Source of the DNA: Spirochaetia bacterium
Lineage (GTDB): Bacteria > Spirochaetota > Spirochaetia > SZUA-6 > Bin103
Length of the DNA stretch: 64,000 nucleotides
Assembly: GCA_965208575.1 (NCBI GenBank)
Contig: CBDBOV010000004.1
Span: forward strand, 416,001 to 480,000
Reading direction: 5' to 3'
Shown: positions 1 through 64,000 of the stretch, piece after piece
Numbering within the stretch: position 1 is the first letter of the stretch
How the letters are laid out: each line of letters opens with the position of its first letter
Notes under the pieces: model-generated
Database searches by the model: none
The model's input: the letters and a program-made list of their open reading frames with translations, nothing else
Told to the model about the DNA's origin: nothing
Translations under genes and position numbers: made by a program

Positions 1-282
1 GGCATCGGCCTCGAACCAGAGTCGGATCGCCGCAGCTTCGCCACGCCCCAGTGCGCGCGGCAGTTCCCGGTGCGTGGTCCCCGTGACCACTCGTATCGAA
101 CCATCCCGGGCAAGCTTGGCAACAAGCGCCGCATCGTCGTATCGGCGCACAAGCGATGCAGAGGCGACCTCCTCAAACGCCTGCCGCGGAACCTGCAAAT
201 CCACTCCCCGAGAATATTCAGACAGCGTCGAACACTTGGCGAGCAGTATGAGCGAGCTGGCGTCGGCGACGACTACTCGCAT
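1..282 (-). CDS. PIN-domain (DUF3368-like) protein, 5' part; runs off window edge
   Basis: Own translation from ATG at 282: MRVVVADASSLILLAK...VPRQAFEEV...LGRGEAAAIRL, matching the PIN/DUF3368 pattern. Not in the ORF track. Confidence 0.8.
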   Translation of the reverse strand, partial: MRVVVADASSLILLAKCSTLSEYSRGVDLQVPRQAFEEVASASLVRRYDDAALVAKLARDGSIRVVTGTTHRELPRALGRGEAAAIRLWFEADA

Positions 283-288
283 ACGCAG

Positions 289-317
289 AGAGTACAACTG
301 TATTCTATCGCCGTCAA
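289..317 (-). promoter_or_regulatory. sigma70-type promoter, probably giving a leaderless mRNA
   Basis: TTGACG (317-312), 17-bp spacer, TACTCT (294-289), 6 nt before the ATG at 282. Confidence 0.6.
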
Positions 318-381
318 CTGCTCTGCTGCGTTGCCTCGATGTCGGGCCGTGCGCTGATGCCCGGACCGCGTGGTCCCTGCC

Positions 382-1488
382 CTACTGGTAGGGGTCGGCG
401 GCGTCGCGCAGGCCGTCGCCGAGCAGGTTGAACGCCAGCACGGTGATGATGATGAACACGCCCGGCAGCATGAGCCACGGCGCCAGCGCGATGGTGTGGA
501 TGTTCTGCGCCTCGCCGAGCAGCACGCCCCAGCTCACCACGGGCGGGCGCAGGCCCAGACCAAGGAAGCTGAGCGCCGTCTCGGCCAGGATCATCTCCGG
601 TACGGCCAGGGTCAGCGCCACGATCACGTAGCTCAGGAACGACGGGATCAGGTGCCCGGCGATGATTCTCGTGGCACTGGTGCCGGCCACCCGCGCGGCC
701 ATCACGAAGTCCTCCTCGCGCAGGCTGAGCAGCTTGCTGCGCACCACCCGTGCCAGGCCGGTCCACCCGATCAGCGACAGGATGATGGTGATACCGAAGT
801 ACACCCGCAGCGCCGGCCACTGCGGCGGCAGGGCGGCCGCGAGCGCCATCCACAACGGCAGAACGGGAATGGAACGCAGGAACTCGATGATGCGCTGAAT
901 GAGGTTGTCCGCGGTGCCGCCGAAGTAGCCCGATACGCCGCCGATGCCGAGCCCGAGGACGAAGCTCAGCAGCACCCCGATCAACCCGACCGACAGCGAC
1001 ACCCGCGCCCCGCACACCAGCCGGCTGAACACGTCGCGCCCGATCTGGTCGGTGCCCAGCAGCAGCAGCGTCCCCTCCCGCACCGCAAACAGGTGCACGC
1101 GCGCGGGAATCAACCCCCAGAACCGGTATTCGTCGCCGGGCTCGAACAGGTAGATCGGTCGCCGGGCGCTGAGGTCCTCGCCGTACGACTTGCGCCAAGT
1201 GACCGGATCCTCCACCAGCGTGAAGTCGTATACGAACGGGCGCAGGTGGAAGCGGCCGTCGTGGAAGAAGTGGATCCGCTGCGGCGGCGCCAGCGGCAGC
1301 TCCGAAAAGCGCGTGCGAATGTGGTACGGCGCCACCACCTCGCAGAACACGCCGACCAGGTACATCAGGCCCAGCACCACGCCGCCGGCGATGGCCAGGC
1401 GGTGCTTGCGGAACCGCTGCCACATGAGCTGGTACTGGGAGGCGATGAATGCCTGCTCCGGGTCGACCCGGCGGTGTGCGCGGCTCAT
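382..1488 (-). CDS. ABC transporter permease (DppC/OppC-like)
   Basis: ASQYQLMWQRFRKHRLA, GTDQIGRD, EAA-like loop REEDFVMAAR, C-term GDGLRDAADP; ATGA overlap with upstream permease. Confidence 0.95.
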   Translation of the reverse strand: MSRAHRRVDPEQAFIASQYQLMWQRFRKHRLAIAGGVVLGLMYLVGVFCEVVAPYHIRTRFSELPLAPPQRIHFFHDGRFHLRPFVYDFTLVEDPVTWRKSYGEDLSARRPIYLFEPGDEYRFWGLIPARVHLFAVREGTLLLLGTDQIGRDVFSRLVCGARVSLSVGLIGVLLSFVLGLGIGGVSGYFGGTADNLIQRIIEFLRSIPVLPLWMALAAALPPQWPALRVYFGITIILSLIGWTGLARVVRSKLLSLREEDFVMAARVAGTSATRIIAGHLIPSFLSYVIVALTLAVPEMILAETALSFLGLGLRPPVVSWGVLLGEAQNIHTIALAPWLMLPGVFIIITVLAFNLLGDGLRDAADPYQ

Positions 1489-2474
1489 TGCTCCAACCGA
1501 ATGCGCGGGTCGAGCGCCGCGAGCAGCAGGTCGGAAATGAAGGTTCCCACCACGGTCAGCACGCTCAGCAGCAGGATGAACGCGCCGGCGAGCAGCATGT
1601 CCTGGCTCAGCAGGGCGCGCAGCATCATGGCGCCGGTGGTCGGCAGGCTCAGCACCACCCCGACGATGGGCGCGCCGGATATGATGGTGGCAAGTTGCCA
1701 GCCGATGGTGGCGACGATCGGATTGAGCGCGATGCGCACCGGGTAGCGGAACACCAGGCGCCGTTCCGCCAGCCCCTTGGCGCGGGCGGTCACCACGTAC
1801 TGTTTCTTGAGTTCGTCGAGCAGCATGCCGCGCATGATGCGGATGATCGACGCCGTGCCGGCGGTGCCCAGGACGACCACCGGCACCCACAGGTGGGAAA
1901 GCATGTCCAGCAGCTTGCGCAGACTCCACGGCGCGTCGGCGTACTCGGGCGAGAACAGCCCCCCGACGCTCTGCCCGAACACCTTGAAGCCCATGTACAT
2001 CAGCAGCAGGGCCAGAAAAAAGTTGGGCGTTGCCAGGCCGACGTAGCCGATCACCGTGAACGAGAAATCGAACGGGGAATACTTGTGCAGCGCCGAGTAA
2101 ATCCCGATCGGGATCGCCACCACGTAGGTGAACAGCAGCGAGCCGAGCGCCACTACCAGGGTCCACCCCATGCGCTCCCAGATCAGCTCGCTCACCCCCA
2201 CGTTCCACAGCAGCGAGCGGCCGAAGTCGCCGCGGCTGACGATGCCCCAGATCCACTTCAGGTACTGCACCATGATCGGCTGGTCGAGCCCGAACTGGCG
2301 CCGCAGGCCCTGCAACTCGTACTCGGACACGGTGGAGCCCTGGTTCTCGAGCTGAATGACGTAGGTGGTGAGGTAGTCGCCGGGCGGGAGCTGGATCAGG
2401 ACGAACGCCACCACCGAAACCGCCGCCACGGTGATCAGCAGGTAGAACGAACGCCTGATGAAGTAGGTGAGCAT
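1485..2474 (-). CDS. ABC transporter permease (DppB/OppB-like)
   Basis: LPPGD, GLDQP, GDFGRS, YVVTARAKGL, C-term DPRIR. Confidence 0.95.
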   Translation of the reverse strand: MLTYFIRRSFYLLITVAAVSVVAFVLIQLPPGDYLTTYVIQLENQGSTVSEYELQGLRRQFGLDQPIMVQYLKWIWGIVSRGDFGRSLLWNVGVSELIWERMGWTLVVALGSLLFTYVVAIPIGIYSALHKYSPFDFSFTVIGYVGLATPNFFLALLLMYMGFKVFGQSVGGLFSPEYADAPWSLRKLLDMLSHLWVPVVVLGTAGTASIIRIMRGMLLDELKKQYVVTARAKGLAERRLVFRYPVRIALNPIVATIGWQLATIISGAPIVGVVLSLPTTGAMMLRALLSQDMLLAGAFILLLSVLTVVGTFISDLLLAALDPRIRLEQ

Positions 2475-2542
2475 TACCGCATGGGCCGCCCGCCACGCGG
2501 CAAGCGGCCCATGATCTCAGGTCCCGAGCGGTACGTGCGCGC

Positions 2543-4585
2543 TTACTGGCGGATGAACCACTGCTCGGGGATGGTGTTGTTGAACCAGCGGCCCTCCGGC
2601 CACCACCAGTCCACGTCCGGCACGTTGACCAGGTCGTTGCGCACGATCACCGGGACGGGCGCCTGCGACACGGTGCCGATGCCGTACAGTTGCCGCACCA
2701 TCCTGGAGGAGTACTCGTTGCCGATGGCGGTCGACTCCGGCGTGAACAGCGGCGTCTGCAGGTAGCGGGTGAGCAGCGCGTAGATCTCCTGCACCTCCTG
2801 CGGCGGCACCACGCCGGATGCGCCACCCGACATCCACCAGTCGTCCCACCCGTGGTTGCTGACGTCGCCGGGCCGGAACTGGCCCGCCTCGCGCAGTGCG
2901 AAGCCCACGTCGGTGGTCAGGTGCGCGGGATGATGGGCCACCTGTACCTGGCCGGCGGCGTTGCGGGTCGAGTACAGCCGGTCCTCCTCCACCTTGAGCG
3001 TGATCTGCACGCCGACCGCCTCCCAGTACTCCTTGACCAGTTCGAAGATCGGCTTGCGGTCGCCGCGGTCGTAGTACTCCAGCAGCAGGCTGAGGGTTTC
3101 ACCATCGGGACGGGTGCGCCACTGGCGATTCGCGTCCCAGGCCAACCCGATCTCGTCGAGCAGCGCATTGGCCTGGTCGACGTCGTACTCTGCGAAATGG
3201 GCGGTCATCCACGGCTCGTGGTAGGTGGCCAGCGGCGGCGGCGCCACCTGGCTGGTGACGGCACGCCCGAAGAACACCAAGTCGTTGATCTCGTCGCGGT
3301 TGATGGCCAGCGACATCGCCTGCCGGAAGCGCAGGTCCCGGAACAGGTCGCGCAGCACCGTATCCTCTTCGTAGAGCTGGTTGAAGGCGAACCGCATCTC
3401 GTTCCCCACCGGGGAATTCCACAGCAGCGCCCGGTACCCGCCCTGGTGCTCGTTCTCCTTGTACAGCGTCCAGTTCTTGAGTTGCAGGTGGGCCCGCCCG
3501 GTGTGAAACTCGCCGGCGATGGTCTTCAACTCCGCGACGTCGCGGCTCTCGACCAGAATGCGCGCCATGCTGTCCATGTACGGAAGCTGGCGGCCGGCGG
3601 TGTCGACCTTCCAGTAGTAGGGATTGCGGTGGAAGAAGCGGCTGCCGAATTCATCTTCACGCGCCAGGTCCCAACCCTCGATGGTGGGAAAGTCGAGGTC
3701 GTTGCGGTCGTCCGACTGGCCGGCGAGAATCGCCAGGAAGTGCTGCGTCCAGCCCTCGAAGCCGGCCGCCTTGGCGTTCGCCTCGGCGTCGTCGTTGTAG
3801 TCGGCGTGGAACCGGCTCAGGTAGTGCTTGGGAGTGACCGGGAAGGTCGACCGGCTGCGGGCATAGGGAGAGAATGCGATCTTGTCCACCACGATCGGGT
3901 ACGGCACCGCAAACTGCATACGTACCGTGGTGTCGTTCACCTTGGTCACCGTCATCGGCGTGCCGCCCGGCTTCCAGGCCACGTTGATCGCCTGGCTGAG
4001 ATTCTCGTTGGTGGCGTAGTCCTCCCACCAGAACAGGAAGTCGTCGGCCGTGAACGGCGCGCCGTCGCTCCACTTCATGTTGTTGCGCAGCGTCAGGGTG
4101 AGGGTCTTGAAATCCTCGGTCAGGTCCCAGTCGAGCACCACGTTGGGAATGGTGGCATCGATCTCCGGGCTCACCGTGAGCAGGTTCTGGAAGCGCGTGA
4201 ACATCACTTCGAAGTCGCCGCAGCAGCCGGGCGTGATGGTTGCCGCGCGATACTCGCCGCCGTACACCCCCATCTCGTCGAGCGGGTCGACCACCACCAC
4301 CTCGTCCGGCAGGCGATCTTCGACCGGCGGCAGGTCGCCCGCGGCCACCATCGCGGCCAGCACCGGCGCTTCCGTGAACGCCGGCAGGTTGTTGCCGGTG
4401 TCGGCCTCGAAGGCCGCCTGCGATCCCCACACCACGGTGCGTCCCGGCACCAGCACCTCCAGGTCGGATGCCGCCGCCGTGCCCGCCTGCGAACCGGACT
4501 GCTCCTCGTCACCGGATCCGAACGCGGTGCCGGCTACGAGCAGCGCCAACCCCACCGCCAGTGCGAATCGAACAATCAGTGTCAC
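2543..4585 (-). CDS. ABC transporter substrate-binding protein, family 5
   Basis: GTG start with GGAGG RBS; signal peptide; EAPVL..GDLPPVEDRLP, KWSDGAPFTADD, RNPYYWKVD, FRQAMSLAINR. Confidence 0.93.
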   Translation of the reverse strand: MTLIVRFALAVGLALLVAGTAFGSGDEEQSGSQAGTAAASDLEVLVPGRTVVWGSQAAFEADTGNNLPAFTEAPVLAAMVAAGDLPPVEDRLPDEVVVVDPLDEMGVYGGEYRAATITPGCCGDFEVMFTRFQNLLTVSPEIDATIPNVVLDWDLTEDFKTLTLTLRNNMKWSDGAPFTADDFLFWWEDYATNENLSQAINVAWKPGGTPMTVTKVNDTTVRMQFAVPYPIVVDKIAFSPYARSRSTFPVTPKHYLSRFHADYNDDAEANAKAAGFEGWTQHFLAILAGQSDDRNDLDFPTIEGWDLAREDEFGSRFFHRNPYYWKVDTAGRQLPYMDSMARILVESRDVAELKTIAGEFHTGRAHLQLKNWTLYKENEHQGGYRALLWNSPVGNEMRFAFNQLYEEDTVLRDLFRDLRFRQAMSLAINRDEINDLVFFGRAVTSQVAPPPLATYHEPWMTAHFAEYDVDQANALLDEIGLAWDANRQWRTRPDGETLSLLLEYYDRGDRKPIFELVKEYWEAVGVQITLKVEEDRLYSTRNAAGQVQVAHHPAHLTTDVGFALREAGQFRPGDVSNHGWDDWWMSGGASGVVPPQEVQEIYALLTRYLQTPLFTPESTAIGNEYSSRMVRQLYGIGTVSQAPVPVIVRNDLVNVPDVDWWWPEGRWFNNTIPEQWFIRQ

Positions 4586-4842
4586 CTTTGTACCTCCAGG
4601 AGCGACGCACGTGTGGCGCATCACGATGACCGACGCCACGTCCGTCCACTGTTGTCCGCGATGGTAGAGGCCACCCGGGCAGCGGTCAAGCCGGCTGACC
4701 GGAACGGCCGAAGCTGAGCCGAGCCACCTGGGCTCCGTCGCCGCAGCGGCCCGGGGCCGCGCATCCCACCGGGACACACAGCCACGACTGACTGACGACA
4801 CGCGCGCAGGTGTGACCCCATTTTGTGGATAGTAGGAAGACG

Positions 4843-4889
4843 AAAAAAGACCTCCCAGTCGATGGCATGATGGCTACGACTGGGAGGTC
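4843..4889 (-). terminator. 13-bp perfect hairpin followed by T6 on the minus strand, inside the IS left end
   Basis: GACCTCCCAGTCG (4849-4861) / CGACTGGGAGGTC (4877-4889); A6 at 4843-4848. Confidence 0.55.
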
Positions 4890-5082
4890 AAACAAAATGA
4901 GTGAGGAATTGGTGACTCGATTCGTCGAGTATGTCAAGGCCGGACACGGCGCTGATGGTGGCGGTGGTGCCAGATCGGGAGCGTGCGCGATGCTGCGCCT
5001 GGAGGGACGGGACGCTCCTGCACAGCGACTTAGATTCGGGGGGCTCGCCAGCTCCAACTGGCGAGTTCCGTGCCGCTTTCCC

Positions 5083-6006
5083 CTACTCTACCACCTTTCG
5101 GCGGGGACCGTAAGGTCCCCTCGGACCCGGCTTCGGCGTCCGGGCGTCGATCAACTCGACCACTTCGCGCGCCGTCCACCGCTGCCGCGCCACGCCGGCC
5201 GCCATCGCCGGCGTGGTGCCCGTGCCCCACTTCTTCTTCAGGCTCATGTGCGGCCGGCAGAAATTGTAGGCCATCGACCACATGGCGAAGCTGTGCACAT
5301 GGTTCTCCAGCTTCTTGGAGAAGGCGTTGGTCAGCCGCGTGAACCGCCGCTGTGACATGCGGATGGTCAGGTTCTGCCGCTCCGCGTAACTCGTGCTGAT
5401 CAGGTCCAGGTTCGGCGCGCCCTGCACGATGATCCGCTCCACCCCGTTGCACTCGCCGGGGCTGTACCGCCGGTGCGCGGCGGTGGCTTCCTCGCCGTCG
5501 CCCTTCGAGGTGCCGTAGTGCTTCACCAGCATGGCATAGTCCACGTCCCCCGCGAATGCCGCGTCCACGGCCTCCAGGTACGCCGAGTGCCCGTCCGTGG
5601 TGAGCTGCACCCGGTTCCGTAGCCGCTGCTCCAGGTCGATCATGAACGGGATCGCCGTCTGCGCCGAGCGATCGCCGACGATCCATGACGCCAGCAGCTT
5701 CGTGTGCGCGCACAGCGCCGTCCACGTCCACACGTCTCCGGCACCCCGCGGCGGGTTCTTCGCCCGCTCCACGTTCTTGTTCTTCGCGTAGATGAACGAC
5801 CAGATTTCGTCGATCTCCAAGCGGGAGCACGGCAGGTTGCGCAGCACCTCGTCCTGGTACTCTGCGCAGATCGGGCCGGCGTCTCTGATGAACTTCCCTA
5901 CCGTGTGCTTCGCGCAGCCGACGATACGCATGGTGGCGGCCATGCTGTTCCCCTCGACCAGGAGCTGGTACATAAGTGCCCTGCGTTCGATAGGTAACTT
6001 GTTCAT
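5083..6006 (-). CDS. IS1-family-like DDE transposase
   Basis: N-terminal HTH (LVEGNSM), DEIWSF, TTDGH.AY, STSYAERQNLTIRM..RRFTRLTNAFSKK, TPAMAAG, KPGPRGPY. Confidence 0.88.
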   Translation of the reverse strand: MNKLPIERRALMYQLLVEGNSMAATMRIVGCAKHTVGKFIRDAGPICAEYQDEVLRNLPCSRLEIDEIWSFIYAKNKNVERAKNPPRGAGDVWTWTALCAHTKLLASWIVGDRSAQTAIPFMIDLEQRLRNRVQLTTDGHSAYLEAVDAAFAGDVDYAMLVKHYGTSKGDGEEATAAHRRYSPGECNGVERIIVQGAPNLDLISTSYAERQNLTIRMSQRRFTRLTNAFSKKLENHVHSFAMWSMAYNFCRPHMSLKKKWGTGTTPAMAAGVARQRWTAREVVELIDARTPKPGPRGPYGPRRKVVE

Positions 6007-6419
6007 CGTGAATGAAATATACTACTTCATATGGTGTTGCGCAAGCGAAATATCAATGTTTCAATGGAAAGGGCCGCCGGGGATGTGGTATCCTCGCCGG
6101 CGGCCCTGCTCGTGAATCATGGGGGTGGATTGGTTCGCCAGCGGGCTCCAAACTCAGCCTAGCCTGACCTTCCTACTTATCCCGTTGATTTGACCGCGGG
6201 ATTCTCTGGTTCATCCAGATAAGTTGTTACCATGAAACAAGATAGGTTCACGGAAGTGGACTCTCCTCTTGAGAGGATCAGTGTATACACTGAATATATC
6301 GAGCGCCGTGCCGGACAGCTTCCTCAATACTACTCGAAGTATCCCCTCTTCGATCCTTCCGACCCACTCATGCCGGTTCTCCTTGACTGTCTCCGTACTA
6401 AGTGTATACACTGATTGCA

Positions 6420-8016
6420 GTGGCCACCCTCCAGAAAAAGGTCTCCCGCGGGCACACCTACTGGCAGATCGTCGAGTCCAGACGCGTCAACGGCAAACCA
6501 CGTCCCATCGTCCTCGAACATCTCGGCAGCGCAGAGAAGTTGCTCCAGCGCCTCCGTGAGGCTCCCACCCGACCGGCAAAGGCGAAGGTCATTCAGTTCG
6601 GTGCGTTGGCCGCGCTCTGGCAGATCGCCCAAGAGTTGGATGTGGTGGGCCTTATCGATACCCAGGTCCCCAAGCGAGACCAAGGACTGTCCTGCGGACA
6701 GTATCTGCTGGTGGCGGCGCTGAACCGTTGTGTGGCCGCCTCCAGCAAGGCTTCTCTGTACCAGTGGTATCGACGCACGGTGTTGAATCGGCTGCTCCCC
6801 GCTGCACAGCGCTCGCTCGCCAGTCAGCGATTCTGGGATCACATGAACATGCTCGACAGCGCTGCCATCGGCGCGATTGAGCAACAACTGGCGCAGCGGG
6901 TGATCGACCACTACCGGATCGATCTGCGACCGCTCATCTTCGATGCGACCAACTTCGATACGTTCATCGACAGTCGCACCGTCAGTGCACTGGCACAACG
7001 TGGCCACGCGAAAAGCAAACGCGCCGATCTGCGGATCCTGGGCTTGGCACTCCTGGTAAGCTGCGACTACCACATTCCGCTGCTCTCACACCCGTATCCG
7101 GGAAATCAGAATGACGCCGCGATGTTCTCGAGCTTGATCGAGACGCTGATCAGCCGCTGCAAGCAGTTGGCCCAGGACTGCGAAGATGTCACGCTGGTGT
7201 TCGATGGCGGCAACACCTCGAGAGCGAATATCGAGGCGCTGCAAGCCGGCCCATACCATTTCGTCACCTCCTTGACCGTGACTAAGCACGAGGATCTGCT
7301 GGCGGTTCCCGCCGGCAGGTTTCACTCCTTCACTGACCCACGGCTGGCCGGGGTGACCGCTTACCGCAGCGACAAGGTGATCTGGGGTGAGCGCCGCACC
7401 GTGGTGGTCACCAACAGTCGCCGGTTGCTGGACGGGCAGCTGGCTGGGATCAAACCAGCGCTTGCAACGCCGGCGCTTGGGCAAACGCATCCTGTGCACC
7501 GACAACGAGTCGTGCAGAGCGCGAATCCGACGGCGTGCCAGTTTTCGATTTCGCACCGATTGGGCAGCGTACCAGCGCTTGCAACGCCGGCGCTTGGGCA
7601 AACGCATCCTGTGCACCGACAACGAGTCGTGGAGCGACCAGGAGATCATCTTGGCCAGCCGCGCTCAACATCACGTGGAGCGGGCGTTCAAGCAGATGAA
7701 GAATCCCCACTGGGTGAGCTTCTCGCCGACCTTCCACTGGACCGATCAGAAGCTGCGCGTACACGTGTTCTATTGTGTGTTGGCACTGCTGCTGAGTTCG
7801 CTGCTGCAACGCAAGGCGGCCGACGGCGGACAACTCCTTACCATCGAGCAACTACTGACGGAACTCAGCGGCGTGACCGAAGTGGTCAACCTCTACGCCG
7901 CGCCTGAGCCGGCCACCAGAGGGCGCTACCGGGCTCAATACGTGCTCTCTGAACGGTCGTCCCTGCAAGACAAACTGTGCCGCCTACTTGACGTATACCG
8001 ACACGCCCATCCCTGA
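6420..8016 (+). pseudogene. IS1634-family transposase, frameshifted with internal rearrangement
   Basis: YWQIVESRRVNGKPR, FDATNF, RGHAKSKRADL, VFDGG; C-term VERAFKQMK..FHWTDQKLRVHVFYCVLA lies in another frame (ORF ending 8016). Confidence 0.88.
7454..7631. repeat. 61-bp exact direct duplication inside the transposase
   Basis: ACCAGCGCTT...GAGTCGTG at 7454-7514 and 7571-7631. Confidence 0.95.
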
Positions 8017-8179
8017 CAGCACCACGGTCAGTGTATACAAGCCCCGTCCGACAGGATAGCGAGTAACTTGCTATCCTAAAATGACTTATCCACTCAAACT
8101 ACCAGCCACCCGAAATAACTAGGAAACTCACGCTAGCCGGGGTTCGATTCCCCGCACCTCCACTACATCACTGATGCCG

Positions 8180-8392
8180 TTATGGTGTACGCGCGGCGCG
8201 CGCCTTCTGCGCGATCTCCCGGCGCCGCTCCGGGGTCAGGGCGCGTGCCCGCGCGCGTGCCGCCTTCGTCTGTTGGGACGGGCGCGGCGGGTTCAGGATT
8301 TCGTCCTTGTCATTGGGCAGTTCGCCGGTGGCTATACGCCCGATCAAAGTGGCCCTCTCTGCAGGGTCTTTCGGCCTCCGGTGGATGGCCAT
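8180..8392 (-). CDS. Small basic protein (70 aa) of the kind often found beside this IS1-like transposase class
   Basis: AGGAGGT RBS; RRPKDP..A..I..IATGE and ARA..LTPERRREIAQKA. Confidence 0.8.
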   Translation of the reverse strand: MAIHRRPKDPAERATLIGRIATGELPNDKDEILNPPRPSQQTKAARARARALTPERRREIAQKARAARTP

Positions 8393-8471
8393 ATCTCTAC
8401 CTCCTGAAATGAATAAAACGCCTGTGCGTTTGTCCTTGCATAGTCTTACCCATTGCGCCACACTAAGTCAA

Positions 8472-8601
8472 CGCTACGACAGGCCAGTTTCCCGATGCCG
8501 GGTTGCCTGGTCGAATAAGCGCGTCCTGGCGCTGGGGGTCGCTCCCCTGGCGCCGCGCGAATAGCCAGGGTCCTTCTCGATGTAGCAGGTCTGTCGTAGC
8601 G
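8472..8601 (+). ncRNA. Candidate structured RNA or 5' leader
   Basis: 14-bp closing stem CGCTACGACAGGCC / GGTCTGTCGTAGCG with internal hairpins; begins about 7 nt after a TTGCAT-17-CACACT promoter-like pair (8436-8464). Confidence 0.4.
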
Positions 8602-8637
8602 GCAATGGCCCGGCACCTTCCGGGCCGGGAGGCACGC

Positions 8638-8967
8638 ATGACCAAGATCACGGCTACTCTCCTGTTCCCGACCGAACACGGCGAGATTGAGGTTTCGCCC
8701 TCGGACGTGCTGGCTGCCGCCATGACAGGGCTCGCACTCAAGGGCGTGGCACCCAAGAAGGCAGCCCGGCGCGCATACAGATACATGGTTGAGTTGCTCC
8801 AAGAGATGGACCGTCGATCCCCTCCAGAGCCATCAGCACCACCCGCATCGCCAACCCCGCCGCCGCGCCTCGCTCGTGCCCCCCAGGAGCCCGGCGGTCG
8901 ATACGACGGACGGCCCGCCGGCGAGTGGGAACGCCACGAAGCGAAGCGCAAGCGCGAGCACCAGTGA
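8638..8967 (+). CDS. Hypothetical protein (109 aa), passenger of the IS1-like element
   Basis: GGGAGG RBS; helical N-terminal half, Pro-rich linker, basic tail; no family recognised. Confidence 0.6.
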   Translation: MTKITATLLFPTEHGEIEVSPSDVLAAAMTGLALKGVAPKKAARRAYRYMVELLQEMDRRSPPEPSAPPASPTPPPRLARAPQEPGGRYDGRPAGEWERHEAKRKREHQ

Positions 8968-9101
8968 TATAGTGGGCGGGGGCTGGCGCGCCCAGCAACG
9001 CCCCACCAAGCCATTTTCTTAGCCAAGTTATGGTCCGGCGAGGTATGGCGTGGCCGGTTCGGCATCCGCCAGCCCCCTATTTTTCAAATTGACCCACTAC
9101 C

Positions 9102-10134
9102 ACACGGCCTGTATGGGATGCTCACGGTGGTGCGCGCCTACTACGCCAGCAGCACGGGTCGGGGGCTGGCGCCGCTGGATGAACGGCTGGGGATCGGGCA
9201 CGGGCACACGCCGGCGTGTGAGTACCATGTGGCGCGGTTCGTCGGCGACAATCCCTACCAGAGGAGCCGGGAACATTTTTGTCAGATCTTCCGCCCCGAC
9301 GGCACCGAAGAGATCTCACTGCACAAGATCGAACAGATGGTCGATGGGCTTGGGGTGCGGCTGGAGCACGAACGTCAGGAGGAGATCACGGCTCAGTTCG
9401 AGGACGGCAAGCGCATAGCGGTCGCCGATGAGATCACCGGCACGATGGTGGTGTGCATCGATGCAGGGAAGGCGCCAACGAAGGGCAACGAACGTATAGA
9501 TGACGACAAGAGAAAGAGATACGACCGTGAGTTCCGAGACGTCAAGGTGGCGAGCGTGTCGGCGTTGGAGTGGGATGAGGTAAATCAGGAGGCACGCTGC
9601 AGCGACAGTTCCTACGTGCTGGGCATCGAGCATGCCGATCAGTTTTTTCAGCGTATCTGGGTGGAGATGAACCGGCGCAGCCGCGATCTGAGCTCGCTAC
9701 GTTTGGTGTTCATCGGCGACGGGGCTGACTGGATCTGGCGCCGTGTGGGAGACCTGGACCACGAGCGCAGTCGCCACATCCTGGACTTCTGTCACGCCGC
9801 CGATCACCTCGCGGATGTGTGCAAGATCGTCGACGGAGAGGGCAGTGATCGCTTCTATGAACGCTTCCAACGCTGGCGCGGCATCCTCCGCGAGGGCGGG
9901 GCCTCCGAGCTGATCGTCGAGCTGAAGCAGTTGCGCGACACCGCCGACAGCGGCAAGGCGCGCGATTACGTCGTCGCGGCCCGCATGAAGCAGAGCGGCA
10001 TGACCTGGACCCTGGCGGGAGCACAGCACATGCTTCAGATCCGTGCATCTCTCATGAGCTCGCGGTTTGCACGCGACTTCCAGCACTCACTTCCAGCACG
10101 TCCCGAGATTGAGGAGCTGCCGGCTGCCGCCTGA
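9102..10134 (+). pseudogene. ISKra4/UPF0236-like transposase, 5'-truncated and internally deleted
   Basis: IGDGADWIW, LDFCHAADHL, RMKQSGMTW; the segment normally carrying GSG.xE before RMK is absent. Confidence 0.8.
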
Positions 10135-10491
10135 GCCCGCTATCCACAGTTTGGGGTCGCACCCCACGCGCGCTTGACGGCCGTTGCAGAGTCGGCTATG
10201 GTGATCCCCTTGGGATCGCGACCGATGCGCATGCTGCATGACGACACGTACCCGCGCAGCCACTGGTCAATTACGTCATCACATCGACAACAACCCGGTA
10301 TTCCCGGCGCACAGGAGGTGCACATGGCACGCAAAGAACCGCACGCGCGCGCGGCGTAAGCCCCGTGAGTCACGCGCCCCGCGCCTGGGGAGTTGACTCT
10401 GTTCGAACGCCTGCGTTGCGGGCGCTGAGAGTACCGGAAGCGGCAATACGCCACCCGATACGCTCGTAATCTTTCTATCAAGGAGTACGTC

Positions 10492-12288
10492 ATGAACCAT
10501 ATGACAAAGACCTGCGCCGTTGCGCTGGTCCTGGGCCTTGTGCTGACCGCAACCGGCCTGTGGGCCGCGGCCGCAGAGGAGGAGCCGGCCGCGGCGATGG
10601 AGAAGGAAATGGTGCTCGATCCCACCACCGGCGAGATGGTGGAGGCGCCACGGTACGGCGGCACGTTGACCTACGCCGAGCGGATCGAGCCGCCGGGTAC
10701 CGACCCCTTCGACCAGGGCGGCGCGCCACGGGGCGTCGATAGCGTTTTGGAGAAGCTCTCCATCGGCAACTGGGGCATAGGCAGGGACGAATTTGCCTTC
10801 TCCACCAGGTACGTGCCGCTGTGGGCCATGAAACCCAACTTGGCGGAGAGCTGGGAAACGCCTGACCCCACCACGATCGTCATCAACATCCGCCCGGGCG
10901 TTCGCTGGCACAACAAGGCACCGATGAACGGTCGGGAGCTGACCGCCCAGGATGTCGAATTCAACTTTCACCGCTATACGGGTCTGGGCAGCGGCTTCAC
11001 GGAACCGAGCCAATTCAACTCGATGAATGCCGCGACCTGGGAATCGATTACGGCCACCGACGATGCCACGGTGGTGTTCAAGCTGAAGGTGCCTCGCAGC
11101 GACGGGCTGGAGGTCATCGTCACCCACTGGTTCCATTTCATTCTGCCTCCCGAGGTAATCAAGCAGCATGGCAACATCCACGATTGGAGGAACCTGGTCG
11201 GCACCGGGCCCTACATGCTGACGGACTGGGTCAAGGGCAGCTCCCTGACCTATACCAGGAACCCGGACTACCGGGGCACCGACGAGAAATACCCACAGAA
11301 CCGGTTGCCCTACATCGACGAGTTACGACGCGTGGTCATGCCCGAACAAGCAACCTGGCTGGCGGCACTGCGCTCGGGCAAGCATGACATTACCGGCTTG
11401 TTCGGCGACACGCAATTGGGCGATGTCAACCAGGTAGAGAGCCTCCAACAGAGCAACCCCGAGATCACGTTGCACCCGTGGTACTTTCGCTCGGAGACCT
11501 CCGTTCTTTTCAACCTGCGCAACCAGCCGCCATTCGACGACATCCGGGTGCGCAAAGCCATGCAGATGGCCATCGACCTGGAGACCGTCAACAACACCTA
11601 CTACAAGGGTCTTGCCAAGTGGCAACCCCAGGGGATTATCGGCGACAGTCTGAAGGGGTACCATGTCCCCTTCGAAGAGTGGCCCGAAGCCGTGAAGCAG
11701 GGCTACCGGTATGATCCGGAAGGGGCGGAAAAGCTTCTGGATGAGGCGGGGTATCCGCGCGGCGCGGATGACGTTCGATTCAAGACCTTCCTGCACCACT
11801 TGCAGCGATTGGACGTCGGCTATCAGGAAATAGCCGTCCAATACTGGGCGCAGATTGGCGTCGACGTGGAGATTCAGCAACATGACAACACTCCGCATGC
11901 GGCGCTGAAGAGGGAAGGCAATTATGAAGGGATGGCGTCTTCGGTGCTCGGCGTCGACCAGGCGCCCCTCCCGATGATGGGATGGATTCACTCGAGAAGA
12001 CCGGACGCGAACTCCGGCGGACATCAGGACCCGGTGATGGACGCCAAGGCGGAAGCCGCCGAAACCGCTGCCAGCGCCGAGGATCAGCAGAGGCTGGTTG
12101 GCGAGGCAGATATGTACTTTGTCGCGCAGCATTACAACCTGTGGGGTCCCAAGGTTCCGTTGTTCAATGCAACCCAGCCATGGGTCAAGGGCTATAACGG
12201 CGAAGTCGAGCTGGGACTGGCTCGCGCAATTGCCATCCTGGCCCGCATCTGGATCGATAGTGATCTGAAGCAAGAGATGGGCGGCTAG
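10492..12288 (+). CDS. ABC transporter substrate-binding protein, family 5
   Basis: AAGGAG RBS, signal peptide, PRYGGTL, LAESWE, GTGPY, PFDDIRVRKAM. Confidence 0.95.
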   Translation: MNHMTKTCAVALVLGLVLTATGLWAAAAEEEPAAAMEKEMVLDPTTGEMVEAPRYGGTLTYAERIEPPGTDPFDQGGAPRGVDSVLEKLSIGNWGIGRDEFAFSTRYVPLWAMKPNLAESWETPDPTTIVINIRPGVRWHNKAPMNGRELTAQDVEFNFHRYTGLGSGFTEPSQFNSMNAATWESITATDDATVVFKLKVPRSDGLEVIVTHWFHFILPPEVIKQHGNIHDWRNLVGTGPYMLTDWVKGSSLTYTRNPDYRGTDEKYPQNRLPYIDELRRVVMPEQATWLAALRSGKHDITGLFGDTQLGDVNQVESLQQSNPEITLHPWYFRSETSVLFNLRNQPPFDDIRVRKAMQMAIDLETVNNTYYKGLAKWQPQGIIGDSLKGYHVPFEEWPEAVKQGYRYDPEGAEKLLDEAGYPRGADDVRFKTFLHHLQRLDVGYQEIAVQYWAQIGVDVEIQQHDNTPHAALKREGNYEGMASSVLGVDQAPLPMMGWIHSRRPDANSGGHQDPVMDAKAEAAETAASAEDQQRLVGEADMYFVAQHYNLWGPKVPLFNATQPWVKGYNGEVELGLARAIAILARIWIDSDLKQEMGG

Positions 12289-12360
12289 CGCCCCCGCTGA
12301 CCTCCGTGCACAGGGGCTGGGATGTTGCATTCGGAGCGCCGCTTCAGAGCGCGCTCCCAG

Positions 12361-12392
12361 CCCTCACTCATTGCATCCCTCACTCATTGCAT
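12361..12392. repeat. 16-bp tandem duplication in the SBP-permease spacer
   Basis: CCCTCACTCATTGCAT twice. Confidence 0.9.
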
Positions 12393-12403
12393 AAGGTGTC
12401 CCA

Positions 12404-13363
12404 GTGAGAGCCTATATCATCAGGCGCTTGTTGCTGGTCATCCCCACCCTGTTTCTCCTGAGCATCATCGTCTTTCTCACCGTGCGCTTCATCCCCGGCG
12501 ACGTCGTAGACGCCATGTTGAGCGAGATGCAATGGGAGGGTGGCGGAGATCTGGACCGTGCAGCGCTTGAGCATCGGCTGGGATTGGACGTGCCGGTCTG
12601 GATGCAGTATGGACGCTGGATCGGCGACATGTTCCGGCACGGCAGCCTCGGCCGATCACTGTGGCGCGACTTGCCGGTAGAGGAGGAGATACTCTCCCGG
12701 TTGCCGGTCACCATCGAGCTTGGCCTCCTGGCCATCTTCATCGGGCTCGTGATCGCGCTGCCGGTGGGCATCTACTCGGCGGTGCGCCAGGATACCGCCG
12801 CCGACTACCTGGGACGCTCGGTCGCCATCATCGGCCTGGCCACGCCGAACTTCTGGCTGGCCATCATGGTGTTGATCTATCCGACCATCTGGTGGGGCTG
12901 GACCCCGCCGCTGGAATACGTTCCGTTCGCCGAACACCCGCTGGACAATCTCGCGGGGTTCTTCATCCCCAGCCTGATCCTGGGGACGGCGATGGCCGCC
13001 GCCACCATGCGGATGACGCGCACCATGACGCTGGAGGTGCTGCGGCAGGACTACATCCGTACCGCCTGGTCCAAGGGGATGGCGGAGCGGGTGGTGATTG
13101 TGCGGCACACCCTCAAGAATGCCCTCATCCCGGTGGTGACCCTCGTCGGCCTGCAGATGCCGATCCTGGTCGGGGGTGCGGTGATCATGGAGAACATCTT
13201 CGCCCTGCCGGGACTCGGTCGCCTCATGCTCGATGCCCTGCAAAGCCGTGACTACCCGGTGGTGCAGGGAACCAACCTGTTCTTCGCCACCGGGGTGGTG
13301 CTGCTCAATCTCCTCATCGACCTGATCTATCCCTACCTGGACCCGAGGGTACGGTATGAGTAG
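12404..13363 (+). CDS. ABC transporter permease (DppB-like)
   Basis: IPGD, QDYIRTAWSKG, RDYPVVQG, LDPRVR. Confidence 0.95.
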   Translation: MRAYIIRRLLLVIPTLFLLSIIVFLTVRFIPGDVVDAMLSEMQWEGGGDLDRAALEHRLGLDVPVWMQYGRWIGDMFRHGSLGRSLWRDLPVEEEILSRLPVTIELGLLAIFIGLVIALPVGIYSAVRQDTAADYLGRSVAIIGLATPNFWLAIMVLIYPTIWWGWTPPLEYVPFAEHPLDNLAGFFIPSLILGTAMAAATMRMTRTMTLEVLRQDYIRTAWSKGMAERVVIVRHTLKNALIPVVTLVGLQMPILVGGAVIMENIFALPGLGRLMLDALQSRDYPVVQGTNLFFATGVVLLNLLIDLIYPYLDPRVRYE

Positions 13364-14366
13364 GAACAGGGATGCGCAGACAGCACCCGCCGGTCAGCTT
13401 GTTCGGACCGGTGAATCCAGGTGGCGGGGCTGGCTGGCTGATTTCTTGATCAGGCTGTGGCAGGAGAAGCCCCTGGGGACCGCCTGCGGGATTCTCGTCG
13501 TGATCCTGATTCTCGTCGCGATGCTTGCCGAGCGTCTGGCGCCCTACCCCTACCAGGAAATACACCTGCCGGACATCATGCAGGGCGCATCCGCCCGCTA
13601 TCTGCTGGGGACCGACCACCTGGGGCGAGACCTGTTGAGCCGCATCCTCCATGGAGCTCGCATCTCCTTGACCGTCGGTCTGGCGGCAACGGCACTGAAT
13701 GCGTTGGTCGCCGTGCTGATCGGCGGGATTTCCGGGTTCCTTGGCGGAAGAGTGGACTTGGCGGTACAGCGTTTTGTCGATGCCTGGATGGCCTTCCCGG
13801 GGCTGCTGCTGTTGTTGACCATCATGTCGATCGTGGGACAGGGGTTGCTGCAGATCATCGTGGTGCTGGGGATCGCCGGCGGCATCGGCGGCTCCCGCGT
13901 CATCCGCAGCGCCGTGATCGGGGTCAAGGAGAACGACTACTTTCAGGCCGCCCGGGCCGTGGGCACGCGCACCAGCCGGATCCTGGTGCGGCACGTGGTG
14001 CCCAACATCATGGCGCCGATCATCATCATCTTCTCGATCAACATCGGCGGCGTGATCATTGCCGAGGCCAGCTTGAGCTTCCTGGGATTCGGGCTGCCGG
14101 TCCAGGTTCCGAGCTGGGGAGGGATGCTCAGCCGCGAGGGACGCCAGTACATGGAGCAGGCGCCCCGGCTGGCGCTGTGGCCCGGGCTCTGCCTGACGAT
14201 CGTCGTCTATGCGCTCAACATGTTCGGCGACGCGGTCCGCGACCTGCTCGACCCCCGGCTGCGCGGCGGCCAGGGAAGTTACGGCACCTCGGGTAACCGC
14301 CAGCGAGGCCTCCTGCGGCGTGGCGGTCACGCTGCTTCCGCATCGCCACGGGACTCGCGCGTTTGA
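13356..14366 (+). CDS. ABC transporter permease (DppC-like)
   Basis: LGTDHLGRD, EASLSFLGFG, PSWGGML, GDAVRDLLDPR. Confidence 0.95.
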   Translation: MSRNRDAQTAPAGQLVRTGESRWRGWLADFLIRLWQEKPLGTACGILVVILILVAMLAERLAPYPYQEIHLPDIMQGASARYLLGTDHLGRDLLSRILHGARISLTVGLAATALNALVAVLIGGISGFLGGRVDLAVQRFVDAWMAFPGLLLLLTIMSIVGQGLLQIIVVLGIAGGIGGSRVIRSAVIGVKENDYFQAARAVGTRTSRILVRHVVPNIMAPIIIIFSINIGGVIIAEASLSFLGFGLPVQVPSWGGMLSREGRQYMEQAPRLALWPGLCLTIVVYALNMFGDAVRDLLDPRLRGGQGSYGTSGNRQRGLLRRGGHAASASPRDSRV

Positions 14367-14491
14367 TCCCGGCAGCCCGAGCGCGACGGCACCCTGGCCG
14401 CTACCGAGGCGCGCGGACTGGCGTTCATCCCCTGGAGTCCCTGGAGCGCCACCCCTGGCCGGAGGAGAGCGACGCACAGCCACGGCGACGT

Positions 14492-14521
14492 TTGACGCGC
14501 GGGCGCGGGCCACGATAGGTT
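14492..14521 (+). promoter_or_regulatory. Putative promoter conserved in front of both paralogous SBP genes
   Basis: TTGACG-18-TAGGTT here and TTGACG-18-TAGGGT at 21015-21044; both followed by a CAAGGAGGAA RBS. Confidence 0.55.
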
Positions 14522-14550
14522 GTGCGACGTTCCCAACAAGGAGGAAGTCG

Positions 14551-16569
14551 ATGAAAGTGATATCGCGGCTCGTACCGGCCGCCCTGATCGCCGGCTTGGC
14601 GGCGTCTGCCGCGTTCGCCGGCGGGGATGGCGAAGGCGAGGTACAGATGTCCGCGCCGGCGGCCGAGATGATGGCCGAGTACGGCGACGTGTGGCAGTGG
14701 GACACCGTGCAGGAGTACGAGGCCGACACCGGCAACAAGATCACCCAGTTCGGCGAGGCGCCGATGCTGGCGGCGATGGTGGCGGCCGGAGATCTGCCCC
14801 CGGTGGAGGAACGGCTCCCCGACGAACCGCTGGTATTCAACGTGTTCGAGGGCATCGGCACCTACGGCGGCACCCTCAAGGCGGCCTCGATCGGTACCGA
14901 GTACACCGAACTGACGCCGATCCGCGGGTTGGCCGGCGCCGTGCAGACCGCCAACCGCGGTCCGGGAAACCCGATCGACATCGTGCCCTATGCCCACAAG
15001 GGCTGGGAGATGTCGGAGGACCAGAAGACGGTCACCATGTACCTGCGGCGCGGCATGAAGTGGTCCGACGGCCACCCCTACACCGCCGACGACGTGATGT
15101 TCTCGTTCGAGGACTTCATACTCATCGACGAGTTCCCGTCCGGCTGGCATCGCAGCGGCTGGGGGCCGATGTCGCACGCCGAGAAGGTGGACGACTTCAC
15201 GGTACGGCTGCACTACACCGATCCGTTTCCGACGCTGCCGGGCTGGTACGAGTTCTGGGGCGGCTGGCAGCCTCACTCCTATCCCAAGCACTACCTCTCC
15301 AAGTACCATGCCAAGTACAACGACAACGCCGACGCCCTGGCCAAGGAGGAAGGCTACGACAACTGGGTGCAGGCGGTGTGGGCGAAACAGGCCAGCACCA
15401 GCGACTTTCGGGTGGAGGACCTGAACACCCCGAGCGTCAATCCCTGGAACCACGAGGAGATCACCACCACCTACGTGCTCCACGTGCGCAATCCCTATCA
15501 CTTCGCGATCGACCCGGCCGGCAACCAGCTCCCCTACATCGACCGCCTGCGCGTGGAGACGGTAGCCGACGCCGAGACCCTCAACCTGAAGGTGATCTCC
15601 GGCGAGCTGTCGGTGGCCGCCATCGGACTGTCCACTCCCGACTTCCCGCTGTTCAAGGAGAACGAGGAAGCGGGCGACTACGAGACGCTGATGTGGCCGC
15701 GCGCCGCGGGGGCGGAGAGCTTCTATGCCTTCAACCTCACGCACCAGGACCCGGTGCAGCGCGAGATTTTCCAGGACGTGCGCTTCCGGCAGGCGATGTC
15801 GCTGGCGATCGACCGCGAGGAGATCAACAAGGTGCTGTTCTTCGGGCTGGCGGTTCCGCGGCAGGCGGCGATGGACCCGGAGAACTCCTTCTACAAGGAG
15901 GAGTGGGCAACCCGCTACGCGGAGTACGACCCCGACACCGCCAACCGGCTGCTCGACGAAATGGGACTTGAGCGCGGTGGCGACGGTTTCCGCCTGCGCC
16001 CCGACGGCGAGGTGCTGACGGCCCAGATAGTGATCCCGCTGGAGTGGCCGAGTCACGTGGCGGTCAGCGAGCTGGTGGCCGAGTACTGGGGGGACGTGGG
16101 CGTCAAGGTGGACCCGCGCTCGTACAGCATCGACCTGGTAGTGGAGCGGCTGACCACCAACGACTATGACGTTTCCGTGTGGTTCCTGCGCCGCACCAAC
16201 GCGAGCAAGGGCTATCTGCCGTCCAACAAGTTCACCTCCAACGACGGCTGGTACGCGACCCAGTGGTGGGCCTGGCACCACTCCGGAGGCGAGCAGGGCG
16301 AGGAGCCGCCGCCGGAGTTCCAGGAGTACTTCAAGCTGGCCGACCGGTGGTACATCACGGCCGACAAGGCCGAACGCGACCGCATTGCCACGCAGGTGTT
16401 CGACTTCGCCTCCGAGCAGGTGCTGCTGATCGGCACGGTCGGCTATGCCCCGGTGCCGGTCGTAGTGAGCAACCACTTGGGCAACTTTCCGCGTGACGTT
16501 CGGTTCGCCGGCGACGACGCGCATTCCCTCCGCGACGTCAAGCCCGACCAGTGGTACATCAAGCAGTAA
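14551..16569 (+). CDS. ABC substrate-binding protein, family 5 (paralog A)
   Basis: AAGGAGG RBS; EAPML..LPPVEERLP; near-identical to 21073-23094. Confidence 0.95.
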   Translation: MKVISRLVPAALIAGLAASAAFAGGDGEGEVQMSAPAAEMMAEYGDVWQWDTVQEYEADTGNKITQFGEAPMLAAMVAAGDLPPVEERLPDEPLVFNVFEGIGTYGGTLKAASIGTEYTELTPIRGLAGAVQTANRGPGNPIDIVPYAHKGWEMSEDQKTVTMYLRRGMKWSDGHPYTADDVMFSFEDFILIDEFPSGWHRSGWGPMSHAEKVDDFTVRLHYTDPFPTLPGWYEFWGGWQPHSYPKHYLSKYHAKYNDNADALAKEEGYDNWVQAVWAKQASTSDFRVEDLNTPSVNPWNHEEITTTYVLHVRNPYHFAIDPAGNQLPYIDRLRVETVADAETLNLKVISGELSVAAIGLSTPDFPLFKENEEAGDYETLMWPRAAGAESFYAFNLTHQDPVQREIFQDVRFRQAMSLAIDREEINKVLFFGLAVPRQAAMDPENSFYKEEWATRYAEYDPDTANRLLDEMGLERGGDGFRLRPDGEVLTAQIVIPLEWPSHVAVSELVAEYWGDVGVKVDPRSYSIDLVVERLTTNDYDVSVWFLRRTNASKGYLPSNKFTSNDGWYATQWWAWHHSGGEQGEEPPPEFQEYFKLADRWYITADKAERDRIATQVFDFASEQVLLIGTVGYAPVPVVVSNHLGNFPRDVRFAGDDAHSLRDVKPDQWYIKQ

Positions 16570-16574
16570 AATCC

Positions 16575-17708
16575 TCAATGATAAGGGTCGGCAGCATCCC
16601 GCAGCCCATCGCCCATGAAATTGAACAGCAGCACCGTCACCACCACAAACAGACCAGGTATCAACAGCCAGGGATGAAGGGCAACGGCGCGGAAGTTCTG
16701 CGCCTGGCTCAGCAGGACTCCCCAGCTCACTACCGGAGGTCTCAAGCCCACGCCGATGAAGCTCAGCGCCGTCTCCCCAAGGATCATGCTCGGAACCGCA
16801 AGGGTTAGGCTGACGATCAGGTAGCTCATGAATCCCGGCAACAGATGCCGGGTGATGATACGCCGCTCTTTGGCACCAGATATCCGCGCCGCAAGCACGT
16901 AGTCCTCCTCCCGTAGCTGGATGATCTTGCTGCGAACCACCCGCGCGAGCTCGGTCCAACTGACGATGGAGAGAATGACGGTCACGAGGAAGTACAACCG
17001 CACCGGCGGGAAGCGCGGGGGCACGGCCGTGGCGAGGGCCATCCACAGCGGAATCTGCGGCAGCGACTGCAGGAACTCGATGAGGCGCTGGATGAGCAGA
17101 TCCACCGTTCCGCCGAAGAACCCGGAGACTCCTCCAAGAATGGCACCGATCACAAAGCTCAGCGCCACTCCCACGAGTCCCACCGAAAGCGACACCCTGG
17201 CGCCGGCGAGAATACGGGAGTACACGTCACGACCGAGGTGATCTGCACCGAACAGGTACAGCTTGCCCGGCTCATCCACACCGAAGAGGCGCGTGCGAGC
17301 AGGGAACAAACCCAGCAGCTTGTATTCCTCCTCCCCGCGGACGAAGAGGCGAATGGGATAGACTTGAGACTCGTTTATCTCGAACAATTTGCGCAGCGTC
17401 TCAGGATCCCTGCCGGGCACAAGCCCATAGACAAAGGGCCGGACAAGCCTGCCGTCGTGAAAGATCCTGACCCGTGTCGGCGGTGCAAAAACATGATCCG
17501 AGCTGCGCTGAAAGGTGCCCCAGACGGAGAAGAAACCGGCAAATGCAGCGCCGAGATAGAGCACAGCGAGTCCGGTAAGCCCCACCAGAGCGAGCTTATG
17601 CTTGAAGAACTTCCGCCTCATCAGCGTCCAGCTGGACGCCGCGTAGAGTTTCTCCTGCTCAGCAGTTTCCTGCCTCCCGGCGGCGATGATCTGATCCGAT
17701 GTGCTCAC
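16575..17708 (-). CDS. ABC transporter permease (DppC-like)
   Basis: GADHLGRD, REEDYVLAAR, GDGLRDAADP. Confidence 0.95.
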   Translation of the reverse strand: MSTSDQIIAAGRQETAEQEKLYAASSWTLMRRKFFKHKLALVGLTGLAVLYLGAAFAGFFSVWGTFQRSSDHVFAPPTRVRIFHDGRLVRPFVYGLVPGRDPETLRKLFEINESQVYPIRLFVRGEEEYKLLGLFPARTRLFGVDEPGKLYLFGADHLGRDVYSRILAGARVSLSVGLVGVALSFVIGAILGGVSGFFGGTVDLLIQRLIEFLQSLPQIPLWMALATAVPPRFPPVRLYFLVTVILSIVSWTELARVVRSKIIQLREEDYVLAARISGAKERRIITRHLLPGFMSYLIVSLTLAVPSMILGETALSFIGVGLRPPVVSWGVLLSQAQNFRAVALHPWLLIPGLFVVVTVLLFNFMGDGLRDAADPYH

Positions 17709-18712
17709 CCTTCGGCCCTCTTCTCGAACCGGATCCGTGGATCAGCGGCCACCAGCAGCAGGTCCGAAATGAACGTGCCGATGATACCGAGGGCCCCCAA
17801 CATCAACAGAAAACCGGCTGCCAACAGCATGTCCTGTCGTAACAGCGCATTCAGCAGCATGGGTCCCGTCGTAGGAAGCGCCAGCACAATAGAGGTCAGG
17901 GCTGAGCCGGAAAGCAGAAACGGCAACAGACCGCCGAGGGAGGCGACGATGGGGTTGAGTGCGACCCGGACCGGATACTTGAACAGCAGCGAGCGTTCGG
18001 GCGCGCCCTTGGCCCTCGCTGTGATCACGTACTGCTTGCGCAGTTCGTCCAGGAGCGATCCACGAAAGACGCGGATGATTGACGCGGTACCGGCAGTCGC
18101 CAGTATGAGCACCGGCGCCGGGAGATGTTTCAGCATGTCGATGACTTTGGCAAAGCTCCACGGTGCATCGCTGAAACGAGTGGAAAAGAGCCCGGTGATG
18201 TTCCACCCGAGGTAACGAAATGCCAGCCACATGAAGATCAGTGCCAGCAGGAAGTTGGGTGTCGCCAGACCCACAAACCCCAGCGTCGTAAAGGCATAGT
18301 CGCCAACCGAGTATTGGTGGGTGGCGGAGTAGATACCGATGGGTATCGCGACGGCGTACACCAAAATAATGGTGATAAAGGAAATTGTCGCCGTGAGGGC
18401 GATGCGCTCCCCGATCAATTCGCCTACCGGCTGCTGCCAGTAGAACGAGCGGCCGAAGTCACCTTTGAGCACGTTTCCGAGCCAACTGAGGTACTGAACG
18501 ATCAGCGGTCTGTCCAGCCCGTAACGGGCGCGGATCAGCGCCTCCTGTTCCGCATCCAACACCGTATTGGTACCTGCCGTCCGCACGCTGTTGACGACAA
18601 AATCTGCGTAGTCCCCCTCCGGGAGCTGGATGATGGCGAACACGGCTGCTGACAGCAGGAAGAGCGTCACCACCATGTACAGAAACCGATTGAGGACGTA
18701 CTTGACAGACAT
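17705..18712 (-). CDS. ABC transporter permease (DppB-like)
   Basis: Start MSVKYVLNRF; GDFGRS, YVITARAKG, DPRIR. Confidence 0.93.
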   Translation of the reverse strand: MSVKYVLNRFLYMVVTLFLLSAAVFAIIQLPEGDYADFVVNSVRTAGTNTVLDAEQEALIRARYGLDRPLIVQYLSWLGNVLKGDFGRSFYWQQPVGELIGERIALTATISFITIILVYAVAIPIGIYSATHQYSVGDYAFTTLGFVGLATPNFLLALIFMWLAFRYLGWNITGLFSTRFSDAPWSFAKVIDMLKHLPAPVLILATAGTASIIRVFRGSLLDELRKQYVITARAKGAPERSLLFKYPVRVALNPIVASLGGLLPFLLSGSALTSIVLALPTTGPMLLNALLRQDMLLAAGFLLMLGALGIIGTFISDLLLVAADPRIRFEKRAEG

Positions 18713-18839
18713 ATCAGCTTTGTTGCCGGCGTGCGCGGCGCAGGGACGGTGGGACTCTGGACACCAATGGGCCCGCGTCAGCGGCTGCGTACTATCCGTA
18801 CGCAGCCGCTGACGCAAGCTTGGGCGCCCGACGCTTGCG

Positions 18840-20876
18840 CTAGCGCCGCGACGCATCCTTGAAGTAGAGCTGGTCATTGAAGTAGTTGAGCTCACCATTC
18901 CAAGTCATCCACGGTAGCAATCCCGTTGGCGTATTGCCGAGGTCGGTGCCGGCAATGTAGAGCTGTGGTGCCAGCCCCACGGTGCCGATCAGATACAGTT
19001 GCTCGGCATGATAATCGTAGAGCTTGGTGACTGCCTCGACGTACTCCGGGGTACCGGTAAGCATATTCGCGGCGGCCTCAAAGTTGCGAGACCACTCCTT
19101 CCAGTGCTCGGGCGGCTCTTCCACCATGTTCGGCGGGGGGCTGTAGGAATAGGCTGATCCCGGGTCGCGCTGAAAGCTGGAACCTTGCGGGGTGCCGCCG
19201 TTCTGAACATAGAACCACTCATTCCATCCCATTGCCCAACGGAGGTCAGCTTGCCGTACGTTATGCATAATACCTGTGGCGGCGAACTCGGTAGCCTCCC
19301 GAATGAGCCCAAAGCTCGCGTCGGCGGTGTCCGGGTCGATCTCCCACCAAGTGTCTCCTCCCGTTTCCGGAAAAACGGGTTTCAGGATCAGTTTCACCCC
19401 CACATCCGCCCACTGATCGATCAGCAACTCTACCGTGCCGATTGCGGTGGGTTGATCGCCCCTGCCGGCTTCTACATACATCACAATTTCCAGCGGCTCG
19501 CCGTTTGACATCAGGCGGGTCCCATCGCTGCTTCTTTGGGTCAGTCCAAGCTCGTCGAGCATAGTGTTCGCCAGGTCGGGGTCGTACTGCGCCCACGCCT
19601 GCTCCCACTCCGGATTGAACCAGCTGACGCTCGGACCAATGGTGAACTGCCGCGGAACTCCCTGACCGGCGTACAGGACCTCGTTAATGTCCTCGCGGTC
19701 AATGGCGATCGACATCGCCTGGCGAAATCTCACGTCCTGGTAGAGCTCCCGCTTGATCGGATCGCCGTTATTTACGTTGAAGGCGACCCCCCCATCACTG
19801 GCGTTGAAGCCGGGTAGAGCGGAGACACGGTACCCTCCGGCGGCCTCGTTTTCCTTGAACAGCGTAAAGTTTTCAAAGGCAACGCTCATGAAGCCGACAT
19901 CCGATTCACCTGAGAGGATGCGCGCCGTGTACACCTCCGTGTCGGCCACGACGCTGATCACCACACGGTCGACATAGGGCAGTTGATTGCCCTCCTCATC
20001 CACGCGGAAGTAGTAGGGATTGCGGACGAAGCGCTTTACGGTGGTGTCCCGGGACTCATAATTCCACGGGTAGGTAACCGGTCGCCAAACGCCATCGGCC
20101 GAGGGTTGTCTATTGTGCCAGAAGTAGTGGTGCTGTGCGGCAGCTTTCCAGTCGGCGAACCCCAGCTCTTTAGCGAGCGCCTCTGCGTCGGGGTTGTACC
20201 TTGGGAAGAACCGCTCCAGGTAGTGTTTGGGTGCGTACATCTGCCAGTCGGAGCCGGGCCACAAGCCCATCTTTGTGTAGTCGCCTACGGCACCGCCGGC
20301 CGCGTGCAGCTCCACCGTGTAGTCATCGATCCTGTCGATTGACTGGAACGTCAGTTGGCCCTTCCAGGATTCGAGACCTTCCGTCGCTTGGATGTCCTCC
20401 CACATGAACACAAAGTCGTCCGCTGTAAGCGGCGCGCCGTCGGACCACTTCATGCCCTCACGCAGATGGAGAATAACTGAGGTCTGGTCGGGGCCCAGTT
20501 CAACCGACTTCGCGATGTCTCCTTGCAGCTGCATGTTCGCATCGTAGGCGCCGAGAGAACCTCCGGCGTCCGGCATCTCGCTCAGATCACCCCAGGGGGT
20601 TATGTTCATCATCGCCGAATGCAGCGTGCCGCCATAGAGGCCGATATCATCAACCCCGCCTCCTACCAACGGCCGCACCGAAGGTTCCAGCGGGAGTCGC
20701 TCTTCCACCGGCGGCAGCTCGCCCGCGGCCACCATAGCGGCCAGCATCGGCGCCTCGCCGTACTGGCCTGTCCGTACCGGAGCGCCCGTCTCACCTTCTT
20801 CTGGCTCTGCCCCTGCATAGAGGGCTCCGCCGGTCAGCACAGTCAGCACGAGAGCCAAAACGATTGTCCTATTCAT
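18840..20876 (-). CDS. ABC substrate-binding protein, family 5
   Basis: Signal peptide; GEAPML, KWSDG, RNPYYFRVD, FRQAMSIAIDR. Confidence 0.95.
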   Translation of the reverse strand: MNRTIVLALVLTVLTGGALYAGAEPEEGETGAPVRTGQYGEAPMLAAMVAAGELPPVEERLPLEPSVRPLVGGGVDDIGLYGGTLHSAMMNITPWGDLSEMPDAGGSLGAYDANMQLQGDIAKSVELGPDQTSVILHLREGMKWSDGAPLTADDFVFMWEDIQATEGLESWKGQLTFQSIDRIDDYTVELHAAGGAVGDYTKMGLWPGSDWQMYAPKHYLERFFPRYNPDAEALAKELGFADWKAAAQHHYFWHNRQPSADGVWRPVTYPWNYESRDTTVKRFVRNPYYFRVDEEGNQLPYVDRVVISVVADTEVYTARILSGESDVGFMSVAFENFTLFKENEAAGGYRVSALPGFNASDGGVAFNVNNGDPIKRELYQDVRFRQAMSIAIDREDINEVLYAGQGVPRQFTIGPSVSWFNPEWEQAWAQYDPDLANTMLDELGLTQRSSDGTRLMSNGEPLEIVMYVEAGRGDQPTAIGTVELLIDQWADVGVKLILKPVFPETGGDTWWEIDPDTADASFGLIREATEFAATGIMHNVRQADLRWAMGWNEWFYVQNGGTPQGSSFQRDPGSAYSYSPPPNMVEEPPEHWKEWSRNFEAAANMLTGTPEYVEAVTKLYDYHAEQLYLIGTVGLAPQLYIAGTDLGNTPTGLLPWMTWNGELNYFNDQLYFKDASRR

Positions 20877-21072
20877 AGATCCTTTCCCTCATAAAGATTT
20901 GCCTGGAATTGATAGTTCGGCGCCAAAGGCGCCTTCTCGCCCTATGTAATATATACTGCACGCTGACGTCAACGCGCTCCTGTGCGTGCAGCGCCAACTC
21001 ATGCGTGCGTTACGTTGACGCCACAGCGGTCTGCGCGATAGGGTTGCGCAACGATTCTCAGCAAGGAGGAAT

Positions 21073-23094
21073 ATGGTGAGAAAGGTATGGCGAGTGGCGC
21101 TTGCCGTCCTCATTGCCGGCTTGGCGGCTGCTGCCGCGTTCGCCGGCGGGGAGGGTGAAGGCGACGTACAGATGTCCGCGCCGGCGGCCGAGATGATGGC
21201 CGAGTACGGCGACGTGTGGCAGTGGGACACCCTGCAGGACTACGAGCGCGACACCGGCAACACGATCACCCAGTTCGGCGAGGCGCCGATGCTGGCGGCG
21301 ATGGTGGCGGCCGGAGAGTTGCCCCCGGTCGACGAACGGCTGCCGGAGGAGCCGCTGGTGTTCAACGTGTTCGAGGGCATCGGCACCTACGGCGGAACGC
21401 TCAAGACGGCCTCGATCGGCACCGAGTACACCGAGGTGACGCCGATTCGCGGGCTGGTCGGCGCCGTGCAGACCGCCAACCGCGGTCCGGGCAAGCCGAT
21501 CGACATCGTGCCCTACATCCACAAGGGATGGGAAATGTCGGACGACCAGAAGACCGTCACCCTGTACATGCGGCGCGGCATGAAGTGGTCCGACGGCCAC
21601 CCCTACACCGCGGACGACGTGATGTTCTCGTTCGAGGACTTCCTGCTCATCGACGAGTTCCCGTCCGGCTGGCATCGCAGCGGCTGGGGGCCGATGACGC
21701 ACGCCGAGAAGGTGGACGACTACACGGTGCGGCTGCACTACTCCGACCCGTTTCCGACGCTGCCGGGCTGGTACGAGTTCTGGGGCGGCTGGCATCCGCA
21801 CTCCTATCCCAAGCACTACCTCTCCAAGTACCACGCCAAGTACAACGACAACGCCGACGCCCTGGCCAAGGAGGAAGGCTTCGACAACTGGGTGCAGGCA
21901 GTGTGGCAGAAACAGAGCAGCGGCGGCGACTTCCGGGTCCAGGACATCGACACGCCGAGCACCAAGCCGTGGAACCACGAGGAGATCACCACCACCTACG
22001 TCCTCCACGTGCGCAATCCATACCACTTCGCCATCGACCCGGCCGGCAACCAGCTCCCCTACATCGACCGCCTGCGGGTGGAGACGGTGGCCGACTCCGA
22101 GACCCTCAACCTGAAGATAATCGCCGGCGAGCTGTCGATTGCCGCCCTCGGACTGGCAACGCCCGACTTCCCGCTGTTCAAGGAAAACGAGGAGTCGGGT
22201 AACTACCAGACGCTGATGTGGCCGCGTGCCGCCGGCGCCGAGAGCTTTTACGCGTTCAACCTCACGCACCAGGATCCGGCGCAGCGCGAGGTATTCCAGG
22301 ACGTGCGCTTCCGGCAGGCGATGTCGCTGGCCATCAACCGCGAGGAGATCAACAAGGTGCTGTTCTTCGGGCTCGCGGTCCCGCGGCAGGCGGCGATGGA
22401 TCCCGAGAACTCCTTCTACAAGGAGGAGTGGGCGACCCGCCACGCGGAGTACGATCCCGATACCGCGAACCGGCTGCTTGACGAAATGGGCCTTGAGCGC
22501 GGCGGCGACGGGTTCCGCCTGCGGCCCGACGGCGAAGTGCTGCACGCCCAGATTCTGATTCCGCTGGAGTGGCCGATCCACGTGGCGATCGGCGAGTTGG
22601 TGGCCGAGTATTGGCAGGACGTGGGCGTGAAGGTGGACCCGCGCTCGTACAGCATCGACCTGGTGGGCGAGCGGCTGGGCACCAACGACTATGACATTGC
22701 CGTCTGGTTCCTGCGCCGCACCAACGAGAGCAAGGGCTACCTGCCGTCCAACAAGTTCACCTCCCCGGACGGCCACTACGCTCCCCTGTGGTGGGCGTGG
22801 CACAATTCCGGTGGCGAGAGCGGCGAGGAGCCGCCGCCTGAGTTCCAGGATTTCTTCGAGCTGGCCGGTCAGTGGTACATCACGGCCGACAAGGCCGAGC
22901 GCGACCGCATCGCGACGCAACTGTTCGACTTCGCTTCCGAGCAGGTGCTGCTGATCGGTACGGTCGGCTACGCCCCGATTCCGGTCGTCGTCGGCAACGA
23001 GATGGGCAACGTCCCGCGCGACGTACGGTACATCGGCGACGACGTGCAGTTCCTCCGTGACGTCAAGCCCGACCAGTGGTACATCAAGCAATAG
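21073..23094 (+). CDS. ABC substrate-binding protein, family 5 (paralog B)
   Basis: As paralog A. Confidence 0.95.
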   Translation: MVRKVWRVALAVLIAGLAAAAAFAGGEGEGDVQMSAPAAEMMAEYGDVWQWDTLQDYERDTGNTITQFGEAPMLAAMVAAGELPPVDERLPEEPLVFNVFEGIGTYGGTLKTASIGTEYTEVTPIRGLVGAVQTANRGPGKPIDIVPYIHKGWEMSDDQKTVTLYMRRGMKWSDGHPYTADDVMFSFEDFLLIDEFPSGWHRSGWGPMTHAEKVDDYTVRLHYSDPFPTLPGWYEFWGGWHPHSYPKHYLSKYHAKYNDNADALAKEEGFDNWVQAVWQKQSSGGDFRVQDIDTPSTKPWNHEEITTTYVLHVRNPYHFAIDPAGNQLPYIDRLRVETVADSETLNLKIIAGELSIAALGLATPDFPLFKENEESGNYQTLMWPRAAGAESFYAFNLTHQDPAQREVFQDVRFRQAMSLAINREEINKVLFFGLAVPRQAAMDPENSFYKEEWATRHAEYDPDTANRLLDEMGLERGGDGFRLRPDGEVLHAQILIPLEWPIHVAIGELVAEYWQDVGVKVDPRSYSIDLVGERLGTNDYDIAVWFLRRTNESKGYLPSNKFTSPDGHYAPLWWAWHNSGGESGEEPPPEFQDFFELAGQWYITADKAERDRIATQLFDFASEQVLLIGTVGYAPIPVVVGNEMGNVPRDVRYIGDDVQFLRDVKPDQWYIKQ

Positions 23095-23110
23095 TTCAGG
23101 CGATCGTCGC

Positions 23111-23142
23111 TGCAGGAGGCCCGCTCGCGCGGGCCTCCTGCA
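23111..23142 (+). terminator. 14-bp GC hairpin after the SBP gene (attenuator or mRNA-stabilising stem)
   Basis: TGCAGGAGGCCCGC-TCGC-GCGGGCCTCCTGCA; no U-tract. Confidence 0.6.
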
Positions 23143-23169
23143 TATAGGGGATAGGAGCTAACCGCACGG

Positions 23170-24171
23170 ATGACCGCGTACGTGGTGCGCAGAGTGTTCT
23201 ACATGATGATCACCCTGGCACTGGTATCGGTGGTGGGCTTTGCCATCATCCAGTTGCCCCCGGGCGACTTCCTGACTACCCACCTGCGCCAGCTCGGGCT
23301 TACCGGCACCCAGCTCACCGAGGAGGAACTGCAAGACATCCGTGCCTACTACGGGTTGGACAAACCGGGCTACATGCAGTACTTCGTGTGGGTCGGCAAC
23401 ATGTTGCGCGGCGACCTCGGCGAGTCGTACTCGTACCGGATCCCGGTCGGGGAACTGTTGGGGGACCGGCTGCCGCTCACGGTGCTGGTGTCGCTGCTGA
23501 CCATCGTGGTCACCTTTCTGCTGGCCGTGCCGATCGGCATCTACTCGGCCACTCATCAATACTCGCTCGGCGACTACACGGCCACCGTGTTCGGCTTCAT
23601 CGGGCTGGCCACGCCCAACTTCATGCTCGCCCTGCTGCTGATGTGGATTTCGCTGAGCTGGTTCGGTTTCCCCATCACCGGGCTGTTCTCGTCCGAGTAC
23701 CTGGATCAGCCGTGGAGCGTGGCCAAGTTCCTGGACATGCTGTTGCATCTGCCGGTCGCCATTCTGGTAGTGGCCACCGGCGGAACCGCCGGCCTGATTC
23801 GGATTATGCGCGGCTCGCTGCTGGACGAACTGCAGAAGCAGTACGTGATCACTGCGCGCTCGAAGGGGCTGGAGGAGGGCGCGCTGCTGTTCAAGTACCC
23901 GGTGCGCATCGCCATCAACCCGATCATCAGCGGTATCGGCGCCGTGTTCCCGGAGATCGTCTCCGGAACGATCATCACGGCCATCGTGCTCAACCTGCCG
24001 ACCGTGGGGCCGCTGCTGTTCAACGCGCTCACCCAGGAAGACATGCAGCTCGCGGCGAGCATCGTGATGGTGCTCTCGGTCCTTACCATCATCGGGGTGT
24101 TCGTGTCCGACATGCTGCTGCTGTGGCTCGACCCGCGCATCCGCTTCGGGGCGGGAAGGAGCACGGCATGA
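23170..24171 (+). CDS. ABC transporter permease (DppB-like)
   Basis: LPPGD, YVITARSKG, DPRIR. Confidence 0.95.
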   Translation: MTAYVVRRVFYMMITLALVSVVGFAIIQLPPGDFLTTHLRQLGLTGTQLTEEELQDIRAYYGLDKPGYMQYFVWVGNMLRGDLGESYSYRIPVGELLGDRLPLTVLVSLLTIVVTFLLAVPIGIYSATHQYSLGDYTATVFGFIGLATPNFMLALLLMWISLSWFGFPITGLFSSEYLDQPWSVAKFLDMLLHLPVAILVVATGGTAGLIRIMRGSLLDELQKQYVITARSKGLEEGALLFKYPVRIAINPIISGIGAVFPEIVSGTIITAIVLNLPTVGPLLFNALTQEDMQLAASIVMVLSVLTIIGVFVSDMLLLWLDPRIRFGAGRSTA

Positions 24172-25313
24172 GCGACAGCAAACCCCGGTCGGGCGAGGCG
24201 GGACTGCTCGCCACCGAGGAGGATGCGTCGGAGCGCTACTACCTCGCGTCGCAGTGGACCCTGATGCGGCGCCGCTTCACGCGCCACCGCCTGGCCCTGA
24301 TCGGGCTGGTGGTGCTGGGGCTGCTCTACTTCGTGGCCCTGTTCGCCGAGTTCTTCGCCACCCAGGACATCTACCGGCGCGACTCCGACCACCTGTACGC
24401 GCCGCCGCAGCGCATCCGCTTCATGGGCGAAGACGGCCTCTCGCTGCGCCCGTTCGTGTACCCGTGGCGGGTCGAGCTCGACCTGGAGACGTTCCGCAAC
24501 CGCTACGCCCCGGACACCTCGCGCAAGGCGTACCTGCGCTTGTTCGCCCGCGGCGACGAATACGAGCTGTGGGGCGTGTTCCCGAGCCGCATACACCTGC
24601 TCGGGGTCGACGAAGGCACCCTGTTCCTGCTGGGCGCCGACAAGTTCGGGCGCGACATCTACTCGCGCACGCTGTACGCCGCCCGCACCTCGCTGTCGAT
24701 CGGCCTGGTCGGCGTGGCCCTGGCGTTCGTGCTCGGCTGCACGTTCGGCGGCATTTCCGGCTTCTTCGGCGGCGCCGCCGACATGGCGATTCAGCGCCTG
24801 ATCGAGTTCATGCAGTCGATCCCCTCCATTCCGCTGTGGATGGCGCTGTCGGCCGCGGTGCCGCGCCAGTGGGGGCCGCTGCAAGTGTACCTCGGGATCA
24901 CCATCATTCTGTCGCTGCTGGCCTGGACCGGGCTGGCGCGGGTGGTGCGCGGCAAGCTGCTGCAGTTGCGCGAGGAGGACTTCGTGATGGCGGCGGCGAT
25001 CGCCGGTTCCACCGCGACCAGCATCATCGTGCGCCACCTGCTGCCCTCCTTCCTGAGCTTCCTGATCGTGTCGCTGACGCTGTCGATACCGGGCATGATC
25101 CTGGGCGAGACCGCGTTGAGCTTCCTCGGCCTGGGGCTGCGCCCGCCCACGGTGAGCTGGGGCGTGCTGCTCAAGGAGGCGCAGAACGTGCGCACTATCG
25201 AACTGCACCCGTGGATGATGATTCCCGGCCTGCTGGTGATCGTCACGGTGCTATGCTACAACTTCGTCGGCGACGGCCTGCGCGACGCCGCCGACCCGTA
25301 CAAGAGCAATTAG
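24168..25313 (+). CDS. ABC transporter permease (DppC-like)
   Basis: ATGA overlap; ASQWTLMRRRF, GADKFGRD, GDGLRDAADP. Confidence 0.95.
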   Translation: MSDSKPRSGEAGLLATEEDASERYYLASQWTLMRRRFTRHRLALIGLVVLGLLYFVALFAEFFATQDIYRRDSDHLYAPPQRIRFMGEDGLSLRPFVYPWRVELDLETFRNRYAPDTSRKAYLRLFARGDEYELWGVFPSRIHLLGVDEGTLFLLGADKFGRDIYSRTLYAARTSLSIGLVGVALAFVLGCTFGGISGFFGGAADMAIQRLIEFMQSIPSIPLWMALSAAVPRQWGPLQVYLGITIILSLLAWTGLARVVRGKLLQLREEDFVMAAAIAGSTATSIIVRHLLPSFLSFLIVSLTLSIPGMILGETALSFLGLGLRPPTVSWGVLLKEAQNVRTIELHPWMMIPGLLVIVTVLCYNFVGDGLRDAADPYKSN

Positions 25314-25321
25314 CGGCGTTC

Positions 25322-26953
25322 ATGATCTGGCCACGCGCTCTCGGGCTGACGCTGCTGTTCTGTGCAATGTGCCCCACCCTGGTTCCGGCGGACCCGCGGG
25401 TGACCCACCGGGCGCAGCCGGTGGTGGCGGGAGCGGAGTGCAGCGGGGCGTTCGTGTCCCATCCCCTGCCCCACACCACCGTGTTCTCGCCGCAGCGGGG
25501 GCCGATCTTCGCCGGCGTCGGTTCGGCGCTCGGCCTGGGCGACCTGGACAACGACGGCGACATCGACATCGTGCTGGCCAACCTGGACGGACCGAGCAGC
25601 ATCCTGTGGAACGGCGGTGCGCTCACCTTCTCGCGCCGGGAGTTGGCGGCCGACAACGCGCGCGCGGTCAACATCGTGGACTTCGACGGCGACGGCTGGC
25701 AGGACCTTGTCCTCTCCCACCCCGGCAACCCGCCGAGCCTGTGGCTCAGCGCCGCCGCCGACGGGACGCGCACCTTCGTGCGCACCGAGGGCTTCGGGCC
25801 GTGGCACGTGCTCAACGCGATCGCCCTGGCGGACGTGGACCGCGACGGCGACCTGGACCTGGCGGGCGCGAGCTACGACGGCGAGATCGCCGAGTTCTAC
25901 GACGGCTTCGTGATCGGCGGCGGCGTCGCCTATTACGAGAACGTCGACGGCAAGCTGCACGCGTTCGAGTTGGTGCGCCACGCGCATGCGCTTGCGATGC
26001 TGCTGACCGATCTGGACGGCGACGGGCGGCTCGACATCCTGGTCGGCAACGACTTCGAGCTGCCGGACTACGCCTTCCTGTGGACTCCGGACGGGTTCCG
26101 GATCCGCAACGTGCTGCCGCGCATGCCGCGCAACACGATGAGCCTCGACGCTGCCGACATTGACAACGACGGCCGGCTCGAGTTGTTCAGCGCCGACATG
26201 AAGCCCTACGCCGATGATGCCGCCACCCGCGCGGCGTGGGGCGCCCTGAAGGCGAACTACGACGCGCTGGCCGCCGATGATCCGCAGATCGAGGAGAACA
26301 CACTGCTGGTGGGCAGCGTCGCCGAGGGCTTCGAGAATCGCGCCCCGGACAGCGGCGTGGACGCCAGTGGCTGGAGCTGGTCGGCCAAGTTCGCCGACCT
26401 GGACAACGACGGGCTGCAGGATCTGTACGTGGTCAACGGCATGTACAGCGAGGACTCCTTCGGGCACCTTCCCGGCGCCGAGCTGATCGAAGAGAACCAG
26501 GTGTTTCGCAACCAGGGCGGCGGCAAGTTCCGCCGTGCCCCGGAGTGGGGCCTGGGCAGCACCGCCGGCGGCCGCGGCATGAGCATGGCCGACCTCGACG
26601 GCGACGGCGACCTCGACATCGTGGTGAACAACCTGCGCGCGCCGGCGGAGGTGCTGGAGAACCGGCTGTGCGGCGGCGCGAGCCTGCAGGTGGACCTGCG
26701 GTGGCCCGGCAGCGGCAACACCCGCGCCATCGGTTCGCGCCTCATCTTGCACGCGTCGACCGGGACCTACCTGCGCGAGATCCGCAGCTCCAGCGGTTTC
26801 CTGTCCGGCGACCCCGGCCGCGTCCACTTCGGCTTCCCGGAGGGCGCCGCGCTGCAGCGGTTGGAAATCTCCTGGCCCGACGGCGCCCGCTCCACCCTGC
26901 CCGCTCCCGCCGCCAACACCCTGCTCACCGTGCGGCGGGCAACCCTGCGGTAG
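25322..26953 (+). CDS. CRTAC1-family secreted protein (FG-GAP/VCBS repeats plus ASPIC-UnbV domain)
   Basis: Signal peptide; about seven DxDxDGxxD repeats; C-term AIGSR...GFLS...VHFG...WPDG. Confidence 0.9.
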   Translation: MIWPRALGLTLLFCAMCPTLVPADPRVTHRAQPVVAGAECSGAFVSHPLPHTTVFSPQRGPIFAGVGSALGLGDLDNDGDIDIVLANLDGPSSILWNGGALTFSRRELAADNARAVNIVDFDGDGWQDLVLSHPGNPPSLWLSAAADGTRTFVRTEGFGPWHVLNAIALADVDRDGDLDLAGASYDGEIAEFYDGFVIGGGVAYYENVDGKLHAFELVRHAHALAMLLTDLDGDGRLDILVGNDFELPDYAFLWTPDGFRIRNVLPRMPRNTMSLDAADIDNDGRLELFSADMKPYADDAATRAAWGALKANYDALAADDPQIEENTLLVGSVAEGFENRAPDSGVDASGWSWSAKFADLDNDGLQDLYVVNGMYSEDSFGHLPGAELIEENQVFRNQGGGKFRRAPEWGLGSTAGGRGMSMADLDGDGDLDIVVNNLRAPAEVLENRLCGGASLQVDLRWPGSGNTRAIGSRLILHASTGTYLREIRSSSGFLSGDPGRVHFGFPEGAALQRLEISWPDGARSTLPAPAANTLLTVRRATLR

Positions 26954-26978
26954 CCGACACGCCGCCCGCCGGTCCGCC

Positions 26979-28019
26979 CTAGCCGTGGTCGTGCTGGTGG
27001 CGGTGGTGGACGTCGGGCACGTGCGGATGCTCGTGTTCGACGGCGTCGTGGAGGTGCGGGTGCACATGGCCGATCCAGGCGGGCAGCCCGGGGTGCTGGT
27101 GCAGGTGGTGGCCGTCGTTGTGGCGGTGCCAGTGTTCGTGCTGCTGGGCCGGATGGCGGTGGCGATGCGCGTGACCCTCGCGCATCAGCACCAGGAGGCC
27201 GAGCACCAGTACCGCGGTAGCGGCGATCTGGATGGCGCCGAACGGCTCACCGAGCACGACCACCGCGAGCAGCACGCCGAAAAACGGCGCGGCCGAGAAC
27301 ACGAGCTGCCCGCGGGTGGCGCCGATATTCTGGGCGGCGGCAATGTACAGCACGATGCTCGCGCCATAGGCGAGTGCTCCCAGCAGCAGCGCGGCCATAG
27401 CGGTGCCCGCCGTGGCGCTCCAGGTCGACACGCCAAGCCCGATGGCGAGGTTGGTGGTGCCGGCCACCAAGCCCTTCCACAGCGTGGTCTCCTGCGGGGT
27501 CAGTCCGTCGATCAGGGAGGTGAAGTGGTTGTCGAAGCCCCAGCAGACGCACGCCAGCGCCACCAGCATCCCCGGCAGGAGCCCGGCGGAATGCTCCTCC
27601 CATGACAGCAGCAGCGCGGCGGCCACGACGAGCCCCGCTCCCACCCAGGCGCGGCCGGTCAGCTGATCGCGGAACAGCACCACGCCCAGCACGGCGGTGG
27701 CGACCAGCTCCAGGTTGAGCCACAACGACACCGACGCGGCCGCGGCCAGCCGCAGCCCGAGCAGCAACAGCGCCGGCCCGGCCATACCGCCCAGTACAAC
27801 CGCCCCGGCGAGCCGCACCAGGTTGGCGCGGTCCAGGCGGACGACCCGTTGCACGACCCGCTTGCGGACCGCAAAGGGGCTCACTCCCAGCGCCGCCCCC
27901 AGGTAGAGCAGACCCGCCAACTGGAACGGGCTTACCTGGTCCAGCAACAGCTTGCTCAACGGCGTGGACGCCCCGAACAGCAGCGCCGAAACCAGTGCTA
28001 TGCCGACCCAGATCGTCAT
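26979..28019 (-). CDS. EamA/DMT transporter with His-rich C-terminal tail
   Basis: LFGASTPLSK, AGLLYLGA, WGFDNH; tail HAHRHRH..H.H.H.PDVHHRH.H. Confidence 0.9.
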   Translation of the reverse strand: MTIWVGIALVSALLFGASTPLSKLLLDQVSPFQLAGLLYLGAALGVSPFAVRKRVVQRVVRLDRANLVRLAGAVVLGGMAGPALLLLGLRLAAAASVSLWLNLELVATAVLGVVLFRDQLTGRAWVGAGLVVAAALLLSWEEHSAGLLPGMLVALACVCWGFDNHFTSLIDGLTPQETTLWKGLVAGTTNLAIGLGVSTWSATAGTAMAALLLGALAYGASIVLYIAAAQNIGATRGQLVFSAAPFFGVLLAVVVLGEPFGAIQIAATAVLVLGLLVLMREGHAHRHRHPAQQHEHWHRHNDGHHLHQHPGLPAWIGHVHPHLHDAVEHEHPHVPDVHHRHQHDHG

Positions 28020-28119
28020 GCCGCGGGCGCCACGTTACCACGGGGTGCGGATGCGCTGTTCGGTGGGTTGTGGCGCGCCGCCGCGGTACGGAGCAAACAG
28101 GATCTGCTCCTCGATTGAC

Positions 28120-28500
28120 TCAAGTGTCCGCGCGGTGGCAGTCGTTGCACAGTCCGAACAGGGTGATTTCGTGCCCTTCGGTGAGGAAGCCGGCGGGCGC
28201 GAGCGCCTCGACGCCGCGCAGGCAACCGCCCACCTCCCACAGTGCGTTGCAGACGCGGCACAGGAAGTGGTGATGGTGCGGCTTGCCGGCACGTTCATAG
28301 CGGGCCGGCAAGCCGGGAATCTCGACCGTTCGCAGCCAGCCGGACTTCACCAGGTCGCGGATGGCGCGGTACACCGTGGCGATGCCGAGTTGGGGCTGGT
28401 GTTCGCGGGCGGCCTCGTACAGCTCCGTCGGGCTCAGCGGCCGGTCGTAGGACTCGATGACCGCCTGAATCGCATCACGCTGCCGGGTTTGCCGTTCCAT
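28120..28500 (-). CDS. Fur-family transcriptional regulator
   Basis: TRQR, GIATVYR, HHHHFLCRVC, GLCNDC. Confidence 0.93.
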   Translation of the reverse strand: MERQTRQRDAIQAVIESYDRPLSPTELYEAAREHQPQLGIATVYRAIRDLVKSGWLRTVEIPGLPARYERAGKPHHHHFLCRVCNALWEVGGCLRGVEALAPAGFLTEGHEITLFGLCNDCHRADT

Positions 28501-29347
28501 GGCGCTCCTCTGACGACGCCGCCCGCAGGACCCGGTCCAGCGCCGAAATGATCAGAAACACGACTACGCACACCAGTGCGATGGCCGCACCAGATGCTAC
28601 GCTCAGATGGTAGGAGATGTACAGGCCGACCAGGCCCGAGAACATACCGATTCCGGCCGCAAGCAGGACGGCGTGATGGAAACGCCGCACGACCTGCAGC
28701 GCGGCGGCGGCGGGCGCCACCATCAAGGTTACCACCAGCGTGATGCCGATGGTCTGCAGCGCCACGGCGATGGCCAGCGCCATCAGCACGAACTGCAGCG
28801 CGGTGAGCATCCGGCTGTTCAGGCGCAGCGCCGCCGCGAACACGCGGTCGAAGGTGACTACCACCATCTCCTTGTAGAATAGCGCCACGACCACGACGAT
28901 GATTGCCGCGACCACGCCAATGCGGATCAGGTCGGCGCGGGTCACGCTCAGGACGTTGCCGAACAGAAAGTGCACCAGGTCTACGGCGAAACTCCGCACC
29001 GTGGAGATGATCGCGATGCCGAGCGCGAACATGCCGGAGTAGACCACCCCGACCGCGGCGTCCTCGCTGATGCGGAACCGCCGGACCAGCGCGGACATAC
29101 CCAACGCGGTAAGAATCGCCGTCCCGGTTGCCCACCAAAACAGGCGGTCGCGCGACAACCCGCTGGCCAGGTAGCCGACGGCGACGCCCGGTACCAGCGA
29201 ATGGGCGAGCGCGCTGCCGATGTAGGACATGCCGCGCAGCACGGCGAAGGTGCCTACCAACGCGCACACGCCGGCGACCATGGTGACCGCCAGCAGCGCG
29301 CGTGCCACGAACGGGTAGCCAAGGGGGGCGAACAGCAACTCGTTCAC
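28475..29347 (-). CDS. Metal (Mn/Zn/Fe) ABC transporter permease
   Basis: ALAHSLVPGVA, EDAAVG, FLFGNVL, VTFD. Confidence 0.92.
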   Translation of the reverse strand: MNELLFAPLGYPFVARALLAVTMVAGVCALVGTFAVLRGMSYIGSALAHSLVPGVAVGYLASGLSRDRLFWWATGTAILTALGMSALVRRFRISEDAAVGVVYSGMFALGIAIISTVRSFAVDLVHFLFGNVLSVTRADLIRIGVVAAIIVVVVALFYKEMVVVTFDRVFAAALRLNSRMLTALQFVLMALAIAVALQTIGITLVVTLMVAPAAAALQVVRRFHHAVLLAAGIGMFSGLVGLYISYHLSVASGAAIALVCVVVFLIISALDRVLRAASSEERHGTANPAA

Positions 29348-29460
29348 GGCAGCACGTGCAACCTGGCCGGGTGGGAAGCGTCCGCCGGGACGGACACCGT
29401 GTCGACGTCGAGCAGTACCGTCCCGGGCGTGTGGGGAGACTCTCGGCCGCTGATACGCAT
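29344..29460 (-). pseudogene. 38-aa mini-ORF, possible collapsed remnant of the metal ABC ATPase
   Basis: MRISGRESPHTPGTVLLDVDTVSVPADASHPARLHVLP; its stop overlaps the permease GTG (GTGA). Confidence 0.4.
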
Positions 29461-29549
29461 GGCTTCCGGAAGCCTACCCCATTTGCGAGCACGACGAAAA
29501 CGGTTCCTCGTTGTCACCTGTTGTCACCGGCTCAACGCGGCCGCCGATT

Positions 29550-29942
29550 TCAGGGGGAGGAGAGCGCGCGGGCGGCAGCCATCCCGGCCGCGGTTGCCAA
29601 CAGGCAACCGCCCACGTTCAGGCCGACACTGGCGAGCAGTGCCGACCAGCGGCCGGCCTGCCAAAGCTGGACCGACTCATGGCTGAACGCGGAGAAGGTC
29701 GTGAAGGCTCCGAGGAATCCGGCCACCGCCAGCAGCCGGATGGCGCCGCCCGAAAGGATCCGTCCGGCGAGCGCGCCGGCCAGGAACCCGATCGCCAGCG
29801 AACCGATCACGTTCACCGCCAGCGTACCGGCGGGAAACCGCTCCGCGCGGGCGCCGATCCAGCCGGACAGCAGAAACCGCCCGAGCGCCCCGAAGAAGCC
29901 GCCGATTCCGACCAGCACCGCGTCGCGCAGCAGGTCGCTCAT
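29550..29942 (-). CDS. crcB: Fluoride efflux channel Fluc/CrcB
   Basis: GGFFGALGRF, GTLAVNVIGS, GFLGAFTTFS. Confidence 0.95.
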   Translation of the reverse strand: MSDLLRDAVLVGIGGFFGALGRFLLSGWIGARAERFPAGTLAVNVIGSLAIGFLAGALAGRILSGGAIRLLAVAGFLGAFTTFSAFSHESVQLWQAGRWSALLASVGLNVGGCLLATAAGMAAARALSSP

Positions 29943-29989
29943 CCGCCCTTCCTGTCTCGCCGCAGGCAGCTGGTCATCATGGGACCTGT

Positions 29990-30799
29990 TCAATCCGGCG
30001 AGTTCAACCCGGTGAGCGCCGCGCTGACGCGCCACAGGTCGGCGGCCAGCCGGGTGTCGCCGGTGGCGGGGGCGGGACCTGTCTGCCGCCGGTCGACAAA
30101 ATAGCAGCCGGTGACGCCTGCCACGTCCGGAGCCAACGCAAGGTGGACCGGGGTGCGGGCGCCCTCCGCAACCGGAGCTCCGCCGCCGAAGTTCACGTGC
30201 AGCAGCTTGGTGTCGATGACGCCCGGATGGAGGAAGTTGGCGGTGACCTCGGCGGCATCCAGACGGCGGGCCAATTCGCAGGTGAACAGTGCGTTCGCCA
30301 ACTTCGAGTTGGAGTACGCCTGCCAGCCGTCAAAGCCACGTTCCATCTGCAGGTCGTCGAAGTCGATGCGCCCGCCGGTGTGCACCCCGGAGCTGACGTT
30401 GACGATGCGCGCCGGCGCGCTTTCGCGCAGCCGGTCGAGCAGCAGGTTGGTCAGCAGGAACGGGGCGAGGTGGTTGACGGCGAACGTGCTCTCGAAGCCG
30501 TCCGTGGTGGTGCGGCGCCGCCGTACGGCGATGCCGGCGTTGTTGATCAGCACGTCGAGCCGTGCGCTGGTGCGCAGGATCTGCTGTGCCATCGCTTGCA
30601 CTTCCGCCAGCGACCCGAAGTCGCCGGCAACGGCGGTCACGCTCCGGTTGCCGGAGGCGGCCGCGATCGCCCGCGCCGCCTCCCGCGCGCGTCGCTCGTT
30701 GCGCCCGTGCACGATCACCGCGCAACCGCGTTCGGCCAGCTCCCGCGCCGTGGCGCGCCCGATCCCGTCGCTGCTGCCGGTTACCAGAATGGTCTTCAC
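29990..30799 (-). CDS. SDR family oxidoreductase
   Basis: TGSSDGIG, NNAG, YSNSK. Confidence 0.95.
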   Translation of the reverse strand: MKTILVTGSSDGIGRATARELAERGCAVIVHGRNERRAREAARAIAAASGNRSVTAVAGDFGSLAEVQAMAQQILRTSARLDVLINNAGIAVRRRRTTTDGFESTFAVNHLAPFLLTNLLLDRLRESAPARIVNVSSGVHTGGRIDFDDLQMERGFDGWQAYSNSKLANALFTCELARRLDAAEVTANFLHPGVIDTKLLHVNFGGGAPVAEGARTPVHLALAPDVAGVTGCYFVDRRQTGPAPATGDTRLAADLWRVSAALTGLNSPD

Positions 30800-30877
30800 G
30801 ACAACCGATTATGCCACGCCGGCCCGGCCCCCGGCACCAGCATGCCCGCGGCCACGGCGTATTGCGGCAGATTCCCG

Positions 30878-32377
30878 TTATCCGGCATCGAGAATCCGGA
30901 CTTCGTTGACTTCGATGTTGAAGTAGCTGCCGAACTCCTCGTCGTAGGAGTGCACTTCCAGGTACAGCCACTCGCCGGAAAAGCGCTCGATCAGGGCGGA
31001 CTTGTACTCATTGCCGTTGATGTAGCCGGCCGAGGCGAGCTTTGTGCCGTGGATGCCGTCGTCGTATACGTAGAAATGGAACAGCCAGGTTCCCCGCACT
31101 TCCTCCTGGGTAGCCTTGATCAGGTACACCTTGCCGGAGTCCACGGGAAGCTTGTAGTAGCTGGTGCCCTCGGCCTGCACCTGTCCCCGATAAAGAGTCC
31201 CGGCAATCGGCAATGGATCCTGTTCCTCGCCCTCGTTCTCGAACGTCTCCTCGATCACGTGCAGGTCGTAGTTGGCGCCCGATCCGTTGGTGTGGCTGCC
31301 ATCCACCGAGAACAGGAAACGATCGCCCGCCGCGGTCACCGAGAGCGCCTCGTCCGCGCCGCGGAGATTGTCGGAGATGTCCTGCACCACGGCGAACGCG
31401 GAGCCTTCCTCGGCATCGCCATCGGAGTCGTCTCCGTGGTCCGCTTCGCCGCCGTGCGTGTACAGGTCGGCGTCCATGGTCGGCGCCAGCAGCTTGATGG
31501 TGTAGTGGCCGCCCGGAGTGGACGAGAAGAAGTAGAAGCTGCGGTCGCCGCCGACCTGGGCTGCCACTTCCTCGCCTACCGGTATCTCCATCGGCTCGCG
31601 TTCCGAGCCCTGGTCACGGAGCCGGTCGTGCCCGGCCACGGTCAACGTAAACGGGGTCCCCGACGTGGAGTGGCGCCCGCGCACCTCTACGTACAGCACG
31701 TCAGCGGGCGCAGTAACCGTCACGAAGTCTTCCTCGGTGTAGTTCTTGGTCGATCGTGCCAGTTCTTCCCGGTAGCGCGGATCGGAGAACACGAACAGAT
31801 CGGCGTCCACCTGCATGCCGGAGATTGCGACCCGATACGTGGCTTCCGCCGTCAGGCCGCCAATCTCGTACAGGCTCGATCTCGTTCCGACCTGCCCGGC
31901 GTAGGAGACCTCGCCGTCGAGGCGAATCGGGGACAGCGCCTGCATTTCGTCCAGGAATACCTTGCTGCGGGTCAGAAGAATCCGGAAGTCCGATGCCTTG
32001 TAGTCGTAATTGTGAACCATGATGTACGCGGTGTCGGCCTTGGGCGTGAAACGGATGCGCTCGTCGTTGTCTTCGGCATTGGTCGACCGGGCCAGTGCGT
32101 CGCGCAGAAAGGACGCGTCGGAGCCCTTGTAGTACAGGTCCAGGTCCACGGCAAGGCCGGTCAGATCGATGCCGTACTCGACGCCCGGTTCCACCTGCGC
32201 CGCGAAGTACTTTCGTTCGTGGTCGGCGTCCATCGCCCCGGCGTACTCCTGGTCCACGGCGAGCACTATGGGATCGGTCTTGTCGTAGCCTTGATTCTCT
32301 TGCGCCGAGGCGCAGATCGGCACAAGCGCAGCGACGACGGCGGCGGCGGCGGCAACGAAAATGGAGCGGTAGTTCAT
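30878..32377 (-). CDS. Secreted protein with tandem PPC-like beta-sandwich repeats
   Basis: Signal peptide from MNYRSIF; repeated DLDLY/DADLF/DADLY modules; no catalytic domain recognised. Confidence 0.7.
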   Translation of the reverse strand: MNYRSIFVAAAAAVVAALVPICASAQENQGYDKTDPIVLAVDQEYAGAMDADHERKYFAAQVEPGVEYGIDLTGLAVDLDLYYKGSDASFLRDALARSTNAEDNDERIRFTPKADTAYIMVHNYDYKASDFRILLTRSKVFLDEMQALSPIRLDGEVSYAGQVGTRSSLYEIGGLTAEATYRVAISGMQVDADLFVFSDPRYREELARSTKNYTEEDFVTVTAPADVLYVEVRGRHSTSGTPFTLTVAGHDRLRDQGSEREPMEIPVGEEVAAQVGGDRSFYFFSSTPGGHYTIKLLAPTMDADLYTHGGEADHGDDSDGDAEEGSAFAVVQDISDNLRGADEALSVTAAGDRFLFSVDGSHTNGSGANYDLHVIEETFENEGEEQDPLPIAGTLYRGQVQAEGTSYYKLPVDSGKVYLIKATQEEVRGTWLFHFYVYDDGIHGTKLASAGYINGNEYKSALIERFSGEWLYLEVHSYDEEFGSYFNIEVNEVRILDAG

Positions 32378-32559
32378 GAATCCTCCGGATTGTTCATCGG
32401 TGACACCGGACGCGCACCAGAGCACGTCGAGCGCGGCTCAGAATACGTCGATCCGATCCTCGTACAGGATGTGCAGGATGTGGCCGTCGGGGTCAAGTGG
32501 GGTCCCGGAGAGGCGGCCACTGGGCAGACGCTCCGGGTCGGTCTGCCTATGCTTGGCCC

Positions 32560-32800
32560 ATGAGCTTCGCTGACGATTCCATTGAGAGTTATCTGAAGAC
32601 GTTCGAGCGGCTGCGGGCGCGCAAGCGGTGGTCGGTGAACTCGGTGACGTTCCGGTTCGTGGCGCTGAGCCTCGGTGCGGCGGCATCGTCCATCAGCTTC
32701 GCCCGGCTGGAGGAGGTGGCCACCGAGTTGCGCAAGCGGGCGCGTTGGACCAGCCCGCTGAAATCGGAGGTGCGCTACGTGGCGGCGGCGATGATCCCGC
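32560..32800 (+). pseudogene. N-terminal gene fragment, DUF4003-like
   Basis: MSFADDSIESYLKTFERLR...SPLKSEVRYVAAAMI, then the frame runs into the antisense of the next gene. Confidence 0.45.
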
Positions 32801-32831
32801 AGCCGGCGCGTCGCCGCGGGCTGCTCGTCGC

Positions 32832-34106
32832 TCAACGCGCATCGCGCGCGCCGGCGCGCTCCAGCACCGCGTGCAGCAGGACGTTGGCCCCGGCGGTGCA
32901 GTCCTCGCGGTTGGCGTTCTCCCGCTCGCTGTGGCTGATCCCGCCCTCGCACGGAATGAAGATCATGGCGGTGGGTACCCGCGCCGCGAGGTGGCAGGCG
33001 TCGTGACCGGCGCCGGATACCATCTCCCGCCACGATAGCCCCACTGCCGCCGCGCCGCCGCGCACCGCGGCGATGCAGCCGGGATCGAAGCGCAGCGGCG
33101 GCTGGTGGGCGATTTCCCTCAACTCCAGACCGAGGTTGTGCGCGGCGCAGATCGAAGCCGCTTGCGTTTCCAGGGCGTCCTTCATCGCCGCCTGCCGCGC
33201 ATCGTCCCGGTGGCGCAGGTCGACGGTGAACTCGACCCGGCCGGGAACCGTGTTGCGCGAGTTGGGATGCACGGCCAGCGAGCCCACGGTCGCGCTCGCT
33301 CCCGGCAGGTGGGCATGGCCGATGCGATTTACCGCCGTCACAATGCGCGCCGCTCCGAGCAGCGCATCGCGGCGCTCCGCCATCGGCGTCGGGCCGGCAT
33401 GCGCATCGTGGCCGGTCACGACCAGGTCGAACCAGCGCAGCCCGTTGGCGCCGGTCACCACGCCGATTGTAGTCCGTTCCCGTTCCAGGACCGGTCCCTG
33501 CTCAATGTGCAGCTCGAACCAGGCGGCGAGTTCCGCTACCGAGACCCGGTCGTTGCCACGGTAGCCGATGCGCTCCAACTCCGCCCCGAAAGTGCGCCCC
33601 TCGGAATCGACCGTGGCCGCCATCCGGGCGGCCTCGAACCGGCCGGTGAATATTCCCGAGCCCATCATCGAGGGTGCGAAGCGGCAGCCCTCTTCGTTGG
33701 TCCAGGAGACCACCTCCAGGGGCAGCTCGGTGACCACCCCGTGGTCGTTGAGCGTGCGCACGACCTCCAGGGCGGCCAGCACCCCGAGCGCGCCGTCGAA
33801 GCGCCCGGCCGCGGGCTGGCTGTCCAGGTGGCTGCCGGCCGCCACCGCCGGCGCGCCGCCGCGCCGCCCGGCCCGGCGCGCGAAGATGTTGCCGGCGGCG
33901 TCGACTCTGACGCTGCAGCCGGCCTCGCGGCACCATGAAATGAACAGGTCGCGGGCGGCGCGGTCGCCGTCGGTCAGCGCCTGCCGGTTCACGCCGCCCG
34001 CCGGGGTGGCGCCGATCTCCCCCATCCGCGACAGGCATTCCCACAGCCGGTCGCCGTCTATCCGCAAGTCCCGCACGCGTACAATTGTGCCAACTCCGCG
34101 CGCCAT
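32832..34106 (-). CDS. M20 Zn-dependent hydrolase (N-carbamoyl-L-amino acid/allantoate amidohydrolase family)
   Basis: GSHLDS, GRFDG, NEEG, ELHIEQG, HAG, GAGHDA, GGISH. Confidence 0.93.
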   Translation of the reverse strand: MARGVGTIVRVRDLRIDGDRLWECLSRMGEIGATPAGGVNRQALTDGDRAARDLFISWCREAGCSVRVDAAGNIFARRAGRRGGAPAVAAGSHLDSQPAAGRFDGALGVLAALEVVRTLNDHGVVTELPLEVVSWTNEEGCRFAPSMMGSGIFTGRFEAARMAATVDSEGRTFGAELERIGYRGNDRVSVAELAAWFELHIEQGPVLERERTTIGVVTGANGLRWFDLVVTGHDAHAGPTPMAERRDALLGAARIVTAVNRIGHAHLPGASATVGSLAVHPNSRNTVPGRVEFTVDLRHRDDARQAAMKDALETQAASICAAHNLGLELREIAHQPPLRFDPGCIAAVRGGAAAVGLSWREMVSGAGHDACHLAARVPTAMIFIPCEGGISHSERENANREDCTAGANVLLHAVLERAGARDAR

Positions 34107-35365
34107 CAGCTACCGGAATCGGGGGCCGTGGGGGCCGTGCGAGTCTCCGCGGCGTCCGGGCGGCCGCCAGGTACTCGTGCCGCTTGCCCTTCCGCCGACT
34201 CGACCGCGCGGGAAGCCAGCAGGCGTCCGCCGAGGGTGGAGGGCGAGATCACCTGGTCGACGCCCAGCTTGCGCACCTTCTCGACATTCTCCTCATCCTC
34301 GATGCGGACCAGGATCGCGAACCGCGCGCTCGGCGTGTCGTCGCGCAGATCCTTGGCGTTGACCGCGGCCAGGGTATTCATCGAGTCCGAGTCGTAGCTG
34401 GCGATCACCGCCTGGGCGGTGACCACGTTGGCGTCGAGCAGGGTGTCGCGCAGCGTCGGGTCGCCCTCCAATACGTCATGTCCCTTGGTACGCAGGAGTT
34501 GCGCCACCCGCTCGCGGTCGTCGACGATCACCACCGCCACGTTGCGGTCGCGCAGCTCGTCGACGACGCTGGCCGCCACGCCGCTGTAGCCGCACACAAC
34601 GACGTGGTTGCTGAGCCGTTGGAATCGTTTCATCAGGCTCATCACCCCCTTCATTCGTCCTTCGACAATCGGACCAAGTGTCACCGACAACGCCGTGATG
34701 AACAGCGTAACCCCGATCAAAAACAGCGACACCACGAACCAGCGCGCATCACTGCCGACCGGGTACATCTCGGCGACATCGTAGTCGTAGCCGAGCGTGC
34801 TGTAGGCTATCAATGCGAAGTATGAGGCGTCCGTCCAGCCGTCGATGCCGTGAAACTGATCGCGCAACAGGTAGGATCCGACGATCCCGTACGCCACGGC
34901 CAGGGCCACCGCGATCCCCGCGACCGCCTGCCCATAGCTGATCCGTCGTGCCGGGCGCACCGAGAAGGTGCGGTGGAACGCCAGCAGCGCGACGATCATC
35001 AGCACGGTGGCTACCAGCGCGACCATGCCCTGGCCGCCGATCCAGTGCTGCGCGTTGGTGATCACCACCACCGCCAGCAGGACCAGCGAGGCTATCCAGG
35101 CGCGGCGGCGACGTTCCAACAGGCCCTTGGCGAGCAGCACGAGCAGGATGCCGACCAGGATTCGCGCCAGGCCGGACACCTCGTCGCCGCTGTCGTTCTG
35201 GATCAGCACCACGTCGGGCGCCACCAGCCGTGCCACGCCCAGCGTCAACTGCAGGAGGCCGTGGATCGCGATCACCAGCGCGAACCACGCGGAGGCGTGC
35301 GCCAGCCGCAAGCGCCGGCGCCCAGGGATGTCGTCGGTTCGGTTCACTGACTCGCGGCCGGTCAC
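34106..35365 (-). CDS. Potassium-channel-like protein (TM domain, pore, RCK/TrkA-N)
   Basis: Pore helix DASYF..STLGY; HVVVCGY; GDPT..L; GVDQVISP. Confidence 0.85.
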   Translation of the reverse strand: MTGRESVNRTDDIPGRRRLRLAHASAWFALVIAIHGLLQLTLGVARLVAPDVVLIQNDSGDEVSGLARILVGILLVLLAKGLLERRRRAWIASLVLLAVVVITNAQHWIGGQGMVALVATVLMIVALLAFHRTFSVRPARRISYGQAVAGIAVALAVAYGIVGSYLLRDQFHGIDGWTDASYFALIAYSTLGYDYDVAEMYPVGSDARWFVVSLFLIGVTLFITALSVTLGPIVEGRMKGVMSLMKRFQRLSNHVVVCGYSGVAASVVDELRDRNVAVVIVDDRERVAQLLRTKGHDVLEGDPTLRDTLLDANVVTAQAVIASYDSDSMNTLAAVNAKDLRDDTPSARFAILVRIEDEENVEKVRKLGVDQVISPSTLGGRLLASRAVESAEGQAARVPGGRPDAAETRTAPTAPDSGS

Positions 35366-35485
35366 GACGATTCCTCGGCAACCAGCCGCCGGACGCCCGG
35401 CGGACCCGCCACGCGGGTGCCATGGACGTGGGACCGGATGACGCAGATCATCACGGACAAGGTATGCCGGTAGCGGCGTCGCCCG

Positions 35486-36502
35486 CTACCCCGCATGACT
35501 CGCCGTACGAGGAACATGCAGCCATCGACCGACGGCCCAGGAACGCCGACCCGGTGCTTGCTGCCGCGTGGCGCCGGCACCGAGCACGACGTGCGCCGCC
35601 ACGGCGGCCTGCTCGCCGATCGCGGCCAGCACGCGAGCGGCGATGCGGGCGTCGCGGCACACCAGGAAGCAGGCGCCGCCGCCGCCGGCACCGCTGAGCT
35701 TGCCGCCCGAGGCACCGGCGGCGCGGCCCGCGTGCAGCAGCCGCTCTTGCGTGCGGTCGCCCAGGCCGAGCTCGGCGAGCATCCACTGCGCCCGGTCCGC
35801 CACCGCGCCCAGGTCGTTCGCGGACGGCCCTGGTTCAAGCAGAAGCGCCCGCGCCTCGGTGCTGCACCGCCCGAGACGGCGCAGCGTGTCCCGGGTCGCG
35901 GTGTCGCCGGCGCGCATTCGTTGCGCCACCGCCGCGATGTGCGCCCGCGTATCGCCACGCCGCGGCACGGCGGCTACCACCAGGTGCAATTCGGCGGCCG
36001 GCAGCGGATGGTAACGCGGCAGCGCACCGCTGCTTTCCCAGGTCAGGTACCCTGCTCCGGCTAGCGCCGCGAGCCCGGTGTCCGCGCCGGACGGCGTGCC
36101 GTGGAACACCCGCTCCCGCTCGTGGGCGCCGCGCCACGCCGCCGCGGCGGAGCGATGCGGCGCTACGGCGCCGGCAAGCGCACGTTCGGCGGCGACGCAC
36201 AGCGCGGCACTGGATCCGAACCCGAGCGCACTCGGAATCTGCGACCGAATTTCGACGACGGCGTGCATGCCGGGCGTGCCGAGTATCGCCCTGAGCTGCT
36301 CCGGAAGCGGCGGAGGCGTGGCGCTGTCGTGGCGCGAGTCGGCCCGGCCGGTCTCCGCCACGGGGCTGATCTTCAGCTCCAGCCGCCACGGCAGGCTGAT
36401 GCCCAGGGCCGGATGGCCGTACACGGCGGCGTGCTCGCCGAACAGCAGCAACTTGCCGGTGGCGTGCCCGGTCCGCTCAGCTACGCTCGGGTGCGCCGGC
36501 AC
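35486..36502 (-). CDS. mvk: Mevalonate kinase
   Basis: GKLLLFGEHAAVYG, GFGSSAA, HGTPSGAD, GGKLSGAGGGG; GTG start after AAGGAG. Confidence 0.9.
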   Translation of the reverse strand: MPAHPSVAERTGHATGKLLLFGEHAAVYGHPALGISLPWRLELKISPVAETGRADSRHDSATPPPLPEQLRAILGTPGMHAVVEIRSQIPSALGFGSSAALCVAAERALAGAVAPHRSAAAAWRGAHERERVFHGTPSGADTGLAALAGAGYLTWESSGALPRYHPLPAAELHLVVAAVPRRGDTRAHIAAVAQRMRAGDTATRDTLRRLGRCSTEARALLLEPGPSANDLGAVADRAQWMLAELGLGDRTQERLLHAGRAAGASGGKLSGAGGGGACFLVCRDARIAARVLAAIGEQAAVAAHVVLGAGATRQQAPGRRSWAVGRWLHVPRTASHAG

Positions 36503-37652
36503 GGCCACTCCTTGACACCGGAGAGGATGAACGCGGCGCGCCGGCGCCGCCCGCCGGCGGCCTGTTTCGGACCAGCCAGCGCAATCCGTCCGCTGCCGGA
36601 CGCAGCCTGGGCGAGGCCGGCGCGTCCGGCGGGTCCGGCGGCCCGGTGCCGGCCGGCGATGCGGCGATGCCCAACTCGCCGCCGGCCCCGACCGGCTTGG
36701 CCACCCAACCGCGGGCGCGAAATCGGTCCAGGCGGGCGCGCAGGTCGGGAGGTTCCACCGCGACGCCGATCCGTGCCCCAAGCCAGCGAGTCAGCTTGCC
36801 TCCGGCCTCGATCGCGGCGCAGCAGGCGGCGGCGTCGCGCGCTGCGAGAAAGTGCTCCACCAGCGCGCGCGATCGCTCGCGAAACCGGTCCGCGGCCTCC
36901 GGCTCACGCTGCCGCCACTGCTCGTAGCGCGCTACCGCGGCGGCAGTCGCCAGCGGCATGGTCCCTTGCACCAGGCGGAGTGCCGGCAACTCCGGCGGCC
37001 GGAGGGAAGCAACGGACGGCGTGCTGCCGCCGCGGAAGGTCACCACCCCGCCCCACACCGAGGTGGCCACGTCGTAGCCGCTGCCGCGCCCACCCTGAAC
37101 CGCCCGGTGGGCGGCCAGTGCCGCGGCGAACACGCGCCGCCGCACCGACTCCCGAACGGCATCGGCGCCCGCGGACAGATCGCCATGCGGCACTTGCCGG
37201 CCTGCCTCAAAACGATCGCACGCGACTGCAGCCGTGTCCGGCGCCGCGCCTGCGCAATCCGCCTCGCCCACCCGCTCGTCCTCGCGCTCGCCCGCCCGCG
37301 GCGGCGCCACCAGGAGCGCGGCGACGGCCACCGCCACGGCGGCGCTTGACCCCAGCCCCAACTTGCCATGCGGCCCGGCGAACTCGGTAGAGTCCACGGT
37401 TATCGTTCCGGCGGGCGGCCCGTACTCGGCCACCAGGGCCGCGAATATCGGCGCGTCGCAACGCTTCGGCGTCCAGCCGAATGTCCGTGCTCCCATGCGG
37501 CCTGAGATGCACGGCGCACCGCCGGGCTCGAGCGTGGCGTGCACCTCGGGTTGGATCGCCATCGCTACTCCGGGAGCGTCCGGCTCGGTAACGGCGTACT
37601 CGCCGAGCAGCAGTACGCTGCCCGGCACCGCCACGGTGCACTTCTCAACCAA
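36477..37652 (-). CDS. Phosphomevalonate kinase-like GHMP kinase
   Basis: PGSVLLLGEYAV, KLGLGSSAA, GSGYDVA, KPVGAGGE; lies between mvaD and mvk. Confidence 0.85.
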   Translation of the reverse strand: MVEKCTVAVPGSVLLLGEYAVTEPDAPGVAMAIQPEVHATLEPGGAPCISGRMGARTFGWTPKRCDAPIFAALVAEYGPPAGTITVDSTEFAGPHGKLGLGSSAAVAVAVAALLVAPPRAGEREDERVGEADCAGAAPDTAAVACDRFEAGRQVPHGDLSAGADAVRESVRRRVFAAALAAHRAVQGGRGSGYDVATSVWGGVVTFRGGSTPSVASLRPPELPALRLVQGTMPLATAAAVARYEQWRQREPEAADRFRERSRALVEHFLAARDAAACCAAIEAGGKLTRWLGARIGVAVEPPDLRARLDRFRARGWVAKPVGAGGELGIAASPAGTGPPDPPDAPASPRLRPAADGLRWLVRNRPPAGGAGAPRSSSPVSRSGRAGAPERS

Positions 37653-38658
37653 CGATGCGGGGGCCCGGGCCGGGGGCCGTCTCGATCAGGTCGGCGGGAG
37701 CTAGTCCTGTTTTGGCGATCAGCGCGCCGCGGATGCGCTCCACGTCGGCTGCGAGACAGGCGATCTTGACCTGCGGGCCGGCGTCCATGGTCTCCCAGGC
37801 GTCGATGCCGGCGTCGCGCAACTGCTCCAGCACCTCCAGGACCCGCAACGACCGTGCACGCAGGTAGTTGATCGGCGGGTCCGCGGCCAGCATGGTGCCG
37901 AACATGCGCAGGTAGCTGACCCGCATGAGCGGGCCGAGCTGGCCCAGGTTGCGGCTGCGCACCGCCTCCAGCGCCGCCCGGTAAGTCCCGTCCGCGGCGG
38001 CCACCCAGGCGTCGTAGTAAGGCGAGGTCGCCGCCACGAGGTTCATTGCCTCGCGCGACGGGACCGGCTTGCGGCACCGCGAGGTGACGGCCACCAGCAG
38101 GCGCAGGTCGGGCCAGTGGTCGGGCGGGAATGCGCTCGCGCCGGCCTCGGCACCCGCTTCCAGGACGCTGAACCCGCCCCACACCGCGCGCGCCGCCGAC
38201 GCGGATCCGACGCGCGCCAGCGCCGACGCCCGGGATCGCCAGCTGCCCGAGTCGTGCAACCCGGCCATCCGTCCGCATCCCACCGCCAGTGCTGCGAACA
38301 GAGAAGCAGAACTCGCGAGTCCGGCGCCGCCGGGGAAATTGTTGCACGCCTCCGCCCGGTAGCCGGTGGTCGACCCCAAAGCGGAGCGCGCCGCATCGAA
38401 GAACGGACTATGCCGCTCGGCTGGCACCGCCACGCCGTCGACGGTAAGGTGGTCGTCGCCGGCGGCCTCGCACATTCGGACTTCCGTCTCAAGCCCCGTG
38501 ACGGTGACCGCCACGCTGGACGTGGCCGGCAGGTTGCGCCGGCGGTCGCTCTTGCCCCAGTACTTGACCAGCGCCAGCGACGGCGCCGCCCGCACCACGA
38601 CTTTCCCCGTGTCACCCACCGCTACGAGCAGCCGCCAAGCGCGGGTCTCCCACTGCAT
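37645..38658 (-). CDS. mvaD: Diphosphomevalonate decarboxylase
   Basis: SLALVKYWGK, GLASSAS, GSASAAR, TMDAGPQVK; start codon uncertain. Confidence 0.92.
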   Translation of the reverse strand: MQWETRAWRLLVAVGDTGKVVVRAAPSLALVKYWGKSDRRRNLPATSSVAVTVTGLETEVRMCEAAGDDHLTVDGVAVPAERHSPFFDAARSALGSTTGYRAEACNNFPGGAGLASSASLFAALAVGCGRMAGLHDSGSWRSRASALARVGSASAARAVWGGFSVLEAGAEAGASAFPPDHWPDLRLLVAVTSRCRKPVPSREAMNLVAATSPYYDAWVAAADGTYRAALEAVRSRNLGQLGPLMRVSYLRMFGTMLAADPPINYLRARSLRVLEVLEQLRDAGIDAWETMDAGPQVKIACLAADVERIRGALIAKTGLAPADLIETAPGPGPRIVG

Positions 38659-38739
38659 CCAACATCGGCCACGTCATTCTGCCACCCCTGAATCGAGCGA
38701 TTCAATTCGGGCTCGTACCTTGCGGACGGTAGTTGTAGT

Positions 38740-38940
38740 ATCAACGGGGTCGCCGATGGCTTGGTGAGCTTCAATTTGCGACACTTTGGGGGGCCCGCAA
38801 AGAGATTCGGGATTCCGGTGCTCTGGTCCGAAACAGCCGGCTGGTGGGCGATGCTCGGGCATCGGTTTTCATCGTCTTCCCTGTCACGGAGTGAACGTTC
38901 AGACTCACCCCAGCAGGCGCTGAGGAGGATATCCGCGTGA
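38740..38940 (+). pseudogene. C-terminal remnant of a PIN-family toxin
   Basis: Own translation INGVADGLVSFNLRHFGGPAKRFGIPVL, then after ~80 unrelated bp SPQQALRRISA*; stop overlaps the antitoxin GTG. Confidence 0.65.
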
Positions 38941-39188
38941 AGAAGCAGATCAGTACATTTCCACTCAGGTTGCCTGCCTCATTGAAAGCCACCGTCGCCG
39001 CAATCAGTCGTGAGGAAGGTACGAGCATCAACCAGTGCGTGGCGATGGCGGTCGCCGAGAAAGTGTCGGCCATGAAGACGGCGGAGTTCTTCGCCGAGCG
39101 TCTCGAAGGTGCCGATATCGAAGCGGCGCGACGCCTGCTCCGACGTACCGGCGGATCACCTCCGCGACCCGAGGACCAGGCGCAGTAG
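38937..39188 (+). CDS. RHH/HicB-like antitoxin
   Basis: FPLRLPASLK...EGTSINQ..AMAVAEKVSA. Confidence 0.85.
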   Translation: MKKQISTFPLRLPASLKATVAAISREEGTSINQCVAMAVAEKVSAMKTAEFFAERLEGADIEAARRLLRRTGGSPPRPEDQAQ

Positions 39189-39209
39189 CACCTCCCTCTC
39201 GGCTCCATG

Positions 39210-40493
39210 TCATGCCGGGTGCGAGGCGCGCCGGATGCGGAGGAGGTCGCGGGCGGTGGCGATGTCCATCTTCCCTGCTTCCGCCAGTGCGGCGGCGATT
39301 TCGGCGATCTCGACGCCGCGCGCGCCGGCGTCGTATGCCAGGCGCTCGGCGTGCAGGCGCATGTGGCCGTGCTGGATGCCCTCCGACACCAGTGCGCGCA
39401 GCGCGGCCAGGTTCTGTGCCAGCCCGACGGCGGCGGCGATGGCGGCCAGGCGGCGGCTGCCGGGGCTGCCGAGAATGCGCAGCGCGAGGCGGCTGACCGG
39501 GTGCACGCCCATGGCGCCGCCCACGGTGCCGAGCGGCAGTGGGCACTCCAGCCGGCAGTGCAACACGCCGGCGGCAACCCGGTAACCGGTGAGCGGACCG
39601 TAGCCGCTACCGGAGGCGGCCCAGCCGTGGGCAGCGGCCTCGACCGCCCGGGTGTCGTTGCCGGTCGCCTGGGCGAGCGCGGCGATGCCGTTCAGCACGC
39701 CCTTGTTGTGCGTCACGGCCCGGTCATGGTCGGCGGCGGCGATGGCGGCGGCGCGCACGATGCGCCCGGCCACTTCGGCGCCGGAGTAGCCGCCGCGCCC
39801 CAGCCGCGAGCATGGCACCTGCCCCGTTGCGCGGACCAGCGCGCGGCGGCTGGCGTTGGTGACGATCGCCATCAGCGTGCGCCCTCCGGTGAGCCGTTCC
39901 AGCAGGGGGCGTACGGCTTCGCCGGCGGTGTTGACCTTGTTCGCCCCCATGGCGTCGCGCACGTCGAGGTGGATCTCCACCTTGAGGGTGTCCCCGACCC
40001 ACTGCACCGTGAGCGCCCGAAAGCCGCCGCCGCGCCGCACCAGGCTTGCAACGGCCTCGTCCACCAGCGAGGCGATCTCCACGCGCGCCTCGCCCACGGT
40101 ATGCTCGGCATCGCCGCGCGCCTGCTCGACAAAGAGTTGTACCGTGGCGATCGGCGGGTCGGCCTCGGTGCGAATGCCGGCGCCACCCTCCCCTTCGGCC
40201 AGCAGCCGCGCGCCGTAGCTGGCGGCGGCGACCACGGAAGCCTCCTCGGTGGCCAGAGGCACGACCAGCTCCTCACCGTCCACCCGAAAACCGGTCGCCA
40301 ACCCCACCGGCAGCGGGAACGCGCCGACCGCATTCTCCACCAGCAGGTCGGCAAGCGCGCTCGTGTCCGCGTCTCCGCACAGGGCGGCCGGCAGTTCGCA
40401 ACCCAACGCGGCAGCCAGCGCGGCCCGGCGCTCGGCCAGCGGCAGCCGGCGGAACCCACGCGGCAGCACGATCGGTGGGACGGACCCGGTCAT
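39210..40493 (-). CDS. mvaA: Class II HMG-CoA reductase
   Basis: ENAVG, ATEEASVVAAAS, DAMGAN, THNKG, GNDTRA, GLAQNLAAL..L.SEGIQ.GHM.LH. Confidence 0.95.
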   Translation of the reverse strand: MTGSVPPIVLPRGFRRLPLAERRAALAAALGCELPAALCGDADTSALADLLVENAVGAFPLPVGLATGFRVDGEELVVPLATEEASVVAAASYGARLLAEGEGGAGIRTEADPPIATVQLFVEQARGDAEHTVGEARVEIASLVDEAVASLVRRGGGFRALTVQWVGDTLKVEIHLDVRDAMGANKVNTAGEAVRPLLERLTGGRTLMAIVTNASRRALVRATGQVPCSRLGRGGYSGAEVAGRIVRAAAIAAADHDRAVTHNKGVLNGIAALAQATGNDTRAVEAAAHGWAASGSGYGPLTGYRVAAGVLHCRLECPLPLGTVGGAMGVHPVSRLALRILGSPGSRRLAAIAAAVGLAQNLAALRALVSEGIQHGHMRLHAERLAYDAGARGVEIAEIAAALAEAGKMDIATARDLLRIRRASHPA

Positions 40494-40716
40494 CGTCGCG
40501 GGCGCGCCACGGTTACACCGAGACGTGCGCGACCGGCGGATCGGCGCATCCCGGGCACGCGAGGACCATCACCCTCGGACCTCCGCGGCTCCGACCGGCC
40601 GCGCGAGGCCCTTCGCTCTCCACCGGCACTCGCGCCATGGGACACTCGGCTCTGCCACCGTCCGGGGTGCACGGATCGCCGAGCCGGACGTATGCACGGA
40701 GCGATGAGAGAGACCT

Positions 40717-42072
<1,356 letters not shown>

Positions 42073-42225
42073 CGCGACCCGTAGTGTACTGCGCCACGAC
42101 GCCGTTGATAAGCCCGCCACCTCCGATGCTCTGTCCGCCGGCGCAACCGCGCCGACCGCCACGGCGCCCGTCGGCATGGAACAGGGCGCCTGTTGCGATA
42201 TATTGCTCATCCCAGACGGACAACG

Positions 42226-43566
42226 ATGCCGAACACCATCCTCGCAACCATAGACCGGCTCAAACGGGAACTCGACGCGTTGCTGCCGCTGCCGCCGGAG
42301 GTGGCGGGCCGGGTCGAGCAGAAACTGAGAATCGAGTCCAACTATCACTCCAACGCGCTCGAAGGCAACACCCTCACGCTGGCGGAGACCCGCAGCCTGT
42401 TGCTGCACGGCCTTACGGCGCGCGGCAAACCGATGCGCGAACACGTCGACATCGAGGGCTACGACCGGGCAGTCAAGGAACTCACGCGCATGGCCAGCGA
42501 AGGGCAGCCGCTGAGCGAGTCTTTCATCCGCAACCTGCACCGCGTGCTGCTCAAGGAACCCTACGAAGTCGAAACCGTCGCCGACGATGGCAGAAACACG
42601 CGCCGGCCCATCGCCGTCGGCGCTTACAAGAGCGCCGCCAACAACGTCGTGACCTCCACCGGGGAAACCTACTATTTCACGCCGCCGGAACAGGTCCCGT
42701 ACGCGATGCGCGAACTGGTCGACTGGTACCATGCGCAGGAAGCTCAGGGCGAGCATCCGATCATCATCGCGGCGATCTTCCACTACCGGTTCGTCCGCAT
42801 CCATCCGTTCGACGATGGCAATGGTCGCATGGCGCGCCTGCTGATGAACCGGATCCTGCTGGAGCACGGCTATCCCCTTGCCATCGTCCACCGAGACAAC
42901 CGGGACCGCTACCTGCAGGAACTCGAACGCGCCGACCACACCGAAGACCCCGGCCAGTTCATCGACTACATCGCGTCCTGCTGCGAGTATCCCCTCAACC
43001 TCTACCTGCGCGCCGCCCGCGGCGAGCCGATCGAAGACAGCGACGAAATCGACCGCGAGATCGCGATGTTCCGGCAGGCGCTCGTCGATGGTGATGGAAC
43101 CCCGGATCACGTGCATCTGAGGCGGCACGTGACCGACGTCGTGCTGCCGTTCCATTCCTACTGCCGGACGAAGTTCCTGGCACTTACCTGCGACCTGTTC
43201 AGCCCGGGTGCGGAGTCGCTGCCGCAGATTTCCGGACACAACGCCGACGGCCGCCATTTTCGCGTCGCGCGGGCCACGGTGGCCGACCGGGTCCCCGAAC
43301 AGGCATCCGACGCAGCCATCGAATTCGGCTTCTCCTGCGTCGACTTCAAGGACACCGATTGGTCGATTACCACGGTCATCAGGAACACGCTCAGGCGGCG
43401 CCAGTGCGAGTGGGAACTGCTGATCTTCTACGTCTCGCCCGCCGCCAGCGACTTCTCCACGCGGTGCGAGAGCGCCGACCTCGACCAGTTGCGCCATGCA
43501 TTCAACCGGCTGCTGCGAGACATGATGAGAACCATCGACCAATGGGACTCGCAGGCCGAGAGCTGA
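42226..43566 (+). CDS. Fic-family protein with N-terminal autoinhibitory motif
   Basis: HPFDDGNGRMAR; SNALEGN. Confidence 0.93.
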   Translation: MPNTILATIDRLKRELDALLPLPPEVAGRVEQKLRIESNYHSNALEGNTLTLAETRSLLLHGLTARGKPMREHVDIEGYDRAVKELTRMASEGQPLSESFIRNLHRVLLKEPYEVETVADDGRNTRRPIAVGAYKSAANNVVTSTGETYYFTPPEQVPYAMRELVDWYHAQEAQGEHPIIIAAIFHYRFVRIHPFDDGNGRMARLLMNRILLEHGYPLAIVHRDNRDRYLQELERADHTEDPGQFIDYIASCCEYPLNLYLRAARGEPIEDSDEIDREIAMFRQALVDGDGTPDHVHLRRHVTDVVLPFHSYCRTKFLALTCDLFSPGAESLPQISGHNADGRHFRVARATVADRVPEQASDAAIEFGFSCVDFKDTDWSITTVIRNTLRRRQCEWELLIFYVSPAASDFSTRCESADLDQLRHAFNRLLRDMMRTIDQWDSQAES

Positions 43567-43577
43567 CCTTCGGAGCG

Positions 43578-44735
43578 CTACTGCGCCAGCGTCCCACGAC
43601 CGAGGCGGCGTACGAACTCGGCGGCGGGGAGGATGTCGATGCCGTCGTCGGTGCGGCGGGCGCGCGGTTCCAGGCAGACGACGATGCGCCGGCGAACGGC
43701 GGGATGCTCTTCGGCGAGCGTGCGCAGACCGCGCAGGTGGTCGCGGGTGATGCGGGCGCTCGCCTTTGCCTCCACCGCCAGCTCCATGTCGCCGAGCACG
43801 AAGTCCACCTCGATGCCGCTCGGCAGCCGCCAGTAGGCCAGGTCGAGGTCCCAATCGTGGTACTCGATACCGGCGGACAGCTCGTGAAAGACCCAGTTCT
43901 CGAACGCCTTCCCGTACAGCGGGGCTCCGGGAGTCAGCTCGCCGCGCCGGGTCAAGCGGTTCACCACCCCCACGTCGGCGAAGTAGAACTTCGGGGCACC
44001 GATCACACGGCGCTTGCGCCGCCGGCGGTATGCGTTCAGCCGGCGCCCGAGCAGCGTGTCTTCCAGAATCTCGAAGTATGCCTTGGCAGTGGGGCTCGAC
44101 ACCCCGCACTCGCGTGCGACGTTGGAGAAGTTGACCATCTCCCCGTCGCTGAGTGCGGCGGCGTCCAGGAAGCCGGAAAACGCCGGCAGGTTGCGGACCA
44201 GACCCTCGGCGGCGACCTCCTCGCGCAGGTAGTCGGCGACGTAGGCGTCGAGCAGCCGGCGCGCGCGAGCCGCCTGGTAGATGCGCGGCAGGTAACCGTG
44301 GTTCAGCATCCGGTCCAGGTCGAAGGCGGCGCCCAGTTCGGCGGCGGTGAGACCGCGCAGCTCGTAGCGTACGGCCCGCCCGCCGAGCAAGTTGGCGGCA
44401 CCGCGGCGCACCTTGCGGGCGCTCGATCCGCACAGGGCAAAGTGGTGACCGCGATTCTCGATCAGCCAGTGCACCTCGTCGAGCAGCGCCGGCACCTTCT
44501 GCACCTCGTCGATCACGACCTGCCGCCCGGCGTGCGCCGGCTCCGATGCCAACTCCTCGCGCAGCAGCTCGGGTCGATCGAGGTACCGGCGGAACACCTC
44601 GCTCTTCAGCAGGTCGACCCAGAGCGCATCGGGGTAGTGGCGCCTGAGCAAGGTGCTCTTGCCGGCCTGCCGCGGCCCCCACAGAAAGAAGGTCTCGCGA
44701 CCCGACTCCGGAAGAATCAGCGATCGTTCGAACAT
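43578..44735 (-). CDS. AAA_14 ATPase with DUF4143 domain
   Basis: GPRQAGKST, IDEVQK, CGSS, PKFYFADVG, EVDFV..AVEAK. Confidence 0.92.
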   Translation of the reverse strand: MFERSLILPESGRETFFLWGPRQAGKSTLLRRHYPDALWVDLLKSEVFRRYLDRPELLREELASEPAHAGRQVVIDEVQKVPALLDEVHWLIENRGHHFALCGSSARKVRRGAANLLGGRAVRYELRGLTAAELGAAFDLDRMLNHGYLPRIYQAARARRLLDAYVADYLREEVAAEGLVRNLPAFSGFLDAAALSDGEMVNFSNVARECGVSSPTAKAYFEILEDTLLGRRLNAYRRRRKRRVIGAPKFYFADVGVVNRLTRRGELTPGAPLYGKAFENWVFHELSAGIEYHDWDLDLAYWRLPSGIEVDFVLGDMELAVEAKASARITRDHLRGLRTLAEEHPAVRRRIVVCLEPRARRTDDGIDILPAAEFVRRLGRGTLAQ

Positions 44736-44775
44736 GTACTTTAAGATATCATGATAATTTGAAGTACAACATTGG

Positions 44776-45138
44776 CTAGCGGATGTAGTAGCCGGACACC
44801 CGCCACGCTTCGCTGTCCCACATGACGGTGACGGTCTCCACCGCGTTCTTCTTGTTGGCATAGGAGGCTTCGAAGCGAAGGACCCAGTAGCGGCCATCGG
44901 GAGCACCGGGAAGTGTCTCGTGATACTCGGCCGCTGCCACGGAGCGGGACACAAGCCTGCCCATCGGCTCGAGCGCGCCCCGGAGCGCTTGAGCAAGCTG
45001 CTCCTCGGTCACGGCTCCGCGCATCAGCCCGGCCGCGGTCGACCAGCAGGCCGGGTACCCGCCGGCATCGAGCAGACCCAGCCACGCCTGCGCGGCTCCC
45101 AAGGCCTCGTCCCGCTCAGCCACGGGAACACCACCCAC
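44776..45138 (-). CDS. DUF4019-domain protein
   Basis: AQAWL.LLDAG.Y, LPGAPDG.Y, AVETVT, WRVSGYYIR. Confidence 0.85.
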   Translation of the reverse strand: MGGVPVAERDEALGAAQAWLGLLDAGGYPACWSTAAGLMRGAVTEEQLAQALRGALEPMGRLVSRSVAAAEYHETLPGAPDGRYWVLRFEASYANKKNAVETVTVMWDSEAWRVSGYYIR

Positions 45139-45360
45139 GGCAAGCCTGCCCGTCGCCCCCTGTCATCCCGTGAACAGTCTACCCGATTTGTCCACTTCAC
45201 CGCGCAAGCACAGCCCTCCACGCAGCGCCGGCGATGAATTCAGAACTCATTGGTTCAGGTGGTGGCCGTTCGTGGCCCACAATCCGTATATTGAGACCGT
45301 TCGTTCCAGAAATCGTCCGTCCGAGTACGACGGATCCAACGCAGCAACATGGAGTGACTG

Positions 45361-45897
45361 ATGCCGACCGAACAGAACAAGCTTTACCTCTACGAGGCGC
45401 TGGAGTTGCGGGCCGAATACGACGCCCGCATCAAGACCTTCCGCGACTGCCTGCCGGAGACGCGCAGGAACCGGGACCGCCTCGGCATGTACCGCGGTGA
45501 CGAGGGGCAGCTTCGCGCCGCTGACGACTTCGACGTGGCGGCAGTGCAGAAGTCGCTACATTCGCTGGAGCACAAGCGGCGCAAGCTCAACAACGCCATC
45601 CAGCGCGCCAACTACGCCCACACCGTGAGCGCCGGCGGCGAGACGCTTGACTTGAGCGAAGCACTCGAGTTGCGCAAGGGCCTGTCCGACCGCATCGGTG
45701 AGCTGCACACCCAGGGCGTGCAGTCCGCCTACGTGCGCGTCATCTACAAGGAAGACCGCGACATCGTGGAGCCCAACGAAGACACCTTCGCCGCGAGTAT
45801 CGAGCGCTTGGAGTCGGCGCGCCGGGCATTCCGAGACTTGAACCGTGCCCTGCGCGCGGCAAGCTTCACGGTGGTGGTCGACTTCGCGGACGAGTAG
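45361..45897 (+). CDS. DIP1984-like (so-called septicolysin-like) helical protein
   Basis: Two-fold internal repeat LYEALELRAEYDARI / LSEALELRKGLSDRI, each followed by a coiled coil ending I/L..A; GGAG RBS. Confidence 0.7.
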   Translation: MPTEQNKLYLYEALELRAEYDARIKTFRDCLPETRRNRDRLGMYRGDEGQLRAADDFDVAAVQKSLHSLEHKRRKLNNAIQRANYAHTVSAGGETLDLSEALELRKGLSDRIGELHTQGVQSAYVRVIYKEDRDIVEPNEDTFAASIERLESARRAFRDLNRALRAASFTVVVDFADE

Positions 45898-45914
45898 CGC
45901 GAGCCAACAAACAA

Positions 45915-46119
45915 GAGCAGGAGACGGGGGAGTAAGTGCGAGTCTCCCGGCGACGGGAGCGTAGCCCAGTGGATCGGCGACTGCGACAGCGATAAACCTG
46001 CGGTTTGAAACGCCATAGTTCCCGGCGAAGCCCGGCAGCCAGGCAGTATCTCAGCGTCACAGCAAGCACAGCCCGACAGCGAGTCAGCATCATGACTCCG
46101 AGTCTCCTGCTCCTTTCTT
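45915..46119 (+). ncRNA. Candidate structured ncRNA with a periodic CAGY tract
   Basis: 11-bp closing stem GAGCAGGAGAC/GTCTCCTGCTC, GNRA hairpin CTCCCG-GCGA-CGGGAG, seven CAGY motifs at 8-9 nt spacing, pyrimidine tail. Confidence 0.65.
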
Positions 46120-47172
46120 GGTACCGCCTCGGCACGATGCAACGAGGTCGGATCGGGAGGCGATCAGCCGCTGCAACCGGTCGCGCACACGCGAGCTGCA
46201 GAACGATGCCCGGACCGCGGCGCAAGTGAACCCGCGCAACTCCGCGGCGGAGAATCCGAGCTTCGCGGCGATCGCGTACTCGCGCCCGATGGTGGTGCAA
46301 GCGCGCACCGGATCGTCGGTACAGATCGCCACCGGTACCCCGCGTTCCACGAACCGGCGTATGGGATGGCACTCGTAGCTCTCCACCGCGCCGAGCACCA
46401 CGTTGCTGGTAAGTGCGCACTCGATGGTCACGCCGCGGGCGGCGATCCGGTCGAGCAGGCGCGGGTCGGCGGAGGCGGCGAGCGCATGGCCGATGCGCGT
46501 CAGGCCGGGCACGTCAAGTGCCTCCGCCAAGTGCAGCGCGCAGAACTCGCCCGCGTGGGCGGCGATGCCCAATCCGGCGTCGCGTGCCCGTCCGGCCCAG
46601 CGGTGTACCACCGACCAGTCTGCCGGTTGGTCGTAGGGCACCGGCAGGATGTTCAGCCCGGCCAGGCCGCTCCGGGCAGCGGCCAGGCAGCGCGGCAACA
46701 AGGTGGCGGCCCACTCGTCGGTAACCGGCGCTACCACTAGCGGTACCGCGTGGAATCGCGGATAGCGGTCACGCACGGCGGCCAGGGACGTCGCGAACTT
46801 GTCAAGGAAGTCGTCGCGCAGGATGGTCCGGGCGCCGAACATCACTTCGACCAGGAGAGCGCCGTCTTTCGCTGCTTCGACCAGGACGCGGCAGATACGG
46901 GTTTCGAGATGGTCCTGGTTGCCGTCCACCTCGTCCACCCAGGAACGGGGATACGGCAGGTCGGGGGTCCACGTCTCCAGGCGTGCCATGCCCGGCGCCC
47001 GGTCGCGCATCAGTTCCCGCGCCTTGACCCGCCAGTCGGTGCCGCGTCGCCCGGTGCGCTGCGCGAGCACCTGCTCCAGGCGCGCGCCCGATTCGGCGTG
47101 CACGTGGATGTCCGCCTTCGGCAACGCCGCGATTGCAGGAGCGATCCGGACATCGGAAAGCGGCTCAATCAT
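46090..47172 (-). CDS. Adenosine deaminase-family amidohydrolase
   Basis: LPKADIHVH, AHAGE, RIGH, SNV.LG, TDDP. Confidence 0.88.
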   Translation of the reverse strand: MIEPLSDVRIAPAIAALPKADIHVHAESGARLEQVLAQRTGRRGTDWRVKARELMRDRAPGMARLETWTPDLPYPRSWVDEVDGNQDHLETRICRVLVEAAKDGALLVEVMFGARTILRDDFLDKFATSLAAVRDRYPRFHAVPLVVAPVTDEWAATLLPRCLAAARSGLAGLNILPVPYDQPADWSVVHRWAGRARDAGLGIAAHAGEFCALHLAEALDVPGLTRIGHALAASADPRLLDRIAARGVTIECALTSNVVLGAVESYECHPIRRFVERGVPVAICTDDPVRACTTIGREYAIAAKLGFSAAELRGFTCAAVRASFCSSRVRDRLQRLIASRSDLVASCRGGTKKGAGDSES

Positions 47173-47759
47173 AGGGCCCGGAGCACGCGAGAGCCGAGGG
47201 AGGTCAGAGTGTAGCCGGTGTCGTGGCTGATGGTGAGGCCGAGGGCCTTCAACTTGCGCACGTTGCTCTTGAAGGGAGCAGTTTCCCGCCCAAGCTGCGG
47301 CGCCAGCCGGGAGGCCGCCACCCGGGGATGGGCGTCGATCAGGGCCAGCGTGGCGCCGGTCCACGGGCCCGCGCGGCTGCGGGCGTCCATGTTGCGCAGC
47401 CGGGCCAGCAGGTCTTGCAGCACGTCCTCGGCGACGTCGGCAGACACGTCAGCCACCGGGGTGCGCGGGTCGGGAAGGTAGCGAAACCGAATCTCGAACA
47501 CGGTGTCGGGATGATGACCGGCGCCCGCCGGGGAAAGCTGCCGCAACAGGGCGTCCCGAGACGCGAACCCGGACGCGCGCGCCGCGGCATCGGTGATCTG
47601 CGCCACGGGCGCTTCGCGCACGTGGTCCACCGCGACCACGCCGTCGGCGTTGAGCCGGTACCGGTTGCCCACCTTCACGCGGGCGCGCTTCCAGGCCCGG
47701 TACGTGACAGTGATCGCACCGTTCGCTATCGGTTCGTGAAACGAGTATTTGAAGAGCAC
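47169..47759 (-). CDS. ASCH/PUA-like domain protein with C-terminal wHTH-like region
   Basis: MLFK....I..G.ITVTYRAW.RARVKVG, A.ASGF; FKSNVRKLKALGLT.S...GY.LT. Confidence 0.75.
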   Translation of the reverse strand: MLFKYSFHEPIANGAITVTYRAWKRARVKVGNRYRLNADGVVAVDHVREAPVAQITDAAARASGFASRDALLRQLSPAGAGHHPDTVFEIRFRYLPDPRTPVADVSADVAEDVLQDLLARLRNMDARSRAGPWTGATLALIDAHPRVAASRLAPQLGRETAPFKSNVRKLKALGLTISHDTGYTLTSLGSRVLRAL

Positions 47760-48163
47760 GGCGGCTATCGCCACCGGATCGACCGGAGCCGACCGGCTTG
47801 GCTTCCAGACTCGAATCTTAAGCCATGCCGGCGCGACATGCGAGCGGCGGATGGCGGGACTGGCGGCCGGGTACGAACGCCGAACGCGCTACTTCGGACC
47901 CAAGTGGTTAGCGTGCGAGGCAGCCCCGCGGACCGACAGATCGCGAACAAGAAATCGAAAAAAAATCGTGCGTACCCCTTGACACGATTCTCGGTGCTCG
48001 TGGTGGCTCGCCACGGCGCGCGGCGGCCCCTCCGACGCTCCGAGAGTGACTCGGTCTCCGTGGACGCAACAGCGCCCCGCTCAGCGGCCTTATGGGCGCC
48101 GTTTCAGCGCTGTCGAGGACTCGGAAGATTCGGTTATTTCTAATCCCATGGTATACTTACGGT

Positions 48164-49831
48164 ATGGATACCGTGCCCTCTCCCGCCCTCTGGTCCACCG
48201 TCGCCGCGCTCCCCGACTACCTCCTCCTGAGGCAGACTCGGCAGCTCGCCCGGCACGAGCAGGCGCTGCAGATCCTGGTCCTCGACCACCTTCGCGAGAT
48301 CGAGGTGCGCAGCCTGCACCTGACCCGCGGCTACGGGAGCCTGTTCGACTACGTGGTGCACGAACTGGGCTACACCGCGGCCGCCGCCTGGCGGCGCATC
48401 AAGGCGATGCGGTTGTGCAGCCAGACCAGCGGCGCGCGCGAACTGCTGCAGGACGGCTCGCTGAACCTGAGCAACGCGGCCCAACTGCAGAACCTGTTCG
48501 AGCGCAGCGACCGCGGCCACGGCCGCCCGCCGGGCGGTGAGGCAACGGGTAGCGGGCCGGGCGGGGAGCGGCAGAGTGACGGCGCACCGGGGGAACCGGT
48601 GTCGGCGACACCGATGCGCACCGGGGAGCGCGATCCGGCACCGGTAGCCGGACCGGTGCTGGACGCCGCGGCGCGGGAGCAGTTGGTCAAGCAGGCCGCG
48701 GGCAAGAGCACGCGCGAACTGCAGCAGATGCTGGCCGACGTGGATCCGGAGTTGGCGCAGCCGAGCGACCGGATGCGCGCGCTCGGGAGCGGGCGCTGGG
48801 AGCTGAAGGCGACGATCGACGCGGAATGCCGGCATGGGCTGGAGAAGCTGCAGATGTTGCTGTCACACCAGGACCCGCAACTGACGCTGGGTGGGCTGGT
48901 GGCGCGGTTGGTGCGGGACGGCCTGGACCGCTACGACCCGGCGCGTCCGCGGCGCGCGCGGCGCACCGGCGGTCGCGGCTCGGAAGTGGGAGAGCGAACC
49001 GAGAGCACGCCGGCGCGGCACGACACGGCGGCGGTGCAGCGGAGCACGGCCCGCGCGAAGGGAGGCGAAGTCGAACGCCGGAGCGAGGCCGCGCAGGATG
49101 GCGCATCGCCCGCGGCGGCCGTTCCGAATTGCGTGCCCGGTCTCTCGGCGGCGAAGCGGCAGACGGAGAACGAACGCGGCAGCACGAAGTCCACGGCGGT
49201 GCGGGGTCTTGTCCACCGCTCAGATTCGGCGGCGAAGCGCCGCTCGGAAGTTGAGCACGGCAACGCCGCAACCGCGACGTCACCGCGCAGCGGCGGGGAC
49301 ACCGCTTCGCCGGCGAAGCGCCACGGGCAAGCCGAACTCGGCAGCACGTCGCGTGCGCCGGCGCGGGACAGCGGCGGTCGGACCACTTCGGCGGCGAAGC
49401 GTCCTACGGAGGCCGAGCGCGGCAGCACGAAGTCCGCGCCGTGGCGGGACGGCGGCGAGCGCACCACTTCGGCGGCGAAGCGGCTTGCATACGGCGACCA
49501 GTATGGCACAGTTGGGCCGGCGGAGCGTTCGTCGGCCCTGGAGCGGCACCTCGCCGCGTTGAGCTGCTTCAGCACGCTGCCGGGCTCCCGGTCACGGTAT
49601 ATCCCGGCCGCCGTGAGGCGGGAGGTGTGGCGGCGCGACCAGGGTTGTTGCAGCTATGTCGACCGCCACAGCGGCCGGCGCTGCGGTTCTCGCTATCGGC
49701 TGGAGATCGACCACATCGTGCCGTTCGCGCTCGGCGGCGCTACCGAGCTGCTCAATCTCAGGCTCCGCTGCAAAGCCCACCACAGGTTGCGCCACGCTCA
49801 GCGCCACCCCAACGCGGGGAGTGGGCCGTAG
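48164..49831 (+). CDS. HNH endonuclease with DUF222-like N-terminus and repeat linker
   Basis: HLREIE...GYGSLFDY....LGY....A.RRI.AMRL; C-term RDQGCC..C....LEIDHIVP...GG.....NLRLRC..HH. Confidence 0.88.
   Translation: MDTVPSPALWSTVAALPDYLLLRQTRQLARHEQALQILVLDHLREIEVRSLHLTRGYGSLFDYVVHELGYTAAAAWRRIKAMRLCSQTSGARELLQDGSLNLSNAAQLQNLFERSDRGHGRPPGGEATGSGPGGERQSDGAPGEPVSATPMRTGERDPAPVAGPVLDAAAREQLVKQAAGKSTRELQQMLADVDPELAQPSDRMRALGSGRWELKATIDAECRHGLEKLQMLLSHQDPQLTLGGLVARLVRDGLDRYDPARPRRARRTGGRGSEVGERTESTPARHDTAAVQRSTARAKGGEVERRSEAAQDGASPAAAVPNCVPGLSAAKRQTENERGSTKSTAVRGLVHRSDSAAKRRSEVEHGNAATATSPRSGGDTASPAKRHGQAELGSTSRAPARDSGGRTTSAAKRPTEAERGSTKSAPWRDGGERTTSAAKRLAYGDQYGTVGPAERSSALERHLAALSCFSTLPGSRSRYIPAAVRREVWRRDQGCCSYVDRHSGRRCGSRYRLEIDHIVPFALGGATELLNLRLRCKAHHRLRHAQRHPNAGSGP
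49145..49483 (+). repeat. In-frame 81-bp (27-aa) degenerate tandem repeats
   Basis: TCGSCGGCGAAGCG (S-A/P-A-K-R) at 49145, 49226, 49307, 49388 and 49469. Confidence 0.9.
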
Positions 49832-49852
49832 CCGAACGCCTGCGGTCGGCCT

Positions 49853-50746
49853 TCACGCTGTCGGTGCCGCTACCGGCGTGCCGTTCCGGCATACGACCGG
49901 GAAGTGGGGGCCGGCGTTGGCCATCGGCTCGCCGACGGCCAGGTCGATGAACGGCCGCATCAGGTGTTCGCGGCCGGTGAACCGCGCCTCGCTGGTCATG
50001 TAGTGGATGGCGAGCGCCCGCCGCCGCCGCGGGGAGTCGTTTTCCGGTGACCCGTGCCAGGTCAGGGAGTGGTGGAAGTGCACCTCGCCGCGTTTGACCG
50101 GGCGCGGCACGGCCACGATGTCGCGGATCCCGGCATCATCCGGAGGAGTGAACCCCTCGCCGATCCGGTCAAAGTCCTCCACGTTGCGCAGGTGGTCGAG
50201 CGAGGAGAGGTACTCGTTCTGGCGGTCCCCCCACCGGTAGGAACCGGGCACCATCCACATGCAGCCGTTCTCGATATCGGCGTCGTCGAACGGCATCCAG
50301 GCCGACACGGGGGTCATGGGATCGATGCTCGGCCACAGCGGCGCGTCCTGGTGCCAGCGGGTGGCGCCACCGGCGCGGGGCGGCTTGTACTGCACCTGGT
50401 CGTGCCACACCTGCAGGTCGGCGAAGCCGGTGAGCTGGCTGATGCCGCGCACGATGACGGGGTGGTGGATCAGCCGCTCGAACAGCGGCGACGCCTCCCA
50501 GATGTTGATGATCTGCCACACCGGCCGCTCCACCTCGAAGGTGCGATACACCACCGGCTGCGGTTCGCCGTCGGCGAAGCCATCGGGACCGACGGCTATG
50601 ATACGGTCCAGCTCCGCCGACAGCTCGTCCAGCTCGGCATCGTCCAGCACGCGCCCGGCGTTGAGAAATCCGTCGCGCTGAAACGCGCTGACCTGTTCGG
50701 GACTGAGACCGGCGCGCGCGGACGACCCGTCGTTCGTTGTTGTCAT
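49853..50746 (-). CDS. Phytanoyl-CoA dioxygenase (PhyH) family Fe/2OG enzyme
   Basis: F.RDGFL, KPP..G..TRWHQD, NGCMW.VPGS, WHGS..N.S..RR. Confidence 0.93.
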   Translation of the reverse strand: MTTTNDGSSARAGLSPEQVSAFQRDGFLNAGRVLDDAELDELSAELDRIIAVGPDGFADGEPQPVVYRTFEVERPVWQIINIWEASPLFERLIHHPVIVRGISQLTGFADLQVWHDQVQYKPPRAGGATRWHQDAPLWPSIDPMTPVSAWMPFDDADIENGCMWMVPGSYRWGDRQNEYLSSLDHLRNVEDFDRIGEGFTPPDDAGIRDIVAVPRPVKRGEVHFHHSLTWHGSPENDSPRRRRALAIHYMTSEARFTGREHLMRPFIDLAVGEPMANAGPHFPVVCRNGTPVAAPTA

Positions 50747-50849
50747 CGTTCACCTCGGTGGCCGGAGTGTGTGGCGTACCGGGCCGCGCGTGCAAGACCT
50801 GCCGACCGCGGCGGAACCGAAGCGGGCAGAACCCGGTCGACCGGTCCAG

Positions 50850-50880
50850 TTGACAGATTGATCGCCCTATGGTTATCAAT
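50850..50880 (+). promoter_or_regulatory. Putative promoter with overlapping inverted-repeat operator
   Basis: TTGACA at 50850-50855; ATTGAT (50857-50862)-N12-ATCAAT (50875-50880). Confidence 0.5.
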
Positions 50881-50948
50881 TACGAAATTTTGCGGGAGGC
50901 TCCCTTGAGATCGGGGATGACACTGTGCCCGCAGTCATGGAGGATCCT

Positions 50949-52874
50949 ATGAATATTCGATGGTTGATCGCCGTCTCGTTGTTGGCGGTGCCGGCGCTTC
51001 TGTTTGCCGGTGGTGAAGGAGAGGAGAGCGGCGACACCGATACCGCCGCTGCCATGGCATCCGGCGGCAAGTACAGCGAGGCGCCGGAACTGGCCGCCCT
51101 GGTGGCCGCCGGCGAGCTGCCGCCGGTCGAGGAACGGCTGCCGCTCGAGCCGCGCGTGCTCAGCGCGGAGCGCAACGACATTCCCGCCAGGGACCTGAAC
51201 TTCGAGGTCGGCAAGTACGGCGGCATCATGCGCTCGGTGCAGCCGAGCCCGACCTGGAACCCCGACATTTTCGTGATGAACGACGAGTCCCTGCTCGCCG
51301 CGCCCGGCATCCTGGCCGAAGGCATCGGCGGCAACGTCGCTTCGAGCTTCGAGGTCAGCCCCGACAACCAGAGCTTCACGCTCACGCTGCGCGAGGGGAT
51401 CAAGTGGTCGGACGGCGTGCCGGTGACCACCGAGGACGTGCGCTTTACCTACGAGGACTTCCTGCTCAACGAAGACCTGACCAAGGTATTCCCGCGCTGG
51501 ATGCGTTCGGCCAGCAAGACCGACGGCGAGCCGCTGAAGATCGAGATCGTCGACGACTACACCTTCACCATCAGCTTCGCGGAGCGCTACGACGGCTTCC
51601 CGGCCTACCTGTCGATCGTGCAGTGGAAGGGCTACACCGAGTTCGTGAAGCCGGCCCACCACCTCAAGCAGTGGCACGCCGACTACACGCCGCTCGCCGA
51701 CCTGGAAGCGGAGATCGCCGAGGAAGGACTGAGCAAGGGTGAGTGGTGGACGCTGTTCAACAACCGCGACGCCCGCAACTGGGACTTGACCCGGCCCAAG
51801 GCGCTGGACTTCCCGGTACTCAACCCGTGGATTCTGGTGGAGCAGAGCCCCACCACCGCGGTGTACGACCGCAACCCCTACTACTTCAAGGTCGACAGCG
51901 CCGGCCAGCAACTCCCGTACATCAACGGCCTGCGCTCGCAGGTGGTGGCAGACGTGGAAATGTCCAACCTGAAGGTTCTGGCCGGTGAGGTGGACTTCCT
52001 GCGCGAAGACGCCACCCTCGACAAGGTAGACCTCTACAAGGAAAACGAAGACCGCGCCGGATACTCGGTCGTGCTGCTCGACATGCACATCACCCCGACC
52101 GACCCGCGGATCAACCTGACCTACGACGATCCCGCATGGCGCCAGGTCGTGAACGACGTGCGTTTCCGCAAAGCCCTGACCCATGCGATCAACCGTGAGG
52201 AGATTATCGACGCCATCTACTTCGGCTTCGCGTCGCCGTCCACCTTCGTGCCGGCGGCGTTCGATCCCGACATGGCCAACCAACTGCTCGATGAGGTGGG
52301 CATGGACCAGCGTGACGACCAGGGCTTCCGGCTCGGACCGGACGGCGAGACGTTCGAGATCCCGTTCGAGATCGCCATGCACGCCTCCGACATCGTGCCG
52401 GTGACCGAGATGATCATCGAGTACTGGAAGGACGTCGGTCTCAAGGCGACCATGAAGACCATCGAACCGGGACTGCAAAGAACGCGCCGCAATGCCAACG
52501 AGTTGAAGGCTGACGTGCTGTGGCATCACGGCCCCGAATTGTGGTGGGGCGCACTGTGGGACTTCGTGCCGAGCGCCTTTGGCCCCGCCTGGATGACCTG
52601 GTTCAACACCGGGGGCGAGAGTGGCGAGGAGCCGCCCGAAGACGTGAAGGCACTCATGGATGCCATGGACCGTTCCATCGCCCTGTCGGGCGCCGAGCGG
52701 GAAGCGGCGATCGCCGAAGTGCAGGAACGGATGCTCGAATACGTCTACATCATCCTGAACGTCGAAGACGTCAAGCAACCGCTGATCGTCAACAAGAACC
52801 TCGGCAATGTACCTACTGGAGGATTCGCCATCACCGCGAACTTTGCCGCCGAGCAGCTCTTCTTCAAAAACTAG
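50949..52874 (+). CDS. ABC substrate-binding protein, family 5
   Basis: GGAGG RBS; signal peptide; EAPEL..LPPVEERLP; RNPYYFKVD. Confidence 0.95.
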   Translation: MNIRWLIAVSLLAVPALLFAGGEGEESGDTDTAAAMASGGKYSEAPELAALVAAGELPPVEERLPLEPRVLSAERNDIPARDLNFEVGKYGGIMRSVQPSPTWNPDIFVMNDESLLAAPGILAEGIGGNVASSFEVSPDNQSFTLTLREGIKWSDGVPVTTEDVRFTYEDFLLNEDLTKVFPRWMRSASKTDGEPLKIEIVDDYTFTISFAERYDGFPAYLSIVQWKGYTEFVKPAHHLKQWHADYTPLADLEAEIAEEGLSKGEWWTLFNNRDARNWDLTRPKALDFPVLNPWILVEQSPTTAVYDRNPYYFKVDSAGQQLPYINGLRSQVVADVEMSNLKVLAGEVDFLREDATLDKVDLYKENEDRAGYSVVLLDMHITPTDPRINLTYDDPAWRQVVNDVRFRKALTHAINREEIIDAIYFGFASPSTFVPAAFDPDMANQLLDEVGMDQRDDQGFRLGPDGETFEIPFEIAMHASDIVPVTEMIIEYWKDVGLKATMKTIEPGLQRTRRNANELKADVLWHHGPELWWGALWDFVPSAFGPAWMTWFNTGGESGEEPPEDVKALMDAMDRSIALSGAEREAAIAEVQERMLEYVYIILNVEDVKQPLIVNKNLGNVPTGGFAITANFAAEQLFFKN

Positions 52875-52898
52875 GGTTTTCCATTCTGAATTGAAGGC

Positions 52899-52931
52899 GC
52901 CGGGTGCCGGAGCAACGCTCCGGCACCCGGC
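52899..52931 (+). terminator. 14-bp hairpin after the SBP gene
   Basis: GCCGGGTGCCGGAG-CAACG-CTCCGGCACCCGGC. Confidence 0.6.
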
Positions 52932-52938
52932 TTGATTC

Positions 52939-53937
52939 ATGTTTGACTACATCATCCGGCGGACGCTGCAGATCATTCCGCTGATTATCATCATCTCGGT
53001 GCTCTCGTTCGCGATCATCGAGTTGCCGCCCGGCGACTTCGTGACCATGCGGATCATCGAATTGGAGCAGACCGGCACCCGCGTCGACGACGACGAGATC
53101 GCAAGGCTCACCGAGCAATACGGGCTGGACAAGACGCTGGTGGAGCGCTATGCGCTGTGGGCCTGGAACATCATCAGCCGCGGCCACCTGGGCCGTTCGT
53201 TCCAGTGGGAACAGCCGGTGACCCAGGTGATCGGCGAGCGCATCGCCCTGACCATGTCGATTTCGCTGCTGACGCTGATCTTCATCTGGGTGGTGGCGAT
53301 TCCGATCGGCATCTACGCCGCTACCCACCAATACTCGCTCGGCGACTACGTATTTACCTTCTTCGGCTTCATCGGCATCTCGGTGCCGGGGTTCCTGCTC
53401 GCCCTGGTGGTGATGTACCTGGCGTTCACGCAGCTTGGCGTCAGCGTCACCGGCTTGTTCTCACCCGAGTTCGCCGACGCTCCGTGGAGCTTCGCCAAGC
53501 TGATGGACATGCTGCCGCGACTGTGGGTTCCGATTGTCGTGATCGGGCTCACCGGCACCGCCAGCCTGATCCGGGTGATGCGCAGCATGATGCTGGACGA
53601 GTTGCGCAAGCAGTACGTAGTGACGGCGCGCGCCAAGGGCGTGGCCGAGCGCACCTTGCTGTTCAAGTACCCGGTGCGTATCGCCATCAACCCGCTGATC
53701 AGTACCATCGGCTGGCTGCTGCCGTTCATCGTGTCGGGTGAGGCACTGGTATCGATCGTGCTGAACCTGCCTACCACGGGGCCGGTGCTGCTGCGCGCCC
53801 TGCTATTCCAGGACATGTACCTGGCCGGCAGCCTGGTGATGATCCTGAGCGTCCTCACCGTGGTGGGGACACTGATGTCGGACCTTCTGCTCGCGTGGGT
53901 GGATCCGCGCATCCGCTACCAGGGGGCGACCAGATGA
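52939..53937 (+). CDS. ABC transporter permease (DppB-like)
   Basis: LPPGD, YVVTARAKG, DPRIR. Confidence 0.95.
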   Translation: MFDYIIRRTLQIIPLIIIISVLSFAIIELPPGDFVTMRIIELEQTGTRVDDDEIARLTEQYGLDKTLVERYALWAWNIISRGHLGRSFQWEQPVTQVIGERIALTMSISLLTLIFIWVVAIPIGIYAATHQYSLGDYVFTFFGFIGISVPGFLLALVVMYLAFTQLGVSVTGLFSPEFADAPWSFAKLMDMLPRLWVPIVVIGLTGTASLIRVMRSMMLDELRKQYVVTARAKGVAERTLLFKYPVRIAINPLISTIGWLLPFIVSGEALVSIVLNLPTTGPVLLRALLFQDMYLAGSLVMILSVLTVVGTLMSDLLLAWVDPRIRYQGATR

Positions 53938-55061
53938 GTACCGTCGAGGCGGTCGAACAGAGCACGCAGGAGACCGCCGCCGCGGAACGCTACTATCTTG
54001 CCTCCCAGTGGCAACTGGTGTGGTGGAAGTTCCGGAAGCACAAGATGGCGCTGGTGGCCGGAATCGTGCTGGCGGTCATGTACTTCATCGCCGCCTTCTG
54101 CGAATTCCTGAGTCCCTATCTGCCCGGCACCCGCTTTTCCGAATACCTGTACGCTCCGCCGCAGCGCGTGCGGCTGCTTGCCAGCGGCGCAGGATTCGGG
54201 CCCCATGTGTACGGCTTGGTGCGCGGCCGCGACCCGGAAACGTTTCGGCGCACCTTTACCATCGACACCGAGCAACGCTTCAACGTGCGCTTCTTCGTGC
54301 GCGCCGAGGAGTATCGGCTGTGGGGGCTGTTCCAGAGCGACATCCACCTGTTTGGATCGGACGAGGGGCCGGTGATGTTGTTCGGCGCCGACCGCCTCGG
54401 GCGCGACGTCTTCACCCGCATCCTGTATGGGGCGCGCATCTCGCTGTCGGTCGGGCTGGTAGGGATATTCTTCACCTTCGTGTTCGGCATGATCCTGGGC
54501 GGGCTGTCCGGCTACCTGGGCGGCATGGTGGACACGATCATCCAGCGGCTGGTGGACCTGCTGATTTCGATTCCCACCATTCCGCTGTGGATGGCGCTGG
54601 CGGCGGCACTGCCGCGCGACTGGCCGCCGGTTCGGATCTACTTCGGCATCGTGATCATCTTCTCCATGATCGGCTGGACCGGCCTGGCGCGGGTGATCCG
54701 CGGCAAGCTGCTGGCCCTGCGCGAGGAAGACTTCGTGATGGCGGGGCGCATTGCCGGCGCCAAGCAGGGCGCCATCATCGCCAAGCACCTGCTGCCCTCG
54801 TTCGCCAGCTACATCATCGTGTCGCTGACCCTGGCCATTCCGCAGACCATCCTGGGCGAGACGGCGCTGAGCTTCCTGGGCCTGGGCCTGCAGCCGCCGG
54901 TGGTGAGCTGGGGCGTGCTGCTGCAGGACGCCCAGAACGTGCAGGCGATCGCCCACCACGGCTGGCTGCTGATCCCCTGCCTGTTCGTGATCGTCACCGT
55001 GCTGATGTTCAACTTCCTCGGCGACGGGCTGCGCGACGCCGCCGACCCCTATACGCGCTAG
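53934..55061 (+). CDS. ABC transporter permease (DppC-like)
   Basis: ATGA overlap; GADRLGRD, GDGLRDAADP. Confidence 0.95.
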   Translation: MSTVEAVEQSTQETAAAERYYLASQWQLVWWKFRKHKMALVAGIVLAVMYFIAAFCEFLSPYLPGTRFSEYLYAPPQRVRLLASGAGFGPHVYGLVRGRDPETFRRTFTIDTEQRFNVRFFVRAEEYRLWGLFQSDIHLFGSDEGPVMLFGADRLGRDVFTRILYGARISLSVGLVGIFFTFVFGMILGGLSGYLGGMVDTIIQRLVDLLISIPTIPLWMALAAALPRDWPPVRIYFGIVIIFSMIGWTGLARVIRGKLLALREEDFVMAGRIAGAKQGAIIAKHLLPSFASYIIVSLTLAIPQTILGETALSFLGLGLQPPVVSWGVLLQDAQNVQAIAHHGWLLIPCLFVIVTVLMFNFLGDGLRDAADPYTR

Positions 55062-55087
55062 GTTCCGCACCAAGGAGATCCGCCGAG

Positions 55088-55402
55088 ATGCAACGATTCG
55101 CCTTTGCCATGAAGCTGCTGCCCGGCTTCGAGGCCGAGTACCAGAAGCGGCACGACGAGATCTGGCCCGAGCTCGCCAGGGAACTGACCGCCGCCGGTGT
55201 CAGCGACTACTCGATCTACCTCGACCCGGATTCGCTGACCCTGTTCGCCGTGCAGAAGCTTAGCGCCGGCAACACTGCGGATGCGCTGCCCGGGTGCGCC
55301 ATCGTCAAGAAGTGGTGGGCCTACATGGCCGACATCATGGAGACCAACCCCGACAGCTCGCCGGTAATGCGCGAGCTGCCGGAAGTGTTCCACCTCGACT
55401 GA
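55088..55402 (+). CDS. rhaM: L-rhamnose mutarotase
   Basis: EYQKRHDEIWPEL, DYSIYLD, WWAYMADIM.TNPD.SP...LPEVFHL; AAGGAG RBS. Confidence 0.95.
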   Translation: MQRFAFAMKLLPGFEAEYQKRHDEIWPELARELTAAGVSDYSIYLDPDSLTLFAVQKLSAGNTADALPGCAIVKKWWAYMADIMETNPDSSPVMRELPEVFHLD

Positions 55403-55431
55403 ACCCCGACTCCCTCTACCAAAGGAAAATC

Positions 55432-58329
55432 ATGTCACTCACCGTTGTCGATCTGGCCGCCGAGCATCGCGGCGCCGGCCCCTTCGTAGCCACCCCGACG
55501 CCGCGTCTTTCCTGGCGCGTGGCCACCAGAACGCCGGGCTGGTACCAAGCCTTCTACGAGATCGAGATCTCCGGAGACCTGGAGTTCCGCGGCGACCCGG
55601 TCGCCTCCGGCGACTCGGTGCTGGTGCCGTGGCCGGCGGCGCCGCTGGCATCGCACCAGAGCGTCGCCTGCCGGGTGCGGGTCACCGGCGCCGACGGGGT
55701 GGCCAGCGACTGGAGCGCGCCGCTGGCGATCCACGCGCCGCTGCTGGACGCGGGCGACTGGTCGGCGCGGTTCATCTCCCCCGCCGGCGCGAGCGCCGCG
55801 ACCGAGTCGGAGCCCTGCCCCTACTTCCGCCGCGAGTTCGCCCTGGATCAACCGTGGCAACGCGCCGTGCTGTCGGTGACCGCGCTGGGCGTGTACCAGG
55901 TGGAGATCAACGGCCGCCGGGTCGGCGACGAGGAGCTGGCGCCTGGCTGGACCAGCTACCGGCACCGCCTGCGTTTCGCCAGCCACGACGTCACCGACCT
56001 GCTGCGCGACGGCGACAACGCCATCGGCGCCATCGTGGGCGACGGCTGGGCGCGCGGGCGCCTCGGGTTCAGCGGCGCACGCAACTTCTACACCGACCGG
56101 CCGGCGCTGCTGGCGCAACTCGACATCACGCTTGCGGACGGCCGCCATGGCCGTCCCGGCACCGTCCGCACCGTAGCCACCGACGGCGCGTGGCGCTCCG
56201 GCGTCGGACCCGAGCGCGGTTCCGACCTGTACGACGGCGAGAGCTACGATGCGCGGCTCGAATTGGGCGGCTGGTCGCGGCCCGGTTACGACGCCGACGG
56301 CTGGCAGCCGGTCGAGGTGATCGAGCACGACCTGGCCACCCTCACGCCGGCGGCGGTACCGCCGGTGCGCGCCGTGCAGGAGGTGGCTCCCGTGTCGATC
56401 TGGCGCGCGCCCTCCGGCGAGACGCTGGTCGACTTCGGTCAGAACCTGGTGGGCCGGGTGCGCATCCGGTTGGGGACGGCGCAGGGCGGGGCCGTGACCG
56501 CGGGCACTGCGGGGCCGGGCACCGGGGTGCTGGCGGGCGCTGAAGTGACCGTTCGCCACGCCGAGGTGCTGGAGAACGGCGAGCTGGGCATGCGCCCGCT
56601 GCGCTCCGCCCAAGCCACCGACCGCTACATCGCCCGCGGCGGCGGGCCCGAGGTGTGGGAGCCGCGTTTCACGTTCCACGGCTTCCGCTACGCCGGCGTA
56701 AGCGGCTGGCCCGGCGAGTTGCGGCCCGAGGAGATCACTGCCGTGGTGTTGCACTCCGACATGGCGCGCACCGGCTGGTTCGAGTGCTCGCATGCGCAGG
56801 TCAACCAACTGCACGAGAACATCGTGTGGGGCATGCGCGGCAACTTCCTGGACGTGCCCACCGACTGCCCGCAGCGCGACGAGCGGCTGGGCTGGACCGG
56901 CGACATCCAGGTGTTCGCCCCCACCGCCACCCTGCTCTACGACACCGCCGCCCTGCTGACCTCGTGGCTGGCCGACCTGGCCGCCGAGCAGGAGCCGAAC
57001 GGCAATGTACCGTTCGTCATTCCCTCCATCCTGCCGTCATCGTTCACGGCCGCCGGCTGGGGAGACGCCGCCACCGCCGTACCGATGACCTTGAGCCGGC
57101 GCTATGCCGACCTGGAGCTGCTGCGCCGCCAATATCCCTCCATGAAGGCGTGGGTCGAGCACGTAGCGGGCGTCTGCGACGAGCGCCGCGTGTGGGGAGA
57201 CGGCTTCCAGTTCGGCGACTGGGTGGACCCGAAGGCACCGCCCGACGCCCCGGCCGACGCGCAGACCGACCCGTCGCTGGTCGGCACCGCCTGGTTCGCG
57301 CGCTCCGCCCGGCTCCTGGCCGAGGCGGCCGAACTGCTCGGCGAGCAGGACGATGCCGCCGCCTACCACCGGCTCGCGGACGAAGTGGCGGCCGGCTTTC
57401 GCGCCGAATTCATGGCCCCGAACGGGCGCGTGGTGAACGACAGCCAGACCGCCCACCTGCTGGCGCTGGCGTTCGACCTGGTCACGCCCGAGCAGCGACC
57501 GGCCACGACACGGCGGCTGCGCAAGCTGATCGAGAAGGAAGGCCACCGGCTCTCCACCGGCTTCCTGGGCACGCCCTGGCTGTGCGAGGTGCTGACCCGC
57601 ATCGGCGACGACGACCTGGCGTACCGGCTGCTGCTGCAGACCGAGCTGCCGTCGTGGCTGTATCCCATCACCATGGGCGCCACCACCATCTGGGAACGCT
57701 GGGACGCGATGCTGCCCGACGGCTCGATCAACCCCGGCGAGATGACTTCGTTCAACCACTACGCCTACGGCGCCGTGGGCGCCTGGCTGTACGAACGCAT
57801 GGCCGGCCTGCGGCAGCACGACCAGGACCGCGGCTGGCGGCGGATCGTGGTGGAGCCGCACCCGGGCGGCGGCCTGCGCCACGCCAGGGCGGTGGTGGAC
57901 ACGCCTTACGGCCGCGCCGAATCGAGCTGGCGCATCGACCGCCGCGCCGGCGCGCCCGCCACATTCACGCTGCGTGCCGTGGTGCCCGCCAACACCACGG
58001 CCGAATTGTGGCTACCAGGCGCCACCGAGGCTGTCGAGGCCGGCTCGGGCACCCACGAGCTGTCGATCGAGTTGAACGAAGTGCAGCGCCGCCGCTACCT
58101 GCCGAGCCGGGAAGGCGCCCGCATGCACCTCGACTCGCCGCTGGCGGAGGTGGTTGCAGACGACGCGGCACGGCAGATTCTGGTCCGCAACCGCGCCTTC
58201 GGCGTGCTGATCCGGATACAGGGCGACGAGATACCCGCGCTCTCGCTGCGCGAAGCGCTCCAGTCGACACCGCACCCGCCCAGCGACAAGCGGCTTGACG
58301 ACCTTGAACAGGACCTGATCCGTTTGTAA
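55432..58329 (+). CDS. Alpha-L-rhamnosidase (GH78)
   Basis: PRLSW, DFGQN, PRFTFHGFRY, TDCPQRDERLGWTGD, ATTIWERW, SFNHYAYG. Confidence 0.95.
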   Translation: MSLTVVDLAAEHRGAGPFVATPTPRLSWRVATRTPGWYQAFYEIEISGDLEFRGDPVASGDSVLVPWPAAPLASHQSVACRVRVTGADGVASDWSAPLAIHAPLLDAGDWSARFISPAGASAATESEPCPYFRREFALDQPWQRAVLSVTALGVYQVEINGRRVGDEELAPGWTSYRHRLRFASHDVTDLLRDGDNAIGAIVGDGWARGRLGFSGARNFYTDRPALLAQLDITLADGRHGRPGTVRTVATDGAWRSGVGPERGSDLYDGESYDARLELGGWSRPGYDADGWQPVEVIEHDLATLTPAAVPPVRAVQEVAPVSIWRAPSGETLVDFGQNLVGRVRIRLGTAQGGAVTAGTAGPGTGVLAGAEVTVRHAEVLENGELGMRPLRSAQATDRYIARGGGPEVWEPRFTFHGFRYAGVSGWPGELRPEEITAVVLHSDMARTGWFECSHAQVNQLHENIVWGMRGNFLDVPTDCPQRDERLGWTGDIQVFAPTATLLYDTAALLTSWLADLAAEQEPNGNVPFVIPSILPSSFTAAGWGDAATAVPMTLSRRYADLELLRRQYPSMKAWVEHVAGVCDERRVWGDGFQFGDWVDPKAPPDAPADAQTDPSLVGTAWFARSARLLAEAAELLGEQDDAAAYHRLADEVAAGFRAEFMAPNGRVVNDSQTAHLLALAFDLVTPEQRPATTRRLRKLIEKEGHRLSTGFLGTPWLCEVLTRIGDDDLAYRLLLQTELPSWLYPITMGATTIWERWDAMLPDGSINPGEMTSFNHYAYGAVGAWLYERMAGLRQHDQDRGWRRIVVEPHPGGGLRHARAVVDTPYGRAESSWRIDRRAGAPATFTLRAVVPANTTAELWLPGATEAVEAGSGTHELSIELNEVQRRRYLPSREGARMHLDSPLAEVVADDAARQILVRNRAFGVLIRIQGDEIPALSLREALQSTPHPPSDKRLDDLEQDLIRL

Positions 58330-58441
58330 GGGGCGCGATGGCGCGGTTCAACGTAGTCGCCCAGCGACAAGCGGCTTGACGACCTTGAACAAGACCTGAT
58401 CCGCCTGTAAGGGGCGCGATGGCGCGGTTCAACGTGGTCGC
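58277..58441. repeat. 81-bp tandem duplication spanning the GH78 stop codon
   Basis: Units start at 58277 and 58358; four substitutions between them. Confidence 0.92.
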
Positions 58442-58782
58442 TGCCCCTGACCCGCCGGGCTGATCGTTGTCTTGCTCCTTACTGATCCTGACACTGGGAC
58501 CAAAGATGTTGGGGTATCGTATGCAGCGAAAGTCAAGGTCAAGGGTCTTCCGATAGTATCTGCCAATAAGCTCACCATACAGCTTGGTTACACCGTACAC
58601 GCTAGCAGGCCGTTGCAGTGTCTCATCGGTGATGGTTTCAGTAGGTATTCCCAGGCTATAGGGCATCATGCTGCTGGTAAACACCACCCGCTTTACCGCG
58701 AACAGTCGCGCCGCTTCCAGGACATTCATTATTCCGGCGACATTCCCTTCACAAACGACCGAGGGGTGTACGAGGGAGCTAG

Positions 58783-60761
58783 ACCGAAGTTCCAGAGCGG
58801 GAATCTTGTTAATTCGTTATTGATCTGAAAATTGCGCTCAACAGCCGATGTCCGTTACTGGCTACACTTGGGCGCTGACCTCCAGGAGATCGAAACAGCG
58901 CTGCTGCAGCGCGGTCGGTTCGCTGTGCATGGTGAACGTGGCGCCGCTATCCACTATCCGCACGCGGTTGGCCGTCAGCGTCCCCAACTCGCTCATCAGG
59001 CTGCGAAAGCTGTGCACCGGCAGACCGTCGTCGGTACGCTTGCTCGCCGCCTTCCGGTGTGCGGCCGGTGAGCGTTCCGCCGGTTGCACCACCGACTCGC
59101 GCAGCGCCTCGCCGGCGGCGCGGTCGTGGTCGTCGAACAGCACCGGCGCCAGCTTGCTGCGCATGTGCCACTCCACGTAGTAGGCCAGCATGCACAGGAA
59201 CACGTGCGCCCGCACCCGGTCAGCACTGCGGTGATAGATCGGTCGCACCTTCAGATCCACCGTTTTCATGCTGCGGAAGGCGCGCTCCACCTTGGCCAGA
59301 TCCTTGTACGCCGTCACCGTCTGCTCGGCGTCGAACAGCTCCGGCTCCACGTTGGAGCGCACGATGTAGAGCCCGTCCAGTTCTTCCTCGGCCGCGATCT
59401 TGTCCAGGTCACGCACGAACGAGAACGAGTCGTCGGTGATGGTGGTGGTGAAATGCTTGCCCACCTTGTAGTGGTTGATCACCTTGCCCACCCGCAGGCC
59501 GATCGCGGCGGCGCCGCGCAGCGGCTTTTTGGCGCGCTGCGTGGCCGTCACGATCGGCGTCAGTTCCTCCTCCGTGGAGGCCAGCAACTTCTGCCTCTTG
59601 CGCTGCCGTTGCTCGGCCAGGATCGGGTTGCGGCACACGATCAGCCGCTCGCCGGGGAACTCGGGTGAGCTGATCTCCGCCAGGTCACGCTCGTCGAACA
59701 TGGTCTGCGCCACTTCGCCGGCCTCGATCAGCTTGCGGATGGTGGGCGCCCGCAGGGTCGTGATCCAGCGCAGGCCGTCGATCCCCTGCAGGTCCTCGCG
59801 GATGCGCGCGCCGGTGAGCATGCCGCGGTCGCCGACCAGCACGACGCGCTGCAAGCCGAAACGGTTGCGAATCTTGTCGACCTGAGCGGCGACCGTCTTG
59901 GGGTCACTGGTGGAGCCCTCGAATACCTCGACGGCGATGGGACAGCCGTCTGCGGTACACAGCAGGCCGAACACGATCTGCAAGGTGCCGCGTTTGCCGT
60001 CGCGGCTGTGACCGCGGCGCGCCAACGGGCAGGTGTGTCCCTCGAAGTAACTGGAAGTCAGGTCGTACAACATGAGCGTGTTGTCATGCAGATGGCGCTT
60101 GGCCAAGCGCTGCTCGATGCCGTGCTGGCGAGCGAGCAGCCAATCCATGGCGGCATACAGCTCATTCTCGTCGACGGCTCCCAACTGCAGCAGGTGGCCG
60201 AGGGAGGAGACGGCGCTTTCGGGGTTCAGGCCGCGAGCGGTGGCGAGTTTGGAGCGAGCGTCGACGACGCGAGCGACGATCATGGCGACGACCAGGTCGC
60301 GTTCACGGGAGGCGGGACGAGCGACGAGGGAATGGAGGGAGAGCTTGCGGAGGGAACCGAGGACGGCGGCGACGTGGCCGTGGGGATAGCTGCGCAAGAT
60401 GGAGAGCAGTTCGTTGGGAGAGCGCAGAGCGATACCGCCGTTGAGGAGGACGCGCAAACCCTCGACGAGGTGATCGGGCCACTTGGAGAGGTTGGCGATG
60501 GTGCGTTTTTTGACCTTGCCGTGCTGGCGGAAGGACTCGCGGAGGAGGACGGCCGGGGGAGAGTTGCGGTTGGGGACGGTGTCGATGTACATGGGCACCC
60601 TACGGAGGGAATGGTAGATCATTTAATAATTACATGTCAACCAGATGAGAGAAAATTAACGCTGAACCACAGGACTATTTACATGGACACGATTTACACC
60701 CATGAACACGCTAATTCCTGTAATAGGAAACAGTTACAAGAACGGCCTCTCAAACCTCGGG
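58783..60761 (-). mobile_element. IS1634-family insertion sequence
   Basis: CTAG at 58779-58782 and 60762-60765; short imperfect IR ACCGAAGTT / CCCGAGGTT. Confidence 0.8.
58862..60592 (-). CDS. IS1634-family transposase, apparently intact
   Basis: LLRES.R..GKV..RT.ANLS, LYDLTSSYFEG, GHSRD, VGDRGM, VERAFR..K, RPIYH...RVRAHVFLC.LAY. Confidence 0.93.
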   Translation of the reverse strand: MYIDTVPNRNSPPAVLLRESFRQHGKVKKRTIANLSKWPDHLVEGLRVLLNGGIALRSPNELLSILRSYPHGHVAAVLGSLRKLSLHSLVARPASRERDLVVAMIVARVVDARSKLATARGLNPESAVSSLGHLLQLGAVDENELYAAMDWLLARQHGIEQRLAKRHLHDNTLMLYDLTSSYFEGHTCPLARRGHSRDGKRGTLQIVFGLLCTADGCPIAVEVFEGSTSDPKTVAAQVDKIRNRFGLQRVVLVGDRGMLTGARIREDLQGIDGLRWITTLRAPTIRKLIEAGEVAQTMFDERDLAEISSPEFPGERLIVCRNPILAEQRQRKRQKLLASTEEELTPIVTATQRAKKPLRGAAAIGLRVGKVINHYKVGKHFTTTITDDSFSFVRDLDKIAAEEELDGLYIVRSNVEPELFDAEQTVTAYKDLAKVERAFRSMKTVDLKVRPIYHRSADRVRAHVFLCMLAYYVEWHMRSKLAPVLFDDHDRAAGEALRESVVQPAERSPAAHRKAASKRTDDGLPVHSFRSLMSELGTLTANRVRIVDSGATFTMHSEPTALQQRCFDLLEVSAQV

Positions 60762-61142
60762 CTAGACCGTGCGCGCCGCCCTGGCCACGGCCCTCGCCGC
60801 CGAGCGGGTATCGTGCCAAGGTGAAATACGCCTTCTACGTTGTTTTCCTTGACAACATTCAACACTTCAGGCCAGATCTTTTGGTCTCCCTGGACAACCT
60901 TTACGTTATTCTTGATATCCGCGACGCGCTCTATTTGCGGAGCGATGTCAAACAATACGACGTCCTCGCCCCTCTCTACCAGTCTATGTGCCAGGCCAGT
61001 ACCAACCCAACCTGTTCCGCCGGTAATAAGTATGGACATCCTTCTTTGCCTCCATATGACCCTATGTGATCGTCCTACAGGTAAGGAACTAACGTCGACC
61101 CCGCAGTACACTTTCTCGAACGATTATGCGCAGCGTCTCGGT

Positions 61143-61327
61143 CACGGTGTCCAACGGTGCCAACCCTACCGGTCTCAGACCTACCGGCTGACAGCACGCT
61201 GCCGGCGGGTATAAGATGGGGCTCTTCTGGGTTTCGTGTGGGTAGCGCGGTGTTCGACTCCCTGACCGTGTAGGCTCCGGTTAGCTCCCCGAAGCCATGC
61301 GGGATTCGTTGACAGTCTCTACATGGT
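61143..61327 (+). mobile_element. Possible non-autonomous IS110 remnant (non-coding ends only)
   Basis: TATAAGATGGGGCTC and terminal TTGACA...CTACATGG resemble IS110 non-coding ends as recalled; no recombinase ORF. Confidence 0.4.
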
Positions 61328-61518
61328 CGGCGGTGCCGTGGTCGTCCCCGGCGTTGAGCCGTTGGGCCGTTGAGCATTCGGAATCTCTGGTCGCGCCGCT
61401 TCGCCGACGGTTTCGTGGATTACCGGCTGATGAACTGATCCTACTTCGTGGTCACCCCGTTCCGCTTTGCTCAAGCCCTTCTCGGTGATGTCGGTGGTCA
61501 CGCCATCCCTCATTCTAT

Positions 61519-61839
61519 CTATGGGATCGGGACTTCTCTCAGTTCACCGGGGCGTATTTCCTCAAGGGCATTGCGGATGGCTTCCGTTCGCCGCGATATG
61601 CGGGGCCACGCGGTGTTCATCAAGACGACCACGGCCACTCGCCTGTTTGACATGTTCTGTTGGTATCCGATGCCCTGATCGGTGGTGATCAGGACCTCGT
61701 AGCCGGCTTCTTCAGCCCGATCCAGCAAGACCCCGTTGGCCAAGGTGGCCCAGCCGCGCTCCATGGCCGTTTCGATTTCATGGCCGAAGAGCTGGCGGCG
61801 CAACTGCTTGGGCGTCCCGTTATCGAACAGGATGCGCAT
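61519..61839 (-). CDS. DUF5615 PIN-like toxin
   Basis: MRILFDNG.P, GW..L.NG.LL..AE, LITTD...YQQN. Confidence 0.88.
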   Translation of the reverse strand: MRILFDNGTPKQLRRQLFGHEIETAMERGWATLANGVLLDRAEEAGYEVLITTDQGIGYQQNMSNRRVAVVVLMNTAWPRISRRTEAIRNALEEIRPGELREVPIP

Positions 61840-62062
61840 GGGTGACCTTGGCCCGGAGGTCCTGCGCCACGTGCTCCAGCACCGCCTTCACCTCCGATTC
61901 CTCCACCCCCTCGAACCAGTCGATGAAGTCGTATATCGAAGCGCCCTCCGCAAGGTTCTCGAACAGGGCGTACACCGGCAAACGAGTGCCCGTGAACACC
62001 CAGTTGCCGCTCACCTTGCCTGGCACGCTCTCGACTGCCGGGCACTTCTCCCAGTCCGTCAT
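61820..62062 (-). CDS. DUF433 antitoxin
   Basis: PGKVSG.WVF.GTRLPV..LFENL..G. Confidence 0.92.
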   Translation of the reverse strand: MTDWEKCPAVESVPGKVSGNWVFTGTRLPVYALFENLAEGASIYDFIDWFEGVEESEVKAVLEHVAQDLRAKVTHAHPVR

Positions 62063-62228
62063 ACGATCACCTCACTTTCGATTGCCAGGGCTTCTGCCGA
62101 CTCTTCGGCGTCGTAGAGGCCGTGTTTCTCCTTGCCGTTGTTGTCTTGTACGCGGTTGGCAGCGTATGGCGGGCCAAATCCACGATTCGACTATAGCAAC
62201 CACTATCGACGAGTGCAATGGGGCGCAT

Positions 62229-62284
62229 TGACTCATCGAAAATCTAACCGTAGCGAAAGCATGCCTCATCTAAAAATCTAACCG
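62229..62284. repeat. Subterminal direct repeats at the left end of the rve-type element
   Basis: TGACTCATCGAAAATCTAACCG (62229-62250) and TGCCTCATCTAAAAATCTAACCG (62262-62284). Confidence 0.7.
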
Positions 62285-62349
62285 AACGGGCTGGACCTTC
62301 CGGGTCCGGTTGGAGCCTCTCCGAGGGACGTGAGGAGGTTCCGGAGGAG

Positions 62350-63623
62350 ATGGGGTTGAAGATGAGTTCAAGGCGAGAGCTCACCGAGCAGCACGCGCAG
62401 CGGTATCGTCGGGCGGGCAAGAAGGAGAAGGGGCGCATACTCGACGAGTTCGTCGAGTCGACCGGGTACCAGCGCAAGTACGCGATCCATCTGTTGACCT
62501 GGTGGGGACGGACCCGCATGGTGCGAGTCGACGGCACACTGGTGAAGCTGGTGGTCGGGCGTCCGCGGCCTGCCCAGCGCCGCGTGCGACCGCGGCGCTA
62601 CGACCAGGAGGTGCTGGTCGCTCTGAAGCTGATCTGGTACGTGTTCGACTGCATGTGCGGCAAGCGCCTGGTGGTCGTGCTGCGCACCATGCTGCCGACG
62701 CTGGAGTCGTTCGGCGAGATCGAGCTGACCGCAGCGGTGCGCGGCAAGCTGCAGACCATCAGCGCCGCGACCATCGACCGGCTGCTGCAGCAGGAGCGCG
62801 CACGGCTGCGCCTGAAGGGTCGCACGCACACCAAGCCGGGCACCCTCCTGAAGGATCAGATCGCGATCCGAACCTTCGCTGACTGGGACGAGCAGGAGCC
62901 GGGCTTCTTCGAGATCGACTTGGTGGGCCATGAAGGCGGCAACGCGTCAGGCGACTTCTGCCACACGCTCACCATCACCGACGTTGACACCGGCTGGGTC
63001 GACCTGTACGGCGTGCAGAACAAGGCGCAGCGCTGGACCCACGAGGCGATCGACGCTGCCCGGCAGAGCCTGCCGATCGTGATGCGGGGGATCGACACCG
63101 ACAACGGCAGCGAGTTCATCAATCATCATTTGCTGCGCTATTGCGAAGCGCACGGCATCACGTTCACTCGGGGTCGCCCGCATCGCAAGAACGACACCTG
63201 CTACGTCGAGCAGAAGAATGGCCACGTGGTGCGACGGGCGGTCGGCCACCTGCGTTACGACACCGACCGGGAACTGGCTGCCCTCAACGCGATATACCGC
63301 CCGCTGTGCCTGCTGGTGAACTTCTTCTATCCCTCGGTGAAGCTGGTGAAGAAACCCGCACCGGCAGCAAGGTGCGCCGCATCTATGACGACCCGCAGAC
63401 GCCGTATCACCGCATGCTGGCCTCCGAGTCGGTGAGCGAGAAGGTGAAGAACCGCCTCAAGCAGCAGTACGCGACGTTGAATCCGGTCGCCCTCAAGCGC
63501 GAGCTGACCAGGTTGACCGAGGATCTGCTGCAGCTGAACGTCAGCAAGACCGCCAAGGCCGCACCAAGCACGGTGCAAACACCGAGCGAGGAGCGTGGTG
63601 GCAGCGGTCGCACGGCAAAATGA
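62350..63623 (+). pseudogene. Integrase-core (rve) DDE transposase with one frameshift near 63352
   Basis: RYRRA.K.EKG.ILDEF, PGFFEIDLV.H, DTDNGSEFIN, VEQKN; continues TRTGSKVRRIYDDPQTPY in another frame. Confidence 0.85.
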
Positions 63624-63791
63624 CCCTCTCAGGCGGGTCTGACGGTCGATAATCGGAGAATGGGCGGTCAGCGATGAGAAAACGTCGCCTCAGCCGCGCT
63701 GTAAGGCCCCTCCACGACACGAGGTGGTGTCTGGATACCCCCGTGTCTATGCATAACCATGCAATTCAGTGCAACTTTATCCGCGACCGTA

Positions 63792-64000
63792 AGCCGGGTG
63801 GCGGAGTCCCGGTGCCGTCCCTGCAGTGCCTCGGCGAGGCGATTGCGGACCGCTGCCAGCCGGCTGCGTACCCGCCTGATGCTCTTTTCCAGGGCCCGGC
63901 GCACCGGTTCACGACCCGTGCGTCGGGCTCCGGCGGCGCAAGGTCATGGCTCGGCAGCGCGTCAAGGTTGAACTGCTCGCGCAGGTACTTGAAGAAGTTC
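63792..64000 (-). pseudogene. Internal fragment of a putative transposase, frameshifted; enters from window edge
   Basis: Own translation NFFKYLREQFNLDAL...VVN/VRRALEK. Confidence 0.55.

What the first reader, a model, noticed from the sequence alone, without database searches (positions are those of the whole stretch)
6070..8165. Hidden transposon-borne tRNA-like RNA: Trp anticodon on an alanine-type acceptor stem
Seen: excising the IS1634 rebuilds a 68-nt sequence, GGGGGTG GAT TGG-TTCG-CCA GCGGG-CTCCAAA-CTC(A)GC CTAGC CGGGG-TTCGATT-CCCCG CACCTCC A. The T-arm is perfect, the acceptor has 7 bp with G3:U70 and A73, and the anticodon loop is CTCCAAA. The D-arm is shrunken, U8 is absent, the anticodon stem is bulged and CCA is not encoded (CTA). 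An extended -10 (TG-G-TATCCT, 6086-6094) lies upstream within an 11-bp hairpin. Known: G3:U70 plus A73 is the AlaRS identity element, also used by tmRNA, and CUCCAAA is the canonical tRNA-Trp loop. Inference: cargo that could be a missense (Ala at UGG) tRNA, a mini tmRNA-like domain, a decoy for anticodon nucleases, or an integration landing pad. Standard tRNA scanners would miss it because it is split.
Basis: partly seen in the sequence, partly recalled or inferred. Interest (0 to 1): 0.82.

Follow-up and report, generated by a model that had tools for sequence, protein, structure and literature searches.

The report
Broken mobile alanine-type tRNA-like gene
An insertion sequence has split a small tRNA-like gene that combines an alanine-type acceptor end with a tryptophan anticodon loop; intact relatives sit beside transposase genes in several bacterial phyla, so it is probably a mobile mis-decoding tRNA that is dead in this genome.

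Summary
An IS1634-family element (core 6163-8132) with a 4-bp CTAG target duplication splits a 68-nt sequence (6121-6162 + 8137-8162). That sequence has a 7-bp acceptor stem with G3:U70 and A73, a CTCCAAA loop, a perfect T arm and a shrunken D region. It is not chance and not an att scrap of the host tmRNA. Two related genomes carry uninterrupted copies next to homologues of the same IS1-family transposase and small ORF. Eight further compact Ala-acceptor/CCA-loop genes occur in six other phyla. Their stems covary while G3:U70, A73 and the loop stay fixed.

New here: tRNA-likes with a window-like D region lie within 72-779 nt of IS1595- or IS1-family transposase genes in 9 of 13 metagenome hits, against 0 of 37 control loci. 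Related elements carry other irregular tRNAs in the same slot.

Best reading: a mobile, alanine-charged missense or suppressor-type tRNA, inactivated here. Charging, decoding and expression are untested. The proposed extended -10 promoter is not supported. A tmRNA-TLD mimic and an IS-regulatory RNA remain live rivals.

This is a new variant of known irregular tRNAs. The transposase link was not found in print.

The parts
6121..6162 (+). 5' part of the tRNA-like gene: acceptor 5' strand 6121-6127, D region 6128-6140, anticodon stem-loop 6141-6158 (loop CTCCAAA 6146-6152, bulged A 6156), first 4 nt of the variable loop (= left CTAG copy, 6159-6162)
8137..8162 (+). 3' part of the tRNA-like gene: last variable-loop base 8137, T arm 8138-8154 (loop TTCGATT), acceptor 3' strand 8155-8161, discriminator A 8162
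   Evidence: (weak tmRNA-model hit on 8137-8154)
6163..8132 (+). IS1634-family insertion sequence that splits the gene. It is flanked by the 4-bp duplication CTAG (6159-6162 / 8133-8136). This copy is internally rearranged (64-nt direct repeat 7454-7517 / 7571-7634).
6070..6107 (.). G+C-rich hairpin 13 nt upstream of the tRNA-like 5' end. A hairpin sits at the equivalent place in the G018, L081, L099 and L056 loci, and further upstream in G001. Its role is unresolved: pre-tRNA leader, or terminator for the minus-strand sORF transcript.
   Evidence: not called as a terminator by the scans
5083..6006 (-). IS1-family transposase gene (307 aa), divergent from the tRNA-like gene, with its start 115 nt from the gene's 5' end
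   Evidence: relatives at 57-60% identity are named IS1 family transposase by NCBI; 83% and 56% identical homologues beside the intact copies in G001 and G018
8180..8392 (-). Conserved 70-aa ORF of unknown function, convergent with the tRNA-like gene (stop codon 17 nt from A73). It is the usual upstream partner of this transposase family in related genomes.
   Evidence: 22 homologues, none named, no Pfam

Best explanation
The two halves are the remains of one compact tRNA-like gene on the + strand. It lies in the spacer between the small ORF and the transposase gene of an IS1-family element. It was destroyed when an IS1634-family element inserted at a CTAG in its variable loop. It is a dead gene in this genome.

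Intact members fold as a tRNA with these parts:
- a 12-bp acceptor/T helix (7/5; 8/4 in G001)
- a normal anticodon arm
- a 5-nt variable loop
- a D arm ranging from canonical (L060) to stemless (window, G018)

Inferred mode of action of an intact copy:
1. It is transcribed and its 5' end is trimmed by RNase P.
2. CCA is added enzymatically, as for the host's own tRNAs.
3. AlaRS charges it, through G3:U70 and A73.
4. It is used on the ribosome through its CCA anticodon. It would then put Ala at UGG, or at near-cognate UGA.

Shown here: the insertion, the family, the covariation, the conserved identity set and loop, and the link to IS1/IS1595 transposases.
Inferred: expression, alanylation and decoding.

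My odds:
- real conserved RNA gene broken by the IS: 0.9
- mobile-element-linked: 0.85
- Ala-charged: 0.6
- decodes on the ribosome: 0.4-0.45
The overall confidence given (0.55) is for the statement as a whole, with the decoding step as its weakest link.
For: Insertion. The 4-bp duplication, and colinearity with the intact G018 copy.

Family.
- Intact copies in G018 and G001 lie beside transposase homologues of 56% and 83% identity and beside the sORF.
- A covariance model built from 10 intact members was run on 92 genomes of the order. It scores only G018 (77.1 bits) and G001 (67.4 bits) above ordinary tRNAs (48.8 bits or less).
- Eight more members come from Acidimicrobiales/Acidimicrobiaceae, Acidobacteriota, Latescibacterota, Gemmatimonadaceae, Chloroflexi and Poriferihabitaceae records.

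Structure across 11 sequences.
- Acceptor stem: 75 of 77 cells paired, with compensatory changes at pairs 6 and 7.
- Anticodon stem: 51 of 55 paired, 5 of 5 pairs with compensatory changes, 0 of 2000 shuffles as good.
- T stem: 53 of 55 paired.
- G3:U70 occurs in 11 of 11, never A:U. On the other strand it would be a C-A mismatch, so the + strand RNA is what is selected.

Loop. The loop is identical in the window, G018 and G001 copies although the stems differ. These three were found by homology, not by the loop pattern.

Links to true tRNAs.
- L060 is a fully canonical 72-nt tRNA with the same acceptor and anticodon combination (Rfam tRNA 65.3 bits). It lies 143 nt from an IS1595 transposase gene.
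- L068 and L072 lie next to ordinary tRNA genes.

Sister cargo.
- L056 carries an 86-nt class-II tRNA (A73, UGG anticodon) antisense between sORF and transposase, in the same slot as here.
- L212 has a sister class-II tRNA (CCC) beside a compact Ala-acceptor tRNA with a UCA loop.
- L214 has a tandem pair.
- Ala and Leu-type identities are read without the anticodon (recalled textbook knowledge). A swapped anticodon on such a body is what makes a missense or suppressor tRNA.

Precedent. Mukai et al. report G3:U70 allo-tRNAs and state that 8/4 and 9/3 tRNAs inserted alanine in E. coli (PMC5389517, abstract and passages read).

Missing CCA. Host tRNA genes do not encode CCA, so its absence is no objection.
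Against: - No expression data. No RNA run was listed, and the gene is broken here.
- No U8 and no D stem in the window and G018 form. I know of no bacterial D-stem-less tRNA shown to decode (recalled).
- ARAGORN and Rfam tRNA/tRNA-Sec/tmRNA models all score the G018 and G001 copies below threshold, except ARAGORN on G001.
- Single-sequence stability is unremarkable (z = -1.37).
- The cross-phylum CCA set was found with a pattern that fixed CTCCAAA and CCTCCA. Loop conservation outside the three IS1-linked copies is therefore circular.
- When the loop was left free, window-like relatives showed varied loops. Some have no U33 (GGATGGA in L206), which fits a hairpin with no decoding role.
- Adjacent transposase genes have no in-frame stops for such a tRNA to read (0 of 12).
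- A Trp-to-Ala decoder should be harmful, and no benefit to the element is evident.
- Cargo status is not proven. Inferred IS ends lie 137-165 nt from the tRNA-like gene in L099 and L060. A second G018 IS copy lacks it.
- The tRNA-like gene is 90% identical between the window and G018, where the transposases are 56% identical. It is 71% identical between the window and G001, where they are 83% identical. The gene and the transposase therefore have different histories.
Confidence: 0.55

Rival explanations
1. A tRNA-like-domain-only mimic of tmRNA. The RNA would be alanylated or not, would bind SmpB and/or EF-Tu, and would interfere with or hijack host trans-translation for the mobile element. 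This is what was proposed for the TLD-only gene of mycobacteriophage DS6A.
For: - The acceptor stem (both strands) and the T loop are identical to the host's own tmRNA.
- The D region (TTGGTTCG) resembles the stemless D-loop analogue of tmRNA and of the 19 phage mini-TLD sequences of 61-65 nt found.
- Rfam's tmRNA model gives the best clan hit on the G018 copy (26.5 bits, E 3.7e-9).
- Window-like relatives have varied hairpin loops.
- The literature reports a DS6A TLD-only gene and says a similar molecule strongly inhibits tmRNA, perhaps by titrating SmpB (PMC4131195 and PMC11915505, passages read).
Against: - The CCA subfamily has a 5-bp stem, a 7-nt loop with U33 and A37, and a 5-nt variable loop. 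That is a tRNA lower half. The phage mini-TLDs instead have a hairpin set directly between TCGAC and GGAC junctions.
- L060 is a canonical tRNA and the G001 copy has a real D stem.
- Sister loci carry non-Ala irregular tRNAs, which a TLD role does not explain.
- The tmRNA score is far below gathering (26.5 against 47).
Confidence: 0.17
2. An RNA or DNA element that serves the insertion sequence itself, not translation. It could be a tRNA-shaped RNase P processing signal. It could be a strong convergent transcription unit that blocks or antisense-regulates read-through from the sORF into the transposase gene. It could be a preferred insertion target for IS1/IS1595 transposases.
For: - Strong, repeated proximity to IS1595/IS1 transposase genes: 9 of 13 metagenome loci (7 of 11 if the three copies of one locus count once), 3 of 8 genome loci, 0 of 37 control loci.
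- The commonest geometry is the tRNA-like 3' end facing the transposase 3' end (10 of 15).
- In the window, G001 and L056 the tRNA(-like) gene lies antisense between sORF and transposase, next to a hairpin.
- IS-end-like repeats bracket the module in L099.
- The tRNA-like gene lies outside the inferred minimal IS in L099, L060 and G018, as expected of a target.
- The top Rfam hit for the G018 copy is mascRNA (39.5 bits against 42.5). mascRNA is a tRNA-like 3'-end processing product.
Against: - The orientation and side relative to the transposase are not constant.
- Members in L068, L072 and L092 have no transposase nearby and sit in tRNA or ribosomal-protein contexts.
- A strictly conserved Ala identity set (G3:U70 in 11 of 11, A73) is not needed for processing or targeting.
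- No terminal inverted repeats that would settle inside versus outside could be defined.
Confidence: 0.18
3. An attachment site or landing pad for integrative elements, or a decoy for anticodon nucleases.
For: Tyrosine integrase genes adjoin the tRNA-like gene in L063 and L077, as at ordinary tRNA and tmRNA genes. The Trp-type loop is conserved in the three IS1-linked copies.
Against: No integrase was found beside the window, G001 or G018 copies. The ORFs tested are transposases, the sORF and ABC-transporter genes. A whole gene is present rather than a 3' fragment. A decoy would not need the Ala acceptor set. No nuclease gene was seen in the loci examined.
Confidence: 0.06
4. A decaying tRNA or tmRNA pseudogene with no function even when intact.
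For: - Shrunken D arm, bulged anticodon stem and sub-threshold scanner scores.
- Rarity: 3 of 92 genomes of the order, counting the broken one.
- The copy here tolerated disruption.
Against: Compensatory changes in all three stems. G:U is kept at 3:70 in 11 of 11. The loop is kept across copies whose transposases are only 56% identical. Members occur in at least 7 phyla-level groups.
Confidence: 0.05

Closest known systems
Allo-tRNAs and other irregular suppressor-type tRNAs of Acidobacteria and soil metagenomes (Mukai et al. 2017, PMC5389517; reviewed in PMC7609411)
   Same: Non-canonical cloverleaves that keep a 12-bp acceptor/T helix. Identity is set by anticodon-blind elements, and some carry G3:U70. 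Anticodons do not match the identity. They are found near toxin-antitoxin or transposon-related genes, sometimes as polycistrons of irregular tRNAs. The abstract states that 8/4 or 9/3 tRNAs inserted alanine in E. coli.
   Different: Allo-tRNAs are 8/4 or 9/3 with a long variable arm and a Sec-like D arm. The window form is 7/5 with a 5-nt variable loop and no D stem (G001 is 8/4 by ARAGORN). The CCA anticodon, and a repeated link to IS1/IS1595 transposases, are not in the passages I read.
TLD-only tmRNA genes (mycobacteriophage DS6A; jakobid mitochondria; about 65-bp plastid forms) (PMC4131195, PMC11915505)
   Same: About 65 nt. Ala-type acceptor stem, here identical to the host tmRNA's. T arm present, stemless D-loop analogue, no tag reading frame. 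DS6A's gene is borne by a mobile element.
   Different: The window family has an anticodon-type arm and a variable loop. It lacks the TCGAC / GGAC junctions kept by the 19 phage mini-TLDs. Rfam tmRNA scores 26.5 bits against a gathering score of 47.
tRNA-Trp(CCA) variants that read UGA: the Hirsh D-arm suppressor and 4-bp-anticodon-stem tRNA-Trp (PMC13092985, abstract read; the Hirsh suppressor's properties are recalled, it appears only in that paper's reference list)
   Same: A CCA anticodon on an altered tRNA body. This suggests that UGA as well as UGG could be read.
   Different: Those tRNAs keep Trp identity. This one carries the Ala set (G3:U70, A73) and lacks G73.
mascRNA (Rfam RF01684) and D-armless mitochondrial tRNA-Ser
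   Same: Compact tRNA-like folds with a reduced D arm. mascRNA is the top Rfam hit for the G018 copy (39.5 bits against 42.5).
   Different: These are eukaryotic or organellar. Nothing indicates homology. mascRNA is a processing by-product, not a decoder.

Membership tests
tRNA (canonical cloverleaf; Rfam RF00005) | 7-bp acceptor stem plus discriminator, and a 5-bp T stem with a T-loop of TTCRAnY type | tested here: met
   6121-6127 / 8155-8161, A 8162; 8138-8154 with TTCGATT
tRNA (canonical cloverleaf; Rfam RF00005) | 5-bp anticodon stem, and a 7-nt loop with U33 and a purine at 37 | tested here: met
   Loop CTCCAAA. The stem has 5 pairs plus one bulged A in the window, and is unbulged in G018 and G001.
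tRNA (canonical cloverleaf; Rfam RF00005) | U8 and a D arm with a 3-4 bp stem and G18G19 | tested here: not met
   The window and G018 have a 13-nt D region with GG but no U8 and no convincing stem. G001 has a 4-5 bp D stem and L060 a canonical one.
tRNA (canonical cloverleaf; Rfam RF00005) | Scores above the scanner thresholds | tested here: inconclusive
   ARAGORN default: rejoined window no, G018 no, G001 yes. Rfam tRNA gathering score is passed by the tRNA-likes of L060, L212, L215, L092 and L099, and not by those of G018, G001, L063, L068, L072, L077, L081, L205, L206, L208, L209 and L214.
tRNA-Ala identity (AlaRS substrate) | G3:U70 wobble pair and A73 | tested here: met
   Present in 11 of 11 family members. 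Charging itself is not testable with these tools.
tmRNA (Rfam RF00023) | tRNA-like domain with an Ala acceptor | tested here: met
   The acceptor strands and T loop are identical to the host tmRNA at G000:C4:152941-153291.
tmRNA (Rfam RF00023) | mRNA-like domain with resume codon and tag ORF, and pseudoknots | tested here: not met
   Only 68 nt. Rfam tmRNA scores 26.5 bits against 47 on the G018 copy, with 328 model positions deleted.
TLD-only tmRNA (DS6A type) | A hairpin set directly between the conserved TCGAC and GGAC junctions, with no anticodon-type arm or variable loop | tested here: not met
   The window family has an anticodon-type arm plus a 5-nt variable loop. The junction motifs occur in 19 of 73 viral sequences but not here. 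The junction motifs as a defining feature are my reading of those sequences plus recall.
allo-tRNA (Mukai 2017) | 8/4 or 9/3 acceptor/T split and a long variable arm | tested here: not met
   The window and G018 are 7/5 with a 5-nt variable loop. G001 is drawn 8/4 by ARAGORN but also has a short variable loop.
IS1634 family (the interrupting element) | Transposase matches the family model; multicopy element with defined ends and a target duplication | tested here: met
   NF033559 at 154.8 bits against 100. 11 left and 11 right ends in the genome, with a 4-bp CTAG/TTAG duplication.
IS1 family (the neighbouring transposase) | Transposase matches the IS1 models above their cut-offs | tested here: inconclusive
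   PF03400 at 23.7 bits against 24.1. NF033558 at 53.5 against 100. Most homologues at about 60% identity carry PF03400, and several are named IS1 family transposase by NCBI. Terminal repeats were not found.

The most novel reading that the evidence does not exclude
IS1- and IS1595-family insertion sequences in many bacterial phyla travel with their own irregular tRNA genes. The charging identity of these tRNAs is anticodon-blind (Ala by G3:U70; Leu-type class II with A73) and their anticodons are mismatched (CCA, UCA, CCC, UGG). This would be a mobile recoding or mistranslation cargo, or an RNA cofactor, of DDE transposons. The window holds one such gene, knocked out by another IS.
Probability: 0.35. 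Interest if true: 0.85.

Novelty: new variant of a known kind. Interest (0 to 1): 0.68.

Why it matters
Natural tRNAs whose charging identity contradicts their anticodon are rare, and they are the raw material of genetic-code change and regulated mistranslation. A compact Ala-acceptor/Trp-anticodon tRNA that recurs next to IS1/IS1595 transposases would show that plain insertion sequences, and not only phages, move decoding RNAs between genomes. It would also give a small, easily tested set of candidates:
- Ala at UGG
- Ala at UGA
- Leu-type at Pro and Gly codons

If the RNA instead acts on the transposon or on trans-translation, it would be the first non-coding RNA partner described for these two IS families, as far as my searches reach. 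The term pair IS1595 + tRNA-like returned 0 papers.

There is a practical lesson too. Such genes fall under the thresholds of ARAGORN and Rfam, so they go unannotated.

Tried and rejected
- Scanners on the window. ARAGORN and Rfam at gathering found nothing. ARAGORN on the script-rejoined sequence found nothing at default and at ps90. At ps80 it gave an odd 4-base-anticodon call plus two obvious false tRNAs, so I give that no weight.
- Att-fragment idea. Rejected. The genome holds no second copy, and the best other match is 23 nt of the tmRNA 3' end.
- Own-genome paralogue of the transposase (C6). No tRNA-like gene lies upstream of it.
- Terminal inverted repeats of the IS1-family block and of the IS1595 elements. 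Nothing convincing. Cargo versus target therefore stays open.
- Hairpin as intrinsic terminator. My reading of T-runs after the stem (G001 minus strand; L056 plus strand) was not confirmed by the scanner: 0 terminators. The loops exceed its limit. It remains an unverified idea.
- MAFFT alignments A1-A3 put some rows out of register. I therefore counted pairs on segments anchored at the loops, in a script. One bulge per sequence was allowed and chosen to maximise pairing. The shuffles did not get this freedom, so the contrast is somewhat inflated.
- Rows dropped, out of the 46 loci:
  - six ARAGORN-called tmRNA 3' ends (L065, L070, L083, L088, L100, L104), and L089, which looks like one
  - ordinary tRNA-Trp genes with an encoded CCA (L075, L080, L087; L085 and L098 look alike)
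  - L062, which has the same sequence as the G001 copy
  - L067 and L069, where CTCCAAA is not in a closed 7-nt loop
  - L064, L066, L071, L082 and L091, which have a poor or different acceptor
  - L084, a tRNA-Trp with A3:U70 inside a 24-tRNA array
  - the rest, which have no tRNA-like 5' half
- Readthrough idea, that the tRNA serves to read a stop inside its transposase gene. 0 of 12 adjacent transposase spans contain an in-frame stop.
- Pfam on the cargo ORFs L056:663-1154 and L058:1577-1762. Nothing above cut-off. The sORF has no Pfam or NCBIfam hit and only a weak PHROG hit.
- Expression. No RNA holder was listed. This says nothing either way.
- Reads. Contigs of 4 runs, all from one sample, cross both IS junctions. 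No contig joins 6162 to 8137. Contigs drop rare variants, so an empty-site allele is not excluded.
Its printed energy is meaningless and is not used.
- tRNAscan-SE and R-scape are not available.
- Rfam could not be run on the rejoined window sequence. I used the 90%-identical G018 copy as a stand-in.
- Supplements of PMC5389517, which may list related irregular tRNAs, were closed.
Full report
WHAT IS THERE. The inserted element is an IS1634-family IS (NCBIfam NF033559, 154.8 bits, cut-off 100). It is present in about ten copies. Its 80-nt left end occurs at 11 places in the genome, and so does its right end. Every copy is bounded by CTAG on both sides except one, which has TTAG on both sides. 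The 4-mer is therefore a target-site duplication, here at 6159-6162 and 8133-8136. Removing the IS and one CTAG joins 6121-6162 to 8137-8162, giving 68 nt. Every structural detail in the finding checks out:
- a 7-bp acceptor stem with G3:U70
- A73
- a 13-nt D region without U8
- a 5-bp anticodon stem with one bulged A
- the loop CTCCAAA
- a 5-nt variable loop, which is where the IS landed
- a perfect T arm
- no encoded CCA

The last point carries no weight, because the host's own tRNA genes do not encode CCA either.

IS IT MORE THAN CHANCE? Stability alone says little: MFE -29.4 kcal/mol, z = -1.37. ARAGORN does not call the rejoined sequence at default settings. Comparison settles the matter. 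BLAST of the left flank and a protein search with the neighbouring transposase found uninterrupted copies in two genomes of the same family, G018 and G001.
- The G018 copy is colinear across the insertion point (61 of 68 columns identical). It has exactly one 4-mer where the window has CTAG. This confirms the reconstruction.
- The G001 copy differs in both strands of the acceptor stem (pairs 6 and 7) and of the anticodon stem, yet pairing is kept. It has a real D stem. ARAGORN calls it tRNA-Trp(cca) with an 8/4 acceptor/T split.
- All three copies keep G3:U70, A73 and the identical 7-nt loop.
- The genome holds no other copy. The only similarity to the host tmRNA (found by Rfam at G000:C4:152941-153291) is the shared acceptor stem and T loop.

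It is therefore not an att duplicate.

A WIDER FAMILY. A pattern scan of 185,579 species genomes fixed the loop, the T loop and the CCTCCA end. It gave 46 loci. I removed tmRNA 3' ends, ordinary tRNA-Trp genes and ill-fitting rows, all listed under Tried and rejected. Eight compact (65-72 nt) members remain, with an unforced GGGGG 5' strand. They come from records titled Acidimicrobiales, Acidimicrobiaceae, Acidobacteria/Acidobacteriota, Latescibacterota, Gemmatimonadaceae, Chloroflexi and Poriferihabitaceae.

Across these eight plus the three IS1-linked copies:
- the acceptor stem is paired in 75 of 77 cells
- the anticodon stem is paired in 51 of 55 cells, and all five pairs show compensatory changes
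- the T stem is paired in 53 of 55 cells
- position 3:70 is G:U in 11 of 11 and never A:U, which points to selection on the + strand RNA and on Ala identity

One caveat applies. The loop and the 3' end were fixed by the pattern in the eight, so only the three homology-found copies testify to loop conservation.

The family spans a range of forms. L060 is a fully canonical tRNA (Rfam tRNA 65.3 bits). L092, L099, L212 and L215 are borderline passes (29-33 bits). The window and G018 type is sub-threshold.

Within the window's own order the gene is rare. A covariance model built from ten intact members scores only G018 (77.1 bits) and G001 (67.4 bits) above ordinary tRNAs in 92 genomes. The strict pattern likewise found 2 of 92.

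CONTEXT IN THE WINDOW. The gene lies in a nest of IS elements between oligopeptide-type ABC transporter operons:
- an IS1-family transposase gene (5083-6006, minus strand)
- a hairpin (6070-6107)
- the split tRNA-like gene
- a conserved 70-aa ORF (8180-8392, minus strand)
- an ISKra4-like transposase fragment (9118-10134)

The window and G001 share exactly the block from the transposase stop to the sORF start, at 74% nucleotide identity. The flanks are unrelated. The sORF lies upstream of the transposase on the same strand in most related loci of the family. The tRNA-like gene therefore sits, antisense, in the sORF-transposase spacer.

In L056, a related element in G017, that same slot holds a different irregular tRNA. 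It is 86 nt, class II with a long variable arm, A73 and anticodon UGG, and it too has a hairpin beside its 5' end. This supports 'transposon-borne' for the window.

Three results argue against simple co-inheritance:
- A second G018 IS copy has no tRNA-like gene.
- In G018 the gene lies beyond the sORF.
- The gene is 90% identical between the window and G018, whose transposases are 56% identical. It is 71% identical between the window and G001, whose transposases are 83% identical.

The gene behaves like an exchangeable cassette.

THE TRANSPOSASE LINK IS GENERAL. Three of the eight cross-phylum members (L060, L081, L099) lie 143-215 nt from an IS1595-family transposase gene (Pfam DDE_Tnp_IS1595 plus its zinc ribbon). 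None of the 37 non-member loci from the same scan does.

A metagenome scan fixed only the acceptor, a window-like D region and the T arm, and left the loop free. It returned 13 loci, three of which are one locus. Eight have an IS1595-type transposase gene within 72-779 nt. One (L214) has a transposase of the window's own type (49.5% identity).

The loops of these relatives vary:
- CTTCAAA, a UCA anticodon that ARAGORN calls 'tRNA-SeC', in L212 and L215
- CTACCCA in L214
- loops without U33 in L206 and L208

Several loci carry a second irregular tRNA:
- L212 has a 96-nt class-II tRNA with anticodon CCC. Its acceptor and D arm resemble those of the L056 tRNA.
- L214 has a 74-nt class-I 'tRNA-Ser(GCU)'.

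An anticodon-free scan of viral contigs gave 73 distinct compact Ala-acceptor sequences, none with CTCCAAA. They include compact tRNA-Ala(UGC), some with CTA or TTA in the loop, and 19 mini-TLD-like sequences of 61-65 nt. Only 4 of 96 of these loci have such a transposase.

HOW IT MOST LIKELY WORKS. The conserved features are those that AlaRS reads (G3:U70, A73; recalled textbook identity rules), the T arm, the 12-bp acceptor/T helix and, in the IS1-linked clade, a Trp-type anticodon loop. The D arm is dispensable.

The neighbours of sister elements are tRNAs of another anticodon-blind identity type (class II, A73) with Pro or Gly anticodons, and an Ala-acceptor with an opal anticodon. That is the signature of missense or suppressor tRNAs. 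Mukai et al. report G3:U70 allo-tRNAs tested in E. coli and state that 8/4 and 9/3 tRNAs inserted alanine. They also noted an association with toxin-antitoxin and transposon-related genes (PMC5389517, abstract and passages).

I therefore take an intact copy to be an alanine-charged tRNA that reads UGG. It may also read UGA, by analogy with body-altered tRNA-Trp(CCA) (PMC13092985, abstract). Only the sequence-level steps are shown. Expression, charging and decoding are inferred.

Two rivals stay open:
- A tmRNA-TLD mimic. The acceptor is identical to the host tmRNA, the D region is tmRNA-like, and there is the DS6A precedent (PMC4131195, PMC11915505).
- A role for the IS itself, as processing signal, transcriptional insulator or insertion target. 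The tight but orientation-variable proximity to transposase genes suggests this. So do the inferred IS ends that lie 137-165 nt from the gene in L099 and L060.

Adjacent transposase genes contain no in-frame stop, so the tRNA is not there to read its own transposase gene.

THE PROMOTER CLAIM. The letters TG-G-TATCCT exist in the hairpin loop. No sigma-70-like site is found there, and neither intact homologue has the motif. The hairpin itself recurs beside the 5' end of the tRNA(-like) gene in G018, L081, L099 and L056. I could not decide its role.

STATE IN THIS GENOME. Contigs from four runs of one sample cross both IS junctions, and none bridges the empty site. The gene is interrupted in what was sequenced. 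No RNA data were available.

NOVELTY. Irregular tRNAs with mismatched identity, and TLD-only tmRNAs, are both known. This 7/5, short-variable-loop, D-stem-poor Ala/CCA form is not in Rfam 15 above threshold. It was not in the papers I could search. The term pair 'IS1595' + 'tRNA-like' returned 0 papers. Subscription journals and the closed supplements of PMC5389517 were not covered. I rate it a new variant of a known kind. The repeated IS1/IS1595 linkage is the part most worth following.

Noticed in passing
window 7453-7634: This copy of the IS1634-family element is internally rearranged. It has a 64-nt direct repeat (7454-7517 / 7571-7634), and the transposase frame is split (ORFs 6402-7907 and 7387-8016). 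Other genomic copies, and the contigs of four runs, have 170 other letters in place of 67 at 7453-7521. This is either a copy-specific rearrangement or an assembly error in a collapsed repeat.
   Followed up: partly
window 6150-6164 and 8124-8138: The 15 nt to the left of the insertion point resemble the IS right end plus the duplication (13 of 15). Flanks of the other ten copies show no such similarity, so I take it as coincidence rather than a target preference beyond CTAG.
   Followed up: partly
L056:1230-1315 (-) and L212:226-321 (+): Two irregular class-II tRNAs (long variable arm, A73, near-identical acceptor and D arm) carry a Pro (UGG) and a Gly (CCC) anticodon. One lies next to an IS1-family transposase gene and the other next to an IS1595-family one. 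Both pass Rfam tRNA (58.1 and 57 bits). They are possible Leu-type missense tRNAs.
   Followed up: partly
L212:92-158 and L215:2029-2095: A 67-nt compact Ala-acceptor tRNA-like gene with a CTTCAAA loop (UCA, opal-reading) is 97.5% identical between two metagenome contigs whose adjacent IS1595 transposase genes are only 78% identical. ARAGORN labels the L215 copy tRNA-SeC.
   Followed up: partly
L214:492-638 (-): A tandem pair lies 165-245 nt upstream of an IS1-family transposase gene 49.5% identical to the window's. One is a compact Ala-acceptor tRNA-like gene (loop CTACCCA). The other is a 74-nt class-I tRNA with a Ser (GCU) anticodon and an odd T loop.
   Followed up: no
viral loci L107, L111-L113, L115, L116, L119-L124, L133, L138, L173, L175 and others: 19 distinct 61-65-nt sequences in IMG/VR contigs look like tmRNA tRNA-like domains closed by a short hairpin (TCGAC and GGAC junctions, Ala acceptor, no tag frame). 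One sequence recurs in 9 loci. They resemble the TLD-only gene reported for mycobacteriophage DS6A.
   Followed up: no
G000:C4:152941-153291 (-): ARAGORN finds no tmRNA in the whole genome (0 tmRNA genes). Rfam's model finds a standard one at 133 bits.
   Followed up: yes
L099:3508-3535 and 4066-4093: A 28-nt inverted repeat (79% complementary) brackets the sORF/tRNA-like/hairpin module. The right arm coincides with the start of homology to a second IS1595 copy in that genome. The module therefore seems to be flanked by IS ends on both sides.
   Followed up: partly
L063:2340-4956: The tRNA-like gene lies between two Cas6-like ORFs (a Cas6 C-terminal hit and a Cas6_I-A N-terminal hit) and next to a tyrosine integrase gene. 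I did not check whether a cas6 gene was split by an insertion.
   Followed up: no
window 9118-10134 (+); 382-4801 and 10492-24171: An ISKra4-like transposase fragment (103 bits against a cut-off of 205) completes a nest of three IS families. Around it lie at least five SBP_bac_5 / permease (Opp/Dpp-type ABC transporter) gene sets.
   Followed up: partly
L084:2732-5217: An array of 24 tRNA genes in 2.5 kb lies on a contig titled Gemmataceae. It includes a tRNA-Trp with an A3:U70 acceptor.
   Followed up: no

Follow-up and report, generated by a model that had tools for sequence, protein, structure and literature searches.

A predicted DIP1984-fold protein gene tightly linked to a downstream structured RNA that carries a conserved A-N-C lattice

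The locus and its protein gene

We analysed a window of 64,000 nucleotides from a Spirochaetia bacterium, in which a gene for a 178-aa protein is followed, 17 nt after its stop codon, by the closing stem of a structured RNA. A ribosome-binding site (GGAG) lies about 8 nt 5' of the ORF at 45361..45897, and gene and RNA together measure ~760 bp. The features are the following:

45361..45897, + strand: ORF of 178 aa, gene of the protein with a predicted DIP1984 fold; stop codon TAG at 45895-45897
45915..46112, + strand: whole structured RNA, from the 5' to the 3' strand of P1; 198 nt here, typically 175-207 (~185)
45915..45925, + strand: P1 5' strand GAGCAGGAGAC, in perfect 11-bp pairing with GTCTCCTGCTC at 46102-46112
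45929..45933, + strand: P1b 5' strand GGAGU, pairing with ACUCC at 46095-46099
45944..45959, + strand: P2 hairpin CTCCCG-GCGA-CGGGAG, with the GNRA tetraloop GCGA at 45950-45953
45962..45993, + strand: conserved UAGCCCAG, pseudoknot 'a' and hairpin 'b' (register in the window read by eye)
46007..46021, + strand: hairpin 'd', GAA/UUC in the window and GACG/CGUC in most relatives
46022-46031, + strand: conserved CCGG-N-AAGC, 3' of hairpin 'd'
46026..46093, + strand: A/C-rich tail, mostly unpaired, with the A-N-C lattice
46095..46112, + strand: P1b 3' strand (46095-46099) and P1 3' strand (46102-46112)
46113..46119, + strand: U-rich run CUUUCUU, 3' of P1

An earlier sequence-only reading of this DNA had pointed out the 11-bp stem, its GGAGT/ACTCC extension, the CTTTCTT run, the 17-nt spacer, the GNRA hairpin at 45944-45959 and a row of CAGY motifs, all of which we found again at the same positions. 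It had also proposed a two-part module of protein and ncRNA. In agreement with this, comparison with a sister genus showed conservation from the ATG (45361) to 46110-46119, matching the ends that it had drawn.

The protein consists of two internal repeats, each made of a helical hairpin and a beta-hairpin. Its N- and C-terminal halves align with each other (28% identity over 82 residues, E = 0.002), which supports the two-fold repeat that had been claimed for it. Family profiles matched the N-terminal half only: Pfam DUF6847 (PF20935) scored 26.3 bits against a cut-off of 27, over residues 6-86, and NCBIfam DIP1984_fam (NF038048) 30.5 bits against a cut-off of 70, while most homologues carry a precomputed PF20935 label. 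A profile of the protein compared with 3KDQ, a solved DIP1984/DUF6847 member, gave E = 0.17. The AF2 model (pLDDT 87.8) was matched to 3KDQ by VIA-align with Z 12.8 and rmsd 3.3 over 152/152 target residues, the next entry reaching Z 8.8, and by Foldseek with E = 8.9e-5 and TM 0.66-0.78 (0.66/0.76 in one comparison). As modelled, the fold of the protein is that of 3KDQ, which bears out the DIP1984-like assignment made earlier. The homologues number 639, with lengths of ~177-181 aa, and an alignment of 28 homologues has 46 invariant columns, 15 of them Arg or Lys.

Structure, strand and lattice of the RNA

A perfect stem of at least 11 bp appeared in 0/300 dinucleotide shuffles of 45898-46125, the best being 10 bp, in 4 shuffles. 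The single-sequence folding energy was unremarkable (z = -1.17 on the + strand, -1.48 on the - strand) and was not used as evidence. The case for an RNA, as read from aligned sequences, is comparative and strong. Over the alignment, 91.3% of cells were paired versus 77.8% in shuffles, 26 of the 34 pairs were changed on both sides, and covariation was 0.381 versus 0.139 in shuffles (0/500 reached 0.381; slid controls gave at most 0.099), counts which favour the structure since this alignment, A4, was built on a model that contained P1, P1b, P2 and 'b'. An independent MAFFT alignment and RNAalifold gave the same helices.

Covariation backs P1, P1b and P2 with its GNRA cap, together with a small pseudoknot and two more hairpins. 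The closing stem covaries among homologues as the sequence-only reading had anticipated: two pairs of P1 change from A-U to G-C in the sister genus, on both sides, and its 6 core pairs are canonical in 49/49 sequences of the MAFFT alignment. In P1b, 99.5% of cells are paired over 5 pairs, 4 of which are changed on both sides. P2 has 7 pairs with up to 6 pair types, and its loop is GNRA in 76/76 alignment rows. Pseudoknot 'a', which was absent from the model used for aligning, joins CAG at 45967-45969 with CUG at 45981-45983; its 3 pairs are paired in 100% of cells, with CAG/CUG replaced by CGG/CCG or AAG/CUU. Hairpin 'b' (AUCG 45973-45976 with CGAU 45990-45993) was tested for covariation as helix 7. 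Hairpin 'd', likewise absent from the aligning model and independently predicted by RNAalifold, has 4 pairs, all changed on both sides, but just 76% of cells paired. A helix P3 (AGCCC/GGGCU) showed zero two-sided changes and remains unproven, as does a second pseudoknot, 'c'.

G-U pairs exceed A-C mismatches 97 to 40 overall and 56 to 3 in P2, which indicates that the RNA is the + strand. This asymmetry also bears on a reading at the DNA level, in which the element would be a miniature inverted-repeat element, a recombination site or a chance palindrome. Its terminal inverted repeats around ~175 nt do resemble a small mobile element. We give this reading, already largely refuted, almost no weight: besides the asymmetry and the invariant GNRA loop, internal helices carry compensatory changes, the element was found in an RNA library, and it lies in a single orientation, always behind the same gene. 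A repeat or miniature inverted-repeat mobile element was rejected since multiple dispersed copies are absent, the 6.5-Mb assembly holding one copy (other matches have at most 36.5 bits and 33 nt).

A coding element was rejected as well, as had been argued from the period of the motif row: no frame is open in more than 17/73 elements, and element lengths are evenly spread modulo 3. We also considered a conserved switch between P1 and P2 through the 9-nt repeat CGAGTCTCC (45939 and 46099). In other clades the 5' strand of P2 is unrelated to the 3' strand of P1. GGAGAC could pair with either CGAGTCTCC copy, and both copies show T -> C in the sister genus; because P2 pairing also explains this change, the conserved switch was rejected.

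The U-rich run at 46113-46119 is probably the 3' end region of the transcript. At least 6 T lie within 14 nt past the conserved 3' motif in 78/121 elements. A pattern scan of 45050-46300 found 0 canonical Rho-independent terminator sites, P1 enclosing ~176 nt; given the U-rich run after P1 in 78/121 elements, P1 may have a terminator-like role, though a non-canonical one.

Our covariance model R1 matched the window at 45917-46112 with 119.6 bits (E = 1.3e-35). The scan against Rfam 15 matched no family: in the window segment 44500-47500 the sole match, with 17.1 bits against a gathering score of 36.2 and E = 6.3, was to sul1 on the minus strand, and none of five representative loci matched a family at E <= 1. 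As far as these sequence comparisons reach, the RNA family is well supported, previously undescribed and absent from Rfam 15.

The tail of the RNA (41% A, 25% C) carries the periodic motif. In the window, CAGY occurs at 46036, 46044, 46052, 46060, 46069, 46077 and 46085, and the lattice reads AGC at 46029, 46037, 46053, 46061, 46070, 46078 and 46086 with AGU at 46045. The window tail holds 8 AGC with 4 successive spacings of 7-9 nt (shuffle mean 0.98, P = 0.012). The row noticed in the sequence-only reading is real and conserved across phyla while its linkers vary, but the conserved unit is A-N-C, mostly AGC, and not CAGY; eight sites stand ~8 nt apart in a ~65-nt stretch. Anchored on the right, 123 unique elements gave peaks at -63, -55, -48, -41, -33, -24, -16 and -8. 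In strict register, A-N-C filled 588/984 site positions versus 21-133 at shifted registers, and an 8-nt AGC spacing was observed 161 times versus 3.1 expected. A divergent branch, whose protein is 33% identical, has a UAC/GAC lattice of ~7 nt (n = 2); for this L102 branch, a survey of 301 genomes of its phylum gave 3 matches, two of which are fragments.

Linkage, distribution and competing readings

Gene and RNA are tightly linked. A complete element lies 3' of the gene in 64/68 genome loci where the protein matches over nearly its full length, which answers positively the homologue check proposed with the sequence-only reading, and in metagenome loci the gene is directly 5' of the RNA in 62 of the 65 that have at least 560 nt upstream, so that linkage is 94% from the protein side and 95% from the RNA side. 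R1 matched in 79/86 sources, on the gene's strand every time. Of the 61 related genomes compared, 9 encode a full-length protein, and precisely these 9 give a strong RNA match, in the same place. On the contrary, 19 loci with canonical DUF6847 genes gave no R1 match above 4.3 bits, indicating that the RNA pairing is not general to the fold.

The 5' motif begins 1-31 nt past the stop codon in all but two loci (62 and 164 nt), leaving no space for a promoter of the RNA's own, and a pattern scan of the locus found no promoter-like site. Together with the U-rich run 3' of P1, this would suit a cis-acting 3' UTR element that protects or terminates the mRNA, or serves as operator for autoregulation by the protein, with no separate stable RNP. 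We regard such an element as quite unlikely: the pseudoknot, the GNRA loop, the invariant unpaired stretches and the eight-site lattice exceed what stability or termination needs, and orphan and tandem RNAs occur. Expression data point weakly in the same direction. One metatranscriptome run contained a 188-nt contig on 45915-46100 at depth 23.5, about ten times that of a 151-nt coding-region contig (depth 2.1), and a second run from another study, whose RNA status is guessed, a 183-nt contig on 45925-46107; these contigs come from a relative ~95% alike and are a weak sign of a discrete RNA. DNA runs extend past both element ends. Runs X1 and X2 gave no cover elsewhere in the window save one coding-region contig (X2), which does not count as evidence of absence.

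Orphan RNAs bear on a further reading, in which the RNA is active by itself (as a ribozyme, by sensing a ligand or by partnering a host factor) and the protein is an accessory or fellow traveller. Four RNA copies have no protein gene, in L134, L188, L207 and genome G041, where the gene is cut to 11 codons beside an RNA of 166 bits, suggesting that the RNA may work, or persist, alone. The conserved unpaired AAGUGCGA, UAGCCCAG and CCGG-N-AAAGC are of the sort usually seen in cores that catalyse or bind ligands. An independently acting RNA is nonetheless improbable considering the linkage seen from both sides, its restriction to this protein subfamily and the different lattice motif in the sole divergent protein branch seen.

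The sequence-only reading had also raised a type III TA-like or defence role, and we considered an RNA-neutralised toxin or abortive-infection module of this logic: the free protein would be harmful, the multi-site RNA would sequester it, and it would be set free by decay of the RNA or by interference from a phage. The module is present in many bacterial and some archaeal lineages, and its patchy distribution, with ~60% protein identity between phyla, archaeal MAGs included, fits such a module. So do the flanks, which vary between genomes while gene and RNA stay paired, and some TA or mobile neighbours (PIN 3, UPF0175 2, AbiEii 1 and IS200 transposase 2 of the 96 nearest neighbours). Decayed copies occur in genomes G005 and G021. 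In locus L084, which belongs to Candidatus Uabimicrobium sp. HlEnr_7 and is the sole record encountered that is not a MAG, one gene is followed by three tandem RNA copies. The RNA kept without its gene in G041 is what would be expected if loss of the antidote first were lethal.

Several results speak against this toxin reading. PADLOC gave no hit at the locus, the plasmids, phages and IMG/VR searched gave no match, and the neighbours are mostly ordinary or unrelated genes, with no conserved defence gene among them. The fold is helical and DIP1984-like, not that of a ToxN/AbiQ-type nuclease; the RNA follows the gene instead of preceding it and does not consist of processed units in tandem; and locus L069 retains an apparently whole protein gene beside an RNA without its 5' half. 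A toxin module thus described is, in our judgement, unlikely, and the features that define known type III systems were not found here.

The 204 neighbouring ORFs of the loci fell into 152 clusters, among which no universal partner gene was found. In five loci of a PVC-type clade, an HTH gene lies upstream and a ~375-aa gene without family match downstream. In genomes G009 and G010, which belong to the genus but have no module, the syntenic flanking genes are missing too, so that insertion boundaries are unreadable from this empty-site comparison.

A presumed ribonucleoprotein and its relation to known systems

With moderate confidence, we propose that the locus is a self-contained two-part module, in which the gene of the DIP1984-fold protein and its co-transcribed ~185-nt RNA are presumed to act as a joint ribonucleoprotein. 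The two components probably make up an RNA-protein particle of a new kind. While the comparisons above establish the RNA family, its structure and strand, its linkage to the gene and the conserved lattice, we infer the binding, the stoichiometry and the role in the cell. The RNA, presumably co-transcribed directly behind the gene, is closed by the long-range P1/P1b pairing before the U-rich run. It encloses a compact core (P2, the 3-bp pseudoknot with its hairpin, the second hairpin and the invariant unpaired stretches) and then the 65-nt tail. Released or stabilised as a discrete species, it would most likely assemble with the neighbour protein, the folded core supplying specificity and the lattice serving as a multi-site platform that aligns copies or repeats of the two-repeat protein, rich in basic residues. 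If each repeat, or each subunit, took up one site, the RNA would carry 4 or 8 proteins. The sequence-only reading had pictured an oligomeric ring or filament whose subunits each bind one motif, likewise a hypothetical arrangement.

More tentatively, the module might represent a new prokaryotic RNP class, a possibility that we rate below the presumed ribonucleoprotein itself. The pseudoknotted core would be a handle and the eight-site single-stranded tail a 'ruler' that fixes the number of DIP1984-fold repeats, and motif and period of the lattice would co-evolve with the protein, the main clade having AGC at ~8 nt and the divergent one UAC at ~7 nt. The whole would be a self-contained, horizontally moving unit, for instance an uncatalogued RNA-held toxin or defence switch.

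These results add a structured RNA family missing from Rfam 15, which covaries strongly and contains a pseudoknot and a GNRA loop without exceptions, and tie it to the DIP1984/DUF6847 fold, for which the structure 3KDQ has been available since 2009 and no tested function is known. A conserved lattice of eight sites at 8 nt is a rare design and one open to direct testing; it offers a simple mutational handle and predicts a defined protein:RNA stoichiometry. Moreover, because the module is small, self-contained and spread across many phyla, it could be transferred to a laboratory host in one piece. Were the module an RNA-controlled toxin or defence unit, it would extend the repertoire of known protein-RNA conflict systems; as a scaffold it would be a natural case of RNA-templated protein assembly, and as a new RNP class it would give the DIP1984 fold its first function. 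In the article texts searched for the protein family, 3KDQ and the RNA motifs, we found no description of the RNA or of its pairing with the protein, consistent with the novelty supposed at the outset.

One close formal analogy is TRAP at the Bacillus trp leader, a protein oligomer that reads short triplets with variable spacers on single-stranded RNA. The module shares such a row of triplets, although here reading by the protein is presumed. TRAP is an 11-subunit beta-wheel that controls attenuation by binding, in a 5' leader, (G/U)AG triplets separated by 2-3 nt, whereas the protein described here has a helical DIP1984-like fold and the A-N-C row, of ~8 nt period, is part of a closed, folded RNA that follows the gene. 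Membership of the TRAP type was rejected on this motif and position, and the protein has no TrpBP/TRAP Pfam match.

Type III TA systems (ToxIN, CptIN, TenpIN) carry ~36-nt tandem repeats upstream, which are cut by a ToxN-type endoribonuclease. The likeness lies in the joint inheritance of a protein gene with a dedicated RNA beside it, in the patchy, transfer-like distribution, and in an RNA whose repeated elements could neutralise several protein copies. The module differs in having one ~185-nt downstream RNA, no long tandem repeats and another protein fold. An endoribonuclease of the ToxN/AbiQ/CptN/TenpN type was rejected, with no Pfam, NCBIfam or PADLOC match and a helical DIP1984 fold, and so was an upstream type III antitoxin array: the RNA is downstream, with only short two-copy repeats and a 3-nt motif on an 8-nt lattice.

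CsrA/RsmE proteins bind GGA in hairpin loops of the CsrB/RsmZ sponges, whose genes are not beside csrA. Many copies of a short motif on one RNA, presumed here to hold several small proteins, recall these sponges, but motif, motif setting, gene adjacency and protein fold are all unlike. Bacterial Ro60 (Rsr), a sporadic protein with a structured partner Y RNA (YrlA) encoded beside it, resembles the module in this arrangement and differs from it in the TROVE domain, the tRNA-like module and an Rfam Y RNA match, none of which is present here.

The nearest relatives by fold are the DIP1984/DUF6847 proteins themselves (3KDQ, and the 'septicolysin' label on Acinetobacter plasmids), for which passages of PMC10889530 and PMC5559437 report no tested function. 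The subfamily described here shares their fold, differs from them by ~25 additional residues and a borderline sequence match, and alone carries the RNA.

Composition and flanks of the module

The module comprises a protein gene and, directly 3' of it, a structured RNA element, whose closing stem P1 begins 17 nt past the TAG stop of the 178-aa ORF and is directly followed by CTTTCTT.

Features of the module in the window
45361-45897, plus strand: protein gene, 178 aa (ORF call)
45915-45925 with 46102-46112, plus strand: P1, GAGCAGGAGAC with GTCTCCTGCTC, perfect complement (sequence)
45929-45933 with 46095-46099, plus strand: stem extension, GGAGT with ACTCC (sequence)
45944-45959, plus strand: hairpin CTCCCG-GCGA-CGGGAG (sequence)

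The seven CAGY positions named in the sequence-only reading are all exact in the window sequence. None of 300 dinucleotide shuffles of 45898-46125 contained a perfect 11-bp stem, and AGC spacing was unusual (P = 0.012, shuffles). The folding energy of the single sequence was ordinary (z = -1.17 and -1.48), and therefore the window sequence by itself is unconvincing. An Rfam search of the region matched no family, and the 6.5-Mb assembly holds no second copy of it. We also observed a 9-nt direct repeat, CGAGTCTCC, at 45939-45947 and 46099-46107. The P1 5' strand is complementary to each copy, and in the sister genus T becomes C in both; the alternative pairing was set aside as lineage-specific, other clades showing no conservation of it.

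Genes flanking the module
42193-43566, plus strand: Fic-domain protein gene
44776-45138, minus strand: DUF4019 protein gene
47169-47774, minus strand: ASCH-domain protein gene
48092-49831, plus strand: long ORF with an HNH-like C-terminus (by eye only)

Genus members without the module also lack the syntenic Fic, DUF4019, ASCH and HNH-like genes. An adenosine-deaminase-like ORF (46090-47172, minus strand, Pfam A_deaminase E = 6e-34) is convergent with the module, and its last codons overlap the final 23 nt of the element, in the RNA 3' strand. This ORF adjoins the module only in the source genome and one relative (G000 and G006), and lies farther downstream, beyond insertions of about 250-530 nt, in two others (G003 and G007). 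An AAA_14 + DUF4143 ATPase gene is found near the module in six loci (window 43578-44996, minus strand, L028, L051, L070, L098 and L102); since this gene is multi-copy in these genomes, with 7-8 matches each in G009 and G010, its proximity may be due to chance.

Across loci, 204 neighbouring ORFs fell into 152 clusters, no universal partner gene was present among them, and the commonest Pfam families of the 96 nearest neighbours were HTH_31 (6), HTH_3 (5) and PIN (3). Five PVC-type MAGs (L077, L079, L081, L090 and L094) showed a clade-specific, operon-like arrangement, with an XRE-type HTH gene upstream and a conserved gene for a protein of about 375 aa, matching no family, that begins 20-45 nt past the RNA.

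Association of gene and RNA

Full-length protein was found in 9 of 60 related genomes (77-92% identity), and all nine hold the downstream 200 nt directly past the gene (75-97% nucleotide identity). Compared with the sister genus, similarity runs from the ATG (45361) to 46110-46119, the limits that had been drawn for the module from its sequence, and the genes downstream of the module vary within the genus or have been moved away by insertions. Therefore, gene and RNA behave as one unit. Between the two genera, two P1 pairs go from A-U to G-C with both sides changed.

A covariance-model scan of the whole genomes of 61 relatives gave one strong RNA match (120 bits or more) in each of the nine protein-bearing genomes and in the source genome, together with one strong orphan and three weak remnants. 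The orphan, in G041 (L107:1640-1890, G041:C105), is an intact RNA of 166 bits whose gene is cut to 11 codons (MPDERGKLKNN*); it is the remainder left by an internal deletion of the protein gene. This RNA adjoins a small ribbon-helix-helix-like ORF on the opposite strand. Decayed copies are present in G005 and G021, the former (L018, G005:C2:418280-418509) reduced to 39 codons at the end of the gene and 90 nt at the 3' end of the RNA.

A word-indexed search returned 639 protein homologues at E <= 0.001, of which the best 120 are nearly all 177-181 aa long and about 60% identical. When 1.84 billion representatives were searched exhaustively with a profile, no more than 204 clusters at 50% identity emerged, and the best 150 included no long fused form (longest 244 aa); the family is small and tight. 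Scanning one genome per species yielded 79 loci, assigned by depositors' titles to Latescibacterota, Desulfobacterota, Chloroflexi-type, Spirochaetia-labelled, Verrucomicrobiota/Victivallales, Acidobacteriota and Nitrospirota genomes, other MAGs, a few archaeal MAGs and Candidatus Uabimicrobium. With 11 partial-match loci left out, 68 loci have a near full-length protein match, and 64 of these carry the whole element, with shared 5' and 3' signatures, after the stop codon. As for the other four, the contig ends within the element (L049), the element is degenerate (L083) or its 5' part is missing (L068 and L069). The stop codon lies 1-31 nt from the 5' motif, except in two loci (62 and 164 nt), and elements measure 175-207 nt (median 182). 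A covariance model built from 49 sequences gave 81 matches in 79 of 86 sources, all on the gene's strand and downstream of it.

The association was also seen from the RNA side. A 21-nt motif matched at least 118 stretches in metagenome contigs, 80 of which were examined: the protein gene lies directly upstream in 62 of 65 loci with at least 560 nt of upstream sequence, the exceptions being L134, L188 and L207, and a partial gene is visible in 12 of the 15 with less. In the 74 loci with an adjacent full or partial gene, 8-43 nt separate the last aligned residue from the motif. A stand-alone activity of the RNA, for which orphan loci are the relevant cases, is improbable. Candidatus Uabimicrobium sp. 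(L084) has a single protein gene with three tandem RNA copies (each 108-117 bits) behind it, and tblastn found no second gene.

RNA copies in L084
4523-4707: first copy
5068-5257: second copy
5284-5471: third copy

As 19 canonical DUF6847 loci of the same phylum scored no higher than 4.3 bits in an unfiltered search for the RNA, the RNA is confined to this protein subfamily. It is a new structured RNA family, tightly tied to that subfamily.

RNA fold and periodic tail

When 81 sequences (80 distinct) were aligned to the model, standard pairs made up 91.3% of the proposed helices against 77.8% in shuffles, and 26 of 34 pairs showed both-sided changes. The covariation score was 0.381, against 0.139 when shuffled (0 of 500 shuffles reached 0.381) and at most 0.099 when partners were slid by 1-3 columns. 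The closing stem proposed from one sequence thus covaries across homologues, with pairing and both-sided changes in P1/P1b.

Helices in the 81-sequence alignment (P1, P1b, P2 and b are part of the aligning model, which biases their pair counts towards it; a and d are not)
P1: 7 pairs, 96% of cells paired
P1b: 5 pairs, 99.5% of cells paired
P2: 7 pairs, 94-98% of cells paired, up to six pair types
Pseudoknot a: 3 pairs, 100% of cells paired, CAG/CUG to CGG/CCG or AAG/CUU
Hairpin b: 82% of cells paired, compensatory changes
Hairpin d: 76% of cells paired, compensatory changes

P3 showed no both-sided change and is therefore an unproven candidate. A plain MAFFT alignment gave the same helices, all 49 sequences having canonical pairs throughout the P1 core and P1b, and RNAalifold independently returned P1, P1b, P2, P3, b and d, leaving the tail open. 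All 76 rows have a GNRA loop on P2. G-U pairs exceed A-C pairs (97 vs 40 overall, 56 vs 3 within P2), which places the RNA on the plus strand; an element acting at the DNA level is essentially excluded. At most 17 of 73 elements are open in any frame and lengths are evenly distributed modulo 3; therefore, the element is not coding, as had been claimed from its period. Of 121 elements, 78 have a U-rich run past the conserved 3' motif, and a pattern scan scored no canonical terminator in the window region.

The tail (41% A, 25% C) was analyzed in 123 unique elements anchored at the P1b 3' strand. Periodicity proved real and conserved, but the unit is A-N-C rather than the CAGY first described, with peaks at -63, -55, -48, -41, -33, -24, -16 and -8. 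In strict register, 588 of 984 site positions hold A-N-C, compared with 21-133 when the register is moved by 1-4 nt; with a tolerance of 2 nt on each side the count is 825 of 984, compared with 277 of 984 when shifted by half a period. By triplet, these are AGC (552), AAC (165), ACC (79) and AUC (29). Consecutive AGC triplets are spaced by 8 nt in 161 cases (3.1 expected), by 9 nt in 44 and by 15-17 nt in 165, counts that come from related sequences and so are not independent trials. Linkers are free to vary while the lattice is kept. A divergent branch, formed by L102 (L102:4535-4746; protein 33% identical) and the orphan metagenome locus L134, has UAC/GAC at intervals of ~7 nt, with nine sites in L102, in place of the 8-nt AGC lattice. 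This single branch (n = 2) hints that the lattice motif may co-vary with the protein.

The protein, expression and a putative ribonucleoprotein

The AlphaFold2 model (pLDDT 87.8) contains two repeats that each combine a helical hairpin with a beta-hairpin, and the two halves align to each other (E = 0.002), bearing out the two-fold repeat seen earlier. Its DIP1984-like label holds structurally, the sole clear relative being 3KDQ, an uncharacterised DIP1984 protein, but matches to DIP1984/DUF6847 sequence models are only borderline. Across 28 homologues 46 columns are invariant, and Arg or Lys occupies 15 of them, a conservation that would be compatible with nucleic-acid binding although no proof of it. 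The accessible part of the literature on the family holds annotations only, 'DIP1984 family protein' and 'septicolysin', the latter a legacy label on Acinetobacter plasmids.

The distribution is patchy (9 of 60 relatives; 3 of 301 genomes of L102's phylum), and the protein found no match in plasmids, phages and IMG/VR, none in PADLOC, and in PHROG only a family of unknown function as notable match. That the module is a toxin neutralised by its RNA in type III-like fashion, or a defence unit, is conceivable and rather unlikely.

Part of the stretch was present in six sequencing runs. In the metatranscriptomic run X2, a 188-nt contig covers 45915-46100 at depth 23.5, and a coding-region contig of 151 nt has depth 2.1; in X1, from a different study and with its RNA status guessed, a 183-nt contig lies on 45925-46107. 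Both element contigs differ from the window at 10 positions and thus come from a relative. Contigs of DNA runs extend past both ends of the element. These contigs hint, weakly, that the element builds up as a separate RNA. A 3' UTR element acting in cis, to which the position directly past the stop codon is relevant, seems to us quite unlikely.

The most economical reading, towards which we lean, is a dedicated ribonucleoprotein, the protein-RNA module of the sequence-only reading in corrected form: specificity would come from the folded RNA core, and multiple protein copies or repeats would bind along the single-stranded, eight-site lattice. Type III families and TRAP serve as analogies for such an arrangement, and the module itself stands outside any known type III family, TRAP and any Rfam family.
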